A stretch of DNA of 64,000 nt from an uncultured bacterium (GTDB taxonomy: Bacteria; Verrucomicrobiota; Verrucomicrobiia; Limisphaerales; UBA11358): contig CAVRPQ010000001.1 in the NCBI GenBank assembly GCA_963723125.1, forward strand, positions 761,767-825,766. The letters run 5' to 3'. The first letter of the stretch is position 1; each line of letters begins with the position of its first letter. Under the pieces are notes generated by a model, which saw only the letters and a program-made list of their open reading frames with translations, was not told the origin of the DNA and ran no database searches. Below are positions 1 to 64,000 of the stretch, piece after piece. Position numbers and translations under genes: made by a program.

Positions 1-1
1 G

Positions 2-652
2 CTGTCCGTCAATGCGGGCGAGGTTTTTGGTTTTATCGGGCCGAACGGCGCGGGCAAAACCACGGCGATCAACGTGCTGCTCAGCTTTATCCCACCCACC
101 AGCGGCACGGCGTGTCTTTTTGGCATTGATGTGCGCCAGCCCATCGCGCGCCAGCGCATCGGGTATCTGCCGGAGATGACCTATTACTACAAATTTCTCA
201 CTGCCGAGGAACTGTTGCGTTTTTACGCGCGCATTTTCAGCCTGCCGCCATTGGAGGCCGACAAACGGATTGACCAATTGCTGAAGCTTGTTGAATTGGA
301 ATCGGCGCGCAAGCGGCTCATTAAAACTTATTCAAAGGGCATGCAACAGCGCGTCGGCATCGCGCAGGCGCTCATCAACAATCCCGACTTGCTGGTGCTG
401 GACGAACCCACCAGCGGGCTGGATCCGTTGGGTCGCATGAAAGTCCGCGAGATTATTCAACGCCTGAAAAATGAGGGGAAAACGGTCTTCTTCTCCTCGC
501 ACGAATTGGGCGAGGTGGAAACCATTTGCGACCGCGTGGCCATTTTGCACGAAGGCGAATTGTGTGCCGAAGGCAGAGTAAAGGATTTGGTCGCCAAGCA
601 TCAATGCAATCTGGAGCAGGTTTTCCTGCGTGTGATTGGCTTTCAAAATTAA
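2..652 (+). CDS. ABC transporter ATP-binding protein (5' end outside window)
   Basis: Frame stays open to the window start. Walker A GPNGAGKTT, ABC signature YSKGMQQR, Walker B LLVLDEPTSGLD, H-loop SSHEL. Confidence 0.9.
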   Translation: MSVNAGEVFGFIGPNGAGKTTAINVLLSFIPPTSGTACLFGIDVRQPIARQRIGYLPEMTYYYKFLTAEELLRFYARIFSLPPLEADKRIDQLLKLVELESARKRLIKTYSKGMQQRVGIAQALINNPDLLVLDEPTSGLDPLGRMKVREIIQRLKNEGKTVFFSSHELGEVETICDRVAILHEGELCAEGRVKDLVAKHQCNLEQVFLRVIGFQN

Positions 653-664
653 CTCTACGAACTT

Positions 665-1441
665 ATGAACACCATCTGGGCATTGAGCGGCGTCGTCATC
701 AAGGAACTGTACCGTCGGAAGGATTTTTATGTTTTATTCGTGCTCACGGCGGTCATCACTGTTGCAGCGGGCAGTGTGCGATTCTTCCAGGATCCCAATA
801 TCGTGCGATATGTGAAGGACCTTTGCATGTTGCTCATCTGGATTTCCGCCTTGCTCATCACTATTGTGATGGCGGCGCGGCAGATTCCCGCGGAACGCGA
901 AAGTCGCACGATTTTCCCGTTGCTGGCCAAGCCGGTCACGCGCGGACAGGTTATTCTCGGAAAATTCTTTGGCTGCTGGCTGGCCAGCGGTACCGCCCTA
1001 GCGGTGTTTTACATCTTTTTTGCGATTATCACGGGTTCGCGTGAGCAATATTGGCCGGTGCTGGATTATTTGCAGGCTTTTTTGCTGCAATGGATCATGC
1101 TGGGCATCGTGACGGCAATGACATTGCTCGGCTCGATTGTTTTTGCCGCGCCGTCGTCCACGGTCACCATTCTGTTCATTGTCGTCGCCGGCATTCTATT
1201 TCTGGGACGCCATCTGAATACGGTCGCGTTGCACAATGCCGAGCCGTTGCGGAGCATTATTTACACGATTTACTTCATCATCCCGCACCTGGAACTGTTT
1301 GATGTGCGCGAACGGGTGGTCAACGACTGGGGGTTGGTGAACTGGCTCGATTGCGGACTGGCAACGCTCTATGCGGCGGCTTACACCGGATTGTTTTTAA
1401 TGCTGACCTGGCTGGCGTTTCGTCGAAAAAGTTTGACCTGA
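665..1441 (+). CDS. ABC-2-type transporter permease (multi-pass membrane protein)
   Basis: 258-aa ORF 13 nt after the ATPase stop with several hydrophobic spans. Family call rests on context and architecture. Confidence 0.7.
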   Translation: MNTIWALSGVVIKELYRRKDFYVLFVLTAVITVAAGSVRFFQDPNIVRYVKDLCMLLIWISALLITIVMAARQIPAERESRTIFPLLAKPVTRGQVILGKFFGCWLASGTALAVFYIFFAIITGSREQYWPVLDYLQAFLLQWIMLGIVTAMTLLGSIVFAAPSSTVTILFIVVAGILFLGRHLNTVALHNAEPLRSIIYTIYFIIPHLELFDVRERVVNDWGLVNWLDCGLATLYAAAYTGLFLMLTWLAFRRKSLT

Positions 1442-2364
1442 TGAAAAGAATTTCATCCTACTGGTTGCTGGCCTTGCTGCTGACGGTATGTTTCACGCTG
1501 GGGACGGTGTTTGTGCCACGCGTCGGGTGGTGGAATGACGTGCGGCACGCCGCCGATTGGAACAAAGGCCCGTCAGAGTCGGACAACGTCTTCAAGCTGC
1601 TATTCGGCGAAGGGCGGCGGTTGTTTGCCAATGAATTCTTTGTGATGGCCGATGTGTACTTTCACAGCGGCTATTACCCGTCCATGTTTGACCGGCAGGA
1701 CCCCGATCGCGATGTCGCGGATCCGGCACACGGACAAGCTGACGACTCGAATTCGACCAGCGATGATTTTTTAGGCCCGCCGCCGGATTGGATCGCGGCC
1801 CTGGACCGCCAGTTTGTTCCCAACCGGCACACCCATTTAAGTTCGGGGGGCCCGTCGGGGCATGTGAAGGAAGTGGAAGTGCAGGAAATTCTGCCCTGGC
1901 TGAAACTTGCCACGGACATGAACCCGCAATATATCGAATCCTACACGGTCGGAGCTTACTGGTTGCGCCGCCTCCACATGCCCCAGCAAGCCCGCGACTT
2001 TTTGCTGGAGGGATTGCACAACAATCCAGGCAACAGCGAACTTCTCTTCGATCTGGGCTGGCTTTACAAGGAGAACCTGCATGATGCCAACCGTGCCCGC
2101 AACGTTTGGATGGCAGGGTTGCGCTGCTGGGAGGCACAAAGCGCCAATGTTAAGACAAACACCGAAAGCGAGTTGGTTTGCGAAGAAATCACCATGAACC
2201 TCGCGCACTTGGAGCAAAACGAAGGACATTGGCCACAAGCCATCCAGTATCTGAAAATAGTCAAGCAAGTCTCGCCCAACCCTGATGCCATACAGAAGCA
2301 GATTGACAAAGCCCGGGACAACCAGACTGCCAAGCCTTCCCCCTCGGCGAGCACGACTCATTAA
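1441..2364 (+). CDS. membrane-anchored TPR-like repeat protein
   Basis: ATG overlaps the permease stop (TGATG). N-terminal TM helix MKRISSYWLLALLLTVCF, then TPR-like helical repeats. Confidence 0.6.
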   Translation: MKRISSYWLLALLLTVCFTLGTVFVPRVGWWNDVRHAADWNKGPSESDNVFKLLFGEGRRLFANEFFVMADVYFHSGYYPSMFDRQDPDRDVADPAHGQADDSNSTSDDFLGPPPDWIAALDRQFVPNRHTHLSSGGPSGHVKEVEVQEILPWLKLATDMNPQYIESYTVGAYWLRRLHMPQQARDFLLEGLHNNPGNSELLFDLGWLYKENLHDANRARNVWMAGLRCWEAQSANVKTNTESELVCEEITMNLAHLEQNEGHWPQAIQYLKIVKQVSPNPDAIQKQIDKARDNQTAKPSPSASTTH

Positions 2365-2738
2365 CCTTCCGACGGGGCTGCAGGGGGGCTTGTGTGTTTT
2401 AACAAAAGTCGTTTTCAATTGTTTATTGCGAATGATTTGCGTTTGTGTAAATTATTCCATGCCTGACTTTGAAGAAGTGAAGACGGTCGGCCGAATCTGT
2501 CCATTGTTTATGAAAGATTTTATGCCAACTAACTGCCGTGAATATGCAAGGCGTGTTGAACTGTCATATGGGTGCAAATCGAACATCATCCGGCCACGAG
2601 TTGAAAGCGAACTGGCCCGTTTTTGTTTTCCTCCGGCAAGCCGGGTTCCGGCCGGCAACTCGGCTGGACAAACTCGATTTGCATCCTCTTTCTCTTGTTC
2701 GGGCTGACACTTGCCCATGCCATTACGCCAAATACATC

Positions 2739-2975
2739 ATGAAAAAACAGCACGGACTTATCGGAGCAATCTTTGTTGAATTGCTCACCTGTGGCCTTCT
2801 GAGTGGTTGCGCTCACGACCGATTGAAACCTACAAGCAATGCTACCAGTAAGCCCAAAAGTGGGACCGTGGTAAGCCCCATTACCGCAGTCATTTTGGTG
2901 CCCGGCACTAATGGGGCGCCGTCGTCTTATCGAGAGTACATTATCACAAACGTGCCACCTACGGCCAATCAGTAA
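2739..2975 (+). CDS. small lipoprotein (hypothetical)
   Basis: 78-codon ORF starting MKKQHGLIGAIFVELLTCGLLSGC (signal peptide plus lipobox). Confidence 0.45.
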   Translation: MKKQHGLIGAIFVELLTCGLLSGCAHDRLKPTSNATSKPKSGTVVSPITAVILVPGTNGAPSSYREYIITNVPPTANQ

Positions 2976-2979
2976 ATGT

Positions 2980-4014
2980 ATGCGTTACCAATATCTGCCT
3001 AGGCGGCATAATTATTTTGCGCTGTTTCTTGTCTTCGGGCTGACGCTTGCCCACGCTACCCAGCAGAAATTTGAAGCCGTCCATCTCGACGGCCAGAATT
3101 ATGTCCCGCTGGCCGACTGGGCGCGAGCGAACGATTTGAAATGGTTCTGGTTTGAAGGTGACAAAAAGGTCGAGGTAACAAATCACGCCATCCGGCTGGT
3201 GCTTGAGGCGAATTCAGACCAAGCGGAAGTTAATGGCGTCCGGGTGAGGCTCTCGTTCCCATTTGCGGTTGAGAAAGCAATTCCGCTCATCGCGCAACTC
3301 GATCTCGATACGGCCGTAGATCCGTTGTTGTTTCCGCCGCATTTTTCCGACTTCAAGCCAATCAAAATGATTTGCCTCGATCCCGGTCATGGCGGCAAAG
3401 ATTCTGGCAATCGCGTCGGCTGGCATGATGAAAAAAATTACACCCTGCCGCTCGCTTTGGAATTACGCGAACAATTAGGCAAAGCGGGGTTCAATGTGAT
3501 TCTGACCCGGACTACGGACAAGTATGTCACCTTGTCCGACCGTGCGGCGTTCGCGAATCGGCACGATGCGGATCTGTTCGTAAGCCTGCATTTCAACGCA
3601 ACCCCGACTGGGCGTGACGAGGCGGAAGGGCCGGAGACTTATTGCATCACGCCCGTCGGCGCGACTTCCAGTGATGAGTATGTCGAGCGCAGTGAGACCG
3701 GCCCCGCCGTTGGTGTCGGCCCGACGGTCGGCAACCGGAACGAACAGAAAAGCCTGTTGTTGGCCTATCAAGTCCAAAAATCGCTTGTGGAAGATCTGTC
3801 GGCGAGCGATCGGGGTGTAAAGCGTGCGCGGTTTGCCGTACTGCGCGACACGGCGATGCCCGCGATTTTGATTGAAGGCGGTTTCATGTCAAACCCGGTC
3901 GAGAGTAAAAAAATATACTCCGCCGCGTATCGCCGCCGGGTGGCGGAAGCCATCGTCAAAGGCATTCGGGATTATGAACGACGGCGATACAACGGATGGA
4001 ATTGTCGCTCCTGA
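2980..4014 (+). CDS. N-acetylmuramoyl-L-alanine amidase (Amidase_3 family)
   Basis: Signal peptide MRYQYLPRRHNYFALFLVFGLTLAHA. Motifs LDPGHGGKDSG, LFVSLHFNA, PAILIEGGFMSN. Confidence 0.85.
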   Translation: MRYQYLPRRHNYFALFLVFGLTLAHATQQKFEAVHLDGQNYVPLADWARANDLKWFWFEGDKKVEVTNHAIRLVLEANSDQAEVNGVRVRLSFPFAVEKAIPLIAQLDLDTAVDPLLFPPHFSDFKPIKMICLDPGHGGKDSGNRVGWHDEKNYTLPLALELREQLGKAGFNVILTRTTDKYVTLSDRAAFANRHDADLFVSLHFNATPTGRDEAEGPETYCITPVGATSSDEYVERSETGPAVGVGPTVGNRNEQKSLLLAYQVQKSLVEDLSASDRGVKRARFAVLRDTAMPAILIEGGFMSNPVESKKIYSAAYRRRVAEAIVKGIRDYERRRYNGWNCRS

Positions 4015-4207
4015 CAAAATTGCCGAGCGGCCAGCGCTCTTTGATTGCGGATGGCCAGCCGGAGATTCTCGAAATCGCTGTAAAAGAAGAGTCGCAGAAA
4101 AGCTCGGCAAAAGATGTTAAGGAGTGAACAGGGCGGCTTACGGTAGTTCATCTCTAAATTGAAATCAGGGCTTGCGCATATGCGCCTGATGGATTAAAAG
4201 TGGAAAA

Positions 4208-4296
4208 GGCAATGGTGTTTGCCGACCCGCTGAAGGGTGAACTGCCCGACGATTTTAGGGCTAATGACTCCTACCGAGACAATTTGTATCGGTGGG
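4208..4296 (+). promoter_or_regulatory. structured 5' leader, copy 1 of 5 (possibly the Pedo-repair RNA motif)
   Basis: GGCAA..TTGCC hairpin, CCC/GGG hairpin, conserved core GGCTAATGACTCCTAC, 3' helix CCTACCGA/TCGGTGGG. Sigma70-like TTGCGC-17-TAAAAG ends 7 nt upstream. Confidence 0.55.
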
Positions 4297-4419
4297 AATT
4301 TTTTATGCTCAATTATATTCGAGTCGGAGTGGGCAGCGCGAGAGGTGGTATCTCGCGCTATTGTGCTTTCTGGCCTGATGCCAATCTTTCCAGCCCAGTG
4401 AAAGGAGTTTAAGTTTAAT

Positions 4420-4788
4420 ATGCACCTCCCCCACGATGCCATGTTGTTGCGAATCTTCGTCAGCGAAAACGACCGCTGCGGGCACAAACCGCTCTACGAA
4501 GCCATCGTGCTCAAGGCGCGCGAAATGCACCTGGCGGGCGCGACGGTGCTGCGCGGGCCGATGGGTTTTGGCAAAACCAGCCGGCTGTACACCGCAAAAA
4601 TTCTCCGACTTTCATTGGACCTGCCGCTCGTGATTGACATCGTGGACGGCGAGGAAAAGATCAATTCATTCCTGCCAGTGCTCGATGAGACAATGAAAGG
4701 CGGTTTGGTAACGCTGGAAAAGGCGCGCGTCATTGACTACCGCTCTGATGAGGAGAACGCCATCGGTGTGGAGCAACTCAAAAGTTGA
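4420..4788 (+). CDS. DUF190 (PII-like fold) protein, first gene of the Ehr-type operon
   Basis: 122 aa. LRIFVSENDRCGHKPLYEAIVLKAREMHLAGATVLRGPMGFG is typical of DUF190. AAGGAG lies 12 nt upstream. Confidence 0.75.
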   Translation: MHLPHDAMLLRIFVSENDRCGHKPLYEAIVLKAREMHLAGATVLRGPMGFGKTSRLYTAKILRLSLDLPLVIDIVDGEEKINSFLPVLDETMKGGLVTLEKARVIDYRSDEENAIGVEQLKS

Positions 4789-4790
4789 TT

Positions 4791-5741
4791 ATGTTCAACC
4801 ACATTCTATTCAATCTGATTCAAGTTTTGGTTGTCATGGCCTTTGCGCCGCTGGCGTCCGGCGTGTTGTCGCGCCTCAAGGAAATGGTGCAGTCCAAACG
4901 CGGGCCGAGCATTTTCCAGCCTTATCGCGATTTGTGGAAACTGTTCCACAAGGACGAAATTGTGTCGGAAGACAGCTCGTGGATTTTCCGGTTCACGCCC
5001 TACATGGTTTTCGTCACGCCCATTTTTGTCACTTTGCTGATTCCGGTGCTGACGAATTATCCTCTCTTTTTCGCCTTTATGGGCGACATGATTGGCGCGG
5101 GGTTTATTTTATCGCTGGGCGGCTTTTTCGCCACGCTTGCGGCGATTGACACCGCCAATCCTTATGGTCCAGTCGGCGCCAGCCGCACGCGCATGGTGGG
5201 CTTTCTGGCCGAGCCGGTGTTCATGATTGTATTCTTCACCGTTTCCTTTGTGGCCGGTTCGACCATTCCCTACATCGTCCAGGAAAAATGGGTGACCCCG
5301 CTGGCAAATTTTTTCCTGCCCTCGCACGTGTTGCTGGTGTTGGCGTTTCTGATGCTGATTCTGGCCGAAGGCGGGCGCATTCCGGTGGACAATCCGACCG
5401 GCCATTTTGAACTGGCGATGATTGACGAGTCCAAGTCGCTCGAATACTCCGGGCGCGGCTTCGCGCTGATGAAATGGGGCGGGCAAATGAAATTGTTCGT
5501 GCTGATGATCGTTTTCCTCAACGTCCTGCTGACACCGTGGGGCTTGACAGGTGGTCAGACGCTTGGCGCGGTGCTGCTGGCCATTCCCCTTGTGCTGTTT
5601 AAAATATTCTGCTTCCTGCTCGTGCTGGTCGTCATTGAATCGTCATTGTCCAAGCTGCGGCTGTTCCGCATCGCGGAATTTTTAGGTGCGGCGTTCATCA
5701 CCTGCGTCGCGGCCATGATTGCCCAAGTCTTTTTATCTTGA
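4791..5741 (+). CDS. NuoH/HyfC/HycD-like membrane subunit (EhrB-like)
   Basis: Polytopic membrane protein. N-terminus ...SRLKEMVQSKRGPSIFQPYRDLWKLFHKDE matches the HycD/NuoH pattern. A TTG at 4785 overlapping the upstream stop is an alternative start. Confidence 0.85.
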   Translation: MFNHILFNLIQVLVVMAFAPLASGVLSRLKEMVQSKRGPSIFQPYRDLWKLFHKDEIVSEDSSWIFRFTPYMVFVTPIFVTLLIPVLTNYPLFFAFMGDMIGAGFILSLGGFFATLAAIDTANPYGPVGASRTRMVGFLAEPVFMIVFFTVSFVAGSTIPYIVQEKWVTPLANFFLPSHVLLVLAFLMLILAEGGRIPVDNPTGHFELAMIDESKSLEYSGRGFALMKWGGQMKLFVLMIVFLNVLLTPWGLTGGQTLGAVLLAIPLVLFKIFCFLLVLVVIESSLSKLRLFRIAEFLGAAFITCVAAMIAQVFLS

Positions 5742-5748
5742 ACGAAAA

Positions 5749-6459
5749 ATGAGCGACACCACCAATCAATTATTAAGTAATCTGAACTCCCTGGTGACAG
5801 GGCTGTTCTTACTGACGGCCTTTGGCATTGTGGCCATGCGGCAGGCGCGCGGCGTTTTGTATCTGTTCATCGTCCAATCCCTCCTGCTGGCCGCGTCCGC
5901 GGTGCTGCTGGCAATGCGTTACAATGCGGGACATCTTTACGGTGTGGCGCTGGTCAACCTCATCAGCAAACCCATCATCGTCCCGTGGCTGTTGCGCAAA
6001 ACTTCGCCGGCGGAAGTTTATACGCGCCGCGAAGTGACGCAGGCGCTGAACATCCCGATGGCCTTGCTCATCGCGCTGGCGCTGACGATTCTGGCCTACT
6101 TTTTGGGTCTGCCGCTGCTCAAGGCCGTCGCGCCGGAATTTCGCGGACCCAACGTGCCGATCGGCATCGCCGGCTTGCTGCTCGGCGCGTTCACCATCAC
6201 CGTGCGGCGCGAAGCCCTGCCGCTGCTCATCGGCCTGCTGGTCATGGAAAACGGCGCGTTTCTGGCGGGCATTGACATTGCCCGCAATCTTAAAATGCTG
6301 ATTGAACTGGCCATCGCCACGGACGGCTTGATCATTGTTTTCATCATGGGCGTGCTGACACGCGCCGTTCAAAAACAAATCGGCACCACGGCCGTCGGTG
6401 AACTGGCGACGTTGAAGGAAACGCCCACGGAATTCTTTAAGAAGGAGACAACGAAATGA
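5749..6459 (+). CDS. HyfE-like small membrane subunit (EhrC-like)
   Basis: About 236-aa hydrophobic protein between the NuoH-like and NuoN/M-like genes, as in hyf operons. Confidence 0.7.
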   Translation: MSDTTNQLLSNLNSLVTGLFLLTAFGIVAMRQARGVLYLFIVQSLLLAASAVLLAMRYNAGHLYGVALVNLISKPIIVPWLLRKTSPAEVYTRREVTQALNIPMALLIALALTILAYFLGLPLLKAVAPEFRGPNVPIGIAGLLLGAFTITVRREALPLLIGLLVMENGAFLAGIDIARNLKMLIELAIATDGLIIVFIMGVLTRAVQKQIGTTAVGELATLKETPTEFFKKETTK

Positions 6460-7955
6460 GCATTCCCATCATTTTGCTGCTGCCGCTGATTGCGACCGTG
6501 CTTGTTTGTCTGCCCTTGAAAAAAGCGTGGGCGTCGGGCGTGACCGTCGTGGCGCCGCTGGCGACTTTGATTTTATCCGCGCGAGTCGCGTGGCTGGTTT
6601 CCGCCGGCAATTCCGTCACCGCCGATTTGAGCGCCGGCTGGCATAATTGGATTGCCGTGGACGGCTTAGGCGCGCTGATTCTGGTGTTGATTGCGTTTGT
6701 CGCAACGACGGCGGCGATTTTCTCCGTCGGCTACATGGCGCATGGAAATTTGAAAGCGGGAAAACTCCGGCTCTACTACATCAATTACAACCTGTTCGTC
6801 TTTTCCATGCTGGCCATTCCGGTTTTGGCCGAGCCGACGTTGGTATGGATTGTCGTGGAAATAACCACGTTGGCTTCCGCGCTGCTCGTCTCGTTTGAAA
6901 ATACACGCGAGGCGCTGGAGGCGGCGTGGAAATACGTCGTCCTCTCGCTCATGGGCGCCGGCATGGCACTGTTCGGCTTCCTCGTTTTGTTCGCCGCGAT
7001 GCAGGCGTCGGGCAGCAACGATGCCTACACTTGGAATAACTTGATTGCCGCCGCGCCGCTGATGCCGCCGGTCCTGCTCCAAACAGCCTTTCTGCTGATT
7101 TTAATCGGTCTCGGAACAAAAGTTGGCTTGGTCCCGATGCACACCTGGCTGCCGGATGCACACAGCCAGGCGCCGTCGCCCGTGTGCGCGCTGCTTTCGG
7201 GCATTGAAACCACCTCCATCCTTTACGTCATTCTGCGGCTGTTTCCGGTGATGCAGGCCGCTCCCCATTCCCACGCCGAAACCTGGGCCGTCGTGCTCGG
7301 TCTGATTTCGGTCGGCACCGCCGCGTTTTTGCTGCTGCAAGTGAAAGATTACAAACGCATGTTCGCTTTCTCAACGGTTGAGCACATGGGAATCATTTTA
7401 ACGGCGGTTGGCCTGGGCGCATCGGTCGCCGGTTACGCCGCGATGCAACAAATCGTCAGCCATTGCGTGACCAAATCCTTCTGCTTCTTCGCTGCCGGCG
7501 CGGTGCTGCTGGCCGTGGAAACGCGCCAAATCGTCTCGGTGCGCGGCCTGATTCGACAATCGCCTTTCGCCGGCGCTGCCCTCGTTTTCGGCGGTCTGGC
7601 GATTGCCGGTGCGCCGCCGATGGCGGTTTTCTTGAGCGAATTTTCGATTCTCAAAGCCGGACTGACGCAGAAAGAATATATCGCCACGGGGTTGCTCGCC
7701 GTTTTCATCGTCATCGCCTTTTTCGGAATCATGTTGCACGTCAACCGCATGGTGTTCGGCGCGAGTGAAAGTGAAACAGGCAAAACAAATTACGAACTCC
7801 GAACTCCGAACTCCGAACTCCAGAAATTTCATTTGCCGTTCAGTTGCCGGCTGGCGCTGATTCTGGCCGCTGTGCCGGTCCTCGTTTTCGGCTTTTACAT
7901 TCCACAACCGTTGCACGACTTGTTGACTCAAGCTGCCGCTGCTTTGACGAAATGA
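6456..7955 (+). CDS. HyfF / NuoN-NuoM-like antiporter-type subunit (EhrD-like)
   Basis: 499 aa. ATGA overlap with the upstream stop. Proton-antiporter motifs (GLVPMHTWLPDAHSQAPSPV, FSTVEHMG). Confidence 0.85.
   Translation: MSIPIILLLPLIATVLVCLPLKKAWASGVTVVAPLATLILSARVAWLVSAGNSVTADLSAGWHNWIAVDGLGALILVLIAFVATTAAIFSVGYMAHGNLKAGKLRLYYINYNLFVFSMLAIPVLAEPTLVWIVVEITTLASALLVSFENTREALEAAWKYVVLSLMGAGMALFGFLVLFAAMQASGSNDAYTWNNLIAAAPLMPPVLLQTAFLLILIGLGTKVGLVPMHTWLPDAHSQAPSPVCALLSGIETTSILYVILRLFPVMQAAPHSHAETWAVVLGLISVGTAAFLLLQVKDYKRMFAFSTVEHMGIILTAVGLGASVAGYAAMQQIVSHCVTKSFCFFAAGAVLLAVETRQIVSVRGLIRQSPFAGAALVFGGLAIAGAPPMAVFLSEFSILKAGLTQKEYIATGLLAVFIVIAFFGIMLHVNRMVFGASESETGKTNYELRTPNSELQKFHLPFSCRLALILAAVPVLVFGFYIPQPLHDLLTQAAAALTK
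7794..7821. repeat. tandem heptamer (GAACTCC)x4 inside the HyfF-like CDS
   Basis: Direct read: gaactcc gaactcc gaactcc gaactcc, translated YELRTPNSELQ. Confidence 0.9.
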
Positions 7956-7968
7956 AAAATCAATCGCT

Positions 7969-9747
7969 ATGAACCGCACCGAATTAAAGACTGAAATTGA
8001 CCAACGCTGGCCCGCCCAGGTGCAGTGCCGGTCTGAATCCGCTTCACTGTGCGAACTGGCCTGCGCCCGCGCCGCGTTGCCGGAGCTGTGCGGACGCCTT
8101 TTCCTCGAATGGAATTTCAGCTTCGCGGGATTGATCGTCGAGGAAGGCGCGAGCGAATGGCAGTTGCGTTACGCCTTTTACGGCGACGTGGCTGCGGCGC
8201 CCCCGCCGCAGAATGTGCGCGCAACGTCTTCGTCGAGCGAAACGCAAATGGCGAAATCGGGCGACGTGGCGTCGCCTTCACTGACTGTGACGAAGGCGTC
8301 GCAGCCAATCGGTTGGGTTCATGTGCTGGTCACTGCGCCGCTCGCTGAAAAGACTTTTCCGAGTATTGTCAAATTCGTTCACGCCGCCGACTGGCACGAG
8401 CGCGAAGCGGAAGATTTGTTCGGCATCCACTTTGATGGCCATCCGCGTCTCGGCGACTTCATTCTGCACGACGACGCCTGGCAGGAAAACGTCGAGCCGA
8501 TGCGCCGGCATTTCGATCCGAAGGCGGCGATGCGCCATCGCAAGCCGGATGAAGACTGGCGGCCGCATCGTATTGTTCAAGAGCCGGGCGCGTTCGTGAT
8601 GCCGGTCGGACCAAAATATTCCGGCGTCACCGAGTCGGTTCATTTTCTGCTCGAAACGGTTGGCGAAGATGTCATCCGCTCCACGCCGCGCCTGTTCTAC
8701 AAATGGCGTGCGATTGAAAAACTCGCCGAGGGCAAAACGGCGGATGAAGTTTTGTTGCTGGCCGAACGGTTTGCGGCGACCACGGCCTTTGCTCACGGAC
8801 TCGCTTATTGTCAGGCCGTTGAAAGCATTTGCGGTGCGAATGTTCCGCCGCGCTCCAAGACCCTGCGTGTGTTTCTGGCTGAACTGGAACGGCTGCGCCA
8901 GCACGCCGGCGCGATTCAAGAAATTTGCGAGTCCACCGCACTGGCTGTGGCCAACGCACACGCAGGAATTTGCGAGGAGGAATTGCTGCGCATTTCCGGC
9001 GAACTCACCGGCCATCGCTATCTGTTTGGGCTGCTTGCGCTTGGCGGATTGCTTTGCGATTTGCCGAACGATGCCTGTGCCAAGGCGCTCGAAAAATCGC
9101 AGAAGGTTTTGACGCAACTGAACGTGCTGGAAAAGCATTTGCGCGTTTCCAGCAGTTTTTTGGACCGGCTGGAAGAAGTTGGCATCGTGCCGGAACGGAC
9201 GGCGATGGTTTATGGCTTGCTAGGACCCATTGCCCGCGCGTCGGGCATCATCCGCGACCTACGCCGCGCGCAACCGTATTTGGGTTACGAAAATCTTCAG
9301 TTCGACGTGCCGGGCGAGCAGGAAGGCGACGGCTATGCGCGGTTGCGGATTCTATTCGCCGAAGCAAGACAATCGGGTCGCATCATGGAACAAGCCGTTG
9401 CCGCATTGAACAAGGTAGGGCGGGCCAGTCCTCTGCCCGCCGCCCGTCAGCCTACGCAGGACGGCGCGCACGGAGTGGCGCGCCCTACCAACTCCAAGGA
9501 CAGCGATATTTGTGCGCCGTTTCAATTTCGCGCGGGCGCGGCGTTGGGCTGGGTCGAAGCCCCGCGCGGCGGCGCATTTCATTGGGTGCGGCTGGATGGA
9601 AATGGAAAAGTCGCGCGCTATCGCATCATCGCGCCTTCCTTTGCCAACTGGCACGGGTTCCATTTGTCCGTGGAGAAGTTCGCGTTCCAGGATTTTCCCA
9701 TCATGCTCTCCACGTTTGATCTGTCCGTGTCCGAGAACGACCGATGA
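7969..9747 (+). CDS. fused NuoC/NuoD-like 'large subunit' (HycE/HyfG homolog) lacking NiFe ligands (EhrL-like)
   Basis: 592 aa, alignable by eye to HycE. AERFAATTAFAHG replaces AERVCGICGFAHS. C-terminal FDLSVSENDR replaces DPCYSCTDR. Carries two in-frame repeat insertions. Confidence 0.85.
   Translation: MNRTELKTEIDQRWPAQVQCRSESASLCELACARAALPELCGRLFLEWNFSFAGLIVEEGASEWQLRYAFYGDVAAAPPPQNVRATSSSSETQMAKSGDVASPSLTVTKASQPIGWVHVLVTAPLAEKTFPSIVKFVHAADWHEREAEDLFGIHFDGHPRLGDFILHDDAWQENVEPMRRHFDPKAAMRHRKPDEDWRPHRIVQEPGAFVMPVGPKYSGVTESVHFLLETVGEDVIRSTPRLFYKWRAIEKLAEGKTADEVLLLAERFAATTAFAHGLAYCQAVESICGANVPPRSKTLRVFLAELERLRQHAGAIQEICESTALAVANAHAGICEEELLRISGELTGHRYLFGLLALGGLLCDLPNDACAKALEKSQKVLTQLNVLEKHLRVSSSFLDRLEEVGIVPERTAMVYGLLGPIARASGIIRDLRRAQPYLGYENLQFDVPGEQEGDGYARLRILFAEARQSGRIMEQAVAALNKVGRASPLPAARQPTQDGAHGVARPTNSKDSDICAPFQFRAGAALGWVEAPRGGAFHWVRLDGNGKVARYRIIAPSFANWHGFHLSVEKFAFQDFPIMLSTFDLSVSENDR
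8190..8306. repeat. palindromic element family B, copy B1 (in frame in the large-subunit gene)
   Basis: Termini GGCTGCGGCGCC ... GGCGTCGCAGCC. 117 nt encoding VAAAPPPQNVRATSSSSETQMAKSGDVASPSLTVTKASQP. Confidence 0.7.
9414..9489. repeat. palindromic element family A, copy A1 (in frame in the large-subunit gene)
   Basis: GGTAGGGCG...CGCCCTACC termini. Encodes VGRASPLPAARQPTQDGAHGVARPTN in a region where my recalled E. coli HycE sequence shows no comparable segment. Confidence 0.85.
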
Positions 9748-9781
9748 AATCGTCAATCGAAAATCTTAAATCGTAAATGCT

Positions 9782-10528
9782 ATGAGCCAATGGGTCATCA
9801 ACGGCATTCGCGCCGGAATCAAAACGACCGCGTATCCAGCCAAGCCGGAGGCTGGGGCAGGTGTGACGCCTGGTTTGCCGGTGGGCGGAGATTATCCCGC
9901 TAGCGAAATTGATTCACTAATTTCGCGTTGCCCAACCGATGTGTTCAGCGACAGCGACGGCCAAATTATCGCGGACGTTCGTCGCTGCATTCATTGTTAC
10001 CGCTGTGTTCGCGACATTGAACACCCGGTGAATTGGCAGCAATCCTATGAGTGGGGAATTGCCCGTGACGGCCAGCATGAATTCGGCCAGCCGTTCGAGC
10101 GTTCGATTCATATCTGCGTCGTGGACGCGGGCGATTGTGGCGCGTGCCTCAATGAAGTTCGGCAACTCAACAATCCGTATTACAACATGCACCGGCTCGG
10201 ATTTTTCATCACGCCTTCGCCGCGCCACGCGGACGTGCTGCTGGTTGTCGGCCCGGTAACGGACCACATGAAGTTCGCATTAAAGAAAGTTTATGATGCC
10301 ATGCCCACACCCAAGCGGGTCATCGCCGTCGGTGCGTGCGCTTTGACCGGCGGAGTGTTTGCCGGGAGTTTTGTCTGCGCCAAGGGAGTGGCGGACGTGT
10401 TGCCGGTGGACGTGGAAGTGCCCGGCAATCCGCCGCCGCCACTGGCAATTCTGCACGGGCTGCTTGTGGCGGTTGGTCGCAAAGCGCCGGCGGCGCGGGC
10501 AACTGAAAATAAGGTGGTGAAAGCATAA
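9782..10528 (+). CDS. NuoB/HycG-like small subunit with N-terminal ferredoxin remnant (EhrS-like)
   Basis: DCGACLNEV, SPRHADVLLVVGPVT and AVGACALTGG match HycG/NuoB. VPGNPPPP replaces PGCPP. The N-terminus keeps RCP...CIHCYRC (one 4Fe-4S-like motif). Confidence 0.85.
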   Translation: MSQWVINGIRAGIKTTAYPAKPEAGAGVTPGLPVGGDYPASEIDSLISRCPTDVFSDSDGQIIADVRRCIHCYRCVRDIEHPVNWQQSYEWGIARDGQHEFGQPFERSIHICVVDAGDCGACLNEVRQLNNPYYNMHRLGFFITPSPRHADVLLVVGPVTDHMKFALKKVYDAMPTPKRVIAVGACALTGGVFAGSFVCAKGVADVLPVDVEVPGNPPPPLAILHGLLVAVGRKAPAARATENKVVKA

Positions 10529-12757
10529 ATGGATACGCCAACGCTCATTTCAATCTTTTTTGCGCTTTGCGGCGTGGGCATTTTGCTGTCGCTGGCCGCA
10601 CCCCGGTCGCGTCAAGGCAACGTGCTTGCGTGGCTGGGTTGTCTCGCATCCATTGCTTTGATTTTGGCTGGCGCAAGCGCATTGCTGGCCGGAAAGACTT
10701 TCAACCAGCCGCTATGGACGTTGCCGGGATTGGCGGCCACGCTCACGGTAAAATTGGACTTCCTCTCGGCGGTGTTCATTTTCGTCACCGGCCTGGTGCT
10801 TTTTCCAGCTTCAATTTTCGGGCGTGGCTGCGACGCCTCGTCGCAGGCGCGTGGACGCGACGCCCGCGTCGCGCGAGAAACAGAGGGCGACGAGGCGTCG
10901 CCTTTACCTTCTGCGACGAGGGCGTCGCAGCCACGCGCGTTCACGGTATTCATGTTCGGCCTCTATGCGTCCATCGCCCTGATTTTTCTGGCGGGTGATG
11001 TCGTGCCGTTCCTTCTGGCATGGGAAGTGATGTCCATACTTTGTTGGCTGCTCATCGTGTGCGCACGGGAAAAGGGAAATGACCATGCTGGTTCGGGTTA
11101 TCTGCTGCTGGCGATGGGAGAAGCGGGAACGCTCGCGGCGGCGCTTGGTTTTCTTCTGCTCGCGGTTGGAACCGGATCATTGGATTTCGGCGGAATCAGG
11201 TCGGCGGCGTCAGGCTTGGACGCTGGAGTGCGATGGGCGGTCTTCCTGCTTTCATTCTTCGGCTTCGGCGTGAAGGCCGGATTGGTCCCGGTGAATTTCT
11301 GGTTGCCGCGCGCCTATGTCGCCGCGCCGCGCGCTTTTGTGCCAGTGCTGGCGGGCGCGACGCTGAACCTCGGCCTTTATGGAATTTTGCGAGTGAACGC
11401 CGACCTCATGCCGGCGACCCACACCGCGCCGGGCTTGGTCGCGCTCATTGTCGGCACACTCTCCGCTCTGATCGGGATTCTTTATGCGACGACGGACAAT
11501 GACCTCAAAATCATGCTGGCGCACAGTTCAATTGAGAACGTGGGCATCATCGTCGCCGGCTTCGGCGCGGGAATGGTTTTTGTGGCGACCAATCATCCGG
11601 CGCTGGCGGCAATCGCCTTCGTCGCGGCGCTGTATCATTTAATCAATCACTCGCTATACAAAACTCTGCTGTTCTTCGGCGTGGGGACGGTGGAAGCACA
11701 AACCGGCACGCGCGACATGGACCGGCTCGGCGGCTTGAGCAAATGGATGCCGCTCACCTCCCTTGGATTTCTCGTCGGCGCGCTTTCCATCGCCGGGCTG
11801 CCGCCGTTCAACGGTTTTGTGAGTGAATGGCTAACGCTGCAAACCATGCTGCGCTCGGCGGAACTTTCGGCGATTGGCGCAAAATTGGTTTTCGCCCTGT
11901 GTGGCGCGGGGCTGGCATTGACGGCGGCTTTGGCAGTCACTTGTTTCGTGAAAGTTTATGCGATGAGCTTTTTGGGAATGCGACGCCTGGAGGAAGAACA
12001 GAAAGTCAACGAAGCCAAATCCGGCTCGCTCACGCCAATGGCCATCCTTGCCGCGTTGTGCCTCGCGTTTGGCGTGCTGCCAACATACATAATTCCCGCG
12101 CTGGCCCTAGCGACCAATTCCTTGGATGGCGTGAGTGCCGCCGATGCGCTTGTGCCACCATTCTTTGCTTCCAGTCCGGCGCACGGCACGTTACCGCCCG
12201 CCTTCGTTGAAGATTTTCATAATATCGGCGCCCAAGTGGGACAAAGTATTCTACCCGGACGCGGCTTGGTCGTGCTCCATCGAGGCGGCACGGAAAATCC
12301 GGTGGTCTTCGCCATGTCCACTTCCTACATGATCGTGGTTTTGCTTGTTTTGCTGCTGCTGACATACGTTATTGTCTGCCTTTGGCTGACGCGCAGCCGG
12401 AAATTGACGCGGCGGCTGCGTTGGGACGGCGGCGTGCGAAATTTGCTGCCGGAGATGACTTACACGGCGACGGGCATTTCCAATCCAGTGCGGGTGATTT
12501 TCGACGCGGTGTTCCGGCCAACAACGGTGGAGGACACGCGCGAAACCGTGGCGGAACATTTTCGCACGGCCATCATCCGTGAGAAAGAGCGCGTGCATTT
12601 GGTGGACAAGCTGGTTTTTCATCCGGTCAGGACGGTGGTGATGTGGTTTGCCGGCCGTCTGGCGCGGATGCACCACGGACGATTCAACGCCTACGCGGCG
12701 TATGCGCTGTTGACGTTGCTGGTCGTGCTGGTCGTGTTTTTATTCCAAACATCGTAA
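10529..12757 (+). CDS. NuoL/HyfB-like antiporter subunit, paralog 1 (EhrA-like)
   Basis: 742 aa. Motifs WEVMSILCWLLI, FGFGVKAGLVPVNFWLPRAY, AHSSIENVG. HyfB-type C-terminal domain RWDGGVR..LPEMTYTATG. Confidence 0.9.
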   Translation: MDTPTLISIFFALCGVGILLSLAAPRSRQGNVLAWLGCLASIALILAGASALLAGKTFNQPLWTLPGLAATLTVKLDFLSAVFIFVTGLVLFPASIFGRGCDASSQARGRDARVARETEGDEASPLPSATRASQPRAFTVFMFGLYASIALIFLAGDVVPFLLAWEVMSILCWLLIVCAREKGNDHAGSGYLLLAMGEAGTLAAALGFLLLAVGTGSLDFGGIRSAASGLDAGVRWAVFLLSFFGFGVKAGLVPVNFWLPRAYVAAPRAFVPVLAGATLNLGLYGILRVNADLMPATHTAPGLVALIVGTLSALIGILYATTDNDLKIMLAHSSIENVGIIVAGFGAGMVFVATNHPALAAIAFVAALYHLINHSLYKTLLFFGVGTVEAQTGTRDMDRLGGLSKWMPLTSLGFLVGALSIAGLPPFNGFVSEWLTLQTMLRSAELSAIGAKLVFALCGAGLALTAALAVTCFVKVYAMSFLGMRRLEEEQKVNEAKSGSLTPMAILAALCLAFGVLPTYIIPALALATNSLDGVSAADALVPPFFASSPAHGTLPPAFVEDFHNIGAQVGQSILPGRGLVVLHRGGTENPVVFAMSTSYMIVVLLVLLLLTYVIVCLWLTRSRKLTRRLRWDGGVRNLLPEMTYTATGISNPVRVIFDAVFRPTTVEDTRETVAEHFRTAIIREKERVHLVDKLVFHPVRTVVMWFAGRLARMHHGRFNAYAAYALLTLLVVLVVFLFQTS
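10826..10932. repeat. palindromic element family B, copy B2 (in frame in paralog 1)
   Basis: GGCTGCGACGCC ... GGCGTCGCAGCC. Encodes [36 protein letters not shown]. Absent at this position in paralogs 2 and 3. Confidence 0.85.
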
Positions 12758-12768
12758 AACTTTTTCAA

Positions 12769-13011
12769 CCACGGATGGACGCGGATGAACACGGATAAAA
12801 AAAGCTGTGCGTGGTCAGAAATCGCGCCAGCGTCCTGGAGTGCGGTGGCAGAGCGCAGCGACGACACCGCTTTCCCACGCCGGACGGCACCCGCAGCGAT
12901 TGATACTCGTGCCGCCGAAAGCGGCGTCGCGCTCCGCTTGCCGCCGCAGTCCAAAACCTCGCGGCGGTTCGAGCGGAGTTTGAATCCGTGTCCATCCGTG
13001 TTCATCCGTGG
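12769..13011. repeat. MITE-like structured element of about 243 bp between paralogs 1 and 2
   Basis: Imperfect terminal inverted repeats built from ATCCGTG units (ccacggatggacgcggatgaacacggat / atccgtgtccatccgtgttcatccgtgg). Internal imperfect palindrome (gagtgcggtggcagagcgcagcg... / ...cgcgctccgcttgccgccgcagtc). Confidence 0.8.
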
Positions 13012-13025
13012 TTCAGATTGAATTT

Positions 13026-15227
13026 ATGAGCGCGGATGGATTGCTGCTCACGCTGATTTTCGCGCTGTGCTTTGCCGGCGCGCTGGCGGGAATTTTTGTC
13101 CCCGACCGGCGCAATCCGGCGCTGCTGGCCTGGACCGGATCGCTGGCGGCGCTCCTGACGTTGTGGGTCAGCGGCAATGTCCTGTGGTCGGGGCAAGTGT
13201 TCCAAGCCGAACTCTGGACGATTCGTGGTTTGGGAACGCTGACCGTTTCAATTGACCGTCTCTCGGCGCTCTTCCTGGCAGTGGCGGCGCTGGTGGTTCT
13301 GACCAGTTCGATTTTCTCGGCGGGTTATTTGAAACGCTATTCCGGCCACTACAACCTGAAGGCGCACAACGCCTGGTATCTGCTGCTGTTCGCTTCCATC
13401 GTGCTCATCCTGATTGCGAACGACGCGCTGTTGTTCCTGCTGGCGTGGGAGGCGATGTCCATTTTGAGCTATCTGCTCGTCAATTTCGAGCACCGTCGCG
13501 CCGAAACCAGCCGCGCGAGTTATCTCATGCTGGTAATGGGCGAAGCGGGCTTCATCGCGGTCGCGCTGGTGTTCCTGTTTCTCGCGGTGAAAACCGGCTC
13601 GCTGGATTTTTCTGCGTTCAGAACGGCGGGCGCTAACCTCGGCGGCTTTGCCCGCTGGACAATTTTTCTGCTGACGTTCTTTGGTTTCGGCGTCAAAGCC
13701 GGGTTGGTGCCGGTCAACACCTGGTTGCCGCGCGCCCACCCTGCCGCGCCTGCGAACGTCTCGGCAATTTTGTCCGGCACGATTTTGAACCTGGGACTTT
13801 ACGGTATTGTCCGCGTAAATCTCGACCTCGTGTCCGTCACGCAAAACGGAATGATTGGCGCGGGCGTGGTGGTGCTCATCATTGGGACAATTTCCGCACT
13901 GGTCGGAATCCTCTATGCGACCACCGAGAACGACCTCAAGGCCATGCTCGCACACAGCTCGATTGAAAACATCGGCATCGTCACCGCCGGCCTCGGCGCG
14001 GGCATGATTTTCACCTGCTACAACAAACCAGCACTGGCGGGCATCGCTTTCATCGCCGCGTTTTATCACATGATCAACCACTCGGTGTATAAATCGCTGC
14101 TGTTTTTTGGCGCGGGAACCGTGGACGACCGCGCCGGCACGCGCGATTTGAACAAACTCGGCGGCCTGATTCGCGCAATGCCGTGGACGGCGGGTGCGTT
14201 TTTGGTGGGCACGCTGGCGATTTCAGCGTTGCCGCCGTTCAACGGGTTCGTCAGCGAATGGCTCACGCTGCAAACGATGCTGCGCTCGGCGGAACTGCCC
14301 TCGACGCTCGTGAAATTGGTTTTCGCGTTATGTGGCGCGGGGCTGGCGCTCACGGCGGCACTGGCCGTGACGTGTTTCGTCAAGGCGTTTGCGATGGGCT
14401 TTCTCGGCATGTCGCGTTCAGAAGAAGCCGCCAAAGCCGTGGAAGCGAAAACTCCATCAATCGCGCCGATGATTCTTTTGGCATCGCTCTGTGTGCTGCT
14501 CGGCGTGCTGCCGACATACATAATTCCGGCGTTGGACACGGCGGTTCGTGGCTGCGACGCCTCGTCGCAGAGCGTGGGTGCGACGGGGGCGTCGCAGCCA
14601 CCAAATGCCGCCGACGCGCTGGTGCCGCCTTTCTTCGCCTCGAACCCGGCGCACAACACGTTGCCAACCGCGCTCGTGGAAGACTTTCATAATATCGGCG
14701 CGCAAGTTGGACAGAATGTATTGCCCGGACGCGGCTTGGTGGTGCTCCATCGCGGCGGCACGGAAAATCCGGTCGTTTTTGCCATGTCCACCTCCTACAT
14801 GGTCATCGTCTTAGGCGCATTGCTATTGGGGGTTTACGTTGTCATCCGCTTGTGGCTGACGCGAAATCGAAAGTTGGCTCGGCGGACACGCTGGGATGGC
14901 GGGGTGCGGCGTCTGTTGCCGGAAATGACTTACACGGGCACCGGCTTTTCCAATCCGGTGCGCGTGATTTTTGACGCGGTGTTTCGCCCAACCACGGTGG
15001 AGGACACGCGCGAAACCGTGGCGGAACATTTCCGCACCGCCATCCGGCGCGAGCGGGTGGCGGTGCATATCGTGGATCGCTGGTTCATCCAGCCGACCAA
15101 AAATGCCGTGATGGGATTGGCCCGTGGTCTGGCGGTGATGCACCACGGGCGCATCAACGCCTACGCCGGCTACGTGTTGCTGGCGCTGCTGGCGGTCGTG
15201 CTGTTTTTGCTGATACTGACATCGTGA
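13026..15227 (+). CDS. NuoL/HyfB-like antiporter subunit, paralog 2
   Basis: Start taken at ATG 13026 (MSADGLLL), just past the repeat element. Collinear with paralogs 1 and 3. Confidence 0.9.
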   Translation: MSADGLLLTLIFALCFAGALAGIFVPDRRNPALLAWTGSLAALLTLWVSGNVLWSGQVFQAELWTIRGLGTLTVSIDRLSALFLAVAALVVLTSSIFSAGYLKRYSGHYNLKAHNAWYLLLFASIVLILIANDALLFLLAWEAMSILSYLLVNFEHRRAETSRASYLMLVMGEAGFIAVALVFLFLAVKTGSLDFSAFRTAGANLGGFARWTIFLLTFFGFGVKAGLVPVNTWLPRAHPAAPANVSAILSGTILNLGLYGIVRVNLDLVSVTQNGMIGAGVVVLIIGTISALVGILYATTENDLKAMLAHSSIENIGIVTAGLGAGMIFTCYNKPALAGIAFIAAFYHMINHSVYKSLLFFGAGTVDDRAGTRDLNKLGGLIRAMPWTAGAFLVGTLAISALPPFNGFVSEWLTLQTMLRSAELPSTLVKLVFALCGAGLALTAALAVTCFVKAFAMGFLGMSRSEEAAKAVEAKTPSIAPMILLASLCVLLGVLPTYIIPALDTAVRGCDASSQSVGATGASQPPNAADALVPPFFASNPAHNTLPTALVEDFHNIGAQVGQNVLPGRGLVVLHRGGTENPVVFAMSTSYMVIVLGALLLGVYVVIRLWLTRNRKLARRTRWDGGVRRLLPEMTYTGTGFSNPVRVIFDAVFRPTTVEDTRETVAEHFRTAIRRERVAVHIVDRWFIQPTKNAVMGLARGLAVMHHGRINAYAGYVLLALLAVVLFLLILTS
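14550..14599. repeat. palindromic element family B, short copy B3 (in frame in paralog 2)
   Basis: ggctgcgacgcctcgtcgcagagcgtgggtgcgacgggggcgtcgcagcc, encoding GCDASSQSVGATGASQP. Paralogs 1 and 3 lack it at the same site. Confidence 0.85.
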
Positions 15228-15272
15228 TGAGTCCGACATTCGTCGAAGTCGTCGCGGCAGTGGAAAAGATTT

Positions 15273-17447
15273 ATGGCCGCGAATGGCCTGTTGCTGGAAT
15301 TGATTTTCGCGCTGTGCGTTGCGGGCGCGCTGGCGGGAATTGTTGTCTCCGACCGGCGCAGTCCCGCGCTGCTGGCCTGGGCCGGCTCGTTGGCGGCGCT
15401 GCTGGCGTTATGGGTCAGCGGAAGCGTCCTGTGGTCGGGCCGAATTTTTCAAGCCGAACTCTGGACCATTCCCGGCTGGGGAACGCTGACGATTTCTCTC
15501 GACCGTTTGTCGGCGTTCTTTCTGGCGGTGTCGGCGTTGGTGGTTTTGGCCAGTTCCATTTTTTCGGCGGGCTACCTAAAACGATACATTGGGCATTACA
15601 GCCTTCGTGCGCTGAATGCGTGGTATCTGCTGCTGTTCGCTTCCATCGTGCTGGTTTTAATTGCCAGCGACGCGCTCCTGTTTCTGCTGGCGTGGGAGGT
15701 GATGACGATTTTGAGTTATCTGCTGGTCAATTTCGAGCACCGGCGCGCGGAAACCAGTCGGGCAGGCTATCTCATGCTGGTGATGAGCGAGGCGGGATTC
15801 ATGGCGGTCGTCTTGGTCTTTCTGTTTTTGGGCGCAATGGCCGGCTCGCTGAACTTCGCTGCCTTGAAAGCCGCCGGGCCAAATTTGGGCGGTCTAGCGC
15901 GCTGGCTGATTTTCCTGTTGACGTTTTTCGGCTTTGGCGTCAAGGCGGGACTGGTGCCCGTGAATTCATGGCTGCCGCGCGCACACCCGGTCGCGCCGGG
16001 AAACATTTCCGTGATCCTCTCCGGCGTCATCGTGAATCTTGGCATCTATGGCATCATGCGCGTCAGCGTGGATTTGGTGCCGGTGACCAGCGTGATTCCG
16101 GGGCTGATTGTTCTGCTGGTGGGCGCGGCGTCGGCGTTGATCGGCGTATTGTATGCCAACATCGAGCACAATTTGAAGACCATGCTGGCGCACCATACTG
16201 TCGAGCAAATGGGGATTGTCACCATCGGGCTGGGGGCGGGACTGGTCTTCGTGGCGGCGGGGCGGCCCGTGCTGGCCACCATCGCCTTCATCGCTGCCAT
16301 TTATCACATGGCCAATCACTCGTTTTTCAAGGGACTGCTCTTTTTGTCGGCGGCTTCGGTGGATGCCACCGCCGGTGCGCGAAACATTGACCGGCTGGGG
16401 GGCTTGATCAAGCGGATGCCGTGGACGGCGTTCTTTTTCCTCATCGGCGCAATTTCACTGGTGGCGCTGCCGCCGTTCAACGGCTTTGTCAGCGAGTGGC
16501 TCACCCTGCAAGTGCTGCTGCGAAGCACGGAACTGTCCTTCACCGGCGCGACGGGCGCGAAAATTGTTTTCGTCCTGTGTGGCGCGGGCCTGGCGCTGGC
16601 GACGGCGCTGGCGGTCAATTGCTTTGTAAAGGCTTTCGCCATGACCTTCCTCGGCGTGGGACGGTCCGACGACGTGAACGCAGCGAGGGAAGCGCCCCAT
16701 TCTATGACTTGGGCGATGGGGCTGCTGGCGGCGTTGTGCCTCGGCTGTGGCGTGTTGCCGACTTATATCATCCCGGTTTTGAATAACGTGATTACGCCGT
16801 TGACGGGCGGAAATGCGATAGACGCGCTGGTGCCGCCATTTTTCGTTTCCAATCCGGCGCACAACACGTTGCCGCCCGCGTTCGCGCAGGATTTTCACAA
16901 CCTGGGGGCGCAAGTCGGGCAAAATGTTTTGCCCGGACGCGGGCTGGTGGTCATGCACCGCGGCGGCGCGGAAAATCCGGTCGTTTTCGCCATGTCCACT
17001 TCCTACATGGTTGTTGTGCTCATAGGCTTGCTGGTGATAACCTACGTCGTCCTGCGCTTGTGGCTGACGCGCCGCCAGAAACTGGTGCGGCGGCAACGGT
17101 GGGATGGCGGCGTGCGGCGGCTGTTGCCGGAGATGACCTACACGGCGACGGGCTTTTCCAATCCGGTGCGCGTCATTTTCGACGCCGTGTTCCGCCCGAC
17201 GACGATTTCGGACACGCGCGAGACCGTGGCGCAACATTTCCGCACGGCCATCCACCGCGAGCGCGTGGAAGTGCATGTGGTGGACCGATGGTTCCTCCAG
17301 CCGATGCGGAATACCGTGACGAATTTGGCCCGCCGCCTCGCGGTCATGCACCACGGGCGCCTCAACGCCTACGCCGCTTATGTGCTGCTGGCGGCAATGC
17401 TGGCCGTGGCGATTGGGGTGATTGGCTTATTACTTTGGTCAAACTGA
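15273..17447 (+). CDS. NuoL/HyfB-like antiporter subunit, paralog 3
   Basis: 724 aa, collinear with paralog 2 (same motifs and same C-terminal domain). Confidence 0.9.
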   Translation: MAANGLLLELIFALCVAGALAGIVVSDRRSPALLAWAGSLAALLALWVSGSVLWSGRIFQAELWTIPGWGTLTISLDRLSAFFLAVSALVVLASSIFSAGYLKRYIGHYSLRALNAWYLLLFASIVLVLIASDALLFLLAWEVMTILSYLLVNFEHRRAETSRAGYLMLVMSEAGFMAVVLVFLFLGAMAGSLNFAALKAAGPNLGGLARWLIFLLTFFGFGVKAGLVPVNSWLPRAHPVAPGNISVILSGVIVNLGIYGIMRVSVDLVPVTSVIPGLIVLLVGAASALIGVLYANIEHNLKTMLAHHTVEQMGIVTIGLGAGLVFVAAGRPVLATIAFIAAIYHMANHSFFKGLLFLSAASVDATAGARNIDRLGGLIKRMPWTAFFFLIGAISLVALPPFNGFVSEWLTLQVLLRSTELSFTGATGAKIVFVLCGAGLALATALAVNCFVKAFAMTFLGVGRSDDVNAAREAPHSMTWAMGLLAALCLGCGVLPTYIIPVLNNVITPLTGGNAIDALVPPFFVSNPAHNTLPPAFAQDFHNLGAQVGQNVLPGRGLVVMHRGGAENPVVFAMSTSYMVVVLIGLLVITYVVLRLWLTRRQKLVRRQRWDGGVRRLLPEMTYTATGFSNPVRVIFDAVFRPTTISDTRETVAQHFRTAIHRERVEVHVVDRWFLQPMRNTVTNLARRLAVMHHGRLNAYAAYVLLAAMLAVAIGVIGLLLWSN

Positions 17448-17471
17448 AACCAAAACTTGAAACCGAAAACT

Positions 17472-18827
17472 ATGAGTAAAATTGAAAACATAAACGCACA
17501 GGAAATTCTGGATTCGCGCGGCAACCCGACCGTCATGGTCACGCTCACGCTCGAGAATGGCATTACCACGTCGGCCTGCGTGCCGTCCGGCGCGTCCACC
17601 GGCATTCGCGAAGCCGTGGAACTCCGCGACGGCGACGCCAAACGCTACGGCGGCAAAGGCGTGCTCAATGCAGTCGCCAACGTCAACAAAATCATCGCGC
17701 CAAAACTCAAGGGCAAATCGCCGCAGGCCCATAAGGAAATTGACGAATTGATGATCAAATTGGATGGCACGGAAAACAAATCCAAACTCGGCGCGAACGC
17801 CATTCTGGGCGTTTCGATGGCCGTTTGCCGCGCGGCGGCGCTGGATTCCGACACCCCGCTTTACGCTTACATCTCCAAGTTGCATGGTAGGGCGCGTCAC
17901 TCCGTGCGCGCCGAACGAGGTGGTCACGAAAGCGGCGCGCAGGGGACTGACGCGCCCTACCTTTTGCCCGCGCCGCAAATGAACGTGCTCAATGGCGGCG
18001 CGCACGCGACCAACAACGTGGATTTTCAGGAATTCATGCTGTTCCCCATCGGCGCGCCGAGTTTTGCCGAGGCCTTGCGCTATGCGGCGGAAACGTTTCA
18101 TACGCTCAAAAAAATTCTGCAAAAGCGCGGACTGGTTTCCGCCGTCGGCGACGAGGGCGGTTTCGCGCCGAGCCTCAAAACGAACGACGAAGCGGTGGAG
18201 TTGATTCTTGAAGCCATTAACGCTGCCGGTTACAAACCGGGGAAGGACATCGCACTCGCCATTGATCCGGCCGCCAGCGAGTTTTACGACAGCGGCGCTT
18301 ACGTCTTCAAAAAATCCGACAACTCGCGCAAATCGCCAGCCGAAATGGTCGAACTGTATCGCGGCTGGCTGGACAAATATCCCATTCTCTCGCTCGAAGA
18401 CGGCATGGGTGAGGAAGATAACGACGGTTGGAAAGCGTTGACCGCCGCTCTTGGCAAAAAACGGCAACTCGTCGGCGACGACAATTTCGTCACCAACCCG
18501 AAAATTTTTGCCGAAGGCATTCGTGACGGCATTGCCAACGCGATTCTCATCAAATTGAACCAAATCGGCACGGTCAGCGAGACGCTCGAAACGGTGGCGA
18601 TGGCGCAAAAGGCCGGTTACGGCACGGTGATTTCACATCGTTTGGGCGAAACCGAGGATGCCTTTATCGCGGATTTCGCCGTTGGCACCGGCGCGGGCCA
18701 GATCAAGACCGGCTCGCTTTGCCGGTCGGAACGAATTGCAAAATACAATCGCCTGCTCGCCATTGAACGCGAGTTGGGCAAAAAATCGCGCTACGGTGGC
18801 GCGGCGTTTAATGCCCGTTGGAAGTGA
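17472..18827 (+). CDS. eno: enolase (phosphopyruvate hydratase) carrying an in-frame repeat insertion
   Basis: [21 protein letters not shown]..., [44 protein letters not shown]. Confidence 0.95.
17886..17961. repeat. palindromic element family A, copy A2 (reverse orientation, in frame in eno)
   Basis: ggtagggcgcgtcactccgtgcgcgcc...gcgccctacc, encoding [25 protein letters not shown] between YISKLH and [13 protein letters not shown]. Confidence 0.9.
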
Positions 18828-18999
18828 TAGTATGATTTGGGAGCGCCGCGACTTGGATCCACTAGGCAAACTCCATTACCCGCGGGAGGGGCCGGGAGAA
18901 ATCCGGTCACCACATTCAAGGCGTGTGCGCTCCCTTTAACCGCTCTGTAGAGTGCCGGGATGGTTGTTATTCGTCCCAAAGGATGGTAAAGTTTTAGCA

Positions 19000-19085
19000 G
19001 GCAATGAAGTTTGCCCGTCCGCCTTTGCGGCGAACCGCCTTATGGCTAATGACTTCTACCGAAACTGAACCAGTATCGGTAACGA
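19000..19085 (+). promoter_or_regulatory. structured 5' leader, copy 2
   Basis: GGCAA/TTGCC, CCGC/GCGG, core GGCTAATGACTTCTAC, TACCGA/TCGGTA helix ending just before ATG 19089. TTGTTA-17-TAAAGT promoter upstream. Confidence 0.6.
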
Positions 19086-19088
19086 GTC

Positions 19089-20786
19089 ATGCAAACAACC
19101 AGTTCAGACGAGCGCCTCGAACTGAAGGCGTGTTCAGCGGGCCAGCAGGGGGAAGCGGCGATTCGCGTGATCGCTCCTTCCAATAGGGGCTTCCAAAGTA
19201 TTCTTTTTGAATCTCCCGGCTCTGGAAACCTCGGAGATAACGTTGAGCCGCCGGCCTTTTTTCGGGATTTGAACCTCAATCAGATCGTGGACGCCATCAC
19301 AGCGGGCTGCGAAGAATACAATCTCAAGCCATTCTTTTACACCCGCCCGAATGATCTTGCGGCGATTATTTACCGGCAGGAAGTCATGCGCGACCTTGAA
19401 ACCGCACCGCTGTTCGAGGGCATCAAATCGTTCTCAAACCAAACGCACACGATGCGCAATCATCTCGCCGCTGCGAAAAATTGGCACTACAAGTTCTCGA
19501 AGGGCCGGTGGTTTCTCGATGCTGCGGAAATCTATTGTGCGGCGGTTGTGGAATTGCGGCGCATTCTCGAACACGCCAGTCCCACTTCGCGCGGCCTGCA
19601 CGCCTTTCGGGAATATCTGGCGCAGTATGTTGAATCCGACCGTTTCAAAACACTATGCCGAGAAGCGGAAAATGTGAAATCCGGTTTGTCGGCCATCCGC
19701 TATAGTGTGCGCATCAAGGGCGGCAGCGTTACGGCGAGTCCTTATGATTCCGAGATTGATTACACCGCCGCCGTCGAGGAAACGTTCGCCAAATTCAAGC
19801 AAGGTGCGGTGAAGGATTATCGCTGCAAGTCCACGTCGCTACCGGGCATGAATCACGTCGAAGCCGGAATTCTTGACCGTGTAGCACATTTGAATCCCCA
19901 AGCGTTTCGCGCGCTGGACGACTTTTGCGCGAAGCACGAAAATTTCCTCGAAAAACCAATTGCCGATTTCGACCGCGAAATTCAGTTTTACGTCGCGTAT
20001 TTGGAGTATGCGGAAACCTTCAAACGCGCCGGACTGAAATTCTGTTATCCGCAAGTATCAGACACGCGCAAGGAAGTTTGCAACCGCGATGGATTCGACC
20101 TGGCGTTGGCCGGCAAACTTTTAGGTAGGGCGGGCAGTCCTCTGCCCGCCGTCCCGCAAGGCGAAACCAACGAACGGCGCGCACGGAGTGACGCGCCCTA
20201 CCGCATCGTTTGCAATGATTTCTCTTTGAGTGGGCCGGAACGGATTTTCGTCGTCACGGGACCGAATCAAGGCGGCAAGACGACGTTTGCGCGCACGTTC
20301 GGACAATTGCATTATTTGGCGAGCCTCGGCTGTCCCGTCCCCGGCTCGGAAGCGCGACTTTTTCTCTTCGACCGCCTGTTCACCCATTTTGAGCGCGAGG
20401 AGGACATCAGAACGTTACGCGGCAAGTTGCAAGATGATCTGGTTAGGATTCATCACGTTCTTGAACAAGCCACGCCGAACAGCATCGTCATCATCAACGA
20501 AATTTTTTCCTCCACGAGCGTCAAGGACGGCGTTCATCTGGGCAAGAAAGTGTTGGAACGTCTGTCTCAACTTGATGTGTTGGGCGTTTGCGTGACCTTT
20601 CTGGATGAACTCGCCTCCTTCAATGAAAAGACCGTGAGCGTGGTCGCTGCCGTCGCGCCGGAAAATCCCACGCAGCGCACTTACAAGGTTGAGCGAAGGC
20701 TGGCGGACGGACTGGCCTATGCGCTGGCGATTGCCGAGAAATACCGGCTCACCTACGACCAGCTGAAAGCGAGATTAAAGCCGTGA
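19089..20786 (+). CDS. MutS-family ATPase (domain V type, no recognisable mismatch-binding or Smr domain), paralog A
   Basis: [20 protein letters not shown] (Walker A), [13 protein letters not shown] (Walker B region), VTFLDEL. Confidence 0.8.
20124..20202. repeat. palindromic element family A, copy A3 (in frame in MutS-like A)
   Basis: ggtagggcgggcagtcctctgcccgcc...gacgcgccctacc, encoding [26 protein letters not shown]. Confidence 0.9.
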
Positions 20787-22519
20787 AAGCGCACCTGCTG
20801 TATCGCGACCGCGATTTCGATCTGCAACAGAAATTGCCGGCGAACGAACCGGCGCTGACGCAAGATTTGGAACTGAACACGCTGTTCCGCGCAATGGCCG
20901 GCGGTGACGAATTTCTGTTTCACGTGGCAAAGCGAACGGTCTTGTCGGGTTTGGAAAATGATCTTGCAACCATCCTCTATCGCCAAGCCATCCTCAAGGA
21001 TTGCCTGCGGAACGAAGCCGCCGTAAGGGAAATTTACGACATCGCCGTTGAAGCTATTGAAACCAAACGGACGCATTGGCTGGGTGTTTTCAGCCGCTAT
21101 CCAAGTGGCATCTTGTATGAAGCGGTGAAATTGCTACAAATGTTGATGGGCGTGCTGGCCAAGCTGAAGCGCGTGGCCGATGAGGCCGGTAGGGCGCGCA
21201 GTCCTCTGAGCGCCGTGAACGCTGAGGGACAAACTTCAATTTCCGAACGGCGCGCACGGAGTGACGCGCCCTACCAATTCGAGTCGGAAGGTTTCAAAAC
21301 CTTCTTCGAGATGCTTAAGGCGGAATTGGCGGATGATTATTTTGCCGCCGTCGAAGCGCAACTCAAGGAACTGGAATTCAAGGATGGCGTGTTGGTGAGC
21401 GCGGAATTGGGCGAAGGCAATCAGGGTGTCAATTATGTCCTGCGCAAATCGCTGCGCCCCAGGCCGGGTTGGTTCCAGCGGATTTTTTTACGAAATTCCT
21501 CCGCCTACACCTTCCACATTGACCCACGCGATGACGGCGGTTTCCGTGCTTTGTCGGAATTGCAGGACCGGGGAATCAATTTGGCGGCAAATGCCGTCGC
21601 CCAAGCCGCCGACCACATTACAAGTTTCTTCGTCATGTTGCGGACGGAACTGGCGTTTTACATCGGCTGTCTGAATTTGCAGCATCAGCTTGCGTGGAAA
21701 GGGATGCCGGTTTGCTTTCCGGTTCCCGTGCCGTCCGGCACTCGCAAGCAAACCTGTGTCGGGTTGCGCGACGCCTGTCTTGCGCTGGTTTGTGGCCGCG
21801 ACGCCTCGGCGCGCGAAAAAAAGACCGTGCCATCTGGTTTGCCCATCGGCACAGGTGACGCGGCGTCACCTTTACCTTCTGCGACTAGGGCGTCGCAGCC
21901 ACCTGTCGTCGGCAATGACTTGGCTGCCGATGGAAAGAACCTCATCATCATCACCGGCGCTAATCAAGGCGGCAAATCCACCTTCTTGCGTGGCGTGGGC
22001 CTGGCGCAATTGATGATGCAATGCGGCATGTTCGTCGCTGCCGATTCTTTCAGCGCCGACCTATGCCGCAGCCTGTTCACGCATTACAAGCGCGAGGAGG
22101 ACGCTACGATGACAAGCGGGAAGTTCGATGAGGAACTCGCCCGCATGAGCGGCATTGCCGATGCGCTGACGTCCACCCTCCGCAGTGCTACGGAGGACGG
22201 GTCGGATTCGCTGCTGCTGTTCAACGAGTCCTTCGCCGCGACCAACGAACGGGAAGGTTCGGAGATTGCCCGGCAGATTGTCCGCGCGCTGCTGGAAACG
22301 CGTGTGAAAATCTTTTTTGTGACGCATCTCTACGAATTCGCCCGAACCTTTTGGGAAGATAAAATGGACAGTGCCGTTTTTCTGCGCGCCGAAAGGCAAG
22401 CCGATGGGCAAAGAACTTTCAAGTTGCTGCCGGGCGAGCCGTTGGAAACCAGTTTTGGCGCGGACTTGTATCAAGAGGTTTTTGAAAGTGGCAATGAGCG
22501 CAAAGTTTTGACTCCATGA
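20783..22519 (+). CDS. MutS-family ATPase (domain V type), paralog B
   Basis: GTGA overlap (GTG start) with the upstream stop. [48 protein letters not shown]. Confidence 0.8.
21188..21275. repeat. palindromic element family A, copy A4 (in frame in MutS-like B)
   Basis: ggtagggcgcgcagtcctctgagcgcc...gacgcgccctacc, encoding [29 protein letters not shown]. Confidence 0.9.
21794..21900. repeat. palindromic element family B, copy B4 (in frame in MutS-like B)
   Basis: ggccgcgacgcc ... ggcgtcgcagcc, encoding [36 protein letters not shown]. The right half is near-identical to B2. Confidence 0.85.
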
Positions 22520-23238
22520 ATAACTCAATTCCATTTATCGGCCGCGAAAAGGAAATTGCGCGGTTGCGCCAGTTGCACAAAGAACGTCGGCATGTGCTGA
22601 TTCTTGGCGCGGAAGGGGTGGGCAAATCGGCCCTTGTTGCGCATCTGCGCAAATCGCTCCGCTTGCGCGTCTGTCCGGCGTCGCAACGTTTAAGCGAAAT
22701 TTGTGACGCGCTGGAGCGAGACCTTGGCCTTGAAACCGGCGAACTGCATCTGATTGCGCGCAAGAATCGCGTGCTGAAATCGCTCAAGGAAGCGAAGCGC
22801 ACCGTGGTGGTTTTTGACGGCGCAAGCTGGACAACGCCCAGACTCGGCTCGTTCATCGAAAATGTCAGCGAGCGTGTGCCGGTATGGTTATGCGTCCGTT
22901 CGGAACATCCGTGGGACGTTGGCCGTATCTGGCCGTTGCTGGTGCGGTTCGAGCACGTCGAGTTGAAACCGTTTCGTCCGGTGGAAAGCCGGACGCTGGT
23001 CGAAGCGGCTATTCGGGGCAGTCATGTTCCAGAGAAGACTTTGGACGTTGTTGACTGGCTGCATCGGCGGTCGGCGGGCAATCCAAAAATCTTGTGTGAG
23101 CTGTTGGTGGAAATCGCCCACGGCCATTACAACTTGAGTAACACACACGCGCTGCAACGGCTGGATTTGGACCGGCGCATCCATGAGATTTTTCCGATGG
23201 GAATGAGTGGTGGGAAAACAAGGGTTCAGGATGAATGA
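22516..23238 (+). CDS. AAA/ORC-like P-loop ATPase
   Basis: ATGA overlap with the upstream stop. FIGREKEIARLRQL...VLILGAEGVGKSALV (Walker A), TVVVFDG (Walker B-like). Confidence 0.7.
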   Translation: MNNSIPFIGREKEIARLRQLHKERRHVLILGAEGVGKSALVAHLRKSLRLRVCPASQRLSEICDALERDLGLETGELHLIARKNRVLKSLKEAKRTVVVFDGASWTTPRLGSFIENVSERVPVWLCVRSEHPWDVGRIWPLLVRFEHVELKPFRPVESRTLVEAAIRGSHVPEKTLDVVDWLHRRSAGNPKILCELLVEIAHGHYNLSNTHALQRLDLDRRIHEIFPMGMSGGKTRVQDE

Positions 23239-23647
23239 GGCAATGCTTGTGGCGCTCGCAGGGGCCGTGGCTTTGTTCATGGTTACACTGGTCAAGGCGG
23301 AGTTCTCTCCCGATTTGAGAGCTGCCATTCGCACCACGGTCATCGTGGCCTTGGGATGGAGCTTTGCTTACGCTCGCTACGGAATGAAAACGTGGGCAAA
23401 CTTGACGTGGCAAACGCTATGGATGCTAGGGATTTCCGCGCTGGCAGTAATTCTCGCGTGGCTGTTTTATTGTCGCGCAAGCCGGAAGCAAACCGTTCCG
23501 CGCGTGGCGGTGATGGATCGTGTCAATGCCGGTCTGGCAATCCTTTTCGCCGTCCTGTTTCTGTTGCAACAAGTGTCCGCACAATCCACGCTCACCGGGT
23601 TCGCCCTGGTTGGCGGCGCGTTGTTTTTTGTCCTCGGCTCACGATGA
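23231..23647 (+). CDS. small 4-TM membrane protein (EamA/SMR-like)
   Basis: MNEAMLVALAGAVALFMV... with four hydrophobic spans. Start overlaps the upstream stop (ATGAATGA). Confidence 0.6.
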   Translation: MNEAMLVALAGAVALFMVTLVKAEFSPDLRAAIRTTVIVALGWSFAYARYGMKTWANLTWQTLWMLGISALAVILAWLFYCRASRKQTVPRVAVMDRVNAGLAILFAVLFLLQQVSAQSTLTGFALVGGALFFVLGSR

Positions 23648-25665
23648 ACGAAAACCACCAACGCCATCTGCTCGCCACGTTTCAACACGTGGACAATCTG
23701 CTTTCCGAGGCGGATCACATTCTGGCGTCCGCCGGTTCGTCCTCGCCGTTTCAGGAATACTCGCAGGATTCCACGCCGGTTCAGCGTAAGGTGACGCACG
23801 ATTACATTTTGCGCGTGCGCGAAACCATGCGGCGCATCCTTGACGAACTGAGAATCCCGCCGAAGCCGCCAGTCTCCGGCGCGTTGTGGGCGGCGCGCAA
23901 TCACACGGCCTTCGCCGGTATCGCGGTCACGGAACTCGAACCGGAACACATGCTCGGTTACGGAAAACTCTCGGATGAAGACCAGCAAACACTCGACCGG
24001 ATTGTCGCGGAACTAAACTCGGTTCTCAATCGTCTCAATGCTTATCTCGCTCAAGGAACAGACGCCGATTTGCAGACGCGCCTGCAACGGCTCGAACAAA
24101 CCAAGGACGAGGTGAAATTGCTGCGCGAGTTGGAACGAATCATTACCGCGCACGGTCTGGTTGAATTTCGCGTCACCCTGGCACTTTTGCTCGACCGGCT
24201 GGAAATGAACACGTTTGAAATTGGCGTCTTCGGGCGGGTCAGTTCCGGCAAATCGTCTTTGCTCAATCATCTGCTCGACGGCGAATTTCTGCCGGTGGGC
24301 GTGACGCCCGTGACGGCTGTGCCGACGCGAATCAGTTTTGGTCCGCAGCCGGAAGCCACGGTTGAATTTGCAGAAAGCAAACCGCAAATCGTTGAGTTGA
24401 CACGCCTCGCTGAATTCTCCACGGAGCAACAAAACCCCGGCAACGCCAAACACGTCACGCGGATTCACGTTCAAATCCCGGCGAAGCGCCTTCGCGAAGG
24501 TGTCACCTTCGTGGACACGCCCGGCCTCGGCTCGCTGGCAACTTCAGGCGCGGAAGAAACCGCCGCTTACCTGCCGCGTTGCGATTTGGGAATCGTGTTG
24601 CTCGACGCGGGCGCGGCGTTGACACAAGAAGACCTTGTCGTGGTTCGGTCGCTTTATCGCGCCGGCGCAACGGCAACAGTGCTCATTAGCAAGGCGGATT
24701 TGATCGCCCCACCCGACCGCGAGCGAATGATTGCCTACGTTCGCCGGCACTTGCTCTCGGAACTGAACTTGAACCTGTCGGTGCATCCAGTCAGTGTGGT
24801 TGCTGCGGAAATGCAGCTTTGCGACGAATGGTTTGAGCACGAATTAAAACCTTTGCTCGAATTACATCGGGAAAATGCCGTCACGTCATTGAAACGCAAA
24901 ATCGGCGGCTTGCGCGAAACTGTGGAGCGCATGCTTGAAACCCGACTTGAAAACACACGTGGCGGCGACACTCAAGGTGCTACAACTTCAGTTTCCCAGC
25001 GCAAGGAAGCCGCCGAGGCGCTCCGAAATGCCGACGCGATTCTGGAAACCGCGCAACGAAGCGGCGATTCGCTGGCTTACAAGATTCGTTCGCTGGTGGA
25101 ACAAGTTATTGAAGTTCTTGCCGACGACGTTGCCGCCGTCTGGAGCAAAGCAAATGGAAAATCCAAAACGGCTGCGGAAATCGTTTCCGACTCGTTGAGC
25201 CAAATCGTTTCGAGTCAAGGCGCAAAGTGTGTCGCTGCGCTGGCCCAAGTGCGGGAGCAACTCGCGCAAACGTTGCAATCAGCACATCGGGCGTCGCGCG
25301 TCACCCGCGAGCCGCCCGAAGCATTACCGGAAGCGAGCGGATTGCCGTTGATTGATGTCTCGCCGGTTTCCCGCAGGATCACCCTCAAAAAGCCGATGCT
25401 GTTGCCGATTTTCGGCCAAGCCGTTCTGCGAAGCTACGTCCGCCAGCAGTTGAAGCAACAACTCGGCGATGCTTTTTCCGAATTTTTAGGGCTGGCGGGC
25501 AAACAATGGGAGCAATGGTATCGGCGCGCGCTGGCTGAATTGCAAAGAACCTTTGCCGCCAGCGCCGGAATTTATCAGGCACAGTTACAGCAATTGTCGG
25601 GCACCGCATCCGGCGAATCGGAACTTCAAAAAGACCTGGATGTTTTGAAAAGCTGGCCCAAATAA
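23644..25665 (+). CDS. dynamin-like GTPase, paralog 1
   Basis: ATGA overlap with the upstream stop. G1 GRVSSGKSSLLN, G3 FVDTPGLGS, G4 ISKADL, followed by a long helical stalk. Confidence 0.8.
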   Translation: MNENHQRHLLATFQHVDNLLSEADHILASAGSSSPFQEYSQDSTPVQRKVTHDYILRVRETMRRILDELRIPPKPPVSGALWAARNHTAFAGIAVTELEPEHMLGYGKLSDEDQQTLDRIVAELNSVLNRLNAYLAQGTDADLQTRLQRLEQTKDEVKLLRELERIITAHGLVEFRVTLALLLDRLEMNTFEIGVFGRVSSGKSSLLNHLLDGEFLPVGVTPVTAVPTRISFGPQPEATVEFAESKPQIVELTRLAEFSTEQQNPGNAKHVTRIHVQIPAKRLREGVTFVDTPGLGSLATSGAEETAAYLPRCDLGIVLLDAGAALTQEDLVVVRSLYRAGATATVLISKADLIAPPDRERMIAYVRRHLLSELNLNLSVHPVSVVAAEMQLCDEWFEHELKPLLELHRENAVTSLKRKIGGLRETVERMLETRLENTRGGDTQGATTSVSQRKEAAEALRNADAILETAQRSGDSLAYKIRSLVEQVIEVLADDVAAVWSKANGKSKTAAEIVSDSLSQIVSSQGAKCVAALAQVREQLAQTLQSAHRASRVTREPPEALPEASGLPLIDVSPVSRRITLKKPMLLPIFGQAVLRSYVRQQLKQQLGDAFSEFLGLAGKQWEQWYRRALAELQRTFAASAGIYQAQLQQLSGTASGESELQKDLDVLKSWPK

Positions 25666-25869
25666 CATTCCGCCGCTAAACCGGATCACTGCGGAATTGA
25701 AAGAACTGCTCGGCAGCCTAGACAATCACCTCGCCCAAGGCGGCACAGACGCGGATTCGCCGGAAGCAAAACCGCTGAACAATTTGTGAATCCTCTGAGT
25801 TTTGAAAAATAACCGACATAGCATTGAAGCCTGCCGGCAAGCTGGTATGCTTCCGCCAGCGCGAATCAA

Positions 25870-27777
25870 ATGCCCAAGAAAATCCAACGAACCAGTAGAG
25901 CCAAACGCCAGCAAAACAGCTCTGCCGCTCTGCATGAAGACACGCTGCCGTATCGCGTCAATAGCACTATTGTTGGTCAAGAGCGCAAGGTCTTATTTAA
26001 CGCCGCGCGCTCGCCAAAGCATGTGGACAAGCCATTCAGTGGAGACATTGCTGCGGGCAAAAACACCTACGTTTACGACGCTCACACCTACCACACAAAA
26101 GTTCCGCCTCAAGGCATTGAGAAGTTGATTGAGTATTACACGCGCCCCGGTGACGTCGTGCTTGATCCTTTTTGCGGCTCCGGCATGACGGGTGTTGCTG
26201 CGACGCAGCGTGGGCGCAAAGCGTTGTTGAGCGATTTATCGCCGGCGGCGGTTTTCATCGCGCGAAATCTCAATACGCCGGCGGATGCGGACAAGTATCT
26301 ACAAGCGGTTCGCGCCATGCTGGAATCGTCTTCAAAGATTGAACACTCGCTTTACGACACGCGCTGCCGGCGTTGTGGCGAGCGGGTCCCGATGCTTTAC
26401 ATGGTTTGGAGTTACGGCGTCATTTGTCCGCACTGTGAACGCGAGATTGTTCTTTGGGACGTGGCGCGCGACGAACGGGAAAGCGTGCGCGAGAGTAAAA
26501 TCCTTTCTGAATTCAATTGTCCACATTGCAAGAGCCATTTGAAAAAGCGCGGCTTGAAGCGAACAAAACGCCATGCAGTTCAGGTGGGTTACAAATGCTG
26601 CACTCGCAGCTTAAAGGAAGCGACTGCGCCGCTGGATGATTTTGACAAATCGCAACTACAGCGGATCGGGCGGGCCGGCGTGCCGCGCGGGTTGTGGTAT
26701 CCAACCGCCGCTTTTCCGCCCGGGATCAACACGCGCCAGCCGATTGCCGCTGGCATCACGACTGTGGACAAAGCTTACACGCCGCGCGCCCTCTACGCGA
26801 TGGCTCACCTCTGGGATGCCGCCTCCCGCTGGCCGGACAAAGCAATGCGTGAAAAATTGCACTTCACGCTGACTTCGCTCTACCAGCGCGTGACGCTTTT
26901 TTCAGAATTCCGATTTTGGGGCGGCAGTGGGAATACTGCCAACTACAACGTCCCGTTCATCATAAATGAACAAAACGTCTTTCGCACGTTTGCCCGCAAG
27001 GCCAATACCATCAGTTGGTATTTCAAGACCGCGCCGCGCGTTCCGCGAGAGGTCGAAGTTCGCACCCAATCCGCGTGTCGTCTGACGCATATTCCCGACA
27101 AATCCGTGGATTACATCTTTACCGATCCGCCGTTTGGCGGAAATATCAACTATTCAGAAATGAATTATCTTTGGGAAAGCTGGCTGGGTGAGCGCACGGA
27201 AACAGCAGAGGAAGCCATCATCAATTCCGTTCAGGGCAAAGGCGCGCCGGAATATCGCGCGCTGCTTTGCAAGGCGTTTCGCGAATGCCGGCGCGTGCTC
27301 AAAGACGACGCTTGGATGACCGTGATTTTCCACAATTCATCCGACGAAGTATGGAAGGCGTTGCAAGGAGCACTCATGGACGCGGGATTTGCGGTGGAGG
27401 GAACGCAGACCTTCGACAAGGAACACGGCACATTCAAGCAGTTCGTTTCCGAAAATGCGGTTGGCTACGATTTGGTTTTGCACTGCCGCAAGACCGAGAC
27501 CGCGCGGACGTTCAGCGTGCAAACTCAAAAACAAATCATCTCGGACGCCGCTGAATTTATTCGCAGCCGGCTGGCTGGCAACGGCGAACGATACTTGGTC
27601 CATTATCTTCATGTTGACCGCGCCGCAGAAGTTGACTACCGAAAACTTTACGCGGAATGGCTGGCCATTGCCGTTCCTGATACGCTAGTTTCAATCGGTT
27701 TCGAGGAATTCCGCGCCGTGGCAGAAAAAGTCGCGCCCAAATTGAAGCTTCAACCCAAACAACTCGCATTTGTCTGA
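25870..27777 (+). CDS. DNA methyltransferase (N6-A or N4-C), alpha-type motif order
   Basis: Motif I VVLDPFCGSGMTG, motif IV IFTDPPFGG about 300 aa downstream. Cys pairs CRRCG...CPHCE and CPHCKSH lie between them. Confidence 0.85.
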   Translation: MPKKIQRTSRAKRQQNSSAALHEDTLPYRVNSTIVGQERKVLFNAARSPKHVDKPFSGDIAAGKNTYVYDAHTYHTKVPPQGIEKLIEYYTRPGDVVLDPFCGSGMTGVAATQRGRKALLSDLSPAAVFIARNLNTPADADKYLQAVRAMLESSSKIEHSLYDTRCRRCGERVPMLYMVWSYGVICPHCEREIVLWDVARDERESVRESKILSEFNCPHCKSHLKKRGLKRTKRHAVQVGYKCCTRSLKEATAPLDDFDKSQLQRIGRAGVPRGLWYPTAAFPPGINTRQPIAAGITTVDKAYTPRALYAMAHLWDAASRWPDKAMREKLHFTLTSLYQRVTLFSEFRFWGGSGNTANYNVPFIINEQNVFRTFARKANTISWYFKTAPRVPREVEVRTQSACRLTHIPDKSVDYIFTDPPFGGNINYSEMNYLWESWLGERTETAEEAIINSVQGKGAPEYRALLCKAFRECRRVLKDDAWMTVIFHNSSDEVWKALQGALMDAGFAVEGTQTFDKEHGTFKQFVSENAVGYDLVLHCRKTETARTFSVQTQKQIISDAAEFIRSRLAGNGERYLVHYLHVDRAAEVDYRKLYAEWLAIAVPDTLVSIGFEEFRAVAEKVAPKLKLQPKQLAFV

Positions 27778-27779
27778 TC

Positions 27780-28759
27780 ATGGCCAAAGTTCAAACTCTT
27801 CCAGCGTTCACGCTCGACCAAAGGACCAGAGCACATGCGCTGCTCGCTGCGAAAGTCGCCTACATGATGGGGCGCAAATTTGAGGAGGGTGACTGGGCGG
27901 AAGTTTATTGCAAGGCCAAGGGCATTCCGGTCCGGGGTTGGAGCAACCTGAACATTGACCTCATGCACGAGGGCCTCGGCGTCGAACACAAGATGCTCTG
28001 TTACCGTTCGGATGCCGACCTCGCGGAAGCCTTCGGGCAAACGCTCATGCACCCGGCAGCAACGCGTTCCATCCGGGTGCCGCCGACCAACGTTGCCGCT
28101 GACAAAGCGATGCGGGACATTTTCCAACAGTATGCGGCGCTGATTCAGCAACGGACAAACAAAGTCAGCGAAACCGCGCCGAAGGGCAAAGAATCGGATA
28201 TGCGGACCGGCTGGCTTTTGTGGCAGGAAAGCTTGCGCCAGTTCCTGTATTTTGAAGAACCGATGCTCGCTCCCGATCCGAAGGATTTTTATGCCGAGTG
28301 GCACGATAGCGGTGGTGGCGCGCGCAAGGCTAGTCGTAATCTCTGGGTTTTGACAAAGCCACCGGCCACAAACGCTATTCCATCACCACATCCGCCGGCG
28401 CAAAAATTCAGCCCTACTTCGATGTGCCGCCGCCGAACGATCCAAACGTGTATCTGTTCACCGTCATCGGTGAAGTGATCGGGGTCGGGATGGTGCGGGT
28501 CTGGCTGACCATCGCGACATTTCGGGAATTGAAACGCGTGCTCGGCGAATTCGACACAGCCAAGCTCAGTGAGTTTGTATTGCGGAAACTGGAGGGTATC
28601 TCACCGAGCCTGACAATTCGGGAGGGAAATGAACCTGCCGCTGAATCCATTATTTTGACGGCAGACGCTTATTTGAAGCTCAAGGCCGTGTTCCCCGGCG
28701 TAAACGACGACAACAGTTTTCAGTTATTTCTCGAACTTCTGGGTGGCAGACAATCATAA
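27780..28759 (+). pseudogene. putative PD-(D/E)xK restriction endonuclease, frameshifted
   Basis: Starts 2 nt after the methyltransferase stop. Candidate catalytic NIDLMHEGLGVEHK. The reading frame jumps at G3T4 (28345-28351); one extra T restores ...RNLWVFDKATGHKRYSITTS... (326 aa). Confidence 0.6.
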
Positions 28760-28828
28760 ATTTCATTTTTAAGATATTGCTGGTTTTGCGGCGCTTGCCA
28801 TTGAAGCAGCGGATGCTATATTGAATCC

Positions 28829-28911
28829 GGCAATGGAATCTGCCTCCCGGCTCGCGGGAAAACGCCCTCCGGCTAATGACTCCTACCAAAACAAAATGAA
28901 ATGGTAGTGGG
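28829..28911 (+). promoter_or_regulatory. structured 5' leader, copy 3
   Basis: GGCA/TGCC, CCCG/CGGG, core GGCTAATGACTCCTAC, 3' arm GGTAGTGGG ending 2 nt before ATG 28914. TTGCCA-16-TATATT promoter at 28795-28822. Confidence 0.65.
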
Positions 28912-28913
28912 TT

Positions 28914-29668
28914 ATGAAAGTGCTCATCCTCTCCGATGTTCACGGTAACTGGCCGGCGCTCCGCGCCGTTCTCGAAACCGAATCTGATGCCGACCAGATT
29001 CTCTTTCTGGGCGACCTCGTCAATTTTGGTCCGCAGCCCGCCGAATGCGTGGCTTGGGCGAAGGAACTCGTGCCGCCGGAATGGGTGATTCAGGGGAACC
29101 ACGACCGGGCGGTCGGATGCGGTGAAGACCCGCATTGTTCGTCCGCTTACGCAGTGCTGGCCAAAGCAACGCAGCCGATCAGCGAACGGATGCTCGCGCC
29201 GGAACTGAAACAATTTCTCGCCAAACTTGAGCCGCTGCACCGCTGCGAGTTGGGAAAGGCGGAATGTGTCGCCTGCCACGCCACTCCGAATGATCCGCTT
29301 TACGGTTACCTGCCTGAAACCGCGCCGGCGACACTTTGGAACGCCGAACTGCTCGCGGCAGGGCTGCCGGACTTTTTTTCCTCGGGCATACGCATGTTCC
29401 AATGAAAACACGGCTGATGAAAATGCTCATTGTCAATCCTGGCAGCGTTGGCTTGCCGCAACACGGCGATCCGCAGGCGGCTTATGCAGTTTGGGAGGAC
29501 GGCGAGGTTGAGCTTCGTCGCAAGGCTTATGATGTCGAGGAAACCATTCGCGCTTACTACGAGCTTGGGATTGCACCAAAGGTGCTGGAACGATTGACGG
29601 AAATGTTGCGAACCGGAAAAGGGCTGTCGCCGGAACATTTCGACGACGTTGTAAAAACCCCGGCGTAA
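28914..29668 (+). pseudogene. YfcE-like metallophosphoesterase, paralog 1, frameshifted at a T7 run
   Basis: SDVHGNWPAL, LGDLVNFG, GNHD. The frame changes at T7 (29373-29379); T8 would give PDFFFLGHTHVPMKT, collinear with paralog 2. Confidence 0.75.
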
Positions 29669-29681
29669 AAGGCAATGAACC

Positions 29682-30818
29682 ATGAAAATGCTTCTCATAT
29701 CCGACATCCACGGCAACTGGCCTGCGCTGCAAGCGGTGTTGGCGGCCGAGCCAGATGCCGATCAGATTCTTTGTCTCGGCGACCTCGTCAACTACGGACC
29801 GCAGCCGGCGGAATGTGTCGCTTGGGCGATGAAAACGCTGACTGCCGAATGGCTGATTCAAGGCAACCATGACCGCGCCGTGGCGCTGGACGAAGACCCG
29901 CGTTCGTCCGTGCCTTACAAGGCGCTGGCGACCGCGACTCAAGAATTAAGCGCGAGTGTGGTTTCACCGGAGATGAAACAGTTCCTCGCCGCATTGCAGC
30001 CGCTGCAACGGTTCAAGTTGAATGAAATCATGTGCGTTGCGTGCCACGCCGTGCCGTCGGACCCGCTCTACACCTATCTGCCGGAAACCGCTTCAGTGCC
30101 GCTTTGGGAATCCGAACTGAATGGCATTGGCTATCCCGATTTTTTATTCATCGGCCACACGCACAAGCCGACGAAAACACGCTTTCGCCGGACGCTGATC
30201 GTGAACCCCGGCAGTGTCGGGCAGCCCAAAGACGGCGACCCGCGCGCGGCGTATGCCATTTGGGAGGACGGCGAAGTAACGCTGCGTCGCGCGGCTTACG
30301 ATGTTGAGGAAACCATTCGCGCCTGCCGCAGCACACGACTCGATCCGCAGATGGTAGATGCGTTGGCCGAAGTGTTGCGCACCGGCGGGCACTTGCCGCT
30401 TGATCAAAACCCTTATGAACAATTCAACGCCCATTTCCAAAAGCATCCAGACAAGCTCGCCGGACTTTTTCACCTGCAAAAGCTATTGAACAAACGCATC
30501 GGCGTGGACACGGACAAGATGACCGAAGCCCAGCGGCGGCAATGGCTTCTAAACTATTGCCTGGCGATGGACCAGGAACTGTCCGAGTTGGTGAATTGCG
30601 TGCCGTGGAAGTGGTGGGCGAGTTATCAGAAATTCGACAAACAAAACGCACGGGTTGAAATCGTGGACTTGTTGCACTTCCTCATTTCGCTGGCACAAGT
30701 GATGGAAATGACGCCGGACGAATTATTCGAGGCTTACACGAAGAAACATATCGTCAATCTCGCGCGGCAAGACTCCGGTTACACCGTCAAAGATGAAAGC
30801 GACAACAAGCACATTTGA
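29682..30818 (+). CDS. metallophosphoesterase fused to a dimeric-dUTPase-like (all-alpha NTP pyrophosphatase) domain
   Basis: N-terminal half: SDIHGNWPAL, GDLVNYG, GNHD, GHTH. C-terminal half: LAMDQELSELVNCVPWKWW...ARVEIVDLLHFLISLA resembles dUTPase_2/MazG-type folds. Confidence 0.7.
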   Translation: MKMLLISDIHGNWPALQAVLAAEPDADQILCLGDLVNYGPQPAECVAWAMKTLTAEWLIQGNHDRAVALDEDPRSSVPYKALATATQELSASVVSPEMKQFLAALQPLQRFKLNEIMCVACHAVPSDPLYTYLPETASVPLWESELNGIGYPDFLFIGHTHKPTKTRFRRTLIVNPGSVGQPKDGDPRAAYAIWEDGEVTLRRAAYDVEETIRACRSTRLDPQMVDALAEVLRTGGHLPLDQNPYEQFNAHFQKHPDKLAGLFHLQKLLNKRIGVDTDKMTEAQRRQWLLNYCLAMDQELSELVNCVPWKWWASYQKFDKQNARVEIVDLLHFLISLAQVMEMTPDELFEAYTKKHIVNLARQDSGYTVKDESDNKHI

Positions 30819-30821
30819 AAC

Positions 30822-32462
30822 ATGAATCAGGTGGATGGCATTCTCAACCGCGTCTCCGGTTTGGCCGGGGAATTGAAGCTGGCCAATCTCCAGCCGCAAA
30901 TCGCCGCGTGCCGGAAACAATTCAACGGCAGCAGCCACGGCATTGACGTGGCGGTATTTGGCCGGTTCAAAGCAGGTAAAAGTTCGTTCCTCAACCATTT
31001 GACCGGACGCGCCGTGCTGCCCATCGGCGTCGTGCCGCTTACGGCGGTCATCACGCGGCTGCGCTTTGGGCCTGCCGAGAAGGTCACGGTGCGTTTCCTG
31101 AACGGCAGCGCCAAAACCATTCCGCTTGGAGAAATCGGTCTCTACGTTGGCGAGAAGGAAAATCCGAACAATCAAAAGCAGGTTGGGTCAGTCGAAGTCG
31201 AACTGCCCGCACTCAAGCTGCTGGAGCCGCTGGAATTCGTGGACACGCCGGGCCTCGGCAGCGCATTCACGCACAACACCGAAACCACCTTCCAATGGCT
31301 GCCCTATGTTGGCGCCGCGCTCGTGGCGGTCAGTTGCGACGCGCCATTGTCGGAGCGCGACTTGGCGCTGCTGGACGAATTGCGCCGTCACACGCCGAAA
31401 ATCGTTTTGCTGTTGACGAAAGCAGATTTGCTGAACGAACCGCAGCGCGCCGAAGTGTTGTCGTTTGTCCGCCAGCAACTCCGCCAGAAATTGGAAACGG
31501 ACTTGCCGGTTTTTTTCTATTCCGTGAAGCCGGAATGCACGACTCTGAAGACCGAACTCGAACAAAATCTTTTATCACCGCTTATCCGCAATCGCGGCGA
31601 AGCCGCTGACCAGATTGGACGGCACAAACTGCTCTCGCTGGTGGGGCGGACGCTGGATTATCTGCGTGTCGCGCTGGCTGCGGCGACGCAGGCGGAATCT
31701 TCGCGCGCGGCGTTGCGCGAAAAACTGGCGGACGAACGCCGCCAGTTCGATTTGTTCCGCGAAGAACTTCAGGTGCTATCGCGCCAGTGGTCGGCCCAGG
31801 CGCTGAATCAGTCGCTGCTCAAATTGAAACCGCGACAAGAAGCCTTACAGGAACAAATCACAACCGGGTTGCAGGCGCAGCTTCCGCATTGGCCGTCGCG
31901 ATTGCCGCCGCTGTTGCGAACGTGGCGTGAATGGTTGCAAAACATCCTGAACCATGAACTCACCGATATTTCGAGCGCGGAAAAGACGACCTTCCTTGAA
32001 CCGCTAAAGCGCGTGGAACAACACCTGATGCGGACGCTTCAAGCCCTTCAGCATCGGCTCGCCGGACATGTGCAAGCTGCGCTCGGCGTCACGCTCGCGC
32101 CACACGATATTGTCCTCGAAGTGCCCGAACCTGCCGCGCCGCCGATTGACATCGGTTATGTGGACGCGGCATTCAGCCTCATCAGCCCGCTCATTCCGAT
32201 GAGTTTATTCAGTCCGGCGATTGAACGGTCGCTGCTGCGGAAATCGCGCTGGGAAACCGAGAAAAATCTTTCGCGCCTGGCATCCAACTGGCGCGACCGC
32301 GTAGCCAAAGGCATCAGCGAGTTGACCCGGCAGGCCGAGCAGCAGGCGCTGGACGAACTGGCTGCGCTCGAACACACGCTGAAGCAAACCGCCTCCAAAG
32401 CGCCCGAATTGAAACGAGCCATTGAGGAGTTGGAACAGTTCCAGGAGCGATTACGTGGATGA
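30822..32462 (+). CDS. dynamin-like GTPase, paralog 2
   Basis: G1 GRFKAGKSSFLN, G3 FVDTPGLGS, G4 LTKADL. The GTPase domain is collinear with paralog 1 (23644-25665). Confidence 0.8.
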   Translation: MNQVDGILNRVSGLAGELKLANLQPQIAACRKQFNGSSHGIDVAVFGRFKAGKSSFLNHLTGRAVLPIGVVPLTAVITRLRFGPAEKVTVRFLNGSAKTIPLGEIGLYVGEKENPNNQKQVGSVEVELPALKLLEPLEFVDTPGLGSAFTHNTETTFQWLPYVGAALVAVSCDAPLSERDLALLDELRRHTPKIVLLLTKADLLNEPQRAEVLSFVRQQLRQKLETDLPVFFYSVKPECTTLKTELEQNLLSPLIRNRGEAADQIGRHKLLSLVGRTLDYLRVALAAATQAESSRAALREKLADERRQFDLFREELQVLSRQWSAQALNQSLLKLKPRQEALQEQITTGLQAQLPHWPSRLPPLLRTWREWLQNILNHELTDISSAEKTTFLEPLKRVEQHLMRTLQALQHRLAGHVQAALGVTLAPHDIVLEVPEPAAPPIDIGYVDAAFSLISPLIPMSLFSPAIERSLLRKSRWETEKNLSRLASNWRDRVAKGISELTRQAEQQALDELAALEHTLKQTASKAPELKRAIEELEQFQERLRG

Positions 32463-32542
32463 TTTACGATTTACAATTTGCGATTTACGCGGTTCAGATG
32501 AAACCGGCGCGCTCGTAAATCGTAAATCTGAAATCGTAAATC
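32461..32542. repeat. long hairpin built from heptamer arrays (GATTTAC-type)
   Basis: Left arm gatttacgatttacaatttgcgatttacg, right arm cgtaaatcgtaaatctgaaatcgtaaatc, loop of about 24 nt. Begins at the stop codon of the GTPase gene. Confidence 0.8.
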
Positions 32543-32556
32543 CCAAGGATGGTTCG

Positions 32557-33360
32557 GTGCTGCGGCTGATTCCGGCGGGCGGGTTTATCATGGGTTCAAC
32601 GCCGGAGCAGATTGAAGCCGCGCGGCTGATGGACATCGGCGGGCACGAGTTCCTGCTGTTGGACGAACTGCCGCAGTTCCGCGCGTTCCTGCCGGATTTT
32701 TATTTGAGCGAATGCACTGTGACAAACGAGCAATTCGCAAAGTTTCTAAACGCGACATGCCCGCCGCCTGCACAACTGAAACTTTGGGTGCCGTCGTTGG
32801 AGCGAATCAGTATCCCTGCGGACAAAAACGAAATTTATCGTGTCGCATCCGGTTTTGAAAAACATCCGGTCGTTCACGTCTCATGGTTCGGCGCGGATGC
32901 CTACTGCCACTGGGCCGGGTTGCGTCTGCCGACGGAACTGGAATGGGAAAAGGCCGCGCGCGGCACGGACGGACGGCTTTATCCGTGGGGCAACGAATGG
33001 CATGACGATGTTCTGCGCTGGCACAACACGGCGAAGCACGGCTTGACGACCGCGCCGGTGGACAATTATCCGCAAGGCCGTTCGCCGTTCGGCATTTTCC
33101 AAATGGCCGGCAACGTGGATGAATGGTGCGCCGACCCGTATCAATGGGACATTTATCGACGTTACTCCATCGGTGATTTGCGTCCGCCATCAAACGGCGC
33201 AACGCGCATCATTCGCGGCGGAACGTGCATTGGCTGGCAGAAAATCCGTTTCCGCTGCGCGCACCGGCGCGGCAACGACGCGGCCATCGTAAATATTCAT
33301 TACACCGGCATCCGCTGCGCGTGCGACGCGGCGCAACTGGGGCAGACAACAAAACCATAA
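32557..33360 (+). CDS. FGE/SUMF1-like (formylglycine-generating enzyme family) protein
   Basis: HPVVHVSWFGADAYCHWAGLRLPTELEWEKAARGTDGRLYPWGNEW, MAGNVDEWC, RIIRGG. Start is uncertain: GTG 32557 is chosen so the hairpin stays intergenic, but the ORF is open from 32422. Confidence 0.75.
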   Translation: MLRLIPAGGFIMGSTPEQIEAARLMDIGGHEFLLLDELPQFRAFLPDFYLSECTVTNEQFAKFLNATCPPPAQLKLWVPSLERISIPADKNEIYRVASGFEKHPVVHVSWFGADAYCHWAGLRLPTELEWEKAARGTDGRLYPWGNEWHDDVLRWHNTAKHGLTTAPVDNYPQGRSPFGIFQMAGNVDEWCADPYQWDIYRRYSIGDLRPPSNGATRIIRGGTCIGWQKIRFRCAHRRGNDAAIVNIHYTGIRCACDAAQLGQTTKP

Positions 33361-33492
33361 ACACAGCAATCTTTTATTTAGAACTGTGTCCTTAATTTCA
33401 GAAAGTTTAACAATAAATATCAACGTCACTGCTAGTTGTCGAAATCCGACGAGAATTGTTGTCGTCGAGACAAAAAAGCTATGTTGTTAGTA

Positions 33493-33584
33493 GGCAATGG
33501 ATGTCTGCCCATCCCGGCCAACGGGTAAAGCGCCTTCCGGCTAATGACTCCTACTGAACAAAGACAATTTGTCCCGGTAGCGAG
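33493..33584 (+). promoter_or_regulatory. structured 5' leader, copy 4
   Basis: GGCA/TGCC, CCCG/CGGG, core GGCTAATGACTCCTAC, GGTAGCGAG arm ending 2 nt before ATG 33587. TTGTTG-18-TATGTT promoter upstream. Confidence 0.6.
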
Positions 33585-33795
33585 TTATGAATGTGAAGTT
33601 CACATCCTGCGTTTACGGCCCATGCAACAACGCCTGCATTCGAGCTGCAAGAAACTTCACTAAAACCGCTGCCGGGACAGTATTGGGAACTGAGAGGCGT
33701 GCCGGTAGTTCTTCGCAATTCGTGACAATTGTTTTTGTCACAGAGGCATTTCCCGTCGTCATTCACCGCGAAACCAATTTTCTTCAACCCGTTCG

Positions 33796-33870
33796 GGCAA
33801 TGGAGTTTGCCCGCTGCTTGGCAGCAAACCGCCGATCGGTGGATGACTCCCACCGAAACCACCTCACTGG
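33796..33870 (+). promoter_or_regulatory. structured 5' leader, copy 5 (divergent)
   Basis: GGGCAA/TTGCCC, GCTGC/GCAGC, divergent core GGTGGATGACTCCCAC. Lies 15 nt upstream of ATG 33885. No clear promoter of its own. Confidence 0.45.
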
Positions 33871-33884
33871 AAAGGAAAAGAATT

Positions 33885-34316
33885 ATGAAAGTGCTTATTG
33901 TATCCGACATTCATGGTAATTGGCCGGCACTCCGCACCGTTTTGGAGGCTGAACCCAAATTCGACCAAATCCTGTGCCTGGGTGATTTGGTCAATTACGG
34001 CTCACAGCCGGTGGAATGCGTCACGTGGGCACAGGAAATCGCCTCGGACGCGATTGTTTTGCAGGGCAACCATGACCGGGCGTTGGGACTGAACCTTGAC
34101 CCGCATTGTTCGGCCGCCTACGAAACGCTCGCGGCGGCGACGCAGGAAATCACTGAGCGGATGTTGACGCCGGAACTCAAGGCGTTTCTCGCCGGGCTTC
34201 GTCCCTTGCGGCGTTTTCATCTGGACAAGGCCAAATGCTTTGCCTGCCATGCCTCGGCCAGAGATCCGCTTTACCATTACCTGCCCGCAGAGGGTGAGCT
34301 GCGAACCATTGTATAA
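33885..34316 (+). pseudogene. YfcE-like metallophosphoesterase, paralog 3, 3'-truncated
   Basis: Collinear with paralogs 1 and 2 up to ...DPLYHYLPAE. It then diverges and stops, so the GHTH and C-terminal half are missing. Confidence 0.7.
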
Positions 34317-34487
34317 GTCCTTTACCAGACCGTCGGCGTGTCGTTTGGCCTGTGAGTAGGAAGCAAACGACACCATCTGCCGGCGTCCGGCCACGCGCCA
34401 AGCTACACGGTAAGAATCACGTCCTTTGCACTTGCGGTAGATCGCGGCGAGGATTTTGCCAGAAATTTTATGCGCTTTGGATATTTC
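34299..34487 (-). pseudogene. integrase N-terminal fragment (tentative)
   Basis: Minus-strand frame reads ...KISGKILAAIYRKCKGRDSYRVAWRVAGRRQMVSFASYSQAKRHADGLVKDLYNGSQ, resembling arm-type N-termini of tyrosine recombinases. No start codon. Abuts the truncated phosphoesterase gene. Confidence 0.3.
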
Positions 34488-34644
34488 ACTTTTGCGCCCT
34501 CGATTTTAGCCTCTTCATGTGTCAGGGCCGTGTCAGAACTGCAAGAAACCTCAATTTCATTGGATTTATTGGCTCCCTAGGTCATTCCATAGAAAGAACT
34601 TTTAAAATCACAGTTTCACTTGGCAGATCAGGACGCAGAAGGCC

Positions 34645-35421
34645 TTATATTGCCATCGTTTTCCATGTCGAAACTTTCTGGAACAATGCGCCTTCGGTCG
34701 GCAGTTGTTTCAAAAGCCGTTCCAGGCGCGGACCAATTTTGAGCGTGCAAAGTTGGCCGGTTTTCTGGCGGCGGAAAGACAGAATGCGGTTTTGCCAATC
34801 AATGTTCTCTGCTGTGAGATTTGCTCCATCGGTTTGCGCCGCGCCGATTTCCCAGAGCAATTCGTAATACAATCTCCGTTCGGCGTTTTTCTCGGTGGAA
34901 ATAAGCCATTCGTGTTCTTCCGCCGTGATGGCACGCTTTGGCTTGGTGTGAATTTCCGGCCACAGTTTGCGCGGCAACACCGGCCACGGCAGCCAGCCAA
35001 GCCCTTCGGCCAGATTATGCAGGCAGCGCAAAAGATAATGCGCCATGACGCCGCCATCTTCCAATACGGCGAAAAAGTCATCGGCGCTGGTTTCAATAAG
35101 TTTGAGCGGGCGGATGTGGTCGAAACATTTGCCGCGAAAGGCGCGCTTGCGCCGGTCTTGTGTCTGCTCCTTGCCGCGAGTGCAAAAATTGTCAATCACG
35201 TCCTGCCATGTCCGTTTGGCAATCTCCGCATCATGCGCGGTCAAATAGGCTTTAGCCAATGACATGCCCAAAACCGGACGATTGGTGGCGTCGTTACGGG
35301 CGTTGCGGATGCGTTCGGCCTCGGCGCGGTCGCGCGTGTGCAGACTCTCTTTTTGTCGTGTTTCGGCGTCTTGCAGGTAATAAACGCCGTTCCGTTTCCA
35401 TAACCAGAATCTCATTTTCAT
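34645..35421 (-). pseudogene. tyrosine recombinase/integrase, C-terminally truncated
   Basis: 258 aa starting MKMRFWLWKRNGVYYLQDAETRQ. Core-binding region and first catalytic Arg (KPKRAITAEEHEWL) are present; the HxxR and Tyr region is absent. Lies 187 nt from the 3' end of tRNA-Asn. Confidence 0.65.
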
Positions 35422-35608
35422 AGCGTCATAACGCTACCGTGACCGAGATTCAGACCTGAAATTAGTATGGGGACAGTAAGTGAACCATTCTCACCATTAT
35501 GCAGTAGTGACGCTGCAAAAGGCGTTTTCCCCCTCACTTTCCCCCTCACTTTGGCCTTTTTCGACCTGCCACTGGCTCAAAACCCCTCAAAAATAAGGGC
35601 TTTTGAAA

Positions 35609-35683
35609 TGGCTCCAGAGGCAGGGCTCGAACCTGCAACCCGCCGGTTAACAGCCGGCTGCTCTACCATTGAGCTACTCTGGA
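35609..35683 (-). tRNA. tRNA-Asn (anticodon GTT), CCA encoded
   Basis: Hand-folded cloverleaf: TCCAGAG-TA-GCTC-AATGGTA-GAGC-A-GCCGG-CTGTTAA-CCGGC-GGGTT-GCAGG-TTCGAGC-CCTGC-CTCTGGA-G-CCA. Confidence 0.9.
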
Positions 35684-35751
35684 ACCCAAGCAGGACAGGA
35701 AATCTACAAACCGGAGGACGACGCGTCAAACGGATTCCACGTTGTTCCATG

Positions 35752-36603
35752 TTAGATACGCTGGCAATGCGGACAATAAAACGTGCTCCGCGCCGCCTGG
35801 GTCATGCGCCGGATCGGACGACGGCAATTCACACAGGGCTGTCCTTCCCGGCCATAAACCCGCAACCGTTCCTCGTAAAAATCCGGCGTTCCCGGCGCAC
35901 GGCCGAAATAAAAAAGCCCGTCTGATTTAACGCCGCCGACACTCAACGGCACGGTGCTGCCCCGTCGAATGGCCTCGGTCAGGACCTTCCGGATTGCTCC
36001 CCACAACCGCCCGATTTGCCCGGACGTCAGTTTGTTTGCCGCCTGTTTCGGCGAAAGCCGCGCGCGAAAGAGCGCTTCACTCGCATAGATATTTCCCACC
36101 CCAGCCACCAGCATTTGATCCAACAATTTGACCTTGATTGCCTGTCGGGAACGTCTCAACGCGCGAGCGAACGTCATCGGTTGAAAATCTCTGCTCAAAG
36201 GTTCCGGCCCCAATTTCTCCGTCGCCGAGCCATCCAGCGTCAGGCGTCCAAAATAGCGCGTGTCTTCGTAAACAAAACTTTCCCTGCCCAGATTAAAAAC
36301 TACCGCCGCGTGCGCTGGCAGACGCTCATTCTTGCGGGCAAGAAACATCCGCCCCGTCATGCCCAGGTGACCCAGCAATGTCACCGGGCCGCCAGCCGTC
36401 TTGCCGTTGAGCTGAAACAGCAGATACTTTCCGCGCCGTGAGAGACCGGTGAATTTTGCGCCGGACAAAGTCCGGCGGAATTCTCCCGGCCTGGTCGGCC
36501 TCAGAACCTTTGGGCGCCTCACGTTGACACCACGGATGGTTTTGCCGAGCAACAACGGGCGCAGATGGCGCGTGAGCACTTCAACTTCGGGAAGTTCAGG
36601 CAT
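35752..36603 (-). CDS. mutM: formamidopyrimidine-DNA glycosylase
   Basis: MPELPEVEV N-terminus, H2TH region, C-terminal zinc finger CVNCRRPI...CPHCQ. Confidence 0.9.
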   Translation of the reverse strand: MPELPEVEVLTRHLRPLLLGKTIRGVNVRRPKVLRPTRPGEFRRTLSGAKFTGLSRRGKYLLFQLNGKTAGGPVTLLGHLGMTGRMFLARKNERLPAHAAVVFNLGRESFVYEDTRYFGRLTLDGSATEKLGPEPLSRDFQPMTFARALRRSRQAIKVKLLDQMLVAGVGNIYASEALFRARLSPKQAANKLTSGQIGRLWGAIRKVLTEAIRRGSTVPLSVGGVKSDGLFYFGRAPGTPDFYEERLRVYGREGQPCVNCRRPIRRMTQAARSTFYCPHCQRI

Positions 36604-36632
36604 GTGGATTTTTGAAAAAAATGTTGGCCGGT

Positions 36633-37274
36633 TCATTCCTCGCGCAGCGCCGCGGCGTGCAGCAACGCGAGAACCTCTTCATCATTCGTTTGTGAAAATT
36701 CATCATAATACTGGCCAACCGCTTCAAAACCCGGGTCGGTGATCAAGGTGACCACTTCATCTGCCACGCGCCGCAACCGTTCGACTGCGCCGGTCGAAGC
36801 CACCGGCGCGGCCATGGTCGTCCGGCGCGCACCCTGCCGTTTGGCCGAAAGCACTGCGGCTTCGGCCGTCGCGCCCGTCGCCAGACCGTCGTCAATCAGC
36901 AACACGCTCTTGTCCTGGAGCACTGGTGGATGGGAACCGTGAAAATGAGAGCAGTACTCGTGCAATCGGGCAATCTCCTCAGCCACCACCCTGTCCAATT
37001 GACCGCGCGGGGCCGGAACTTCCGCCAGGGTTGCCCGGTCAAAAATGACCACGTCCGGTTCAGCCAAAGCTCCCACCGCAAACTCACGGTGCCATGGATG
37101 CCCGATTTTGCGGACCACCAGCACATCCAGTGGCCGCTGCAATCGGCGCGCCGCCTCGGCCGCGACCACCACGCCGCCGCGCGGCAAACCCAGCACCAGG
37201 TCAACCTCGACACCCTGTTTGCGCAGGTGCTGCCCAAGTTGACGGCCCGCCTCCTGGCGAGAGGTGAATCTCAT
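36633..37274 (-). CDS. phosphoribosyltransferase-family protein
   Basis: VLGLPRGGVVVAAEAA and the PRPP loop VLLIDDGLATGATA. Confidence 0.75.
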   Translation of the reverse strand: MRFTSRQEAGRQLGQHLRKQGVEVDLVLGLPRGGVVVAAEAARRLQRPLDVLVVRKIGHPWHREFAVGALAEPDVVIFDRATLAEVPAPRGQLDRVVAEEIARLHEYCSHFHGSHPPVLQDKSVLLIDDGLATGATAEAAVLSAKRQGARRTTMAAPVASTGAVERLRRVADEVVTLITDPGFEAVGQYYDEFSQTNDEEVLALLHAAALREE

Positions 37275-37355
37275 AAGACATCAATCCTCCCATTTCAGAG
37301 AAATTGCAACCCGGGAAATACCGATGGCCTTCAGGCTCGGATAACCATCACCGCG

Positions 37356-38138
<783 letters not shown>

Positions 38139-38271
38139 TCAAACCAAAGCGACGAAGGTTGGTTACAGCTTGGTGGGGCGGGCTACTGAGAGCCGGCTCG
38201 CGGGGACGCTCACCGAAGGTTGCAAAAACGTGCCACCACTCCGGAAGGGAGGCTTCCGCCTCCGGTGAGGG

Positions 38272-39120
38272 TCAGTTGGTCAGACTCTCACCCACTTGAA
38301 ACCGGACGAATCGGCGGACGGAGATTTCGTCGCCGAGTTGCTTGGCGATTTGGGCGACGTGTTCCTTCACGCTCACCTCGGAATTCCGTTTTACGAACCC
38401 CTGGTCCACGAGACAATAGGTTTGATAAAACTTTTCCAGAACACCTTGCAGAATCTTCTCCATCGCCTGTGCCGGTTTACCTTTCAAACGGTCGGACTGT
38501 GCCGCAATCTCGCGTTCCTTGGCGATAACGTCTGCTGGAACCTGTTCACGGGAAACCGCGTGCGGATGTCCCGCCGCAATTTGCAACGTGATGTCCTTGA
38601 CGAGCTGTTTGAATTCGTCCCGGGCCACCGTTTCAGCCTTGCCCGCGCCCACTTCCACCAGCACGCCCACTTTGGCGCCGGTATGAATGTACCCGGCAAT
38701 CAACCCGTTGCCATTGACTTCCATTTTCGCGTGCCGGGCGATTTTGATGTTCTCCCGGATTTTGGCGACGATCGCCTCGCGTTCGGCCTCGAAATTGGGA
38801 TTGGTTTCGGTCGCATAACGTTTGGCAACCTCATCACAAAACGCGCGGAATGTGTCATTACGCGCCACAAAATCCGTTTCGCTGTTCACCTCCACGAGCA
38901 CGCCCAGCTTTCCCGCCGGCGCGATGTATTGGGCAATGGCGCCCTCTTTCGCGTCGCGCGCCGATTTTACGGCGGCCGTCGCCTGGCCCTTTTTACGCAG
39001 AATTTCCACGGCAATATCGAGGGCGCCTTTCGCTTCGACGAGCGCTTTTTTGCAATCCATCATGCCGGCCCCGGTCATTTCGCGGAGTTTGCCAACGTCA
39101 GCAGCAGTAATTTCAGCCAT
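38272..39120 (-). CDS. tsf: translation elongation factor Ts
   Basis: MAEITAADVGKLREMTGAGMMDCKKALVEAKG and the remainder are collinear with EF-Ts. Confidence 0.95.
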   Translation of the reverse strand: MAEITAADVGKLREMTGAGMMDCKKALVEAKGALDIAVEILRKKGQATAAVKSARDAKEGAIAQYIAPAGKLGVLVEVNSETDFVARNDTFRAFCDEVAKRYATETNPNFEAEREAIVAKIRENIKIARHAKMEVNGNGLIAGYIHTGAKVGVLVEVGAGKAETVARDEFKQLVKDITLQIAAGHPHAVSREQVPADVIAKEREIAAQSDRLKGKPAQAMEKILQGVLEKFYQTYCLVDQGFVKRNSEVSVKEHVAQIAKQLGDEISVRRFVRFQVGESLTN

Positions 39121-39166
39121 ATTAATGGGTTAAGAGTTCAATGTTGAAAGTTGAGAGCAACCAGGC

Positions 39167-39973
39167 TTACGCAGGTGGCGATGCGGCCTCAACGGCAGCC
39201 GGAGCGGCTCCCGCAGGCGCGGTCTCAGTGGCCTGTGTTCCCGCCGGGGCAACCTCTTCCGGCGCGGGCCGGCGCGCGTGTTTGGCCTCGAACTCGGCGC
39301 TCGCCTGCGTGATGACCTGGCCAATCGTGGCCAGAATCATGCGCACGGAACGGATGGCGTCGTCGTTCGCGGCGATGGGAAAATCCACCAGGTCGGGATC
39401 GCAATTGGTGTCCACCAGCGCGACAATCGGCAGCTTGAGCTTGCGCGCCTCGGCGACGGCATTGTGCTCGCGTTTGATGTCCACAACGAACATCGCGGCG
39501 GGAATCCGGTCCATCGCGCGGATGCCATCAAAATACTTTTGCAACCGGCCGGCTTCGCGGCGGATGACCGCTTGCTCCTGCTTGCCGTAATGGGCCAGTG
39601 TGCCATCGGCGTCCATCTTCTCGATTTCCTTGAGCCGCGCGATGGAACGCTTGATGGTGTTGAAATTTGTCAACGTGCCGCCGAGCCAGCGTTCGGTGAC
39701 GTAAAACTGGCCGCAGTCCCGGGCCATTTCCTTGACGCATTGCTGCGCCTGTTTTTTGGTGCCGACAAAAACTACTTTTCCGCCTTTGCGGACCGTTTCA
39801 GACAGAAAGTTACACGCCGCCTCGAGCTGGGTGAGTGTTTTGCTGAGGTCAATGATGTGAATGCCATTGCGCGCGTCGAAGATGAATGGCTTCATCTTGG
39901 GGTTCCAACGCCGCGTCTGGTGTCCGAAATGGACGCCCGATTCCAACAATTCTTTGATGCCAATGCTAAGCAC
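39167..39973 (-). CDS. rpsB: 30S ribosomal protein S2
   Basis: ...IKELLESGVHFGHQTRRWNPKM... GTG start preceded by AAAGGAAACCT. Ala/Pro-rich C-terminal tail. The longer ORF to 40258 would run through a repeat element. Confidence 0.9.
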   Translation of the reverse strand: MLSIGIKELLESGVHFGHQTRRWNPKMKPFIFDARNGIHIIDLSKTLTQLEAACNFLSETVRKGGKVVFVGTKKQAQQCVKEMARDCGQFYVTERWLGGTLTNFNTIKRSIARLKEIEKMDADGTLAHYGKQEQAVIRREAGRLQKYFDGIRAMDRIPAAMFVVDIKREHNAVAEARKLKLPIVALVDTNCDPDLVDFPIAANDDAIRSVRMILATIGQVITQASAEFEAKHARRPAPEEVAPAGTQATETAPAGAAPAAVEAASPPA

Positions 39974-40008
39974 AGGTTTCCTTTGGTTAAGACCGTGCGA
40001 ATAATCCT

Positions 40009-40064
40009 GGTAGGGCGGGCAGTCCTCTGCCAGCCGCGGCGCGCACGGAGTGGCGCGCCCTACC
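40009..40064. repeat. palindromic element family A, short intergenic copy A5
   Basis: ggtagggcgggcagtcctctgccagccgcggcgcgcacggagtggcgcgccctacc, between the divergent rpsB and protease genes. Confidence 0.9.
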
Positions 40065-40286
40065 AAGATCTCAACACAGCATCCCGCGGAACACGGGATT
40101 ATGTTTGATGTTGTTCGGCCTCCGCCTTCACTTAAAAGCGGAAATTCAGGGCCGTTTTCCTTCCGCCGCTGGTGGCGAAAGAGCGGGTGAGCATAGCAGA
40201 ATCGCCGCAATCGGCAATGGTTATTTTGGATGAAATTCGGCTGCCGTTTACTTGTCAAAACCCCGCGGTTGCGTTACTTTCCAGAA

Positions 40287-41255
40287 ATGTCGTTTAATAA
40301 GTATTTAGTGTTGTCGGCCTTGTTCTTCTGCGGACTGGGCACCGCATTCGCCGATACCATCCAACTCAAGGGCAACGATGCCGTCACCGGCAAAATTCTC
40401 ATTGAAAAGCCGGATGCCGTGGTGGTGGACGTGGGTTACACCGTGCTGGTGGTGCCGCGCAACGCCATTCTCAAAATTTCCCAGGCCAACAAGGCGCTGA
40501 CGCAACTGACGGCCACCGCCACCCCGCTCCTGGGCGTCAACGCGCCGGCGCAGTTCTACAACAGTGACGGGGCACACGCCGCCACCGTGAGCGACGTGCG
40601 CGATCTCGTCAAACAAATCGGCGAGGCCGTCGTGCAGGTGCGCACCCCCAGCGGTCTGGGTTCGGGATTTTTCATCAACGCGGACGGTTATCTCATCACC
40701 AATTTTCACGTCATCGAGGGTGAAACGGAAATCACCGTCGAGGTTTACCGGCAGGTGGACGGCCAACTGGATCGCGAGTCGTATAAAAAGGTGCGCATCA
40801 TGGCCATCAACAAATTTCAAGACCTGGCGCTGTTGAAAATTGAAGACAAGAACGCGCCCCGGTTCAAGTACGTCACGCTCGGCAACTCGGACGCGCTGAA
40901 TGTGGGCGAGCAGGTTTTCGCCATCGGCAGCCCGATGGGTCTGGAACGCACGGTGACCGAGGGCATCCTGAGCACCAAGACGCGCGAACTGGAAGGCGAG
41001 CTTTACCTGCAAACCACCGCGCAAATCAATCCCGGCAACAGCGGTGGACCGCTGTTTGACATGGCCGGCAATGTCATCGGCATCACCAATATGAAAATCA
41101 TGTTCGGTGAGGGACTGGGTTTTGCCATTCCCGTTGAACTGGTGAAAAATTTTCTGGATCATCGCGACGCTTTTGCGTATTCCACCGATAATCCAAACAC
41201 GCCCTATCGTTATCTTGAACCGCCCGGCCCCACCAGCCACAAGCCGGCAGAATAA
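40287..41255 (+). CDS. trypsin-like serine protease (HtrA/S1C-like), secreted
   Basis: Signal peptide. Catalytic-triad contexts ITNFHVIEG, DLALLKI, GNSGGPLFD. No obvious PDZ domain. Confidence 0.8.
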   Translation: MSFNKYLVLSALFFCGLGTAFADTIQLKGNDAVTGKILIEKPDAVVVDVGYTVLVVPRNAILKISQANKALTQLTATATPLLGVNAPAQFYNSDGAHAATVSDVRDLVKQIGEAVVQVRTPSGLGSGFFINADGYLITNFHVIEGETEITVEVYRQVDGQLDRESYKKVRIMAINKFQDLALLKIEDKNAPRFKYVTLGNSDALNVGEQVFAIGSPMGLERTVTEGILSTKTRELEGELYLQTTAQINPGNSGGPLFDMAGNVIGITNMKIMFGEGLGFAIPVELVKNFLDHRDAFAYSTDNPNTPYRYLEPPGPTSHKPAE

Positions 41256-41356
41256 TGAATCAATTTCACCCCTCACCCGTTCTGCGGACGCTCTCTCCCC
41301 GCATGGCGGGGCGCGTCCAATTTTAATTTTGTAAGTTTTAAAAAGCAGGATCTTAT

Positions 41357-43296
41357 ATGAAAACAAAGCCGATTTCTTTGACCCACGGATGGACGGCCGG
41401 GATTTTCCCAATACTGTTTGCCGCTCTGTTGACGCTGGCCAGCCCCGCTCATGCCGCGATTCCACCCGTGGAAAATCTGCTGCCGGCGGACACCCTGTTT
41501 CTGCTGGATGCACCCGATTGCGCGGCGTTGCGGGCCGCCAGCCATCAATCACCCCAATGGCTTTTTTGGAACGACCCGGCGATGAAACCGTTTCACGACA
41601 GGTTTGTCGCAAAATGGGAGGCGGAATTCATCGCCCCACTCGAACGTGATTTGGGGGTGAAGCTGGACGATTTTGCCGACCTGCCGCAGGGACAGTTCGC
41701 TTTCGCCCTCACGCAGAACGGATGGACCGGCACCAACGACGCCAACCCCGGCCTGCTGCTGCTGCTCGACACCAAAAACAAAAGCAATCTGCTCAAAACC
41801 AATCTGGCCAATCTCCGCCAAAAATGGGTGCAGACGGGCAAATCACTCCAGACGGAAACCTTGCACGGCATTCAGTTCTCGGTCGTGACGCTTTCCAGCA
41901 ACGACATGCTCGGCATCCTCGCCAAAATTTTCCCCATGGCCCAGCCGGTTCAGGAACTGGGCAAGGAAAACAAGCCGCCGCCACCGGGCAAGCTGTTTGT
42001 CGGCCAATTTGAATCGCTGTTGATCGCCGGCAATTCGCAATCGGCCATTGAAACCGTATCTGCCCGGCTGACCGGGGGGTCCAACCCTTCCCTGAGCGAC
42101 AACCCGCTTTTCGCCGCGGACCGGCTTTCGCAATTTCACGGCTCGCCGCTGTACTACGGCTGGTTCAACACCAGGGATTTTTTTAACGTGCTGGCTCAAA
42201 TTCCGGAGGCGGAGCCGAACCCTGATGCCCCCAGCCCATTCCCGGCCATTCCGTGGACGAAAGTCCTCCAGGCGTCGGGACTGACCGGCTTGAAGAGCAT
42301 CAGTTTCGCCTGCCGCCAATCGCCCGAGGGGGCCAAGGCCGACTTTTTCATCTCTGCGCCGGAGGCCGACCGGCAAGGATTGTTCAAAATGATCAGCGCG
42401 AACCAGAAGGATGCGAATCCGCCATCCTTTGTGCCAGCCGACGCCGTCAAATTCTTCCGCTGGCGCGTGGACGGCCAGCAAGCCTGGGCCACCCTCCAGA
42501 AAATGCTCGGTGAAATTTCACCCATGGCGCTCGCCAGCCTTAATTCGTTCATTGCCATCGCCAATTCCAGCGCCCAACAGCAGGATCCGGACTTCGACAT
42601 TCGCAAGAATATCATCGGCAACCTTGGCGACGACTGGATGAGTTACGAAAAGAAACCCACGGGCACGACCCTGGCCGAGTTGAATCAGCCGCCGTCCATT
42701 TTCATCTTCGCCTCGCCCCACCCTGATCAGATTGCCCTGGCGCTCAAGAGCGTCATGGGACTTGGCGCGTCAGCGGACAATCCGGCGCCGACGCGGGATT
42801 TTCTGGGCCGGAAAATTTATACCATTCCATTGAGCCCCGGCGCACGGCGGAAACGACACAGCCCACGCCGCGTTCGCTTTACTGTACCGCCAGCGGCGGT
42901 TACGTTGCCGTTTCCGGGAGCGAGTCCATGGTTGAAGATTATCTGCGAAGTGCCGAGAGCCACGCCAAACCCCTGCGTGAGACGGACGGCCTGACTGATG
43001 CCATCCATCATGTCGGCGGCACCGGCAATGGTTTGTTTGGTTATGAAAACCAGCGCGAGCTGATGCGCACATTTTTTGCCGCCTTGAAAAACGACCCCAA
43101 CTCAACGGCCAGCATGAATAACCTTCTGATGCGCATGTGGAGCGGCAGTCTGGGCGACTGGCTGGATTTTTCGTTGCTGCCCGATTACGACCAGGTGGCC
43201 AAATACTTTTACTTTACCGTGTACAGCGGCAAGACCAGCGCGGACGGCCTGACCTTCGAATTTTTCACCCCCCGCCCGCCGCAGTTGAGACAATAA
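41357..43296 (+). pseudogene. secreted protein of unknown function, frameshifted near 42835
   Basis: Signal peptide ...LLTLASPAHA. The frame-1 tail looks non-coding after IYTIPLSP. Frame 2 is open and protein-like (..RSLYCTASGGYVAVSGSESMVEDYL..). C4 to C5 at 42835-42838 would join them (647 codons). Confidence 0.6.
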
Positions 43297-43308
43297 GCAG
43301 ACCGGCAT

Positions 43309-43354
43309 TGTAGCGTCGGTCTATGACCGGCGACGGCACTGACACAGCGCCGCC
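43309..43354. repeat. TGTAGCGTCGGTCT...-type palindromic unit between convergent genes
   Basis: tgtagcgtcggtctatgaccggcgacggcactgacacagcgccgcc. Homologous to the reverse complement of 63888-63958. Confidence 0.7.
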
Positions 43355-43356
43355 TT

Positions 43357-44304
43357 TCAAGGCGCGCTAACCCCTTCATCCGACTTTAGGTTCTTCAACA
43401 AATTCTGTTTTGGATCAAATTCCACATTACGGTCGTTGGGCGTGGGATTCAGGTAGTAGCTGAACTGCATGAAATCACCGTAAATCTTGCCGTAATGGGC
43501 GCTTACGATATTCCCCCTCTCATCCATTACCGTTCGCACACGAAAGAAATAATTGCGATTGAGGTTTCGATTGGTTTTTATCGGAGTTTTCGGTTTTCTG
43601 TTGTCAAATTGAACCCAATGTGATTGATAGCCATCTGTCGGTGCTTTGTGGGGTGAACGCAAGCTACTTCCTTTTTCAGCGTCCGGCACAGTAAATTCCT
43701 GAATGCCATCGCCAGTTTTTGGGAAGCTCACGGTTAACATGTAGTCGGATTCACCGTTCGTATATTTGTCAAAATGACCCGTAAAAAGAATGTCGGCGTT
43801 GATTCCCTTACCATAAGGCCCGACCCAGTCGCCAGTCGTTAAATCGAAACCAACTGGCTGTTCAAAAACGGGCATCCTCAAATTTACTGACTTTGCATAC
43901 ATCGGGATTGGCTTGCCGATTTTTTTTAAGAGCAAGTCAAAAGTTGGATCCCATGGCTCATAACGCACTTTGGCGTTCATATTGAGGTCATAAAGCTTAG
44001 TGGCAGAATAAAAACCCGATTTAGCCATGTGCAAATACAGTCGAACCCAGGAATGTCCTGTTGCAGTAAAAAGTCCATCGGTATCGGTTTTACCGTCTGA
44101 TCGAACAGCTTCACCAGATGTGCTGGGCTTGATAGACTCAACTTCAGCCTGTGCATCGGATACTGGCTTACCAGATTCGTCTACCGCTCGCAATGTCACC
44201 TTCCATTCTGGCGGTGTTGGCAATGGCAAAGGTGTTTGGGCAGCAAGTGGAACAATGCCAAGTGGAATCGCAGCCGCGATGATAATAATGAATTTGTTTT
44301 TCAT
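43357..44304 (-). CDS. secreted hypothetical protein
   Basis: 315-aa ORF with signal peptide MKNKFIIIIAAAIPLGIVPLAAQ. No family recognised. Confidence 0.6.
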   Translation of the reverse strand: MKNKFIIIIAAAIPLGIVPLAAQTPLPLPTPPEWKVTLRAVDESGKPVSDAQAEVESIKPSTSGEAVRSDGKTDTDGLFTATGHSWVRLYLHMAKSGFYSATKLYDLNMNAKVRYEPWDPTFDLLLKKIGKPIPMYAKSVNLRMPVFEQPVGFDLTTGDWVGPYGKGINADILFTGHFDKYTNGESDYMLTVSFPKTGDGIQEFTVPDAEKGSSLRSPHKAPTDGYQSHWVQFDNRKPKTPIKTNRNLNRNYFFRVRTVMDERGNIVSAHYGKIYGDFMQFSYYLNPTPNDRNVEFDPKQNLLKNLKSDEGVSAP

Positions 44305-45028
44305 AATTATTTTAGGTCTCCAACATTCACAATTTGGTTAAATAACTTGTAATTGTAGGGATATGCCACGTAATCAAAATCCGAATGATGCCATTCCCGA
44401 ATGGGAGAACCTATTGACACTTGGGGACGAGTCGTCGGCCAACCATTTTCAAAACCAGCCTGCATGTCAAAATTTCGGTCAGGCTGGCCTTGGGGAACAA
44501 GCTTATCAACGTGATTTGCTCCCACCGGTAATGTCAGCGCCGGAAACGCATCCGCCAGTAATTGGATGTTTTTGGCTGGGTCGGCAGCAACCGTGCTGCC
44601 TGATTCCGCTTGATACAAGCCCAGAATCCAGCTTGGGGCGGTGAAATATTGAATGTCCGTAGTGACATAAACCTGATCTGGATTATTGGCTTGGTAGGCG
44701 CCCCAGCCGCTATCGAACAGCGGATTAAACTGGCTGCCGTTCAACAAATCAGTGGCGACCGTTCCAATTTCCGACGGTGTCTTGATACGCCTCCCATTAG
44801 GCGACCCCACATACCAGATTGGATATTGCGGAAGGTATCCGTCCATGAAATTGAAGCCCCACCCCCCGTAGTCGCTGCCGATGAAGGCATTCCCTGACAT
44901 AATACCTTTGCATTTCTCCTGCCAGACCCACACAAAAGCGCCTCCTTCACCTTCTAGAAAGGCAAGGATTTGATCGTATAACGCCGAAACCAAAATAGCA
45001 GGCGGCGAACCGGACTGCGTGCGCAGGA

Positions 45029-46501
45029 GGGCGCATCTCAGTTTCTTGCAGGGTTGAATGTGGTGTGAGGGAAGAGCAGGTGCCAGCGGTCGTTGCGCCA
45101 GAATGTTTCCAAACACAATAAGGCTTCATCACCAGCCTGACTCCAGAACTGGCCCGGGCGTTTGAACCGGCATTGGGTCTGCCGGCAGGTCGCCTCCACC
45201 GGACCACTGCCAATCGGTTCGCCCGCTCGCCGCCCGGCCCGGTAATCCATTCGCTGTTGATGGTCGTGGAAGTATTCCAATTCTTTGGCCACCGCCGCGG
45301 TGGCCGGCCCGCCGGGCATTGTGGCCAAGGCCTCTTCCAATTGACGGATCACTTTGAGCGAGGATTCGTTCTTGAGTTGTTGGACCAAGGGTCTGAGCCA
45401 GGCCTTGAGCTTTTCTTTGTCTTCGCCAAAGAGCGCTCGGCCCACAGCGGCCAAGTGTTGTAGGGCATGATAGAAGTCAAGTCGCTGGCGGGCTTGTGGC
45501 CAGCGGTCGTCGGCCAGACGCCAGATCCATACGGCCCCATCACCAATGACCAGCGCGCTGGCGGCTTGGCCCAGGCCGCGGCGCAAGGCTTCGGCGTGCA
45601 GTTGTTCGCGCAAGGCGTCAATGCCCGCACGCGTGGCGACGAAGCCCCGTTGGGTGATGACGGGCCGTCCGCCCGCGGTCTGGCCGCGGTGATCGAGTCG
45701 AAAACAGGTGCCGGTGTAAACCCAATGCCAGCGTTCAGGTTCTTTGCCCTGGCGGCGCAACGCCTCACTCTGGCCCCAGGCATCGCGTTCGCGGATGTTC
45801 CAGGCGTCCAGTTGGAGGATCATCTGGTAGGGTTCGAGGGTCAGTTCAAGTTGGTTCTGGGCGGTGGCGGCTTGCTGATCAAGGTGGGTGCGCAACCGTT
45901 GGGCGCGTTCGCCTTGCCGACGGGCTTCGCGATCCAGTGTGGCGCGGGGCAATTTGACGCCGGTGAGATGTTCCAGCACGGCGCTGGCGTCCTCGATGGG
46001 CATTTTGCTGGCCAAGAGCGCCGCCATGTTTTGCACGGCGGGTGAGTAGCCGGCACTTTCTTCTAACCCCAGGGCGGCGTCGGCGGGCACGCGCCATTTG
46101 CGACAGCGTTTGCAGTAGCCGCGGGTGCGTTTGACGGTGATCGAACCAAAGCGCGACTCGAAGGTGCGTGGCTGGTCAGTGGAAAGGCGGGTGAGGGTTT
46201 GTCCACAGACCGGGCAGACCGGTGGCGTAGCGTCGGCTTTGGCTTGAGCACCACGTTCGATCGTTTGGCCAAGCAGTTCCTGGACATCCCGAACGGCTTG
46301 GACTTCGAGATGGCCGAGGTTTTGATCGCTGGCCAGCACGAGGCGTTGGATCGAATGTTCCAAGGCGCACGCCGCACGGGCGGCCAGCACCGCCAGCGGT
46401 TCGGATGAGGTCCCAGAGGTTATCGTGGAACCCACAGCTTCAAGGCAGGGAGTTGTCATGCCCTGAGCTTACACTACTCTGCAAGAAACTGAGATGCGCC
46501 C
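45029..46501 (-). mobile_element. IS element copy 1 (1473 bp, ISKra4-family-like)
   Basis: 23-bp perfect terminal IRs GGGCGCATCTCAGTTTCTTGCAG. 9-bp TSD TGCGCAGGA at 45020-45028 and 46502-46510. Confidence 0.9.
45038..46459 (-). CDS. IS transposase (473 aa)
   Basis: Protein identical to the ORFs at 48161-49582 and 56959-58380. N-terminal Cys pairs CPVCG...CKRC. Confidence 0.85.
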   Translation of the reverse strand: MTTPCLEAVGSTITSGTSSEPLAVLAARAACALEHSIQRLVLASDQNLGHLEVQAVRDVQELLGQTIERGAQAKADATPPVCPVCGQTLTRLSTDQPRTFESRFGSITVKRTRGYCKRCRKWRVPADAALGLEESAGYSPAVQNMAALLASKMPIEDASAVLEHLTGVKLPRATLDREARRQGERAQRLRTHLDQQAATAQNQLELTLEPYQMILQLDAWNIRERDAWGQSEALRRQGKEPERWHWVYTGTCFRLDHRGQTAGGRPVITQRGFVATRAGIDALREQLHAEALRRGLGQAASALVIGDGAVWIWRLADDRWPQARQRLDFYHALQHLAAVGRALFGEDKEKLKAWLRPLVQQLKNESSLKVIRQLEEALATMPGGPATAAVAKELEYFHDHQQRMDYRAGRRAGEPIGSGPVEATCRQTQCRFKRPGQFWSQAGDEALLCLETFWRNDRWHLLFPHTTFNPARN

Positions 46502-48118
46502 TGCGCAGGACTTCCTCACCGCTTGAATAGAAATTATACACGTCTGCACCATTAAGATTTGAAAAGCGGTCGCGCCAGGTCAATGTGTTACGCGCATCGT
46601 TTGTGGGAAACAGGCTGTGCCATTCGCTCGCCCAAAGCCGGGTGTCGTAACCATTCCAACTCGGATTCATCATATCAGCATCTGTCGCCGCACTGCCGTC
46701 GAGCGCTTCGATTGGCACAGCGGCATCAATCATAAAGTATTTGTTTATTCTCGCGTTGTCGTCATTAAGCGCGCTCAGGACCACCATGTTCCCCAGGCTA
46801 TGCGCTACCACTACTGTACTCCCGGACAAGGTGCCTAAAAAGCCCGCGAGCACAGGCGCAGTTGAAACCGCGTGCATCTCATTAGTATGATAGTTGGGCG
46901 TGGTATAACTGAGCACTTGCGAATCCGCTCCATTCCATGTCACACCATAAAACTTTGCCTTGGAACCAGACCAGTAAAAACGTTTGAACATTTCACTCTC
47001 CACTCCGCGCGCCTGCTGCTGGTTCACATTGTAGCCGTGAATAAAGACGAGATTCTTGCCGTCGGTCTGCGGTTCGTTCGGCGCAGAGGCGCGGCTGGGG
47101 TTGTTGGGATCCACAGTTCCGTTCACGTAGCAGAAGTTTGCGTGCCGGAACATCTGCTCCACGCCACTAATGCTCAGATACAACGGCGTTCCGCCCAACA
47201 ATTTACCGTTATGCCAAATTTCCAGCATCAACGGGTGCGGCGTGGCAGCACAACCTTCCACCAGAATGATTCCCGTGCCGCCGGTGGCCTGTACCTGCGC
47301 CAGCCAGTTTGTGTCCAACGCAGTATCAGGGTTCACCTGGATTGTGTCTGCCGCGTAAGCCGGCTCGTCAGAATTGACACCATAACCGGCAGTCGCCGTT
47401 ACGTTGGCAAGGTAATCAAAAGCGTTGGACGGTGTGAGACTCGTATATATAAACTTCACCGCGCCGCAAAGCGGCCCGCTATCTGCGTCATAAAGGTGAT
47501 ATTCATACCCATCTGTCAGCGGCAATAATTGCAAGGTGTTGCTCAAACACAAGGCTATAGGAAAGAAATTCACCACATCACTGCGTCCTTGCACCTGACT
47601 ATGCGCAAAGTTCGGGTATGCCGATTGTTGAACTGAATTGTAAGCAATTCCGGGAATCTGATCGTCCGCTTCACCCTCGCTGGTTTCATCATCATCATGT
47701 TCCTGCGAATCATTGATCCAAAAGCGGTAAGGGTTGGCAACAGTGGTCTGATCCTGCGCATCAAAAGTGATTTGCCCGTCGCGGTTGTTGTCCACCGCCA
47801 TTTGCAGGCCCAATTCCTTGGACTGCACGTCGAAGTGGTAACTCCCAAAGGCCACTGGCGTCGCATCCACCTCGGCACCTGCCGGCGCCTGTATCACTGT
47901 TTGTCCCCAAATCGAGCCGCCAGCATCCGTGACGGGCATCAACGTTTGGCCCCGGATTTGCAGTGAATTGGGAGGCAACGCTTCAGCGTATCCGCCCGTT
48001 GAGTTCAATCTCCAAGCCCGGGCTTGGACCACATAGGTTACGGTCTTGCCGGCAACAGCCGGATCTGATGTCTGGATCATCACTTTTGATTGGGTATCAG
48101 AGGTGCTCTCCCATTGGG

Positions 48119-49591
48119 GGGCGCATCTCAGTTTCTTGCAGAGTAGTGTAAGCTCAGGGCATGACAACTCCCTGCCTTGAAGCTGTGGGTTCCACGATAA
48201 CCTCTGGGACCTCATCCGAACCGCTGGCGGTGCTGGCCGCCCGTGCGGCGTGCGCCTTGGAACATTCGATCCAACGCCTCGTGCTGGCCAGCGATCAAAA
48301 CCTCGGCCATCTCGAAGTCCAAGCCGTTCGGGATGTCCAGGAACTGCTTGGCCAAACGATCGAACGTGGTGCTCAAGCCAAAGCCGACGCTACGCCACCG
48401 GTCTGCCCGGTCTGTGGACAAACCCTCACCCGCCTTTCCACTGACCAGCCACGCACCTTCGAGTCGCGCTTTGGTTCGATCACCGTCAAACGCACCCGCG
48501 GCTACTGCAAACGCTGTCGCAAATGGCGCGTGCCCGCCGACGCCGCCCTGGGGTTAGAAGAAAGTGCCGGCTACTCACCCGCCGTGCAAAACATGGCGGC
48601 GCTCTTGGCCAGCAAAATGCCCATCGAGGACGCCAGCGCCGTGCTGGAACATCTCACCGGCGTCAAATTGCCCCGCGCCACACTGGATCGCGAAGCCCGT
48701 CGGCAAGGCGAACGCGCCCAACGGTTGCGCACCCACCTTGATCAGCAAGCCGCCACCGCCCAGAACCAACTTGAACTGACCCTCGAACCCTACCAGATGA
48801 TCCTCCAACTGGACGCCTGGAACATCCGCGAACGCGATGCCTGGGGCCAGAGTGAGGCGTTGCGCCGCCAGGGCAAAGAACCTGAACGCTGGCATTGGGT
48901 TTACACCGGCACCTGTTTTCGACTCGATCACCGCGGCCAGACCGCGGGCGGACGGCCCGTCATCACCCAACGGGGCTTCGTCGCCACGCGTGCGGGCATT
49001 GACGCCTTGCGCGAACAACTGCACGCCGAAGCCTTGCGCCGCGGCCTGGGCCAAGCCGCCAGCGCGCTGGTCATTGGTGATGGGGCCGTATGGATCTGGC
49101 GTCTGGCCGACGACCGCTGGCCACAAGCCCGCCAGCGACTTGACTTCTATCATGCCCTACAACACTTGGCCGCTGTGGGCCGAGCGCTCTTTGGCGAAGA
49201 CAAAGAAAAGCTCAAGGCCTGGCTCAGACCCTTGGTCCAACAACTCAAGAACGAATCCTCGCTCAAAGTGATCCGTCAATTGGAAGAGGCCTTGGCCACA
49301 ATGCCCGGCGGGCCGGCCACCGCGGCGGTGGCCAAAGAATTGGAATACTTCCACGACCATCAACAGCGAATGGATTACCGGGCCGGGCGGCGAGCGGGCG
49401 AACCGATTGGCAGTGGTCCGGTGGAGGCGACCTGCCGGCAGACCCAATGCCGGTTCAAACGCCCGGGCCAGTTCTGGAGTCAGGCTGGTGATGAAGCCTT
49501 ATTGTGTTTGGAAACATTCTGGCGCAACGACCGCTGGCACCTGCTCTTCCCTCACACCACATTCAACCCTGCAAGAAACTGAGATGCGCCC
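48119..49591 (+). mobile_element. IS element copy 2
   Basis: Same IRs. 9-bp TSD CCCATTGGG at 48110-48118 and 49592-49600. Confidence 0.9.
48161..49582 (+). CDS. IS transposase (473 aa)
   Basis: Identical translation to the other two copies. Confidence 0.85.
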   Translation: MTTPCLEAVGSTITSGTSSEPLAVLAARAACALEHSIQRLVLASDQNLGHLEVQAVRDVQELLGQTIERGAQAKADATPPVCPVCGQTLTRLSTDQPRTFESRFGSITVKRTRGYCKRCRKWRVPADAALGLEESAGYSPAVQNMAALLASKMPIEDASAVLEHLTGVKLPRATLDREARRQGERAQRLRTHLDQQAATAQNQLELTLEPYQMILQLDAWNIRERDAWGQSEALRRQGKEPERWHWVYTGTCFRLDHRGQTAGGRPVITQRGFVATRAGIDALREQLHAEALRRGLGQAASALVIGDGAVWIWRLADDRWPQARQRLDFYHALQHLAAVGRALFGEDKEKLKAWLRPLVQQLKNESSLKVIRQLEEALATMPGGPATAAVAKELEYFHDHQQRMDYRAGRRAGEPIGSGPVEATCRQTQCRFKRPGQFWSQAGDEALLCLETFWRNDRWHLLFPHTTFNPARN

Positions 49592-52500
49592 CCCATTGGG
49601 GGCCTCCAAAGAAATCCGTTGAGTATTTGTTCAAAATCAAATTCTCTCCGGGAGACAGAACTTGGTCCCATGCCTGATCGTACATAGAAGACCAGCCTGC
49701 TCCCCATGTAGTTGCTCCTGTATAGTAGGCATAACCAACATCACTGCCTCCCGATTGATGAGTCCATTCGACTTCCTCCGCCGCATTTTCAAAAACGGGT
49801 CCAGCAATTCCCTGCGCATTATTATAAAGCCCAAACCACCCATCATACGGCCAACCCCAATCATAAAAAAAGTAGCGGGCCTTGCGCCAAAAAGTCTCCG
49901 TAACGACGGCCGCAGGCTGTGTCTGAATAAAACTTTGCGAAGCAATCAGATTGTTGCCATTGTCATAAACTGCGGCATTAAAGATTGCCTGGCCGGATGA
50001 GTTCACCGGCACATCCGCCGTCCACGTTCCATCGCCTTTGATTGCAGCAGTCTGGCCATTAACAACAATCGCGCCACCGGAATTGCCAATCGAACCGGAA
50101 ATCGTCACGAACGATTGGTTTAACTGGTCGCTGGTCAAAGGGTTTAACGTCAAGCCCACGTCGTTTCTGAATAAGGCGAAATTTGCGGTACTGCTTCCCG
50201 CCACGCCGGTGGTTGTGACTGTTACCGCATTCGTGCCATTGCCAAGCGGCACGTTGTTTGCCCAAACCGCTCCATCCCTGGCGACCGTTCCGGAAACAAT
50301 GTTTGTATTTCCATCGCCATCCGCGACAGAAATCATGACCGTTGCTGTTGGATCGCTCACCGAGCCCTGCAAGATAAAATTGGCACCGCTAATCGCCATC
50401 CCGTCTTGCGGCCAAACCAGAACAAACACTGGTGGATTGGTGTCCATTGAGTAATCAACCGTGAGGCTGAGGTTGGTGGTAAACGGATTACCCGCCAAAT
50501 CGGCTGCACGAAGCGTGAGCACATTCGGTCCGTTGGTGGCCAAAACAATGTCGTAACACTGAAACCAGTTGGTGGTAATTGTCCGCAGATTAGTGTCATA
50601 AAACTGTCCGGTGAAATAACCCTCTTGATTGGTCCAAACGCCGGCGACATTACTAATATCGTAAGTCAAGCTACCTAAAGATTTATTAGCGTACCCTTGC
50701 AACTGAATCATCGGTCGGGCGACCATGCTGGCAACAGGATTGGTAACCACGAGCACCGGGGGCACAGTATCCAAAATAAGCGGCATCCACTGCCATATCG
50801 GTTGAGCGTCCGGCGCAAGGCCTTTCACCCCAACCCATACATTGTAATCGCCATCACCCGAATTCAGAAAGGCAATGATATTTGGACTATATGGCTGCCA
50901 CGCTGCATTGCTGAAGTTAAGAGTGGTGCCGAATGGCTGGTACTTTGCATCGGGCGGATTGGTATTATCAACCATGATGGCCATGAAAACTGGTTCGCCA
51001 CCGATGACATTTATCTGAACCGGCACCGTATTGGTGTTGACGTATCGGTTTGTGGCCGACAGCGAAAAACTGATCACGTTGGGATCCCGGCCGCGTTGGT
51101 AATCAAGCCAGAGAGTGAAGCCATCTCCAACCGGCTGGAATTCCGGGTCCAGCCCTGCGCGCCCAAAATACTTCACCTCCCACCAGTCCGGAATTTGACT
51201 GTCATAAGTGGCAGCGTCGGTTGCGCTGAGAGGATAATCAAAAGTTTGCAGTTCGTCGAAAGCGCCTTCAGCCTGATCGGAGCCGCCCAGATCACTGCCA
51301 ATCCTGAAACCATTGGCCAGTTCATTGGTGCCAGGATAGTAAGTGACCCCGATACCATTGGCCAGCAACTGGCCATCCACATACAAGGCGCTGCTTGCAG
51401 GTGAATAAGTCAGCGCAATCTGATGCCATTCATTTGAGGCCCAGGAGATGTTCGCTGACAAATTTGCCATGCCGCCACCATTAGTGGACGTGCCAAACGA
51501 CAGTTGTGTGCCATCGGGGCTCAAATACAATGCCCACCAGCCGTTGCTGGAACCGGTCAACAGCGTATTGCCCACGGTGTCCAGATTGGTATCTGACAAG
51601 GCCACCGTCCCGAAATATTTCCAAAACCACCAGTCCGGCACGGTGTTGCCGTTTTCCGTCACGCCCGTCCAGTCCGCTGCCCGGATAAACAACGCTTTGG
51701 TCCGGTCCGGAATCGAAACGGTGAAAGGCATGACGGTTGAATTCGTTGGCCACACTTCGCCCGGCTCAATCGTCCAATTCGTTAGCGTCAAATCGGTTTT
51801 GCTCAGTACTTCATAAACCTGGTTGGTCGCATTGTTCAGAATCAAGCTGGCCATCCCATTGGTGATACCGGTGATCTGCAACCACAAAGAGTCGGTTGAA
51901 AAGTTGAAGGCCGGAGCAAACTTGCCTCTGTCATTCTCATCCCCCGCTGGCAAGCTATAGATAATCTGACGAGAAGCCGCGGTTAGCGACTGCACCACTT
52001 CGGCATCATTTACCTTGGTGACAACAGGCAAAGCCGCACCATATTGAACCGGTATCACGGCGTGTTGGGCGTGAAGAAAATGGAGTCCGATAATCAATCC
52101 CGTCACCAGCAACCATCCGGTTGGAAAACTTCTGAATGCTTTCATCGTCTCGTTTCCGCACAAAGCGTTTAGAGCCTTTGTGATGGAACAAAATCGCAAA
52201 AACCCGGCGCCCCGGTTGGGGGCACTGCCGAACACCCGTCACTCGAGAGCCGAGCTACCCCACGATTAGGCAGGAACCTGGCAAGACCTTATGAGAAAAA
52301 TTTGGCGGTTTCCAATCATAACTTGACCAAAGCCGCGCAAATTCAGTTCTACGTTGCTATTAAAACTTCTCGATGACAATCCGTCTTTACGCCGTTCACC
52401 GAAGCTTGCCAAGAAATTTTTAAAAAAATTTCAACCCGTCTTTTGTCGCAGCCAGGGCATTATACGTTCAGCCATTGTTTCGCCGATTCCTGCGGATAGA

Positions 52501-52647
52501 CCAGAACCCGCTCGTGCACCACCCCGATCAGGCCGCATTAATGCGGTCACGCAATTTGGCGCTTTTTATTCGCAAATCGGCGGTTGATAATCGCAGGCTA
52601 TAAACGATGCAAAGGCTATGGTGCCATAACCTCCGCCAAATCCGCTT

Positions 52648-53181
52648 ATGAGACTAAAAACCAATGCCACATTCTTTTTTCTTTGCGCCTTGTTCGTCAC
52701 GGCTTCGACCGCGCGGGCGCAGGTGTATGAGTTTCAATTCATCACCAGCGCGTCCGGCTTCGGCGGCGATCTTTTTTTTAACGCTCCCTCTGGAAGCGGG
52801 CCTGCCGGCGAAGTCCTCTATGGCGACTCCTTTATCACCACTCCTGACGGGACGTTTACGGGGTCCGAGAGCATACCCGGCGGTCCCATTGTCAATCCCC
52901 CGCCTGCGATTGTTTGGAGTCCTGGTGGCATCACCGCCTTGAACCTCAACTTATACGAGTCACTCAACTCCCAGATGTATAATTGGACCGCCACACCCAC
53001 CTCCATTGCCGACTCGCCGGTGGCCGGTATTCCCCTCGATCCCAGCGCCAGCGGCACATGGGAGTACGTTGGTGCCGTCCCTGAACCGGGCGCGATGCTG
53101 CTGACGGCCCTCGGCGTCGCGGCCACGCTTATCTGGCCCATCCGCCATAATTCATTAATTCGAAGAACACGCATCAATTGA
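52648..53181 (+). CDS. PEP-CTERM sorting-domain protein
   Basis: Signal peptide, then C-terminal VPEPGAMLLTALGVAATLIWPIRHNSLIRRTR (PEP motif, TM helix, basic tail). Confidence 0.8.
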   Translation: MRLKTNATFFFLCALFVTASTARAQVYEFQFITSASGFGGDLFFNAPSGSGPAGEVLYGDSFITTPDGTFTGSESIPGGPIVNPPPAIVWSPGGITALNLNLYESLNSQMYNWTATPTSIADSPVAGIPLDPSASGTWEYVGAVPEPGAMLLTALGVAATLIWPIRHNSLIRRTRIN

Positions 53182-53376
53182 GGAGTCATTTGCGGCTGAG
53201 CATTCTTAGGACCAGAAGGTCAAGAGGCGTACGCGGGCAAGTAGTTGTTGGCTGCCTTGAATTTATCTCGCCAGAAGATGACGCCGCCCAGCACGGCGCT
53301 GGAGCCAACTCCGATGAACAGCGTCGCGAGCAGGCTTGCCACCGCGTCTTGAGATTTGGATTTGATTGGCGGCAAT

Positions 53377-53694
53377 TTAACGCCAGTGCGCTTCGACCCA
53401 AACCCGGTGATGCCCGCGCCAACCCCAGCCGCCGTGTACCCACACTGCTCCCGGATGCGGGCGCGCGCCCCAGCGGCCTCCGACCCAGACCCATTGCCCA
53501 CGCCATACCCACTCTCCTGGAATCCAGAACCAAACGTCCGGCGGGCCGGGCGCAACAGGCACGACTTCCGTTTGCGCTGGTGGCGGCGCAGCTACGGCGG
53601 CTGGCTGTTGTTCATAAACCACACAACCGGCCAGCAATGGCAGGCTTGCCGCAGTCAGCAACGATTTTATCAGGTTTGATTTTTTCATAGTCAT
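53377..53694 (-). CDS. YXWGXW-repeat lipoprotein
   Basis: Lipobox LPLLAGC. Trp/Gly-rich repeats WIPGEWVWRGQWVWVGGRWG, VWVHGGWGWRG. Confidence 0.7.
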   Translation of the reverse strand: MTMKKSNLIKSLLTAASLPLLAGCVVYEQQPAAVAAPPPAQTEVVPVAPGPPDVWFWIPGEWVWRGQWVWVGGRWGARPHPGAVWVHGGWGWRGHHRVWVEAHWR

Positions 53695-54151
53695 CGTCTT
53701 GGACGGAGATTGGTGCCAATTCGTTACAAGGAATTACCTTTGGTTGCAACACATTTTCGCTCCTCGCTGATTTGAGGCAGCGCCTTCCGCGTTTTGTTCG
53801 ATACAGCGACGGATTCTCCGACAGCGTTTGGGGTGGTTAACAAACTTCCCGGCGCTCAAACCATCGTGCGGCGTTCATGACCGGAGTTTAACCAACTCGT
53901 GGGACTGTGGCGGTCCAACCCGCTTGGATATGCGACTGTCGGTTCGTATATCAGACAGTCGAAACGCTGATTTCCAACGGTTTGTGAACAGCAGATTGCC
54001 GGGAAAAGACAATTTTGATATACGAACCAGCAGTCGTATAATCACAGTTAGGCTGCAAATGTGTGCCACCCTTGAAATGTAACATTTTCGCCATTGATGT
54101 TTTGCCGGGTTTGTTCTATTCTAATTTCAACAAGCCTTTGTAATTGCCGGA

Positions 54152-55324
54152 ATGGAGTTATTGAATCAGACTCCATGTTGCATGAAAGCGATGAGTCTCT
54201 TACCGACCGCAAGACGATGCGGATTGTTGGTTATGCTCTATTGTCTGGTATCTCTCCCGTCGGCTTTCGCTCAACAGGATTACGACCCCATCGCCGGACC
54301 TCTGCCGAGAATCATCAGTCCGGCAAACCACGCTGTTTTCTTTGCGCCAGTGGACATCCCGCTGTTCGCGTTTGCCATACGCACCAATGTGGAGTTTTAT
54401 GCAGGCACAAACGATTTGGGACGCGGATACAATCTTGGCCTGGGTGCAGATGACCTTCAACCGGGTGGCTTCCAGTTTGATTTCGTCATCGCCGGACACA
54501 TTCCGCAGCTCAGCCATATTTTTTATCGGATGTGGACAAATGTGCCGCCGGGTTCCTATGCTCTGACTGCGGTGACAACCGATGGCATTGACGATCTGGA
54601 CAACAGGACTTCACCACCCGTGAACATCACTGTCCTCTCTTCAACAAACACTACCGGAACGCGCGTGGTCAGCATTTTTGCCGCAGATCCAATCGCAATT
54701 TCAGGCACAAATTCGTGGGTGTGGCTGGGCACCACAAATGAGACGCCAGCGTGGACCGACTGGCCACCGCCGATCTGGCACTCCTTTACCAATTGGGGTC
54801 CTAGGAATGCGCTTTTCCTTGTTCAATCCTCCGGCAACACCAGTGACACTTTTGCCGTCACCTACAATATCAGTGGTACTGCCAGCAACGGCGTAGACTA
54901 CGACGCCTTACCCGGTTCGGTGACGATTCCCGCTGGCAAATCGCACGCTTGGATTCCCATTGTGCCCATTGACAATGGCCCGCCTTATATTCCCAAGACC
55001 GTTATTCTTACGCTCACCCCGGCCACCAATGGCCCGCCTCCGCTTTATGTCTTGGGCAGCCCCACCAATGCCGAGGCGTTAATACTTCATGACTGGCCGG
55101 TTTCGTTCCCGTTCCTGTTGCCTGACGGAACCTTCCATGTGAATGCCACCGGACCCGACGGTGCGTGGTTTTCGATTCAAATTTCCAGCGATTTACAAAA
55201 TTGGTCGTCCGTTTCCACCAATCAAGTATTCCAAGGCTCGATTGATTTTATTGACCCGACTGCACCGAATAATTCCAGCCAGTTCTATCGCGCGGAGCCG
55301 GTGACAAACACCCCGACGAATTAA
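54152..55324 (+). CDS. secreted protein with Calx-beta-like domain
   Basis: Signal peptide ...LVSLPSAFAQQ (the true start may be ATG 54182). YNISGTASNGVDYDALPGSVTIPAGKSHAWIPIVPIDNG resembles Calx-beta. Confidence 0.65.
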   Translation: MELLNQTPCCMKAMSLLPTARRCGLLVMLYCLVSLPSAFAQQDYDPIAGPLPRIISPANHAVFFAPVDIPLFAFAIRTNVEFYAGTNDLGRGYNLGLGADDLQPGGFQFDFVIAGHIPQLSHIFYRMWTNVPPGSYALTAVTTDGIDDLDNRTSPPVNITVLSSTNTTGTRVVSIFAADPIAISGTNSWVWLGTTNETPAWTDWPPPIWHSFTNWGPRNALFLVQSSGNTSDTFAVTYNISGTASNGVDYDALPGSVTIPAGKSHAWIPIVPIDNGPPYIPKTVILTLTPATNGPPPLYVLGSPTNAEALILHDWPVSFPFLLPDGTFHVNATGPDGAWFSIQISSDLQNWSSVSTNQVFQGSIDFIDPTAPNNSSQFYRAEPVTNTPTN

Positions 55325-55752
55325 TATTCAAGCGTCCGGCGGAGCATTTCGGGAATGTTACACAACTGCGTATGGCTCAAGAAACATTGATGGGTATGAA
55401 AACAAAGCAAGCCGCCTAACACCCCGCGAGGCCGTGTGAAAAGTCCCGGACCCGCAAAAATTTCGCTCAGATTTGGCTTATGACGCATTTTAATGAACTG
55501 AGCAGACCGGTGGATGGTCAAAAAATGAGTTTTCACACAGCCTCCCGCTGGTGCCAACTCCGATGAACAGCGTCGCGAGCAGGCTTGCCACTGCCCCTTC
55601 CGCCTTCGCTCCCAGCTGCGTTGCACTTCGACGCGGCGGGTCGTTACGGCGCGACAAGTGAGTTTTGGCGGCTTTCGGAGCTTGACTTCCGGTTGGCGTG
55701 GCTTTGGATCGTTAGGCGGTGCTGCATCGTTGCAGCGAGAAAGGACAAGATT

Positions 55753-56016
55753 ATGAGTTTGCTACAAAAGTTGCTTGTGACACTTCTTCCCAGGAAGTGG
55801 GCCGAAAGCATGGAAGCGGCATCTCGCAATTGGACAGCCCGTTGCCCCTGTGGTTTCGAGCGGTCGTTTTGGGAAGCCGGAGGCATCCGTTGGAAAGCCG
55901 GGGGCAAAGAGAAGATTTATCTTTCCTGCCCGCAATGTGGGCAGTCTCAATGGCACACAATTTACAGGAAGCCGGCTACCGGCAAGGCAAGCGTTGCTCC
56001 TGATCATCCGGCGTGA
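55753..56016 (+). CDS. small zinc-ribbon protein (hypothetical)
   Basis: 87 aa with Cys pairs CPCG ... CPQCG. Start chosen at the internal ATG. Confidence 0.4.
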   Translation: MSLLQKLLVTLLPRKWAESMEAASRNWTARCPCGFERSFWEAGGIRWKAGGKEKIYLSCPQCGQSQWHTIYRKPATGKASVAPDHPA

Positions 56017-56295
56017 GATGGAATTGGCTGTTCACACCCCCTGGCACCGCGCTGGAGCCAGGGAAACAGAGGACGAATGTCAGAGAACAGATGACGGACA
56101 AAGATTGAGCCGTGAGATTTGAGAGTCTGGACTGCAGTGATTCGCGCCGTAATTGCCAGCTTCGCTCTGCTCGAGCAACGCCGGACCAGGCAGTTCTGGA
56201 ACGTCAGGCGGCATTGGGCGCGTATCAAAAATATCAATGCCGGGTGATGAATTATCAATTAACATGTTCATTTACGGCCCGGTAGAGTAACGGGC

Positions 56296-56742
56296 ATGAG
56301 AACTTTAATCATTGGACTGGTCGTTCTGATGTTGACCGGCTCCATGGTTGCGCAGCCTTCCCGGCAGGATCCAATCAAGCAGGACCTGAATGGAATCCAA
56401 GGGACCTGGAAGATCGTCGCTCTGGAAGTTGACGGCCAACAGGCCCCTACGGAAATAGTCGCTACGTTGAAGCTCGTGTTCAAGGATGATACGCTTATGT
56501 TCACGCCCGGCGAACCCGGCTTCACGAACTACAAGTTCAAACTCGACCCGGCTTCGAAGCCGGCGGGCTTCGCCATGACCCACGCCGACGGCACGCAAAA
56601 AGGCAAAACCGACAAGGGTATCTATGCGTTGGAGAGCGACCGCCTCAAGATTTGCTTTTGCCTTTCTGGCAAGATTCCAAAAGAATTCACGGTGAAAGCC
56701 AGGTCCGGGCAGTGGATGTATTCCCTGGAGCGGGAGAAATGA
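56296..56742 (+). CDS. TIGR03067-like secreted protein
   Basis: Signal peptide, then LNGIQGTWKIVALEVDGQQAP...KGIYALESDRLKICF pattern as recalled for TIGR03067. Confidence 0.65.
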   Translation: MRTLIIGLVVLMLTGSMVAQPSRQDPIKQDLNGIQGTWKIVALEVDGQQAPTEIVATLKLVFKDDTLMFTPGEPGFTNYKFKLDPASKPAGFAMTHADGTQKGKTDKGIYALESDRLKICFCLSGKIPKEFTVKARSGQWMYSLEREK

Positions 56743-56916
56743 ATGATCAGAGATACATATTGCTGCCCATCCGGTCGCCGGAGCCAACCGCTGCAGGCGC
56801 TTTCAGTTCCGCTATCGCAGTCCGGCAGTGGCTCGACAATCCATGTTATGCAGCAAGGCACATCATATCCAAACGACCAGTGAAAACGGCATTAAAATGC
56901 GCGTTTCTATTGGCGG

Positions 56917-58389
56917 GGGCGCATCTCAGTTTCTTGCAGAGTAGTGTAAGCTCAGGGCATGACAACTCCCTGCCTTGAAGCTGTGGGTTCCACGATAACC
57001 TCTGGGACCTCATCCGAACCGCTGGCGGTGCTGGCCGCCCGTGCGGCGTGCGCCTTGGAACATTCGATCCAACGCCTCGTGCTGGCCAGCGATCAAAACC
57101 TCGGCCATCTCGAAGTCCAAGCCGTTCGGGATGTCCAGGAACTGCTTGGCCAAACGATCGAACGTGGTGCTCAAGCCAAAGCCGACGCTACGCCACCGGT
57201 CTGCCCGGTCTGTGGACAAACCCTCACCCGCCTTTCCACTGACCAGCCACGCACCTTCGAGTCGCGCTTTGGTTCGATCACCGTCAAACGCACCCGCGGC
57301 TACTGCAAACGCTGTCGCAAATGGCGCGTGCCCGCCGACGCCGCCCTGGGGTTAGAAGAAAGTGCCGGCTACTCACCCGCCGTGCAAAACATGGCGGCGC
57401 TCTTGGCCAGCAAAATGCCCATCGAGGACGCCAGCGCCGTGCTGGAACATCTCACCGGCGTCAAATTGCCCCGCGCCACACTGGATCGCGAAGCCCGTCG
57501 GCAAGGCGAACGCGCCCAACGGTTGCGCACCCACCTTGATCAGCAAGCCGCCACCGCCCAGAACCAACTTGAACTGACCCTCGAACCCTACCAGATGATC
57601 CTCCAACTGGACGCCTGGAACATCCGCGAACGCGATGCCTGGGGCCAGAGTGAGGCGTTGCGCCGCCAGGGCAAAGAACCTGAACGCTGGCATTGGGTTT
57701 ACACCGGCACCTGTTTTCGACTCGATCACCGCGGCCAGACCGCGGGCGGACGGCCCGTCATCACCCAACGGGGCTTCGTCGCCACGCGTGCGGGCATTGA
57801 CGCCTTGCGCGAACAACTGCACGCCGAAGCCTTGCGCCGCGGCCTGGGCCAAGCCGCCAGCGCGCTGGTCATTGGTGATGGGGCCGTATGGATCTGGCGT
57901 CTGGCCGACGACCGCTGGCCACAAGCCCGCCAGCGACTTGACTTCTATCATGCCCTACAACACTTGGCCGCTGTGGGCCGAGCGCTCTTTGGCGAAGACA
58001 AAGAAAAGCTCAAGGCCTGGCTCAGACCCTTGGTCCAACAACTCAAGAACGAATCCTCGCTCAAAGTGATCCGTCAATTGGAAGAGGCCTTGGCCACAAT
58101 GCCCGGCGGGCCGGCCACCGCGGCGGTGGCCAAAGAATTGGAATACTTCCACGACCATCAACAGCGAATGGATTACCGGGCCGGGCGGCGAGCGGGCGAA
58201 CCGATTGGCAGTGGTCCGGTGGAGGCGACCTGCCGGCAGACCCAATGCCGGTTCAAACGCCCGGGCCAGTTCTGGAGTCAGGCTGGTGATGAAGCCTTAT
58301 TGTGTTTGGAAACATTCTGGCGCAACGACCGCTGGCACCTGCTCTTCCCTCACACCACATTCAACCCTGCAAGAAACTGAGATGCGCCC
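56917..58389 (+). mobile_element. IS element copy 3
   Basis: Same IRs. 9-bp TSD TATTGGCGG at 56908-56916 and 58390-58398. Confidence 0.9.
56959..58380 (+). CDS. IS transposase (473 aa)
   Basis: Identical translation to the other two copies. Confidence 0.85.
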   Translation: MTTPCLEAVGSTITSGTSSEPLAVLAARAACALEHSIQRLVLASDQNLGHLEVQAVRDVQELLGQTIERGAQAKADATPPVCPVCGQTLTRLSTDQPRTFESRFGSITVKRTRGYCKRCRKWRVPADAALGLEESAGYSPAVQNMAALLASKMPIEDASAVLEHLTGVKLPRATLDREARRQGERAQRLRTHLDQQAATAQNQLELTLEPYQMILQLDAWNIRERDAWGQSEALRRQGKEPERWHWVYTGTCFRLDHRGQTAGGRPVITQRGFVATRAGIDALREQLHAEALRRGLGQAASALVIGDGAVWIWRLADDRWPQARQRLDFYHALQHLAAVGRALFGEDKEKLKAWLRPLVQQLKNESSLKVIRQLEEALATMPGGPATAAVAKELEYFHDHQQRMDYRAGRRAGEPIGSGPVEATCRQTQCRFKRPGQFWSQAGDEALLCLETFWRNDRWHLLFPHTTFNPARN

Positions 58390-58925
58390 TATTGGCGGCC
58401 GTGTGCGGTTTGCTGTTTTCTCTGGCTGGTTGCACTCCATACCGCTCATACCGTATTGGTGGACTTAACCAAGGCCTGGTTCGCGGTGGCGGCTATTCCG
58501 ACAAGCAGTTGGCTCCCGATGCGTTCAGAATTGACTTTGATGGCAATGCTTTCACCTCCTGGAGACGCACCCAGGATTTTGCGATGCTTCGCGCTGCTGA
58601 CGTTGTCACAGAGCATAACTTTAAATATTTCGCCATCACTTCCGGTGGAAACAGCTCTTACGATGGCAGCACTTCCATCAGCCCGACCTATACGCAGCCG
58701 AGCACAGGCTATCCGTTATTCAATCCCGTGTCGGCTCTTACTATTCGCTGCTTCAGTGAAAAGCCGGAGGGTGTTTACACATTTGATGCGGTTTACCTGC
58801 AACAGACGCTGAGGAAAAAATACAACCTCAAGCCGCCTGACCCGGCGCCGGCACTAAAGCCGTCAAAAGCCGGGGGTTGAGGCAACCGACGGCAGAGGAC
58901 GGATGGCCATTGAGCCACACGTCAT

Positions 58926-61253
58926 TTATTCCTGCGGATAAACCAGAATGCGGTCATGCACGACTACGATCAGATCGTTTTTCTTGCCGCCGGTCACGTT
59001 CGCCACCAGCGCTTCGCGCGGTTCCGGCAAAGCGTCCGTCGCCCCCCGGAAGGTGTGCTCTTCAAAGACCTGCCAGCGAATGGCCGGCACCAGTTTGTGC
59101 TGCCGGCTGAAATTGACGATGTCGAGATAGTTCTTGGCCGTCTCCAGAAAAATCAGCTCCTTGCGGCCGTCATTGTTCAAATCACCGGCCGACACGTCAT
59201 TCAGATAGCCGTCCTTGATGGGTGTGTCGTAACCGTCGAGCGCCTCCAGGTCCCACACTTCGCCTCCCAATGGCATCCAGGCCACGGCGTTTTGGCCCAG
59301 AAACGCAATGCTCTGAGTGTCCCGACCGCCCAGCGACACGGATTGCACACCGTTGAAATCGGAGACCGGCAGGTCCACGTTGCGCCGAACCTGCCAGACG
59401 CCCGCCGCATCGCGTTCACACAAGGTCAAACAGCCATGTTCCGCGTCGAGCAGGAAAATGGAAGGGGCCGCATTGTTGCCATTTCGCAACGCCGTGGCGC
59501 CAACGATGCGCGAATCACTCCACGAACCGTTGATCTGGTCCTTCACCCGAAACACCCACTCCGACCGGTTGGTGGTGCCTGCGATTTCCGTTTCCTTTTC
59601 GAGCACGACCGCGCGCACGAAATTCTTCTGGGGCAGCAACAATTCCGGTTTGCCATCACCATCCACATCCACCGACGTGAGCCAGGGCCGTTCCATCGCA
59701 CCGCCGGGCGGGTCCACATCTTCTTCATCAAAACTCCCGTCGGATTTTTGCAGCAGGACCTTGATTTTTTCATAGGGAATCAGCACCACCAGATCCGGCA
59801 ATCCGTCCTGATTCACGTCCTGAATCGCCATCCCCACCGGGTTGGAGGTAAACGTTTCACTCAGCTTTTGGGTCCGGATTTTGCCGTCCGCGGCGCGGAT
59901 CACCAGAAAACGCTGTCCATTCTGATCCACAATCATCGCCAGGACCGGCTTGGCGCCGGGACGCAAGACGCCCACCGCCATCACCAGCGGCTTGCCATCA
60001 ATCGGCAGGAGCGTGGGAAACGGCAGCCGGCCGCTTTTATCAAATTGCGTCATGCCCACCGCGTTTTCGCTCTGGCTCAGGAGAAAAATTTCCGATTTGC
60101 CGTCGTTGTTCCAATCCGCCGCCGCCAACTGGCTCACGCCGGCCAGGGTTGGAAACGTCTGCGGTTCAGCCAGTGACCCGTCCGGTCGCTGCAAATACAC
60201 CGAGACTTGCCCGCTGTCCGGCTGGGCCACGAGCAAATCCGGCCGGCCATCACCGTTGACATCGGCCCAAAGCACTCCGCGTTGCGCCGCATCCGTCTTG
60301 GTCAGCGGCAGGATTTGAAATTGTCCCTGGCGGAAGGCACCGGACAAAGGCTCGGCCGGTTTGCGGATGAATTGTGAAACCTCCGCCCGACCGGAGCTTT
60401 GCGCGATGGTGACCACATAATTTTTGGCATTCCCTTCCAGATTGTCCGCAGTGTACGAGCGGATGGGCGGTGATTTGAAATAAATCTCCGGGCCGAGCTG
60501 GCCGGAAGCGCTTTGCAACCGGAAACGAAACGGCGTCGGGCTGTCCCAATCCACCAACAACAAATCCTTTCGGCCATCGCCGTTCACGTCCACGATTTGC
60601 GCGGCCTCCGGTGTGCCCGAATATGCGATTTTTTGCGGCTCACCCAGCGTGTGGTCCGCCAATTGCGGCAGAAAGTACAGCGAGCCGTTGTCGCCCAGCA
60701 AAACGAGGTCCGCGCGCCCGTCGCCGTTCAAATCGCCCTCGGTCAGCGCGTTGGCGTCGGTCCGCCCGTTCTCAATGTGCCAGCGTTTGGGGTCGCTCCA
60801 GCCGTTGGTTCCCTGATTGTAAACCACCTCCAGGTCCTTGCCGTCGCCATAAAAGGCAATATCCGGTCTGCCGTCACCATTGAGGTCGGCCACCACCATG
60901 GCGCTGATGTGTTCATCCACAGGAATGGAATCAATGCGAAAACGCGAGCCGGGCGGCAACTGATTGATCTCCAGCGGTTGCGATGAATCCACGGCGGCTT
61001 TGACATTGGTTTTGCCGGTCTGATTGTAGAGCAGCATGATTTTCGAGCGCAGATTGTTGGCCACAACGAGATCGTTCAAGCCATTGCCGGTCAAATCCGC
61101 CGCGTGCAACAGGCTGATTTGCTGGTCAATCGGAAAGATTTCCGGACCGGTAAACACGAGTTCCGGCGCGGTCGTTTTGCCGGAGCCATCGGAAACAAAA
61201 TTGAAAATCACTGCCGTCAGGACGGCACACCATGAAAATTTCATGCCGCGCAA
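58926..61253 (-). CDS. FG-GAP/VCBS-repeat (integrin-alpha-like beta-propeller) secreted protein
   Basis: Signal peptide. Repeated DLNGDGRPDI, DVNGDGRKDLL, DVDGDGKPELL, DLNNDGRKELI motifs. Confidence 0.85.
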   Translation of the reverse strand: MRGMKFSWCAVLTAVIFNFVSDGSGKTTAPELVFTGPEIFPIDQQISLLHAADLTGNGLNDLVVANNLRSKIMLLYNQTGKTNVKAAVDSSQPLEINQLPPGSRFRIDSIPVDEHISAMVVADLNGDGRPDIAFYGDGKDLEVVYNQGTNGWSDPKRWHIENGRTDANALTEGDLNGDGRADLVLLGDNGSLYFLPQLADHTLGEPQKIAYSGTPEAAQIVDVNGDGRKDLLLVDWDSPTPFRFRLQSASGQLGPEIYFKSPPIRSYTADNLEGNAKNYVVTIAQSSGRAEVSQFIRKPAEPLSGAFRQGQFQILPLTKTDAAQRGVLWADVNGDGRPDLLVAQPDSGQVSVYLQRPDGSLAEPQTFPTLAGVSQLAAADWNNDGKSEIFLLSQSENAVGMTQFDKSGRLPFPTLLPIDGKPLVMAVGVLRPGAKPVLAMIVDQNGQRFLVIRAADGKIRTQKLSETFTSNPVGMAIQDVNQDGLPDLVVLIPYEKIKVLLQKSDGSFDEEDVDPPGGAMERPWLTSVDVDGDGKPELLLPQKNFVRAVVLEKETEIAGTTNRSEWVFRVKDQINGSWSDSRIVGATALRNGNNAAPSIFLLDAEHGCLTLCERDAAGVWQVRRNVDLPVSDFNGVQSVSLGGRDTQSIAFLGQNAVAWMPLGGEVWDLEALDGYDTPIKDGYLNDVSAGDLNNDGRKELIFLETAKNYLDIVNFSRQHKLVPAIRWQVFEEHTFRGATDALPEPREALVANVTGGKKNDLIVVVHDRILVYPQE

Positions 61254-61386
61254 CCTGCCATCTGCCGGCGCGCTTGGCCAGTTTATTCGCCGATGAATAG
61301 TGGATCACTTTTACTGGCAGGGACCGTGTCGCCGACGCGTCCGGACGGCTGGCGTTGCAGGCCGTCTCTGCCTTCCCAATCGCCTG

Positions 61387-61806
61387 CTATTCGCCGATGA
61401 AATGCAGCACGACGTGGCGCGCGTGCCCGTGGAGGCGGTGTTCCCACAGGTAAATCCCCTGCCAGGTGCCCAGGGCCAGCCGGCCCTTGCGCACGGGAAG
61501 GCTCAGATTCACGGTGGTGAGCGCCGTGCGGATATGCGCCGGCATGTCGTCGTCACCTTCCAGCGTGTGCTCGAATAGCGGGTCGCCATCGGGCACCAGT
61601 CGTTTGAAAAATGCCTCCAGATCACGCCGCGCATCGGGGCTGGCGTTTTCCTGTAGCAATAACGAAGCTGAGGTGTGTTGCAAATGAATTGTCAGCAAAC
61701 CCTCTTTGCATTTGTTTTTGTCCACCCAGCCCTCGAGCTCATGGGTGAACTCATACAGGCCGCGCCCGCGGGTGGCAATGGTCAGTTCATGCGATAGTTG
61801 AATCAT
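61387..61806 (-). CDS. YjbQ/UPF0047-family protein
   Basis: 139 aa. LLTIHLQHTSASLLLQENASPD..., DMPAHIRTAL, LALGTWQGIYLWEHR are typical of UPF0047. Confidence 0.8.
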   Translation of the reverse strand: MIQLSHELTIATRGRGLYEFTHELEGWVDKNKCKEGLLTIHLQHTSASLLLQENASPDARRDLEAFFKRLVPDGDPLFEHTLEGDDDMPAHIRTALTTVNLSLPVRKGRLALGTWQGIYLWEHRLHGHARHVVLHFIGE

Positions 61807-61866
61807 TTATGATTTGACGCGAGCCTCGTCCACACAATCGAAAATCATCAATCATAAATCACAGAT

Positions 61867-63720
61867 TCACTGCGACACCGGCGCGCCTTTTTCGGCCAGC
61901 ATTTTTTCCAGGGCCGGATTGTGCGGCTGGCCGGCGGCGAGCGCCTTTTCATAATGCCAGCGCGCGAGTTCCACCATCGGCGGCTGCTGGGTGAGGTAAA
62001 TCACCGCCAGATTGTTGTGGGCCGCGCCGTAGTTGGGATCCAGTTGCACCGCCCGGCGCAACGCCGTTTCCGCCTGGGTGCGCAACCCCTTTTGCGCCAG
62101 CGTCACCCCCAGATAATTCTCAATGTCCGGATTCTGCGGGTCGAGTTTTGCCGCGCGGCTCAACGCGTCGAGCGCCTCGTCATATTTGGCTTCGGCGAAC
62201 TGGATGCGGCCCTGGACGGTCAGGTTATAGGCGTCATTCGGACTCTGGGCCAGCGCCGCCTGGATGTGTTTGTCCGCGTTGTCCAGCTTGTTTTCCTCCA
62301 GCTCAATCGCGGCCAGATTGGCCAGGGCCAGGCCGTTGTTCTCGTCCTGTTTCAAAATTTGCTGGTAATCGGCCTCGGCCTTGCCGTATTCCCGGGTGGA
62401 AAAATAATTCTGCGCCTCGGCCACCAGGGAAGCCGCGCCGCTGGGCAGTTCATGAACCGATTTCTTCTCCGCGTTGGGATTGGCAGTCAACGCAGGCGTT
62501 GATTGCTTGAACAAGGCCAGTTCCTCGGGTGTGTAGGGAACCGCCTGCGCCTCATCCACCGCTATCCGCGCGCGCAAGGTATCCAACTGCTGCGCCAGCG
62601 CGTCAATCTGCGCTGCCGCATCCTGATTTTTGGCGCCGTAAAGCTTCTTGTTCGCGTCACCCAGCCGCGCCAGCAAATCGTCGCGTTCCTGTTCCAACTC
62701 GCGGATACGCGCCTCGTTTTCGGCCTGGCTCGGCCCCGCCACCGTCGGCGGCGGCTTCGGCGCCATGCCTTGCAATTGTTTCACGCGGTTTTCCAGCGCT
62801 ATTTTCTCCAGCAGGTTCACCTCCGACGCCGATCGCAGGGCGGCAATCTGCGTCTGCGCCCTGGCCAGTTCGGCGGCCGCGTTGCCGGTTCCCACGACCG
62901 CAGCCGGGGCCGATTGGAGACTGGCCACTTGTTTCTTGAGCAGTTCGTTTTCCTGGCGCAAGGCCTCGGCGGCGTCCGCGCTGGCCAGCAGGGATTGCAG
63001 GCGCGTTTGCAGCGTCTGATTTTCCTGTGCCAGCTTGTCGGCGCGCTCCGTTTGGGCGGCCAGTTTCTGGTTGGCCTCGGCCAGCGCCTGTTTCAACAAT
63101 TCGAAGGCTTTGGCGTCCACGCCCGCTGCCGCGTTGCCGCTTCCTTGCGCCAGGCTCACCTTCAGCAAATCATTTTCCTTCATCAACAACCGCAGTTGTT
63201 GCTGGACCTGGGCCAACTGGTCCGGCGACACCGTCGCCGGCTGCGCTGCGAGCGCTTCCTTGAGTTTGGACTGCAACGTTTCATTGTCGCCCCGCAACCG
63301 TCTGACCTGCTCATGCAAGGCGTCGAGCTGCGATTGGAGTTCAGCCGTGGCGGCGGCGGTATTGGCTGCCACCGGCGGTGCGCCGGGCGCCGCGGGCACC
63401 GCTGCCGCTGGTGGAGGCGCATTGGTTGACGGAAGTCTGGCGGTCACCTCGGCGATTTTTTCAGCCAGATAATTCAACCGGAAATTGACGATCCGGGGAT
63501 TCCAGTCCGGGAAGACTTTTTCGAACTTTTGCAGATCGTCCTGCGCCTCGGCATAATCGTCCAACGCCCGGCGGGGTTCGCCCGAATTGTTGAACGCGTC
63601 CGCCTGCTGTATCAGGGCGTAGATGATGAGGTACTGATCATCGGGATTTCCCTGCGCACGCGCCATCGGCGACAGCAAGAGCGCGGCAAACAAAACCGCA
63701 AATACAGCCAGGCATTTCAT
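61867..63720 (-). CDS. secreted coiled-coil plus TPR-repeat protein
   Basis: Start at the internal ATG (MKCLAVFAVLFAALLLSPMARAQG). Long Ala/Gln/Leu coiled-coil region. C-terminal TPR repeats (AYNLTVQGRIQFAEAKYDEALDALSRAAKLDPQN...). Confidence 0.75.
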   Translation of the reverse strand: MKCLAVFAVLFAALLLSPMARAQGNPDDQYLIIYALIQQADAFNNSGEPRRALDDYAEAQDDLQKFEKVFPDWNPRIVNFRLNYLAEKIAEVTARLPSTNAPPPAAAVPAAPGAPPVAANTAAATAELQSQLDALHEQVRRLRGDNETLQSKLKEALAAQPATVSPDQLAQVQQQLRLLMKENDLLKVSLAQGSGNAAAGVDAKAFELLKQALAEANQKLAAQTERADKLAQENQTLQTRLQSLLASADAAEALRQENELLKKQVASLQSAPAAVVGTGNAAAELARAQTQIAALRSASEVNLLEKIALENRVKQLQGMAPKPPPTVAGPSQAENEARIRELEQERDDLLARLGDANKKLYGAKNQDAAAQIDALAQQLDTLRARIAVDEAQAVPYTPEELALFKQSTPALTANPNAEKKSVHELPSGAASLVAEAQNYFSTREYGKAEADYQQILKQDENNGLALANLAAIELEENKLDNADKHIQAALAQSPNDAYNLTVQGRIQFAEAKYDEALDALSRAAKLDPQNPDIENYLGVTLAQKGLRTQAETALRRAVQLDPNYGAAHNNLAVIYLTQQPPMVELARWHYEKALAAGQPHNPALEKMLAEKGAPVSQ

Positions 63721-63775
63721 GTTGGCAAAATACCCCAAGAGAACGTGATTTGGCAACGCCGACTCGTCCCTGCCT

Positions 63776-63803
63776 CCCTCTCCCCGTCCAAGCGGGGAGA
63801 GGG
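63776..63803. repeat. GC-rich hairpin CCCTCTCCCCG-N6-CGGGGAGAGGG
   Basis: Perfect 11-bp stem read directly, just upstream of the TPR gene start on the minus strand. Confidence 0.8.
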
Positions 63804-63820
63804 GGCAAGCATGGCGGCGC

Positions 63821-63987
63821 GTCGGTAGCCTCGCCCCACCCAAGTGCCGCTTTCGTTCGGTGGGGCGAGCGTACTCGCGAGCCGGGCCTGTAGCGGCGCT
63901 GTGTCAGCCCCGATTTTCACAAACGGCCGCCGATGTCGGTCACAGACCGACGCTACAGATTCGGCTCGTCGGTAGCCTCGCCCCACC
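63821..63987. repeat. cluster of palindromic repeat units at the window end
   Basis: GTCGGTAGCCTCGCCCCACC occurs twice (63821-63840, 63968-63987). CTCGCCCCACC pairs with GGTGGGGCGAG (63859-63869). Unit 63888-63958 (ctgtagcg...cgctacag) is homologous to 43309-43354. Confidence 0.8.
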
Positions 63988-64000
63988 AGAGCAGCCCACC

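Follow-up and report, generated by a model that had tools for sequence, protein, structure and literature searches.

Regulons of the fluoride riboswitch (crcB motif, RF01734) were reportedly described by Weinberg et al. 2010 and Baker et al. 2012. Their established genes include those for enolase, a Na+/H+ antiporter, Usp, DUF190, an FHL-like complex, MutS-like and HAD proteins (PMC2864571, PMC11139923). The unit analysed here, at 28795-33360 of the window (the whole stretch of 64,000 nt), resembles these regulons in carrying the same aptamer family in its 5' leader, in a predicted ON-switch logic where the 3' strand of the aptamer competes with the expression platform, and in having the same genes as neighbours. 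It differs from them in its cargo, which consists of a metallophosphoesterase (MPE)-dUTPase_2 fusion, paired dynamin-like GTPases, an AAA16 ATPase and an FGE-fold protein; in the number of riboswitches, up to 4 or 5 per 20-30 kb, some of which lie inside the cluster; and in the exporter, since none of the riboswitches in the window was found to precede a gene for one (crcB or CLC-F). We found no mention of this cargo in the searchable fluoride literature, and the gene list of Baker et al. 2012 may already include metallophosphoesterases. We consider it probable that the unit is fluoride-inducible and forms the distal half of a conserved cluster, and that its products would provide back-up phosphohydrolase and NTPase capacity. 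The features of the locus follow the gene order of the original prediction, and all lie on the forward strand:

18991-25665, + strand: proximal half of the cluster, with riboswitch RS2, two MutS_V-only ATPases, an AAA_16 ATPase and dynamin-like GTPase A (Rfam, domain calls)
25870-28759, + strand: inserted RM-like module, a PglX-like N6 methyltransferase and a split partner ORF (Pfam, PADLOC)
28795-28822, + strand: sigma-70-like promoter, TTGCCA, 16 nt spacer, TG-TATATT (consensus match)
28820-28892, + strand: RS3 fluoride riboswitch aptamer, originally called leader copy 3 (RF01734, clade-specific model)
28876-28915, + strand: predicted expression platform (minimum-free-energy fold of 28820-28925)
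28914-29668, + strand: MPE1, stand-alone metallophosphoesterase paralogue, a frameshifted pseudogene (Pfam Metallophos and Metallophos_2 on both halves)
29682-30818, + strand: fusion protein of 378 aa, a YfcE/SapH-like metallophosphoesterase (residues 1-240) joined to a dUTPase_2 domain (about residues 245-378) (Pfam, PDB, Foldseek)
30822-32462, + strand: dynamin-like GTPase B (DynB), 546 aa (Dynamin_N, 78 bits)
32461-32541, + strand: heptamer-array inverted repeat, four GATTTAC-like units followed by four GTAAATC-like units (repeat and fold analysis)
32557-33360, + strand: cytoplasmic FGE-sulfatase-fold protein, 267 aa (Pfam, 166 bits)
33484-33560, + strand: RS4 fluoride riboswitch (RF01734, 38.6 bits; fold)
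33787-33859, + strand: RS5 fluoride riboswitch (RF01734, 28.3 bits, E=7.7e-5, under the Rfam gathering threshold; 66.9 bits with the clade-specific model)
33885-34286, + strand: MPE3, truncated third metallophosphoesterase copy, first ~134 residues only (tblastn, Pfam)

That the unit is controlled by a leader had been proposed from the start, and the leader can now be named. RS3 matches the fluoride riboswitch family at 48.3 bits, over the curated gathering score of 34 (E=2.6e-10), and reaches 75 bits with a clade-specific covariance model; four of the five RF01734 matches in the window exceed the gathering score. Across 58 distinct related aptamers, paired cells amount to 96.9% and compensatory changes occur at 7 of 13 pairs, pseudoknot counted, values that none of 500 shuffles matched. 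These changes back the P1 and P2 helices and the pseudoknot. The start of the unit has to be moved upstream to the promoter-like site at 28795-28822, the top such match within 25600-35700 (10 of 12 positions, extended -10), which would make transcripts begin at the 5' boundary of the aptamer. In the minimum-free-energy fold, the 3' pseudoknot strand of RS3 (UGACUCCUACC) pairs with GGUAGUGGGUUA, immediately 5' of the AUG at 28914. This points to a ligand-free fold in which the ribosome-binding site and start codon of the first gene would be sequestered, i.e., to a translational ON switch. The same architecture recurs in RS2 and RS4. Downstream of RS4 lie the decayed remains of a gene start (ATGAATGTGAAG at 33587), and the homologue of RS4 in the related locus L018 heads an M20 peptidase/methyltransferase/HAD/MFS operon.

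The central enzyme of the unit had been predicted to join a second phosphoesterase to a dUTPase_2/MazG-like domain, and both profile and structure searches agree. In Pfam, the protein scores 66 bits for Metallophos_2 and 73.5 bits for dUTPase_2 (cut-off 22.9); among PDB sequences it matches 3rqz (7.6e-26) and the dUTPases of Leishmania, T. cruzi and C. jejuni (1e-12 to 5e-8). With the model of the whole fusion, the structures that best match its MPE part are 3rqz and SapH, a streptococcal Ap4A hydrolase/phosphodiesterase. With the YfcE, SapH (Spr1479) and 3rqz-type Metallophos_2 phosphodiesterases this part shares the calcineurin-like fold and all binuclear-metal motifs, which are invariant in 25 homologues; the fusion differs from them in scoring under the NCBIfam YfcE cut-off and in adding the C-terminal NTP-pyrophosphatase domain. 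A Foldseek search with the C-terminal domain model, the check that had been called for, gives dUTPase, DCTPP1 and MazG as best matches, all with the same all-helical fold. The rigid-domain motifs ExxE, PWKWW, ExxD-HF and KHxxNxxRQxxGY (E=1e-12) are shared with the dimeric dUTPases (dUTPase_2; Leishmania, Trypanosoma, Campylobacter) and with the all-alpha NTP pyrophosphatases (MazG, DCTPP1, DR2231), and ExxE, PWKWW, ExxD and KHxxNxxRQxxGY align to the trypanosomatid dUTPases. Judged by its sequence, the domain is a short dimeric-type dUTPase or all-alpha NTP pyrophosphatase with intact catalytic motifs. In contrast to dimeric dUTPases, it has ~130 residues, lacks the roughly 100-residue mobile domain, is joined to a metallophosphoesterase and is riboswitch-controlled; its substrate specificity is putative. 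It is also a close paralogue of widespread stand-alone dUTPase_2 genes, to which it is 62-72% identical with all motifs kept, and which are found in ordinary contexts without riboswitches. Homologues of the fusion form more than 90 clusters at ≥60% identity, and all those with a named source come from Verrucomicrobiota or Limisphaerales. In L035 two neighbouring genes encode the MPE and dUTPase_2 parts separately, with the same riboswitch upstream.

The phosphoesterase family has been duplicating and decaying locally, as originally proposed. MPE1 is split into ORFs at 28914-29405 and 29336-29668 by a 1-nt deletion (-1 frameshift) that makes a T7 run at 29373-29379, as seen against the intact orthologues in L022 and L018, and the identical lesion is present in assemblies L036 and L037. 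Many relatives have no MPE1 and carry the riboswitch directly before the fusion gene, so MPE1 is dispensable. The truncated MPE3, which had also been foreseen, is 60% identical to the MPE domain of the fusion across residues 1-134 (tblastn); it is preceded by RS4 and RS5, and an integrase-like remnant and a tRNA-Asn lie downstream of it.

DynB starts 3 nt after the stop codon of the fusion gene, the spacing first reported, and directly follows it in 11 of the 14 species-level loci that carry the fusion. It has the GTPase motifs G1 GRFKAGKS, G3 DTPG and G4 TKAD and is, as predicted, a paralogue of the GTPase in the MutS-like operon, the 769-aa DynA (23356-25665; 29% identity, E=3e-47). The occurrence of two paralogues in one cluster, each with a Dynamin_N domain and a long helical stalk, is common to this locus and to bacterial dynamin-like pairs (B. 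subtilis DynA, Mtb IniA/IniC, E. coli LeoABC of Eleos, CrfC). Unlike in known pairs, a phosphoesterase gene lies between the two GTPase genes and control is by a fluoride riboswitch. The similarity of the GTPases to LeoA/LeoBC in PADLOC is remote and generic (E 1e-8 to 1e-12), there is a weak NCBIfam match to the clamp-binding dynamin CrfC, and neither DynA nor DynB shows an evident hydrophobic paddle or transmembrane segment (maximum 19-residue hydropathy <1.6).

The hairpin predicted between the GTPase and FGE genes is present as a heptamer array that fills the gap from the DynB stop codon to the Shine-Dalgarno sequence of the FGE-like gene. The 121-nt stretch that contains it (32440-32560) folds at -43 kcal/mol (z=-3.7), and a similar array occupies the equivalent position in at least 10 related loci, among which consensus-structure support for the hairpin is weak; it matched no Rfam family. 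For the FGE-like gene the most likely start codon is GTG 32557, giving 267 aa like the L035 orthologue, and not TTG 32422. Its assignment to the FGE/SUMF1 family holds for the fold (PDB FGEs, E=5e-28), which it shares with FGE/SUMF1 and with FGE-fold proteins such as the EgtB C-domain, PvdO and PorK/GldK, but not for the function. Aligned to the S. coelicolor FGE (6muj/2q17), it has Cys-x4-Lys for Cys-x4-Cys, i.e., a lysine replaces the second, Cu-binding catalytic cysteine; it also lacks a signal peptide, no sulfatase occurs among the identified cluster genes, and every NCBIfam family scores under its cut-off. A formylglycine-generating enzyme is therefore unlikely on this active-site evidence, and the protein resembles the many FGE-fold proteins with unknown or non-FGE function.

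The unit is not a separate second operon. The proximal half is contiguous with the MPE-dUTPase, DynB and FGE genes in L009, L010, L016, L040 and L042, and both halves are fused into a single riboswitch-headed operon in L001, L002 and L021. L009, L010 and L016 lack the RM-like module at the junction, and the same junction holds another type of methyltransferase (D12) in L022. Comparison with these relatives indicates that the two "operons" of the window belong to a single conserved cluster, which an inserted RM-like methyltransferase module has split. The consensus order is AAA16 ATPase, dynamin-like A, [riboswitch], [MPE], MPE-dUTPase_2, dynamin-like B, FGE-like. The gene set is syntenic across Verrucomicrobiota of soil, peat, bog and fen, a conservation that had been proposed as a check, and 23 of 25 species-level loci carry 1-4 same-strand riboswitches according to the clade-specific model. 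In about 16 related loci an MPE start codon follows 15-27 nt after the end of the riboswitch; with Rfam, fluoride riboswitches are seen immediately 5' of the AAA16-dynamin-MPE/dUTPase-dynamin-FGE cluster in L001, L002 and L004-L008; and cluster genes also lie behind such riboswitches in L034, L035 and about 20 metagenome contigs. The cluster usually adjoins riboswitch-controlled Na+/H+ antiporter, Usp and enolase genes, and further neighbours are DUF190, FHL-like complex, MutS-like and HAD genes.

These observations bear on what the unit is for. The original prediction saw a phage-defence module in a defence island, where a nucleotide-degrading MPE-dUTPase effector and a dynamin-like GTPase deplete nucleotides or degrade signals. 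The adjoining PglX-like module, the integrase-like remnant and tRNA-Asn downstream, the faint likeness to LeoA/LeoBC, and local copy-number variation and decay would fit such an island. This reading is nevertheless unsupported because the leader is a fluoride riboswitch and the synteny is with fluoride-regulon genes. The unit recurs behind these riboswitches in dozens of genomes, usually beside enolase and antiporter genes, as a syntenic chromosomal feature throughout the phylum and not as a sporadic island; the RM-like genes are a lineage-specific insertion that interrupts the cluster without belonging to it; and the fusion, MutS-like and FGE-like proteins match no PADLOC model above noise. 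We regard phage defence as very improbable, and most probably the gene set belongs to a fluoride-stress cluster that is conserved among Verrucomicrobia of soil and peat. Could the leader itself have drifted to another ligand, or to none, leaving the operon unresponsive to fluoride? RS3 and 10 related aptamers have an A.C or U.C mismatch in the pseudoknot, so their fluoride threshold, and even their function, could differ. Yet RS3 scores 14 bits over the Rfam threshold with all conserved core nucleotides aligned, the other pseudoknot positions show clean compensatory changes, and canonical aptamers (52 bits) head the same gene set in other species, which makes drift barely credible.

If fluoride regulation is accepted, the core of the unit may still lie elsewhere. 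DynA and DynB could maintain membrane or nucleoid, with the MPE-dUTPase and FGE-like proteins as accessories. The two GTPases are the most constant partners in the cluster, paired bacterial dynamin-like proteins are typical of membrane-remodelling systems, and some such proteins repair stressed membranes. When HF flows in, the proton gradient is dissipated and membranes come under stress (PMC11139923), and the weak match to CrfC would also fit. We think this possible but unlikely given that the riboswitch is most often directly 5' of the phosphoesterase gene and not of a GTPase gene, that purifying selection on the dUTPase_2 catalytic motifs is strong, and that the GTPases have no evident paddle or transmembrane segment. 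It is improbable, too, that the unit is here a decaying, functionless remnant, in which the MPE1 frameshift would end translational coupling and leave the riboswitch controlling nothing useful. MPE1 is frameshifted in three assemblies, MPE3 is truncated, only a decayed start codon follows RS4 and an insertion splits the cluster; but the fusion, DynB and FGE-like genes are intact full-length ORFs with motifs kept, 79-89% identical in DNA to relatives L018 and L022, and the broken MPE1 is the gene that many relatives lack.

The fluoride-stress reading, which we prefer, suggests the following mechanism. 1) Without fluoride, the 3' pseudoknot strand of the aptamer would pair with the Shine-Dalgarno and start-codon region of the first cistron and block translation; 2) binding of the Mg2+-F- complex would lock the pseudoknot and free the ribosome-binding site; and 3) the downstream genes, which follow closely (gaps of 13 and 3 nt) and are predicted to be co-transcribed, would then be expressed, yielding a broken stand-alone MPE, the MPE-dUTPase fusion, the dynamin-like GTPase and the FGE-fold protein. 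Broken MPE1 and MPE3 and the missing exporter count against this reading, and the co-occurrence of two dynamin-like GTPases with an AAA16 ATPase and an FGE-fold protein is left unexplained by compensation. Also against it, binuclear metallophosphatases and Mg-dependent NTP pyrophosphatases are plausible fluoride targets themselves. In its favour, the retained MPE, dUTPase_2 and GTPase motifs suggest catalytic competence, the adjacency of MPE and dUTPase_2 as separate genes in L035 suggests that the two enzymatic domains are linked, and a riboswitch-controlled dUTPase_2 alongside riboswitch-free stand-alone genes fits the logic of a second copy. The distal-half proteins would act with the MutS-like, AAA16 and dynamin-like proteins of the proximal half. 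When fluoride poisons Mg-dependent phosphoryl-transfer enzymes, the unit may supply these bacteria with extra or replacement metal-dependent phosphohydrolase and NTPase capacity, which would include dUTP/dNTP pyrophosphatase and phosphodiesterase or Ap4A-hydrolase-like activities, much as the riboswitch-controlled second enolase next door would, by analogy, serve as a similar back-up copy.

There is a strong case that the unit at 28820-33360 is controlled by a fluoride riboswitch and lies within a conserved fluoride-stress cluster. The original prediction had placed it behind a repeated leader. We recognise this leader, RS3, as a fluoride riboswitch: it precedes the genes in the 5' leader, on the same strand, and matches the Rfam family at 48.3 bits, above the gathering threshold of 34. 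At gathering thresholds, Rfam returned for the whole window one tRNA-Asn and four fluoride riboswitches (RF01734), all four on the + strand, and a more permissive scan added a fifth, RS5. The predicted gene content was also recovered by ORF listing and Pfam, from the frameshifted stand-alone metallophosphoesterase (MPE1) and the phosphoesterase-dUTPase_2 fusion, through the 3-nt gap and the dynamin-like GTPase (DynB) with its paralogue (DynA), to the heptamer hairpin, the FGE-family gene, and the truncated third phosphoesterase.

Riboswitches of the window and features of the unit
4199-4280, + strand: RS1, fluoride riboswitch (RF01734, 53.4 bits)
18991-19065, + strand: RS2, fluoride riboswitch (RF01734, 50.2 bits)
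28820-28892, + strand: RS3, fluoride riboswitch, third leader copy (RF01734, 48.3 bits against 34)
28914..29405 and 29336..29668, + strand: MPE1, metallophosphoesterase gene split by a frameshift (ORF listing, Pfam)
29682..30818, + strand: phosphoesterase-dUTPase_2 fusion, 378 aa (Metallophos_2, 66 bits against 27; dUTPase_2, 73.5 bits against 22.9)
30822..32462, + strand: DynB, dynamin-like GTPase starting 3 nt past the stop codon of the fusion gene (Dynamin_N, 78 bits against 27)
32461-32541, + strand: heptamer inverted repeat between the DynB stop codon and the Shine-Dalgarno of the FGE-like gene
33484-33560, + strand: RS4, fluoride riboswitch (RF01734, 38.6 bits)
33787-33859, + strand: RS5, fluoride riboswitch (RF01734, 28.3 bits, E=7.7e-5, below threshold)
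33885-34286, + strand: truncated third phosphoesterase (Pfam)

A clade-specific covariance model (R1), trained on ten copies, gathered 59 aptamers from the window and related loci. In the alignment of the 58 distinct aptamers, 96.9% of the cells are paired in P1, P2, and the pseudoknot, and compensatory changes occur at 7 of the 13 base pairs, with pseudoknots such as GGAG:CUCC, GAAG:CUUC, GGAA:UUCC, and GGGG:CCCC. None of 500 shuffles reached these pairing and covariation values, and slid controls gave 25-76% pairing. RS3 is a predicted fluoride-binding ON switch. One pseudoknot pair is mismatched (A.C or U.C) in 11 of the 58 Verrucomicrobial aptamers, including RS3 (A.C), which may tune the fluoride threshold. 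This pair corresponds to columns 20/105 of the aptamer alignment (A5), and the adjacent pair is often C-G in place of U.G; six of the 11 mismatch-bearing aptamers are directly upstream of phosphoesterase genes.

The top sigma-70-like match in 25600-35700 (TTGCCA, a 16-nt spacer, and TG-TATATT) ends at 28822, i.e., at the 5' edge of RS3, and is a predicted promoter. The RS3 aptamer ends 21 nt before the AUG at 28914, and in the minimum-free-energy fold predicted without ligand, the 3' strand of the pseudoknot (UGACUCCUACC) is paired with the Shine-Dalgarno/AUG region (GGUAGUGGGUUA), an arrangement shared by RS2 and RS4. The platform of RS1 is different, with a hairpin followed by a U-run (U6), and resembles a terminator. 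ON-switch logic is standard for fluoride riboswitches, and RS3 apparently acts as an ON switch on translation; the promoter, the sequestering helix, and the co-transcription of the genes are model predictions.

The window contains five riboswitches in 30 kb. RS1 heads a DUF190 gene (4420..4788), a hydrogenase-4/Mrp-like membrane complex of ~13 kb (with subunits of the NuoH-, NuoL/M-, 49-kDa/30-kDa-, and 20-kDa-types), and an enolase gene, which together span 4199-18827. RS2 heads the proximal half of the cluster (18991-25665): two paralogous MutS_V-only ATPases, an AAA_16 ATPase, and the 769-aa DynA. The MutS_V-only proteins (565 and 578 aa) have no mismatch-binding domains, score below every NCBIfam MutS cut-off, and are probably the 'mutS' association reported in 2010 for the crcB motif. 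A PglX-like N6 methyltransferase (425 bits, PADLOC) follows at 25870-28759, together with a partner ORF that is broken into two frames, before the distal half formed by RS3 and its genes. Further downstream, the RS4 region (33484-33600) has a decayed start (ATGAATGTGAAG versus ATGAAAGTGCTC in the phosphoesterase genes) and no intact gene; the homologue of RS4 in a related locus (L018, 4981-5055) heads genes for an M20 peptidase, a CMAS-like methyltransferase, a HAD hydrolase, and an MFS transporter. Although this riboswitch class most often controls exporters, no crcB/Fluc or CLC-F exporter gene was noticed downstream of the five riboswitches in the general annotation of the 64-kb window.

Traces of mobile elements are found nearby. 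Within 34645-35683, an integrase-like ORF remnant of 258 aa (without a Pfam or NCBIfam match) lies right after the truncated third phosphoesterase and is adjoined by the tRNA-Asn gene (35609-35683, - strand). In three related loci (L009, L018, L022), the third module has the order riboswitch, phosphoesterase, FGE, dynamin. The remnant and the tRNA may be traces left by an integrative element that deleted the remaining part of this module. A 1,476-bp insertion sequence encoding a 473-aa ORF with weak UPF0236 (transposase-like) similarity is present three times at 99.9-100% identity (45026-46501, - strand; 48117-49594, + strand; 56915-58389, + strand).

The gene set is conserved as a neighbourhood, as the original prediction required, and recurs both in species-representative loci and in an independent metagenome sample, where about 20 contigs show the same pattern. 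The fusion protein falls into more than 90 sequence clusters at ≥60% identity, and every source-named cluster is labelled Verrucomicrobiota or Limisphaerales. On the homologue contigs, an AAA_16 gene is followed in turn by dynamin, MPE-dUTPase_2, dynamin, and FGE-sulfatase, after which come an unknown gene and a HEAT_2 gene; this series often lies straight after Na+/H+ exchanger, Usp, and enolase genes. According to Rfam, each of the two modules begins with a fluoride riboswitch. The scan of species representatives gave 25 loci, nearly all labelled Verrucomicrobiota and several from bog, fen, or peat. R1 detects 1-4 same-strand riboswitches in 23 of them, the exceptions being L023, whose cluster adjoins the enolase gene so closely that no spacer is left, and L032, a match of 34% identity that is unrelated. 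By tblastn, the riboswitch ends 15-27 nt before the start codon of the phosphoesterase in about 16 loci, and DynB comes immediately after the fusion gene in 11 of the 14 loci that bear the fusion. One locus (L035) has, behind the riboswitch, a phosphoesterase gene and a dUTPase_2 gene that are neighbours but not fused.

These comparisons also bear on the history of the locus. L009, L010, and L016 have DynA, a riboswitch, and MPE-dUTPase side by side, and the whole set is one riboswitch-headed operon in L001, L002, and L021; the methyltransferase module is missing from the DynA/MPE junction in all of these. Gene order thus indicates that the proximal and distal halves are one cluster and that the methyltransferase module is an insertion into it, because the module is absent from the junction in these genomes and a D12 methyltransferase is found in L022. 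The insertion argument draws on L009, L010, L016, L040, and L042; the L018 contig ends in a DynA fragment. In L022, the same junction (6953-9062) holds this different D12 methyltransferase and an unknown gene, which suggests that the junction between the halves is an insertion hotspot.

The first gene of the unit is broken. MPE1 is split by a 1-nt deletion that creates a T7 run (29373-29379) where intact orthologues read GGATTTCCTTTTCC (L022) and GGATTTTCTTTTTC (L018). A sequencing error is unlikely, because two further assemblies (L036 and L037) have the identical lesion with the same T7 run, with the caveat that both may come from the same population. The phosphoesterase domain of the fusion protein has the binuclear-metal motifs (DxH, GD, GNHD, H, GHTH); across 25 homologues D8, H10, G33, N62, H63, D64, H122, H159, and H161 never vary, and D34 hardly varies. 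Its nearest solved relatives in sequence and fold are 3rqz (E=7.6e-26), YfcE, and the streptococcal Ap4A hydrolase/phosphodiesterase SapH, and Foldseek with the whole fusion reported this domain alone (3rqz and SapH). The score against the NCBIfam YfcE subfamily (TIGR00040) is 51.3 bits, under the cut-off of 56.25, and none of the proteins of the cluster reaches an NCBIfam curated cut-off.

The C-terminal domain of the fusion had been predicted to resemble NTP pyrophosphatases, and this assignment stands. It matches Pfam dUTPase_2 at 73.5 bits (cut-off 22.9) and, with E-values between 1e-12 and 5e-8, aligns to dimeric dUTPases from Leishmania, T. cruzi, T. brucei, and C. jejuni (solved structures 2cje and 2yay, E=1.3e-12; 1ogk, 1.4e-9; 1w2y, 5.5e-8). 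That the domain might not adopt this fold is not borne out, because a separate model of it (pLDDT 80) has T. cruzi/L. major dUTPases, DCTPP1, AF1178, RS21-C6, MazG, YpjD, and DR2231 as top Foldseek matches, with probabilities of 0.9-1.0, TM-scores up to 0.68, and weak E-values (0.06-2). The motifs ExxE, PWKWW, ExxD-HF, and the terminal KHxxNxxRQxxGY align residue by residue with the L. major and T. cruzi enzymes; they are kept in 22 riboswitch-linked and 25 stand-alone copies and are gone in a divergent subgroup of homologous proteins (P0080, P0081, P0085, P0087). The full two-domain architecture of these dUTPases (rigid plus mobile, 230-290 aa) is absent: the fused domain has ~130 aa, its alignment to 2cje jumps chain residues ~105-170, and the mobile domain of ~100 residues is missing. 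With the NCBIfam dUTPase equivalog, the score is 41.6 bits, where the cut-off is 300.

Metagenome loci (L060-L117; e.g., L060 7956-8372 and L110 7902-8378) revealed a large family of short dUTPase_2 proteins that stand alone; they measure about 125-160 aa, share the motifs of the fused domain, and are 62-72% identical to it. Their genes are in unrelated, variable, and ordinary contexts, and R1 detects no fluoride riboswitch near them, although this model is Verrucomicrobia-trained and may let divergent copies escape. They are probably the housekeeping dUTPase of these lineages. Since such copies share the motifs and are without riboswitches, the fused domain looks like a fluoride-inducible second copy of the stand-alone enzyme, in a way comparable to the riboswitch-controlled enolase.

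DynB has the GTPase motifs G1 (GRFKAGKS), G3 (DTPG), and G4 (TKAD) and is 29% identical to DynA (23356..25665; E=3e-47). In a sequence-level check for a membrane paddle or hydrophobic tip, no transmembrane segment was predicted, and hydropathy stays at or below 1.6 in every 19-residue window. DynB has a 100% identical counterpart with the label Limisphaerales. Several homologues at 73-78% identity (P0172, P0177, P0180, P0187, P0196) carry N-terminal GAF domains (about 710 aa in total), which hints that small molecules might control the GTPase in some lineages. Others at 83-84% identity (P0151, P0155, P0191), in the same riboswitch-controlled cluster (L034, L035), come from MAGs labelled Acidobacteriota (Sulfopaludibacter) and Eremiobacterota (Aquilonibacter / Baltobacteraceae), which reflects either mis-binning or horizontal transfer among peat bacteria.

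The last gene of the unit most likely starts at the GTG at 32557 (267 aa), as called in L035. Its product matches FGE-sulfatase (Pfam, 166.5 bits) and 6muj (E=4.8e-28). The catalytic Cu-binding cysteine pair C-x4-C is incomplete, with -CIGWQK in place of the LCHDSYC of 6muj/2q17; the second cysteine is a lysine, and we do not class the protein as an FGE. Arrays of the heptamers GATTTAC / GTAAATC are found just upstream of the Shine-Dalgarno of the FGE-like gene in at least 10 loci (L009, L011, L012, L015, L016, L018, L022, L035, L038, L055), and also in the window at 9751-9778. Conservation is much stronger in the right arm than in the left, and the array has no Rfam match. Single copies fold as hairpins, but the RNAalifold consensus is weak and without covariation support, so we did not retain a conserved RNA structure; instead of forming a hairpin, the heptads may serve as a binding array for a protein.

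What could this set of genes do? Fluoride inhibits metal-dependent phosphoryl-transfer enzymes, as it does enolase and pyrophosphatase (PMC11139923). All products of the cluster save the FGE-fold protein are enzymes of this class, and we therefore infer that the most economical model is one of fluoride-inducible back-up capacity, which would serve nucleotide-pool hygiene and phosphodiester or Ap4A-type hydrolysis in concert with the NTPases of the cluster (MutS-like, AAA16, and dynamin). That the dynamin pair instead has a role in membrane repair or centred on the nucleoid is a live alternative. The original prediction had instead seen in the unit a logic of nucleotide depletion or signal degradation in phage defence, and a cluster of NTPases and nucleotide hydrolases that adjoins restriction-modification genes does invite this reading. 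We consider it unlikely, because the PADLOC matches to LeoA/LeoBC are weak and generic, and the link to fluoride riboswitches is near-universal across homologous loci. PADLOC reports similarity for the GTPases only, i.e., a partial LeoA match for DynB (E=5e-10, 37 bits) and partial LeoA and LeoBC matches for DynA; the gene architecture differs from that of Eleos, full-length LeoA and LeoBC were not found as adjacent genes, and membership in a defence system was rejected.

One could go further than back-up capacity and propose that the MutS_V ATPases, AAA16, DynA, MPE-dUTPase_2, DynB, and the Cys-deficient FGE-fold protein form one dedicated, multi-component fluoride-damage response system of acid-soil and peat Verrucomicrobiota, a tolerance mechanism apart from fluoride export and plain enzyme overproduction. 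Such a system might, for instance, remove nucleotides that are aberrant or trapped by fluoride and mend the DNA or membrane damage that results. We regard this as rather improbable; if true, the association of mutS-like genes with fluoride riboswitches, which has long lacked an explanation, would be one visible part of a single system.

Neither the riboswitch class nor the concept of a broad fluoride regulon is new. The published gene list, taken here from Weinberg 2010 and two reviews, ties enolase, formate-hydrogen-lyase-type complexes, antiporters, HAD phosphoesterases, and mutS-like genes to the fluoride riboswitch (PMC2864571; PMC11139923). Neither phosphoesterase nor dynamin is named in the supplements of Weinberg 2010, and full-text searches linking the fluoride riboswitch with metallophosphoesterase, dynamin, dUTPase, MutS-like, or Verrucomicrobia found nothing relevant. 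Relative to this searchable literature (Baker et al. 2012 aside), the cargo set, its phylum-wide conservation, and the riboswitch density appear to be new.

Fluoride riboswitches mark genes that are needed when fluoride accumulates, and beyond exporters, enolase, pyrophosphatase, and antiporters much of this 'super-regulon' is unexplained, e.g., the mutS-like genes noted in 2010. Our analysis also provides a cautionary case, in which a cluster of NTPases and nucleotide hydrolases beside restriction-modification genes can be mistaken for phage defence as long as the leader RNA goes unrecognised. Among Verrucomicrobiota of peat and soil, habitats whose low pH would favour the entry of HF into cells, an entire lineage has a defined enzyme set under repeated fluoride-riboswitch control: a fusion of a phosphodiesterase with what looks like a second-copy dUTPase, two dynamin-like GTPases, an AAA16 ATPase, and an FGE-fold protein. 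This is of relevance for engineering fluoride-tolerant strains for organofluorine degradation, and it makes the members of the cluster candidates for new intracellular fluoride targets or repair routes, in nucleotide-pool hygiene and in membrane or nucleoid maintenance.
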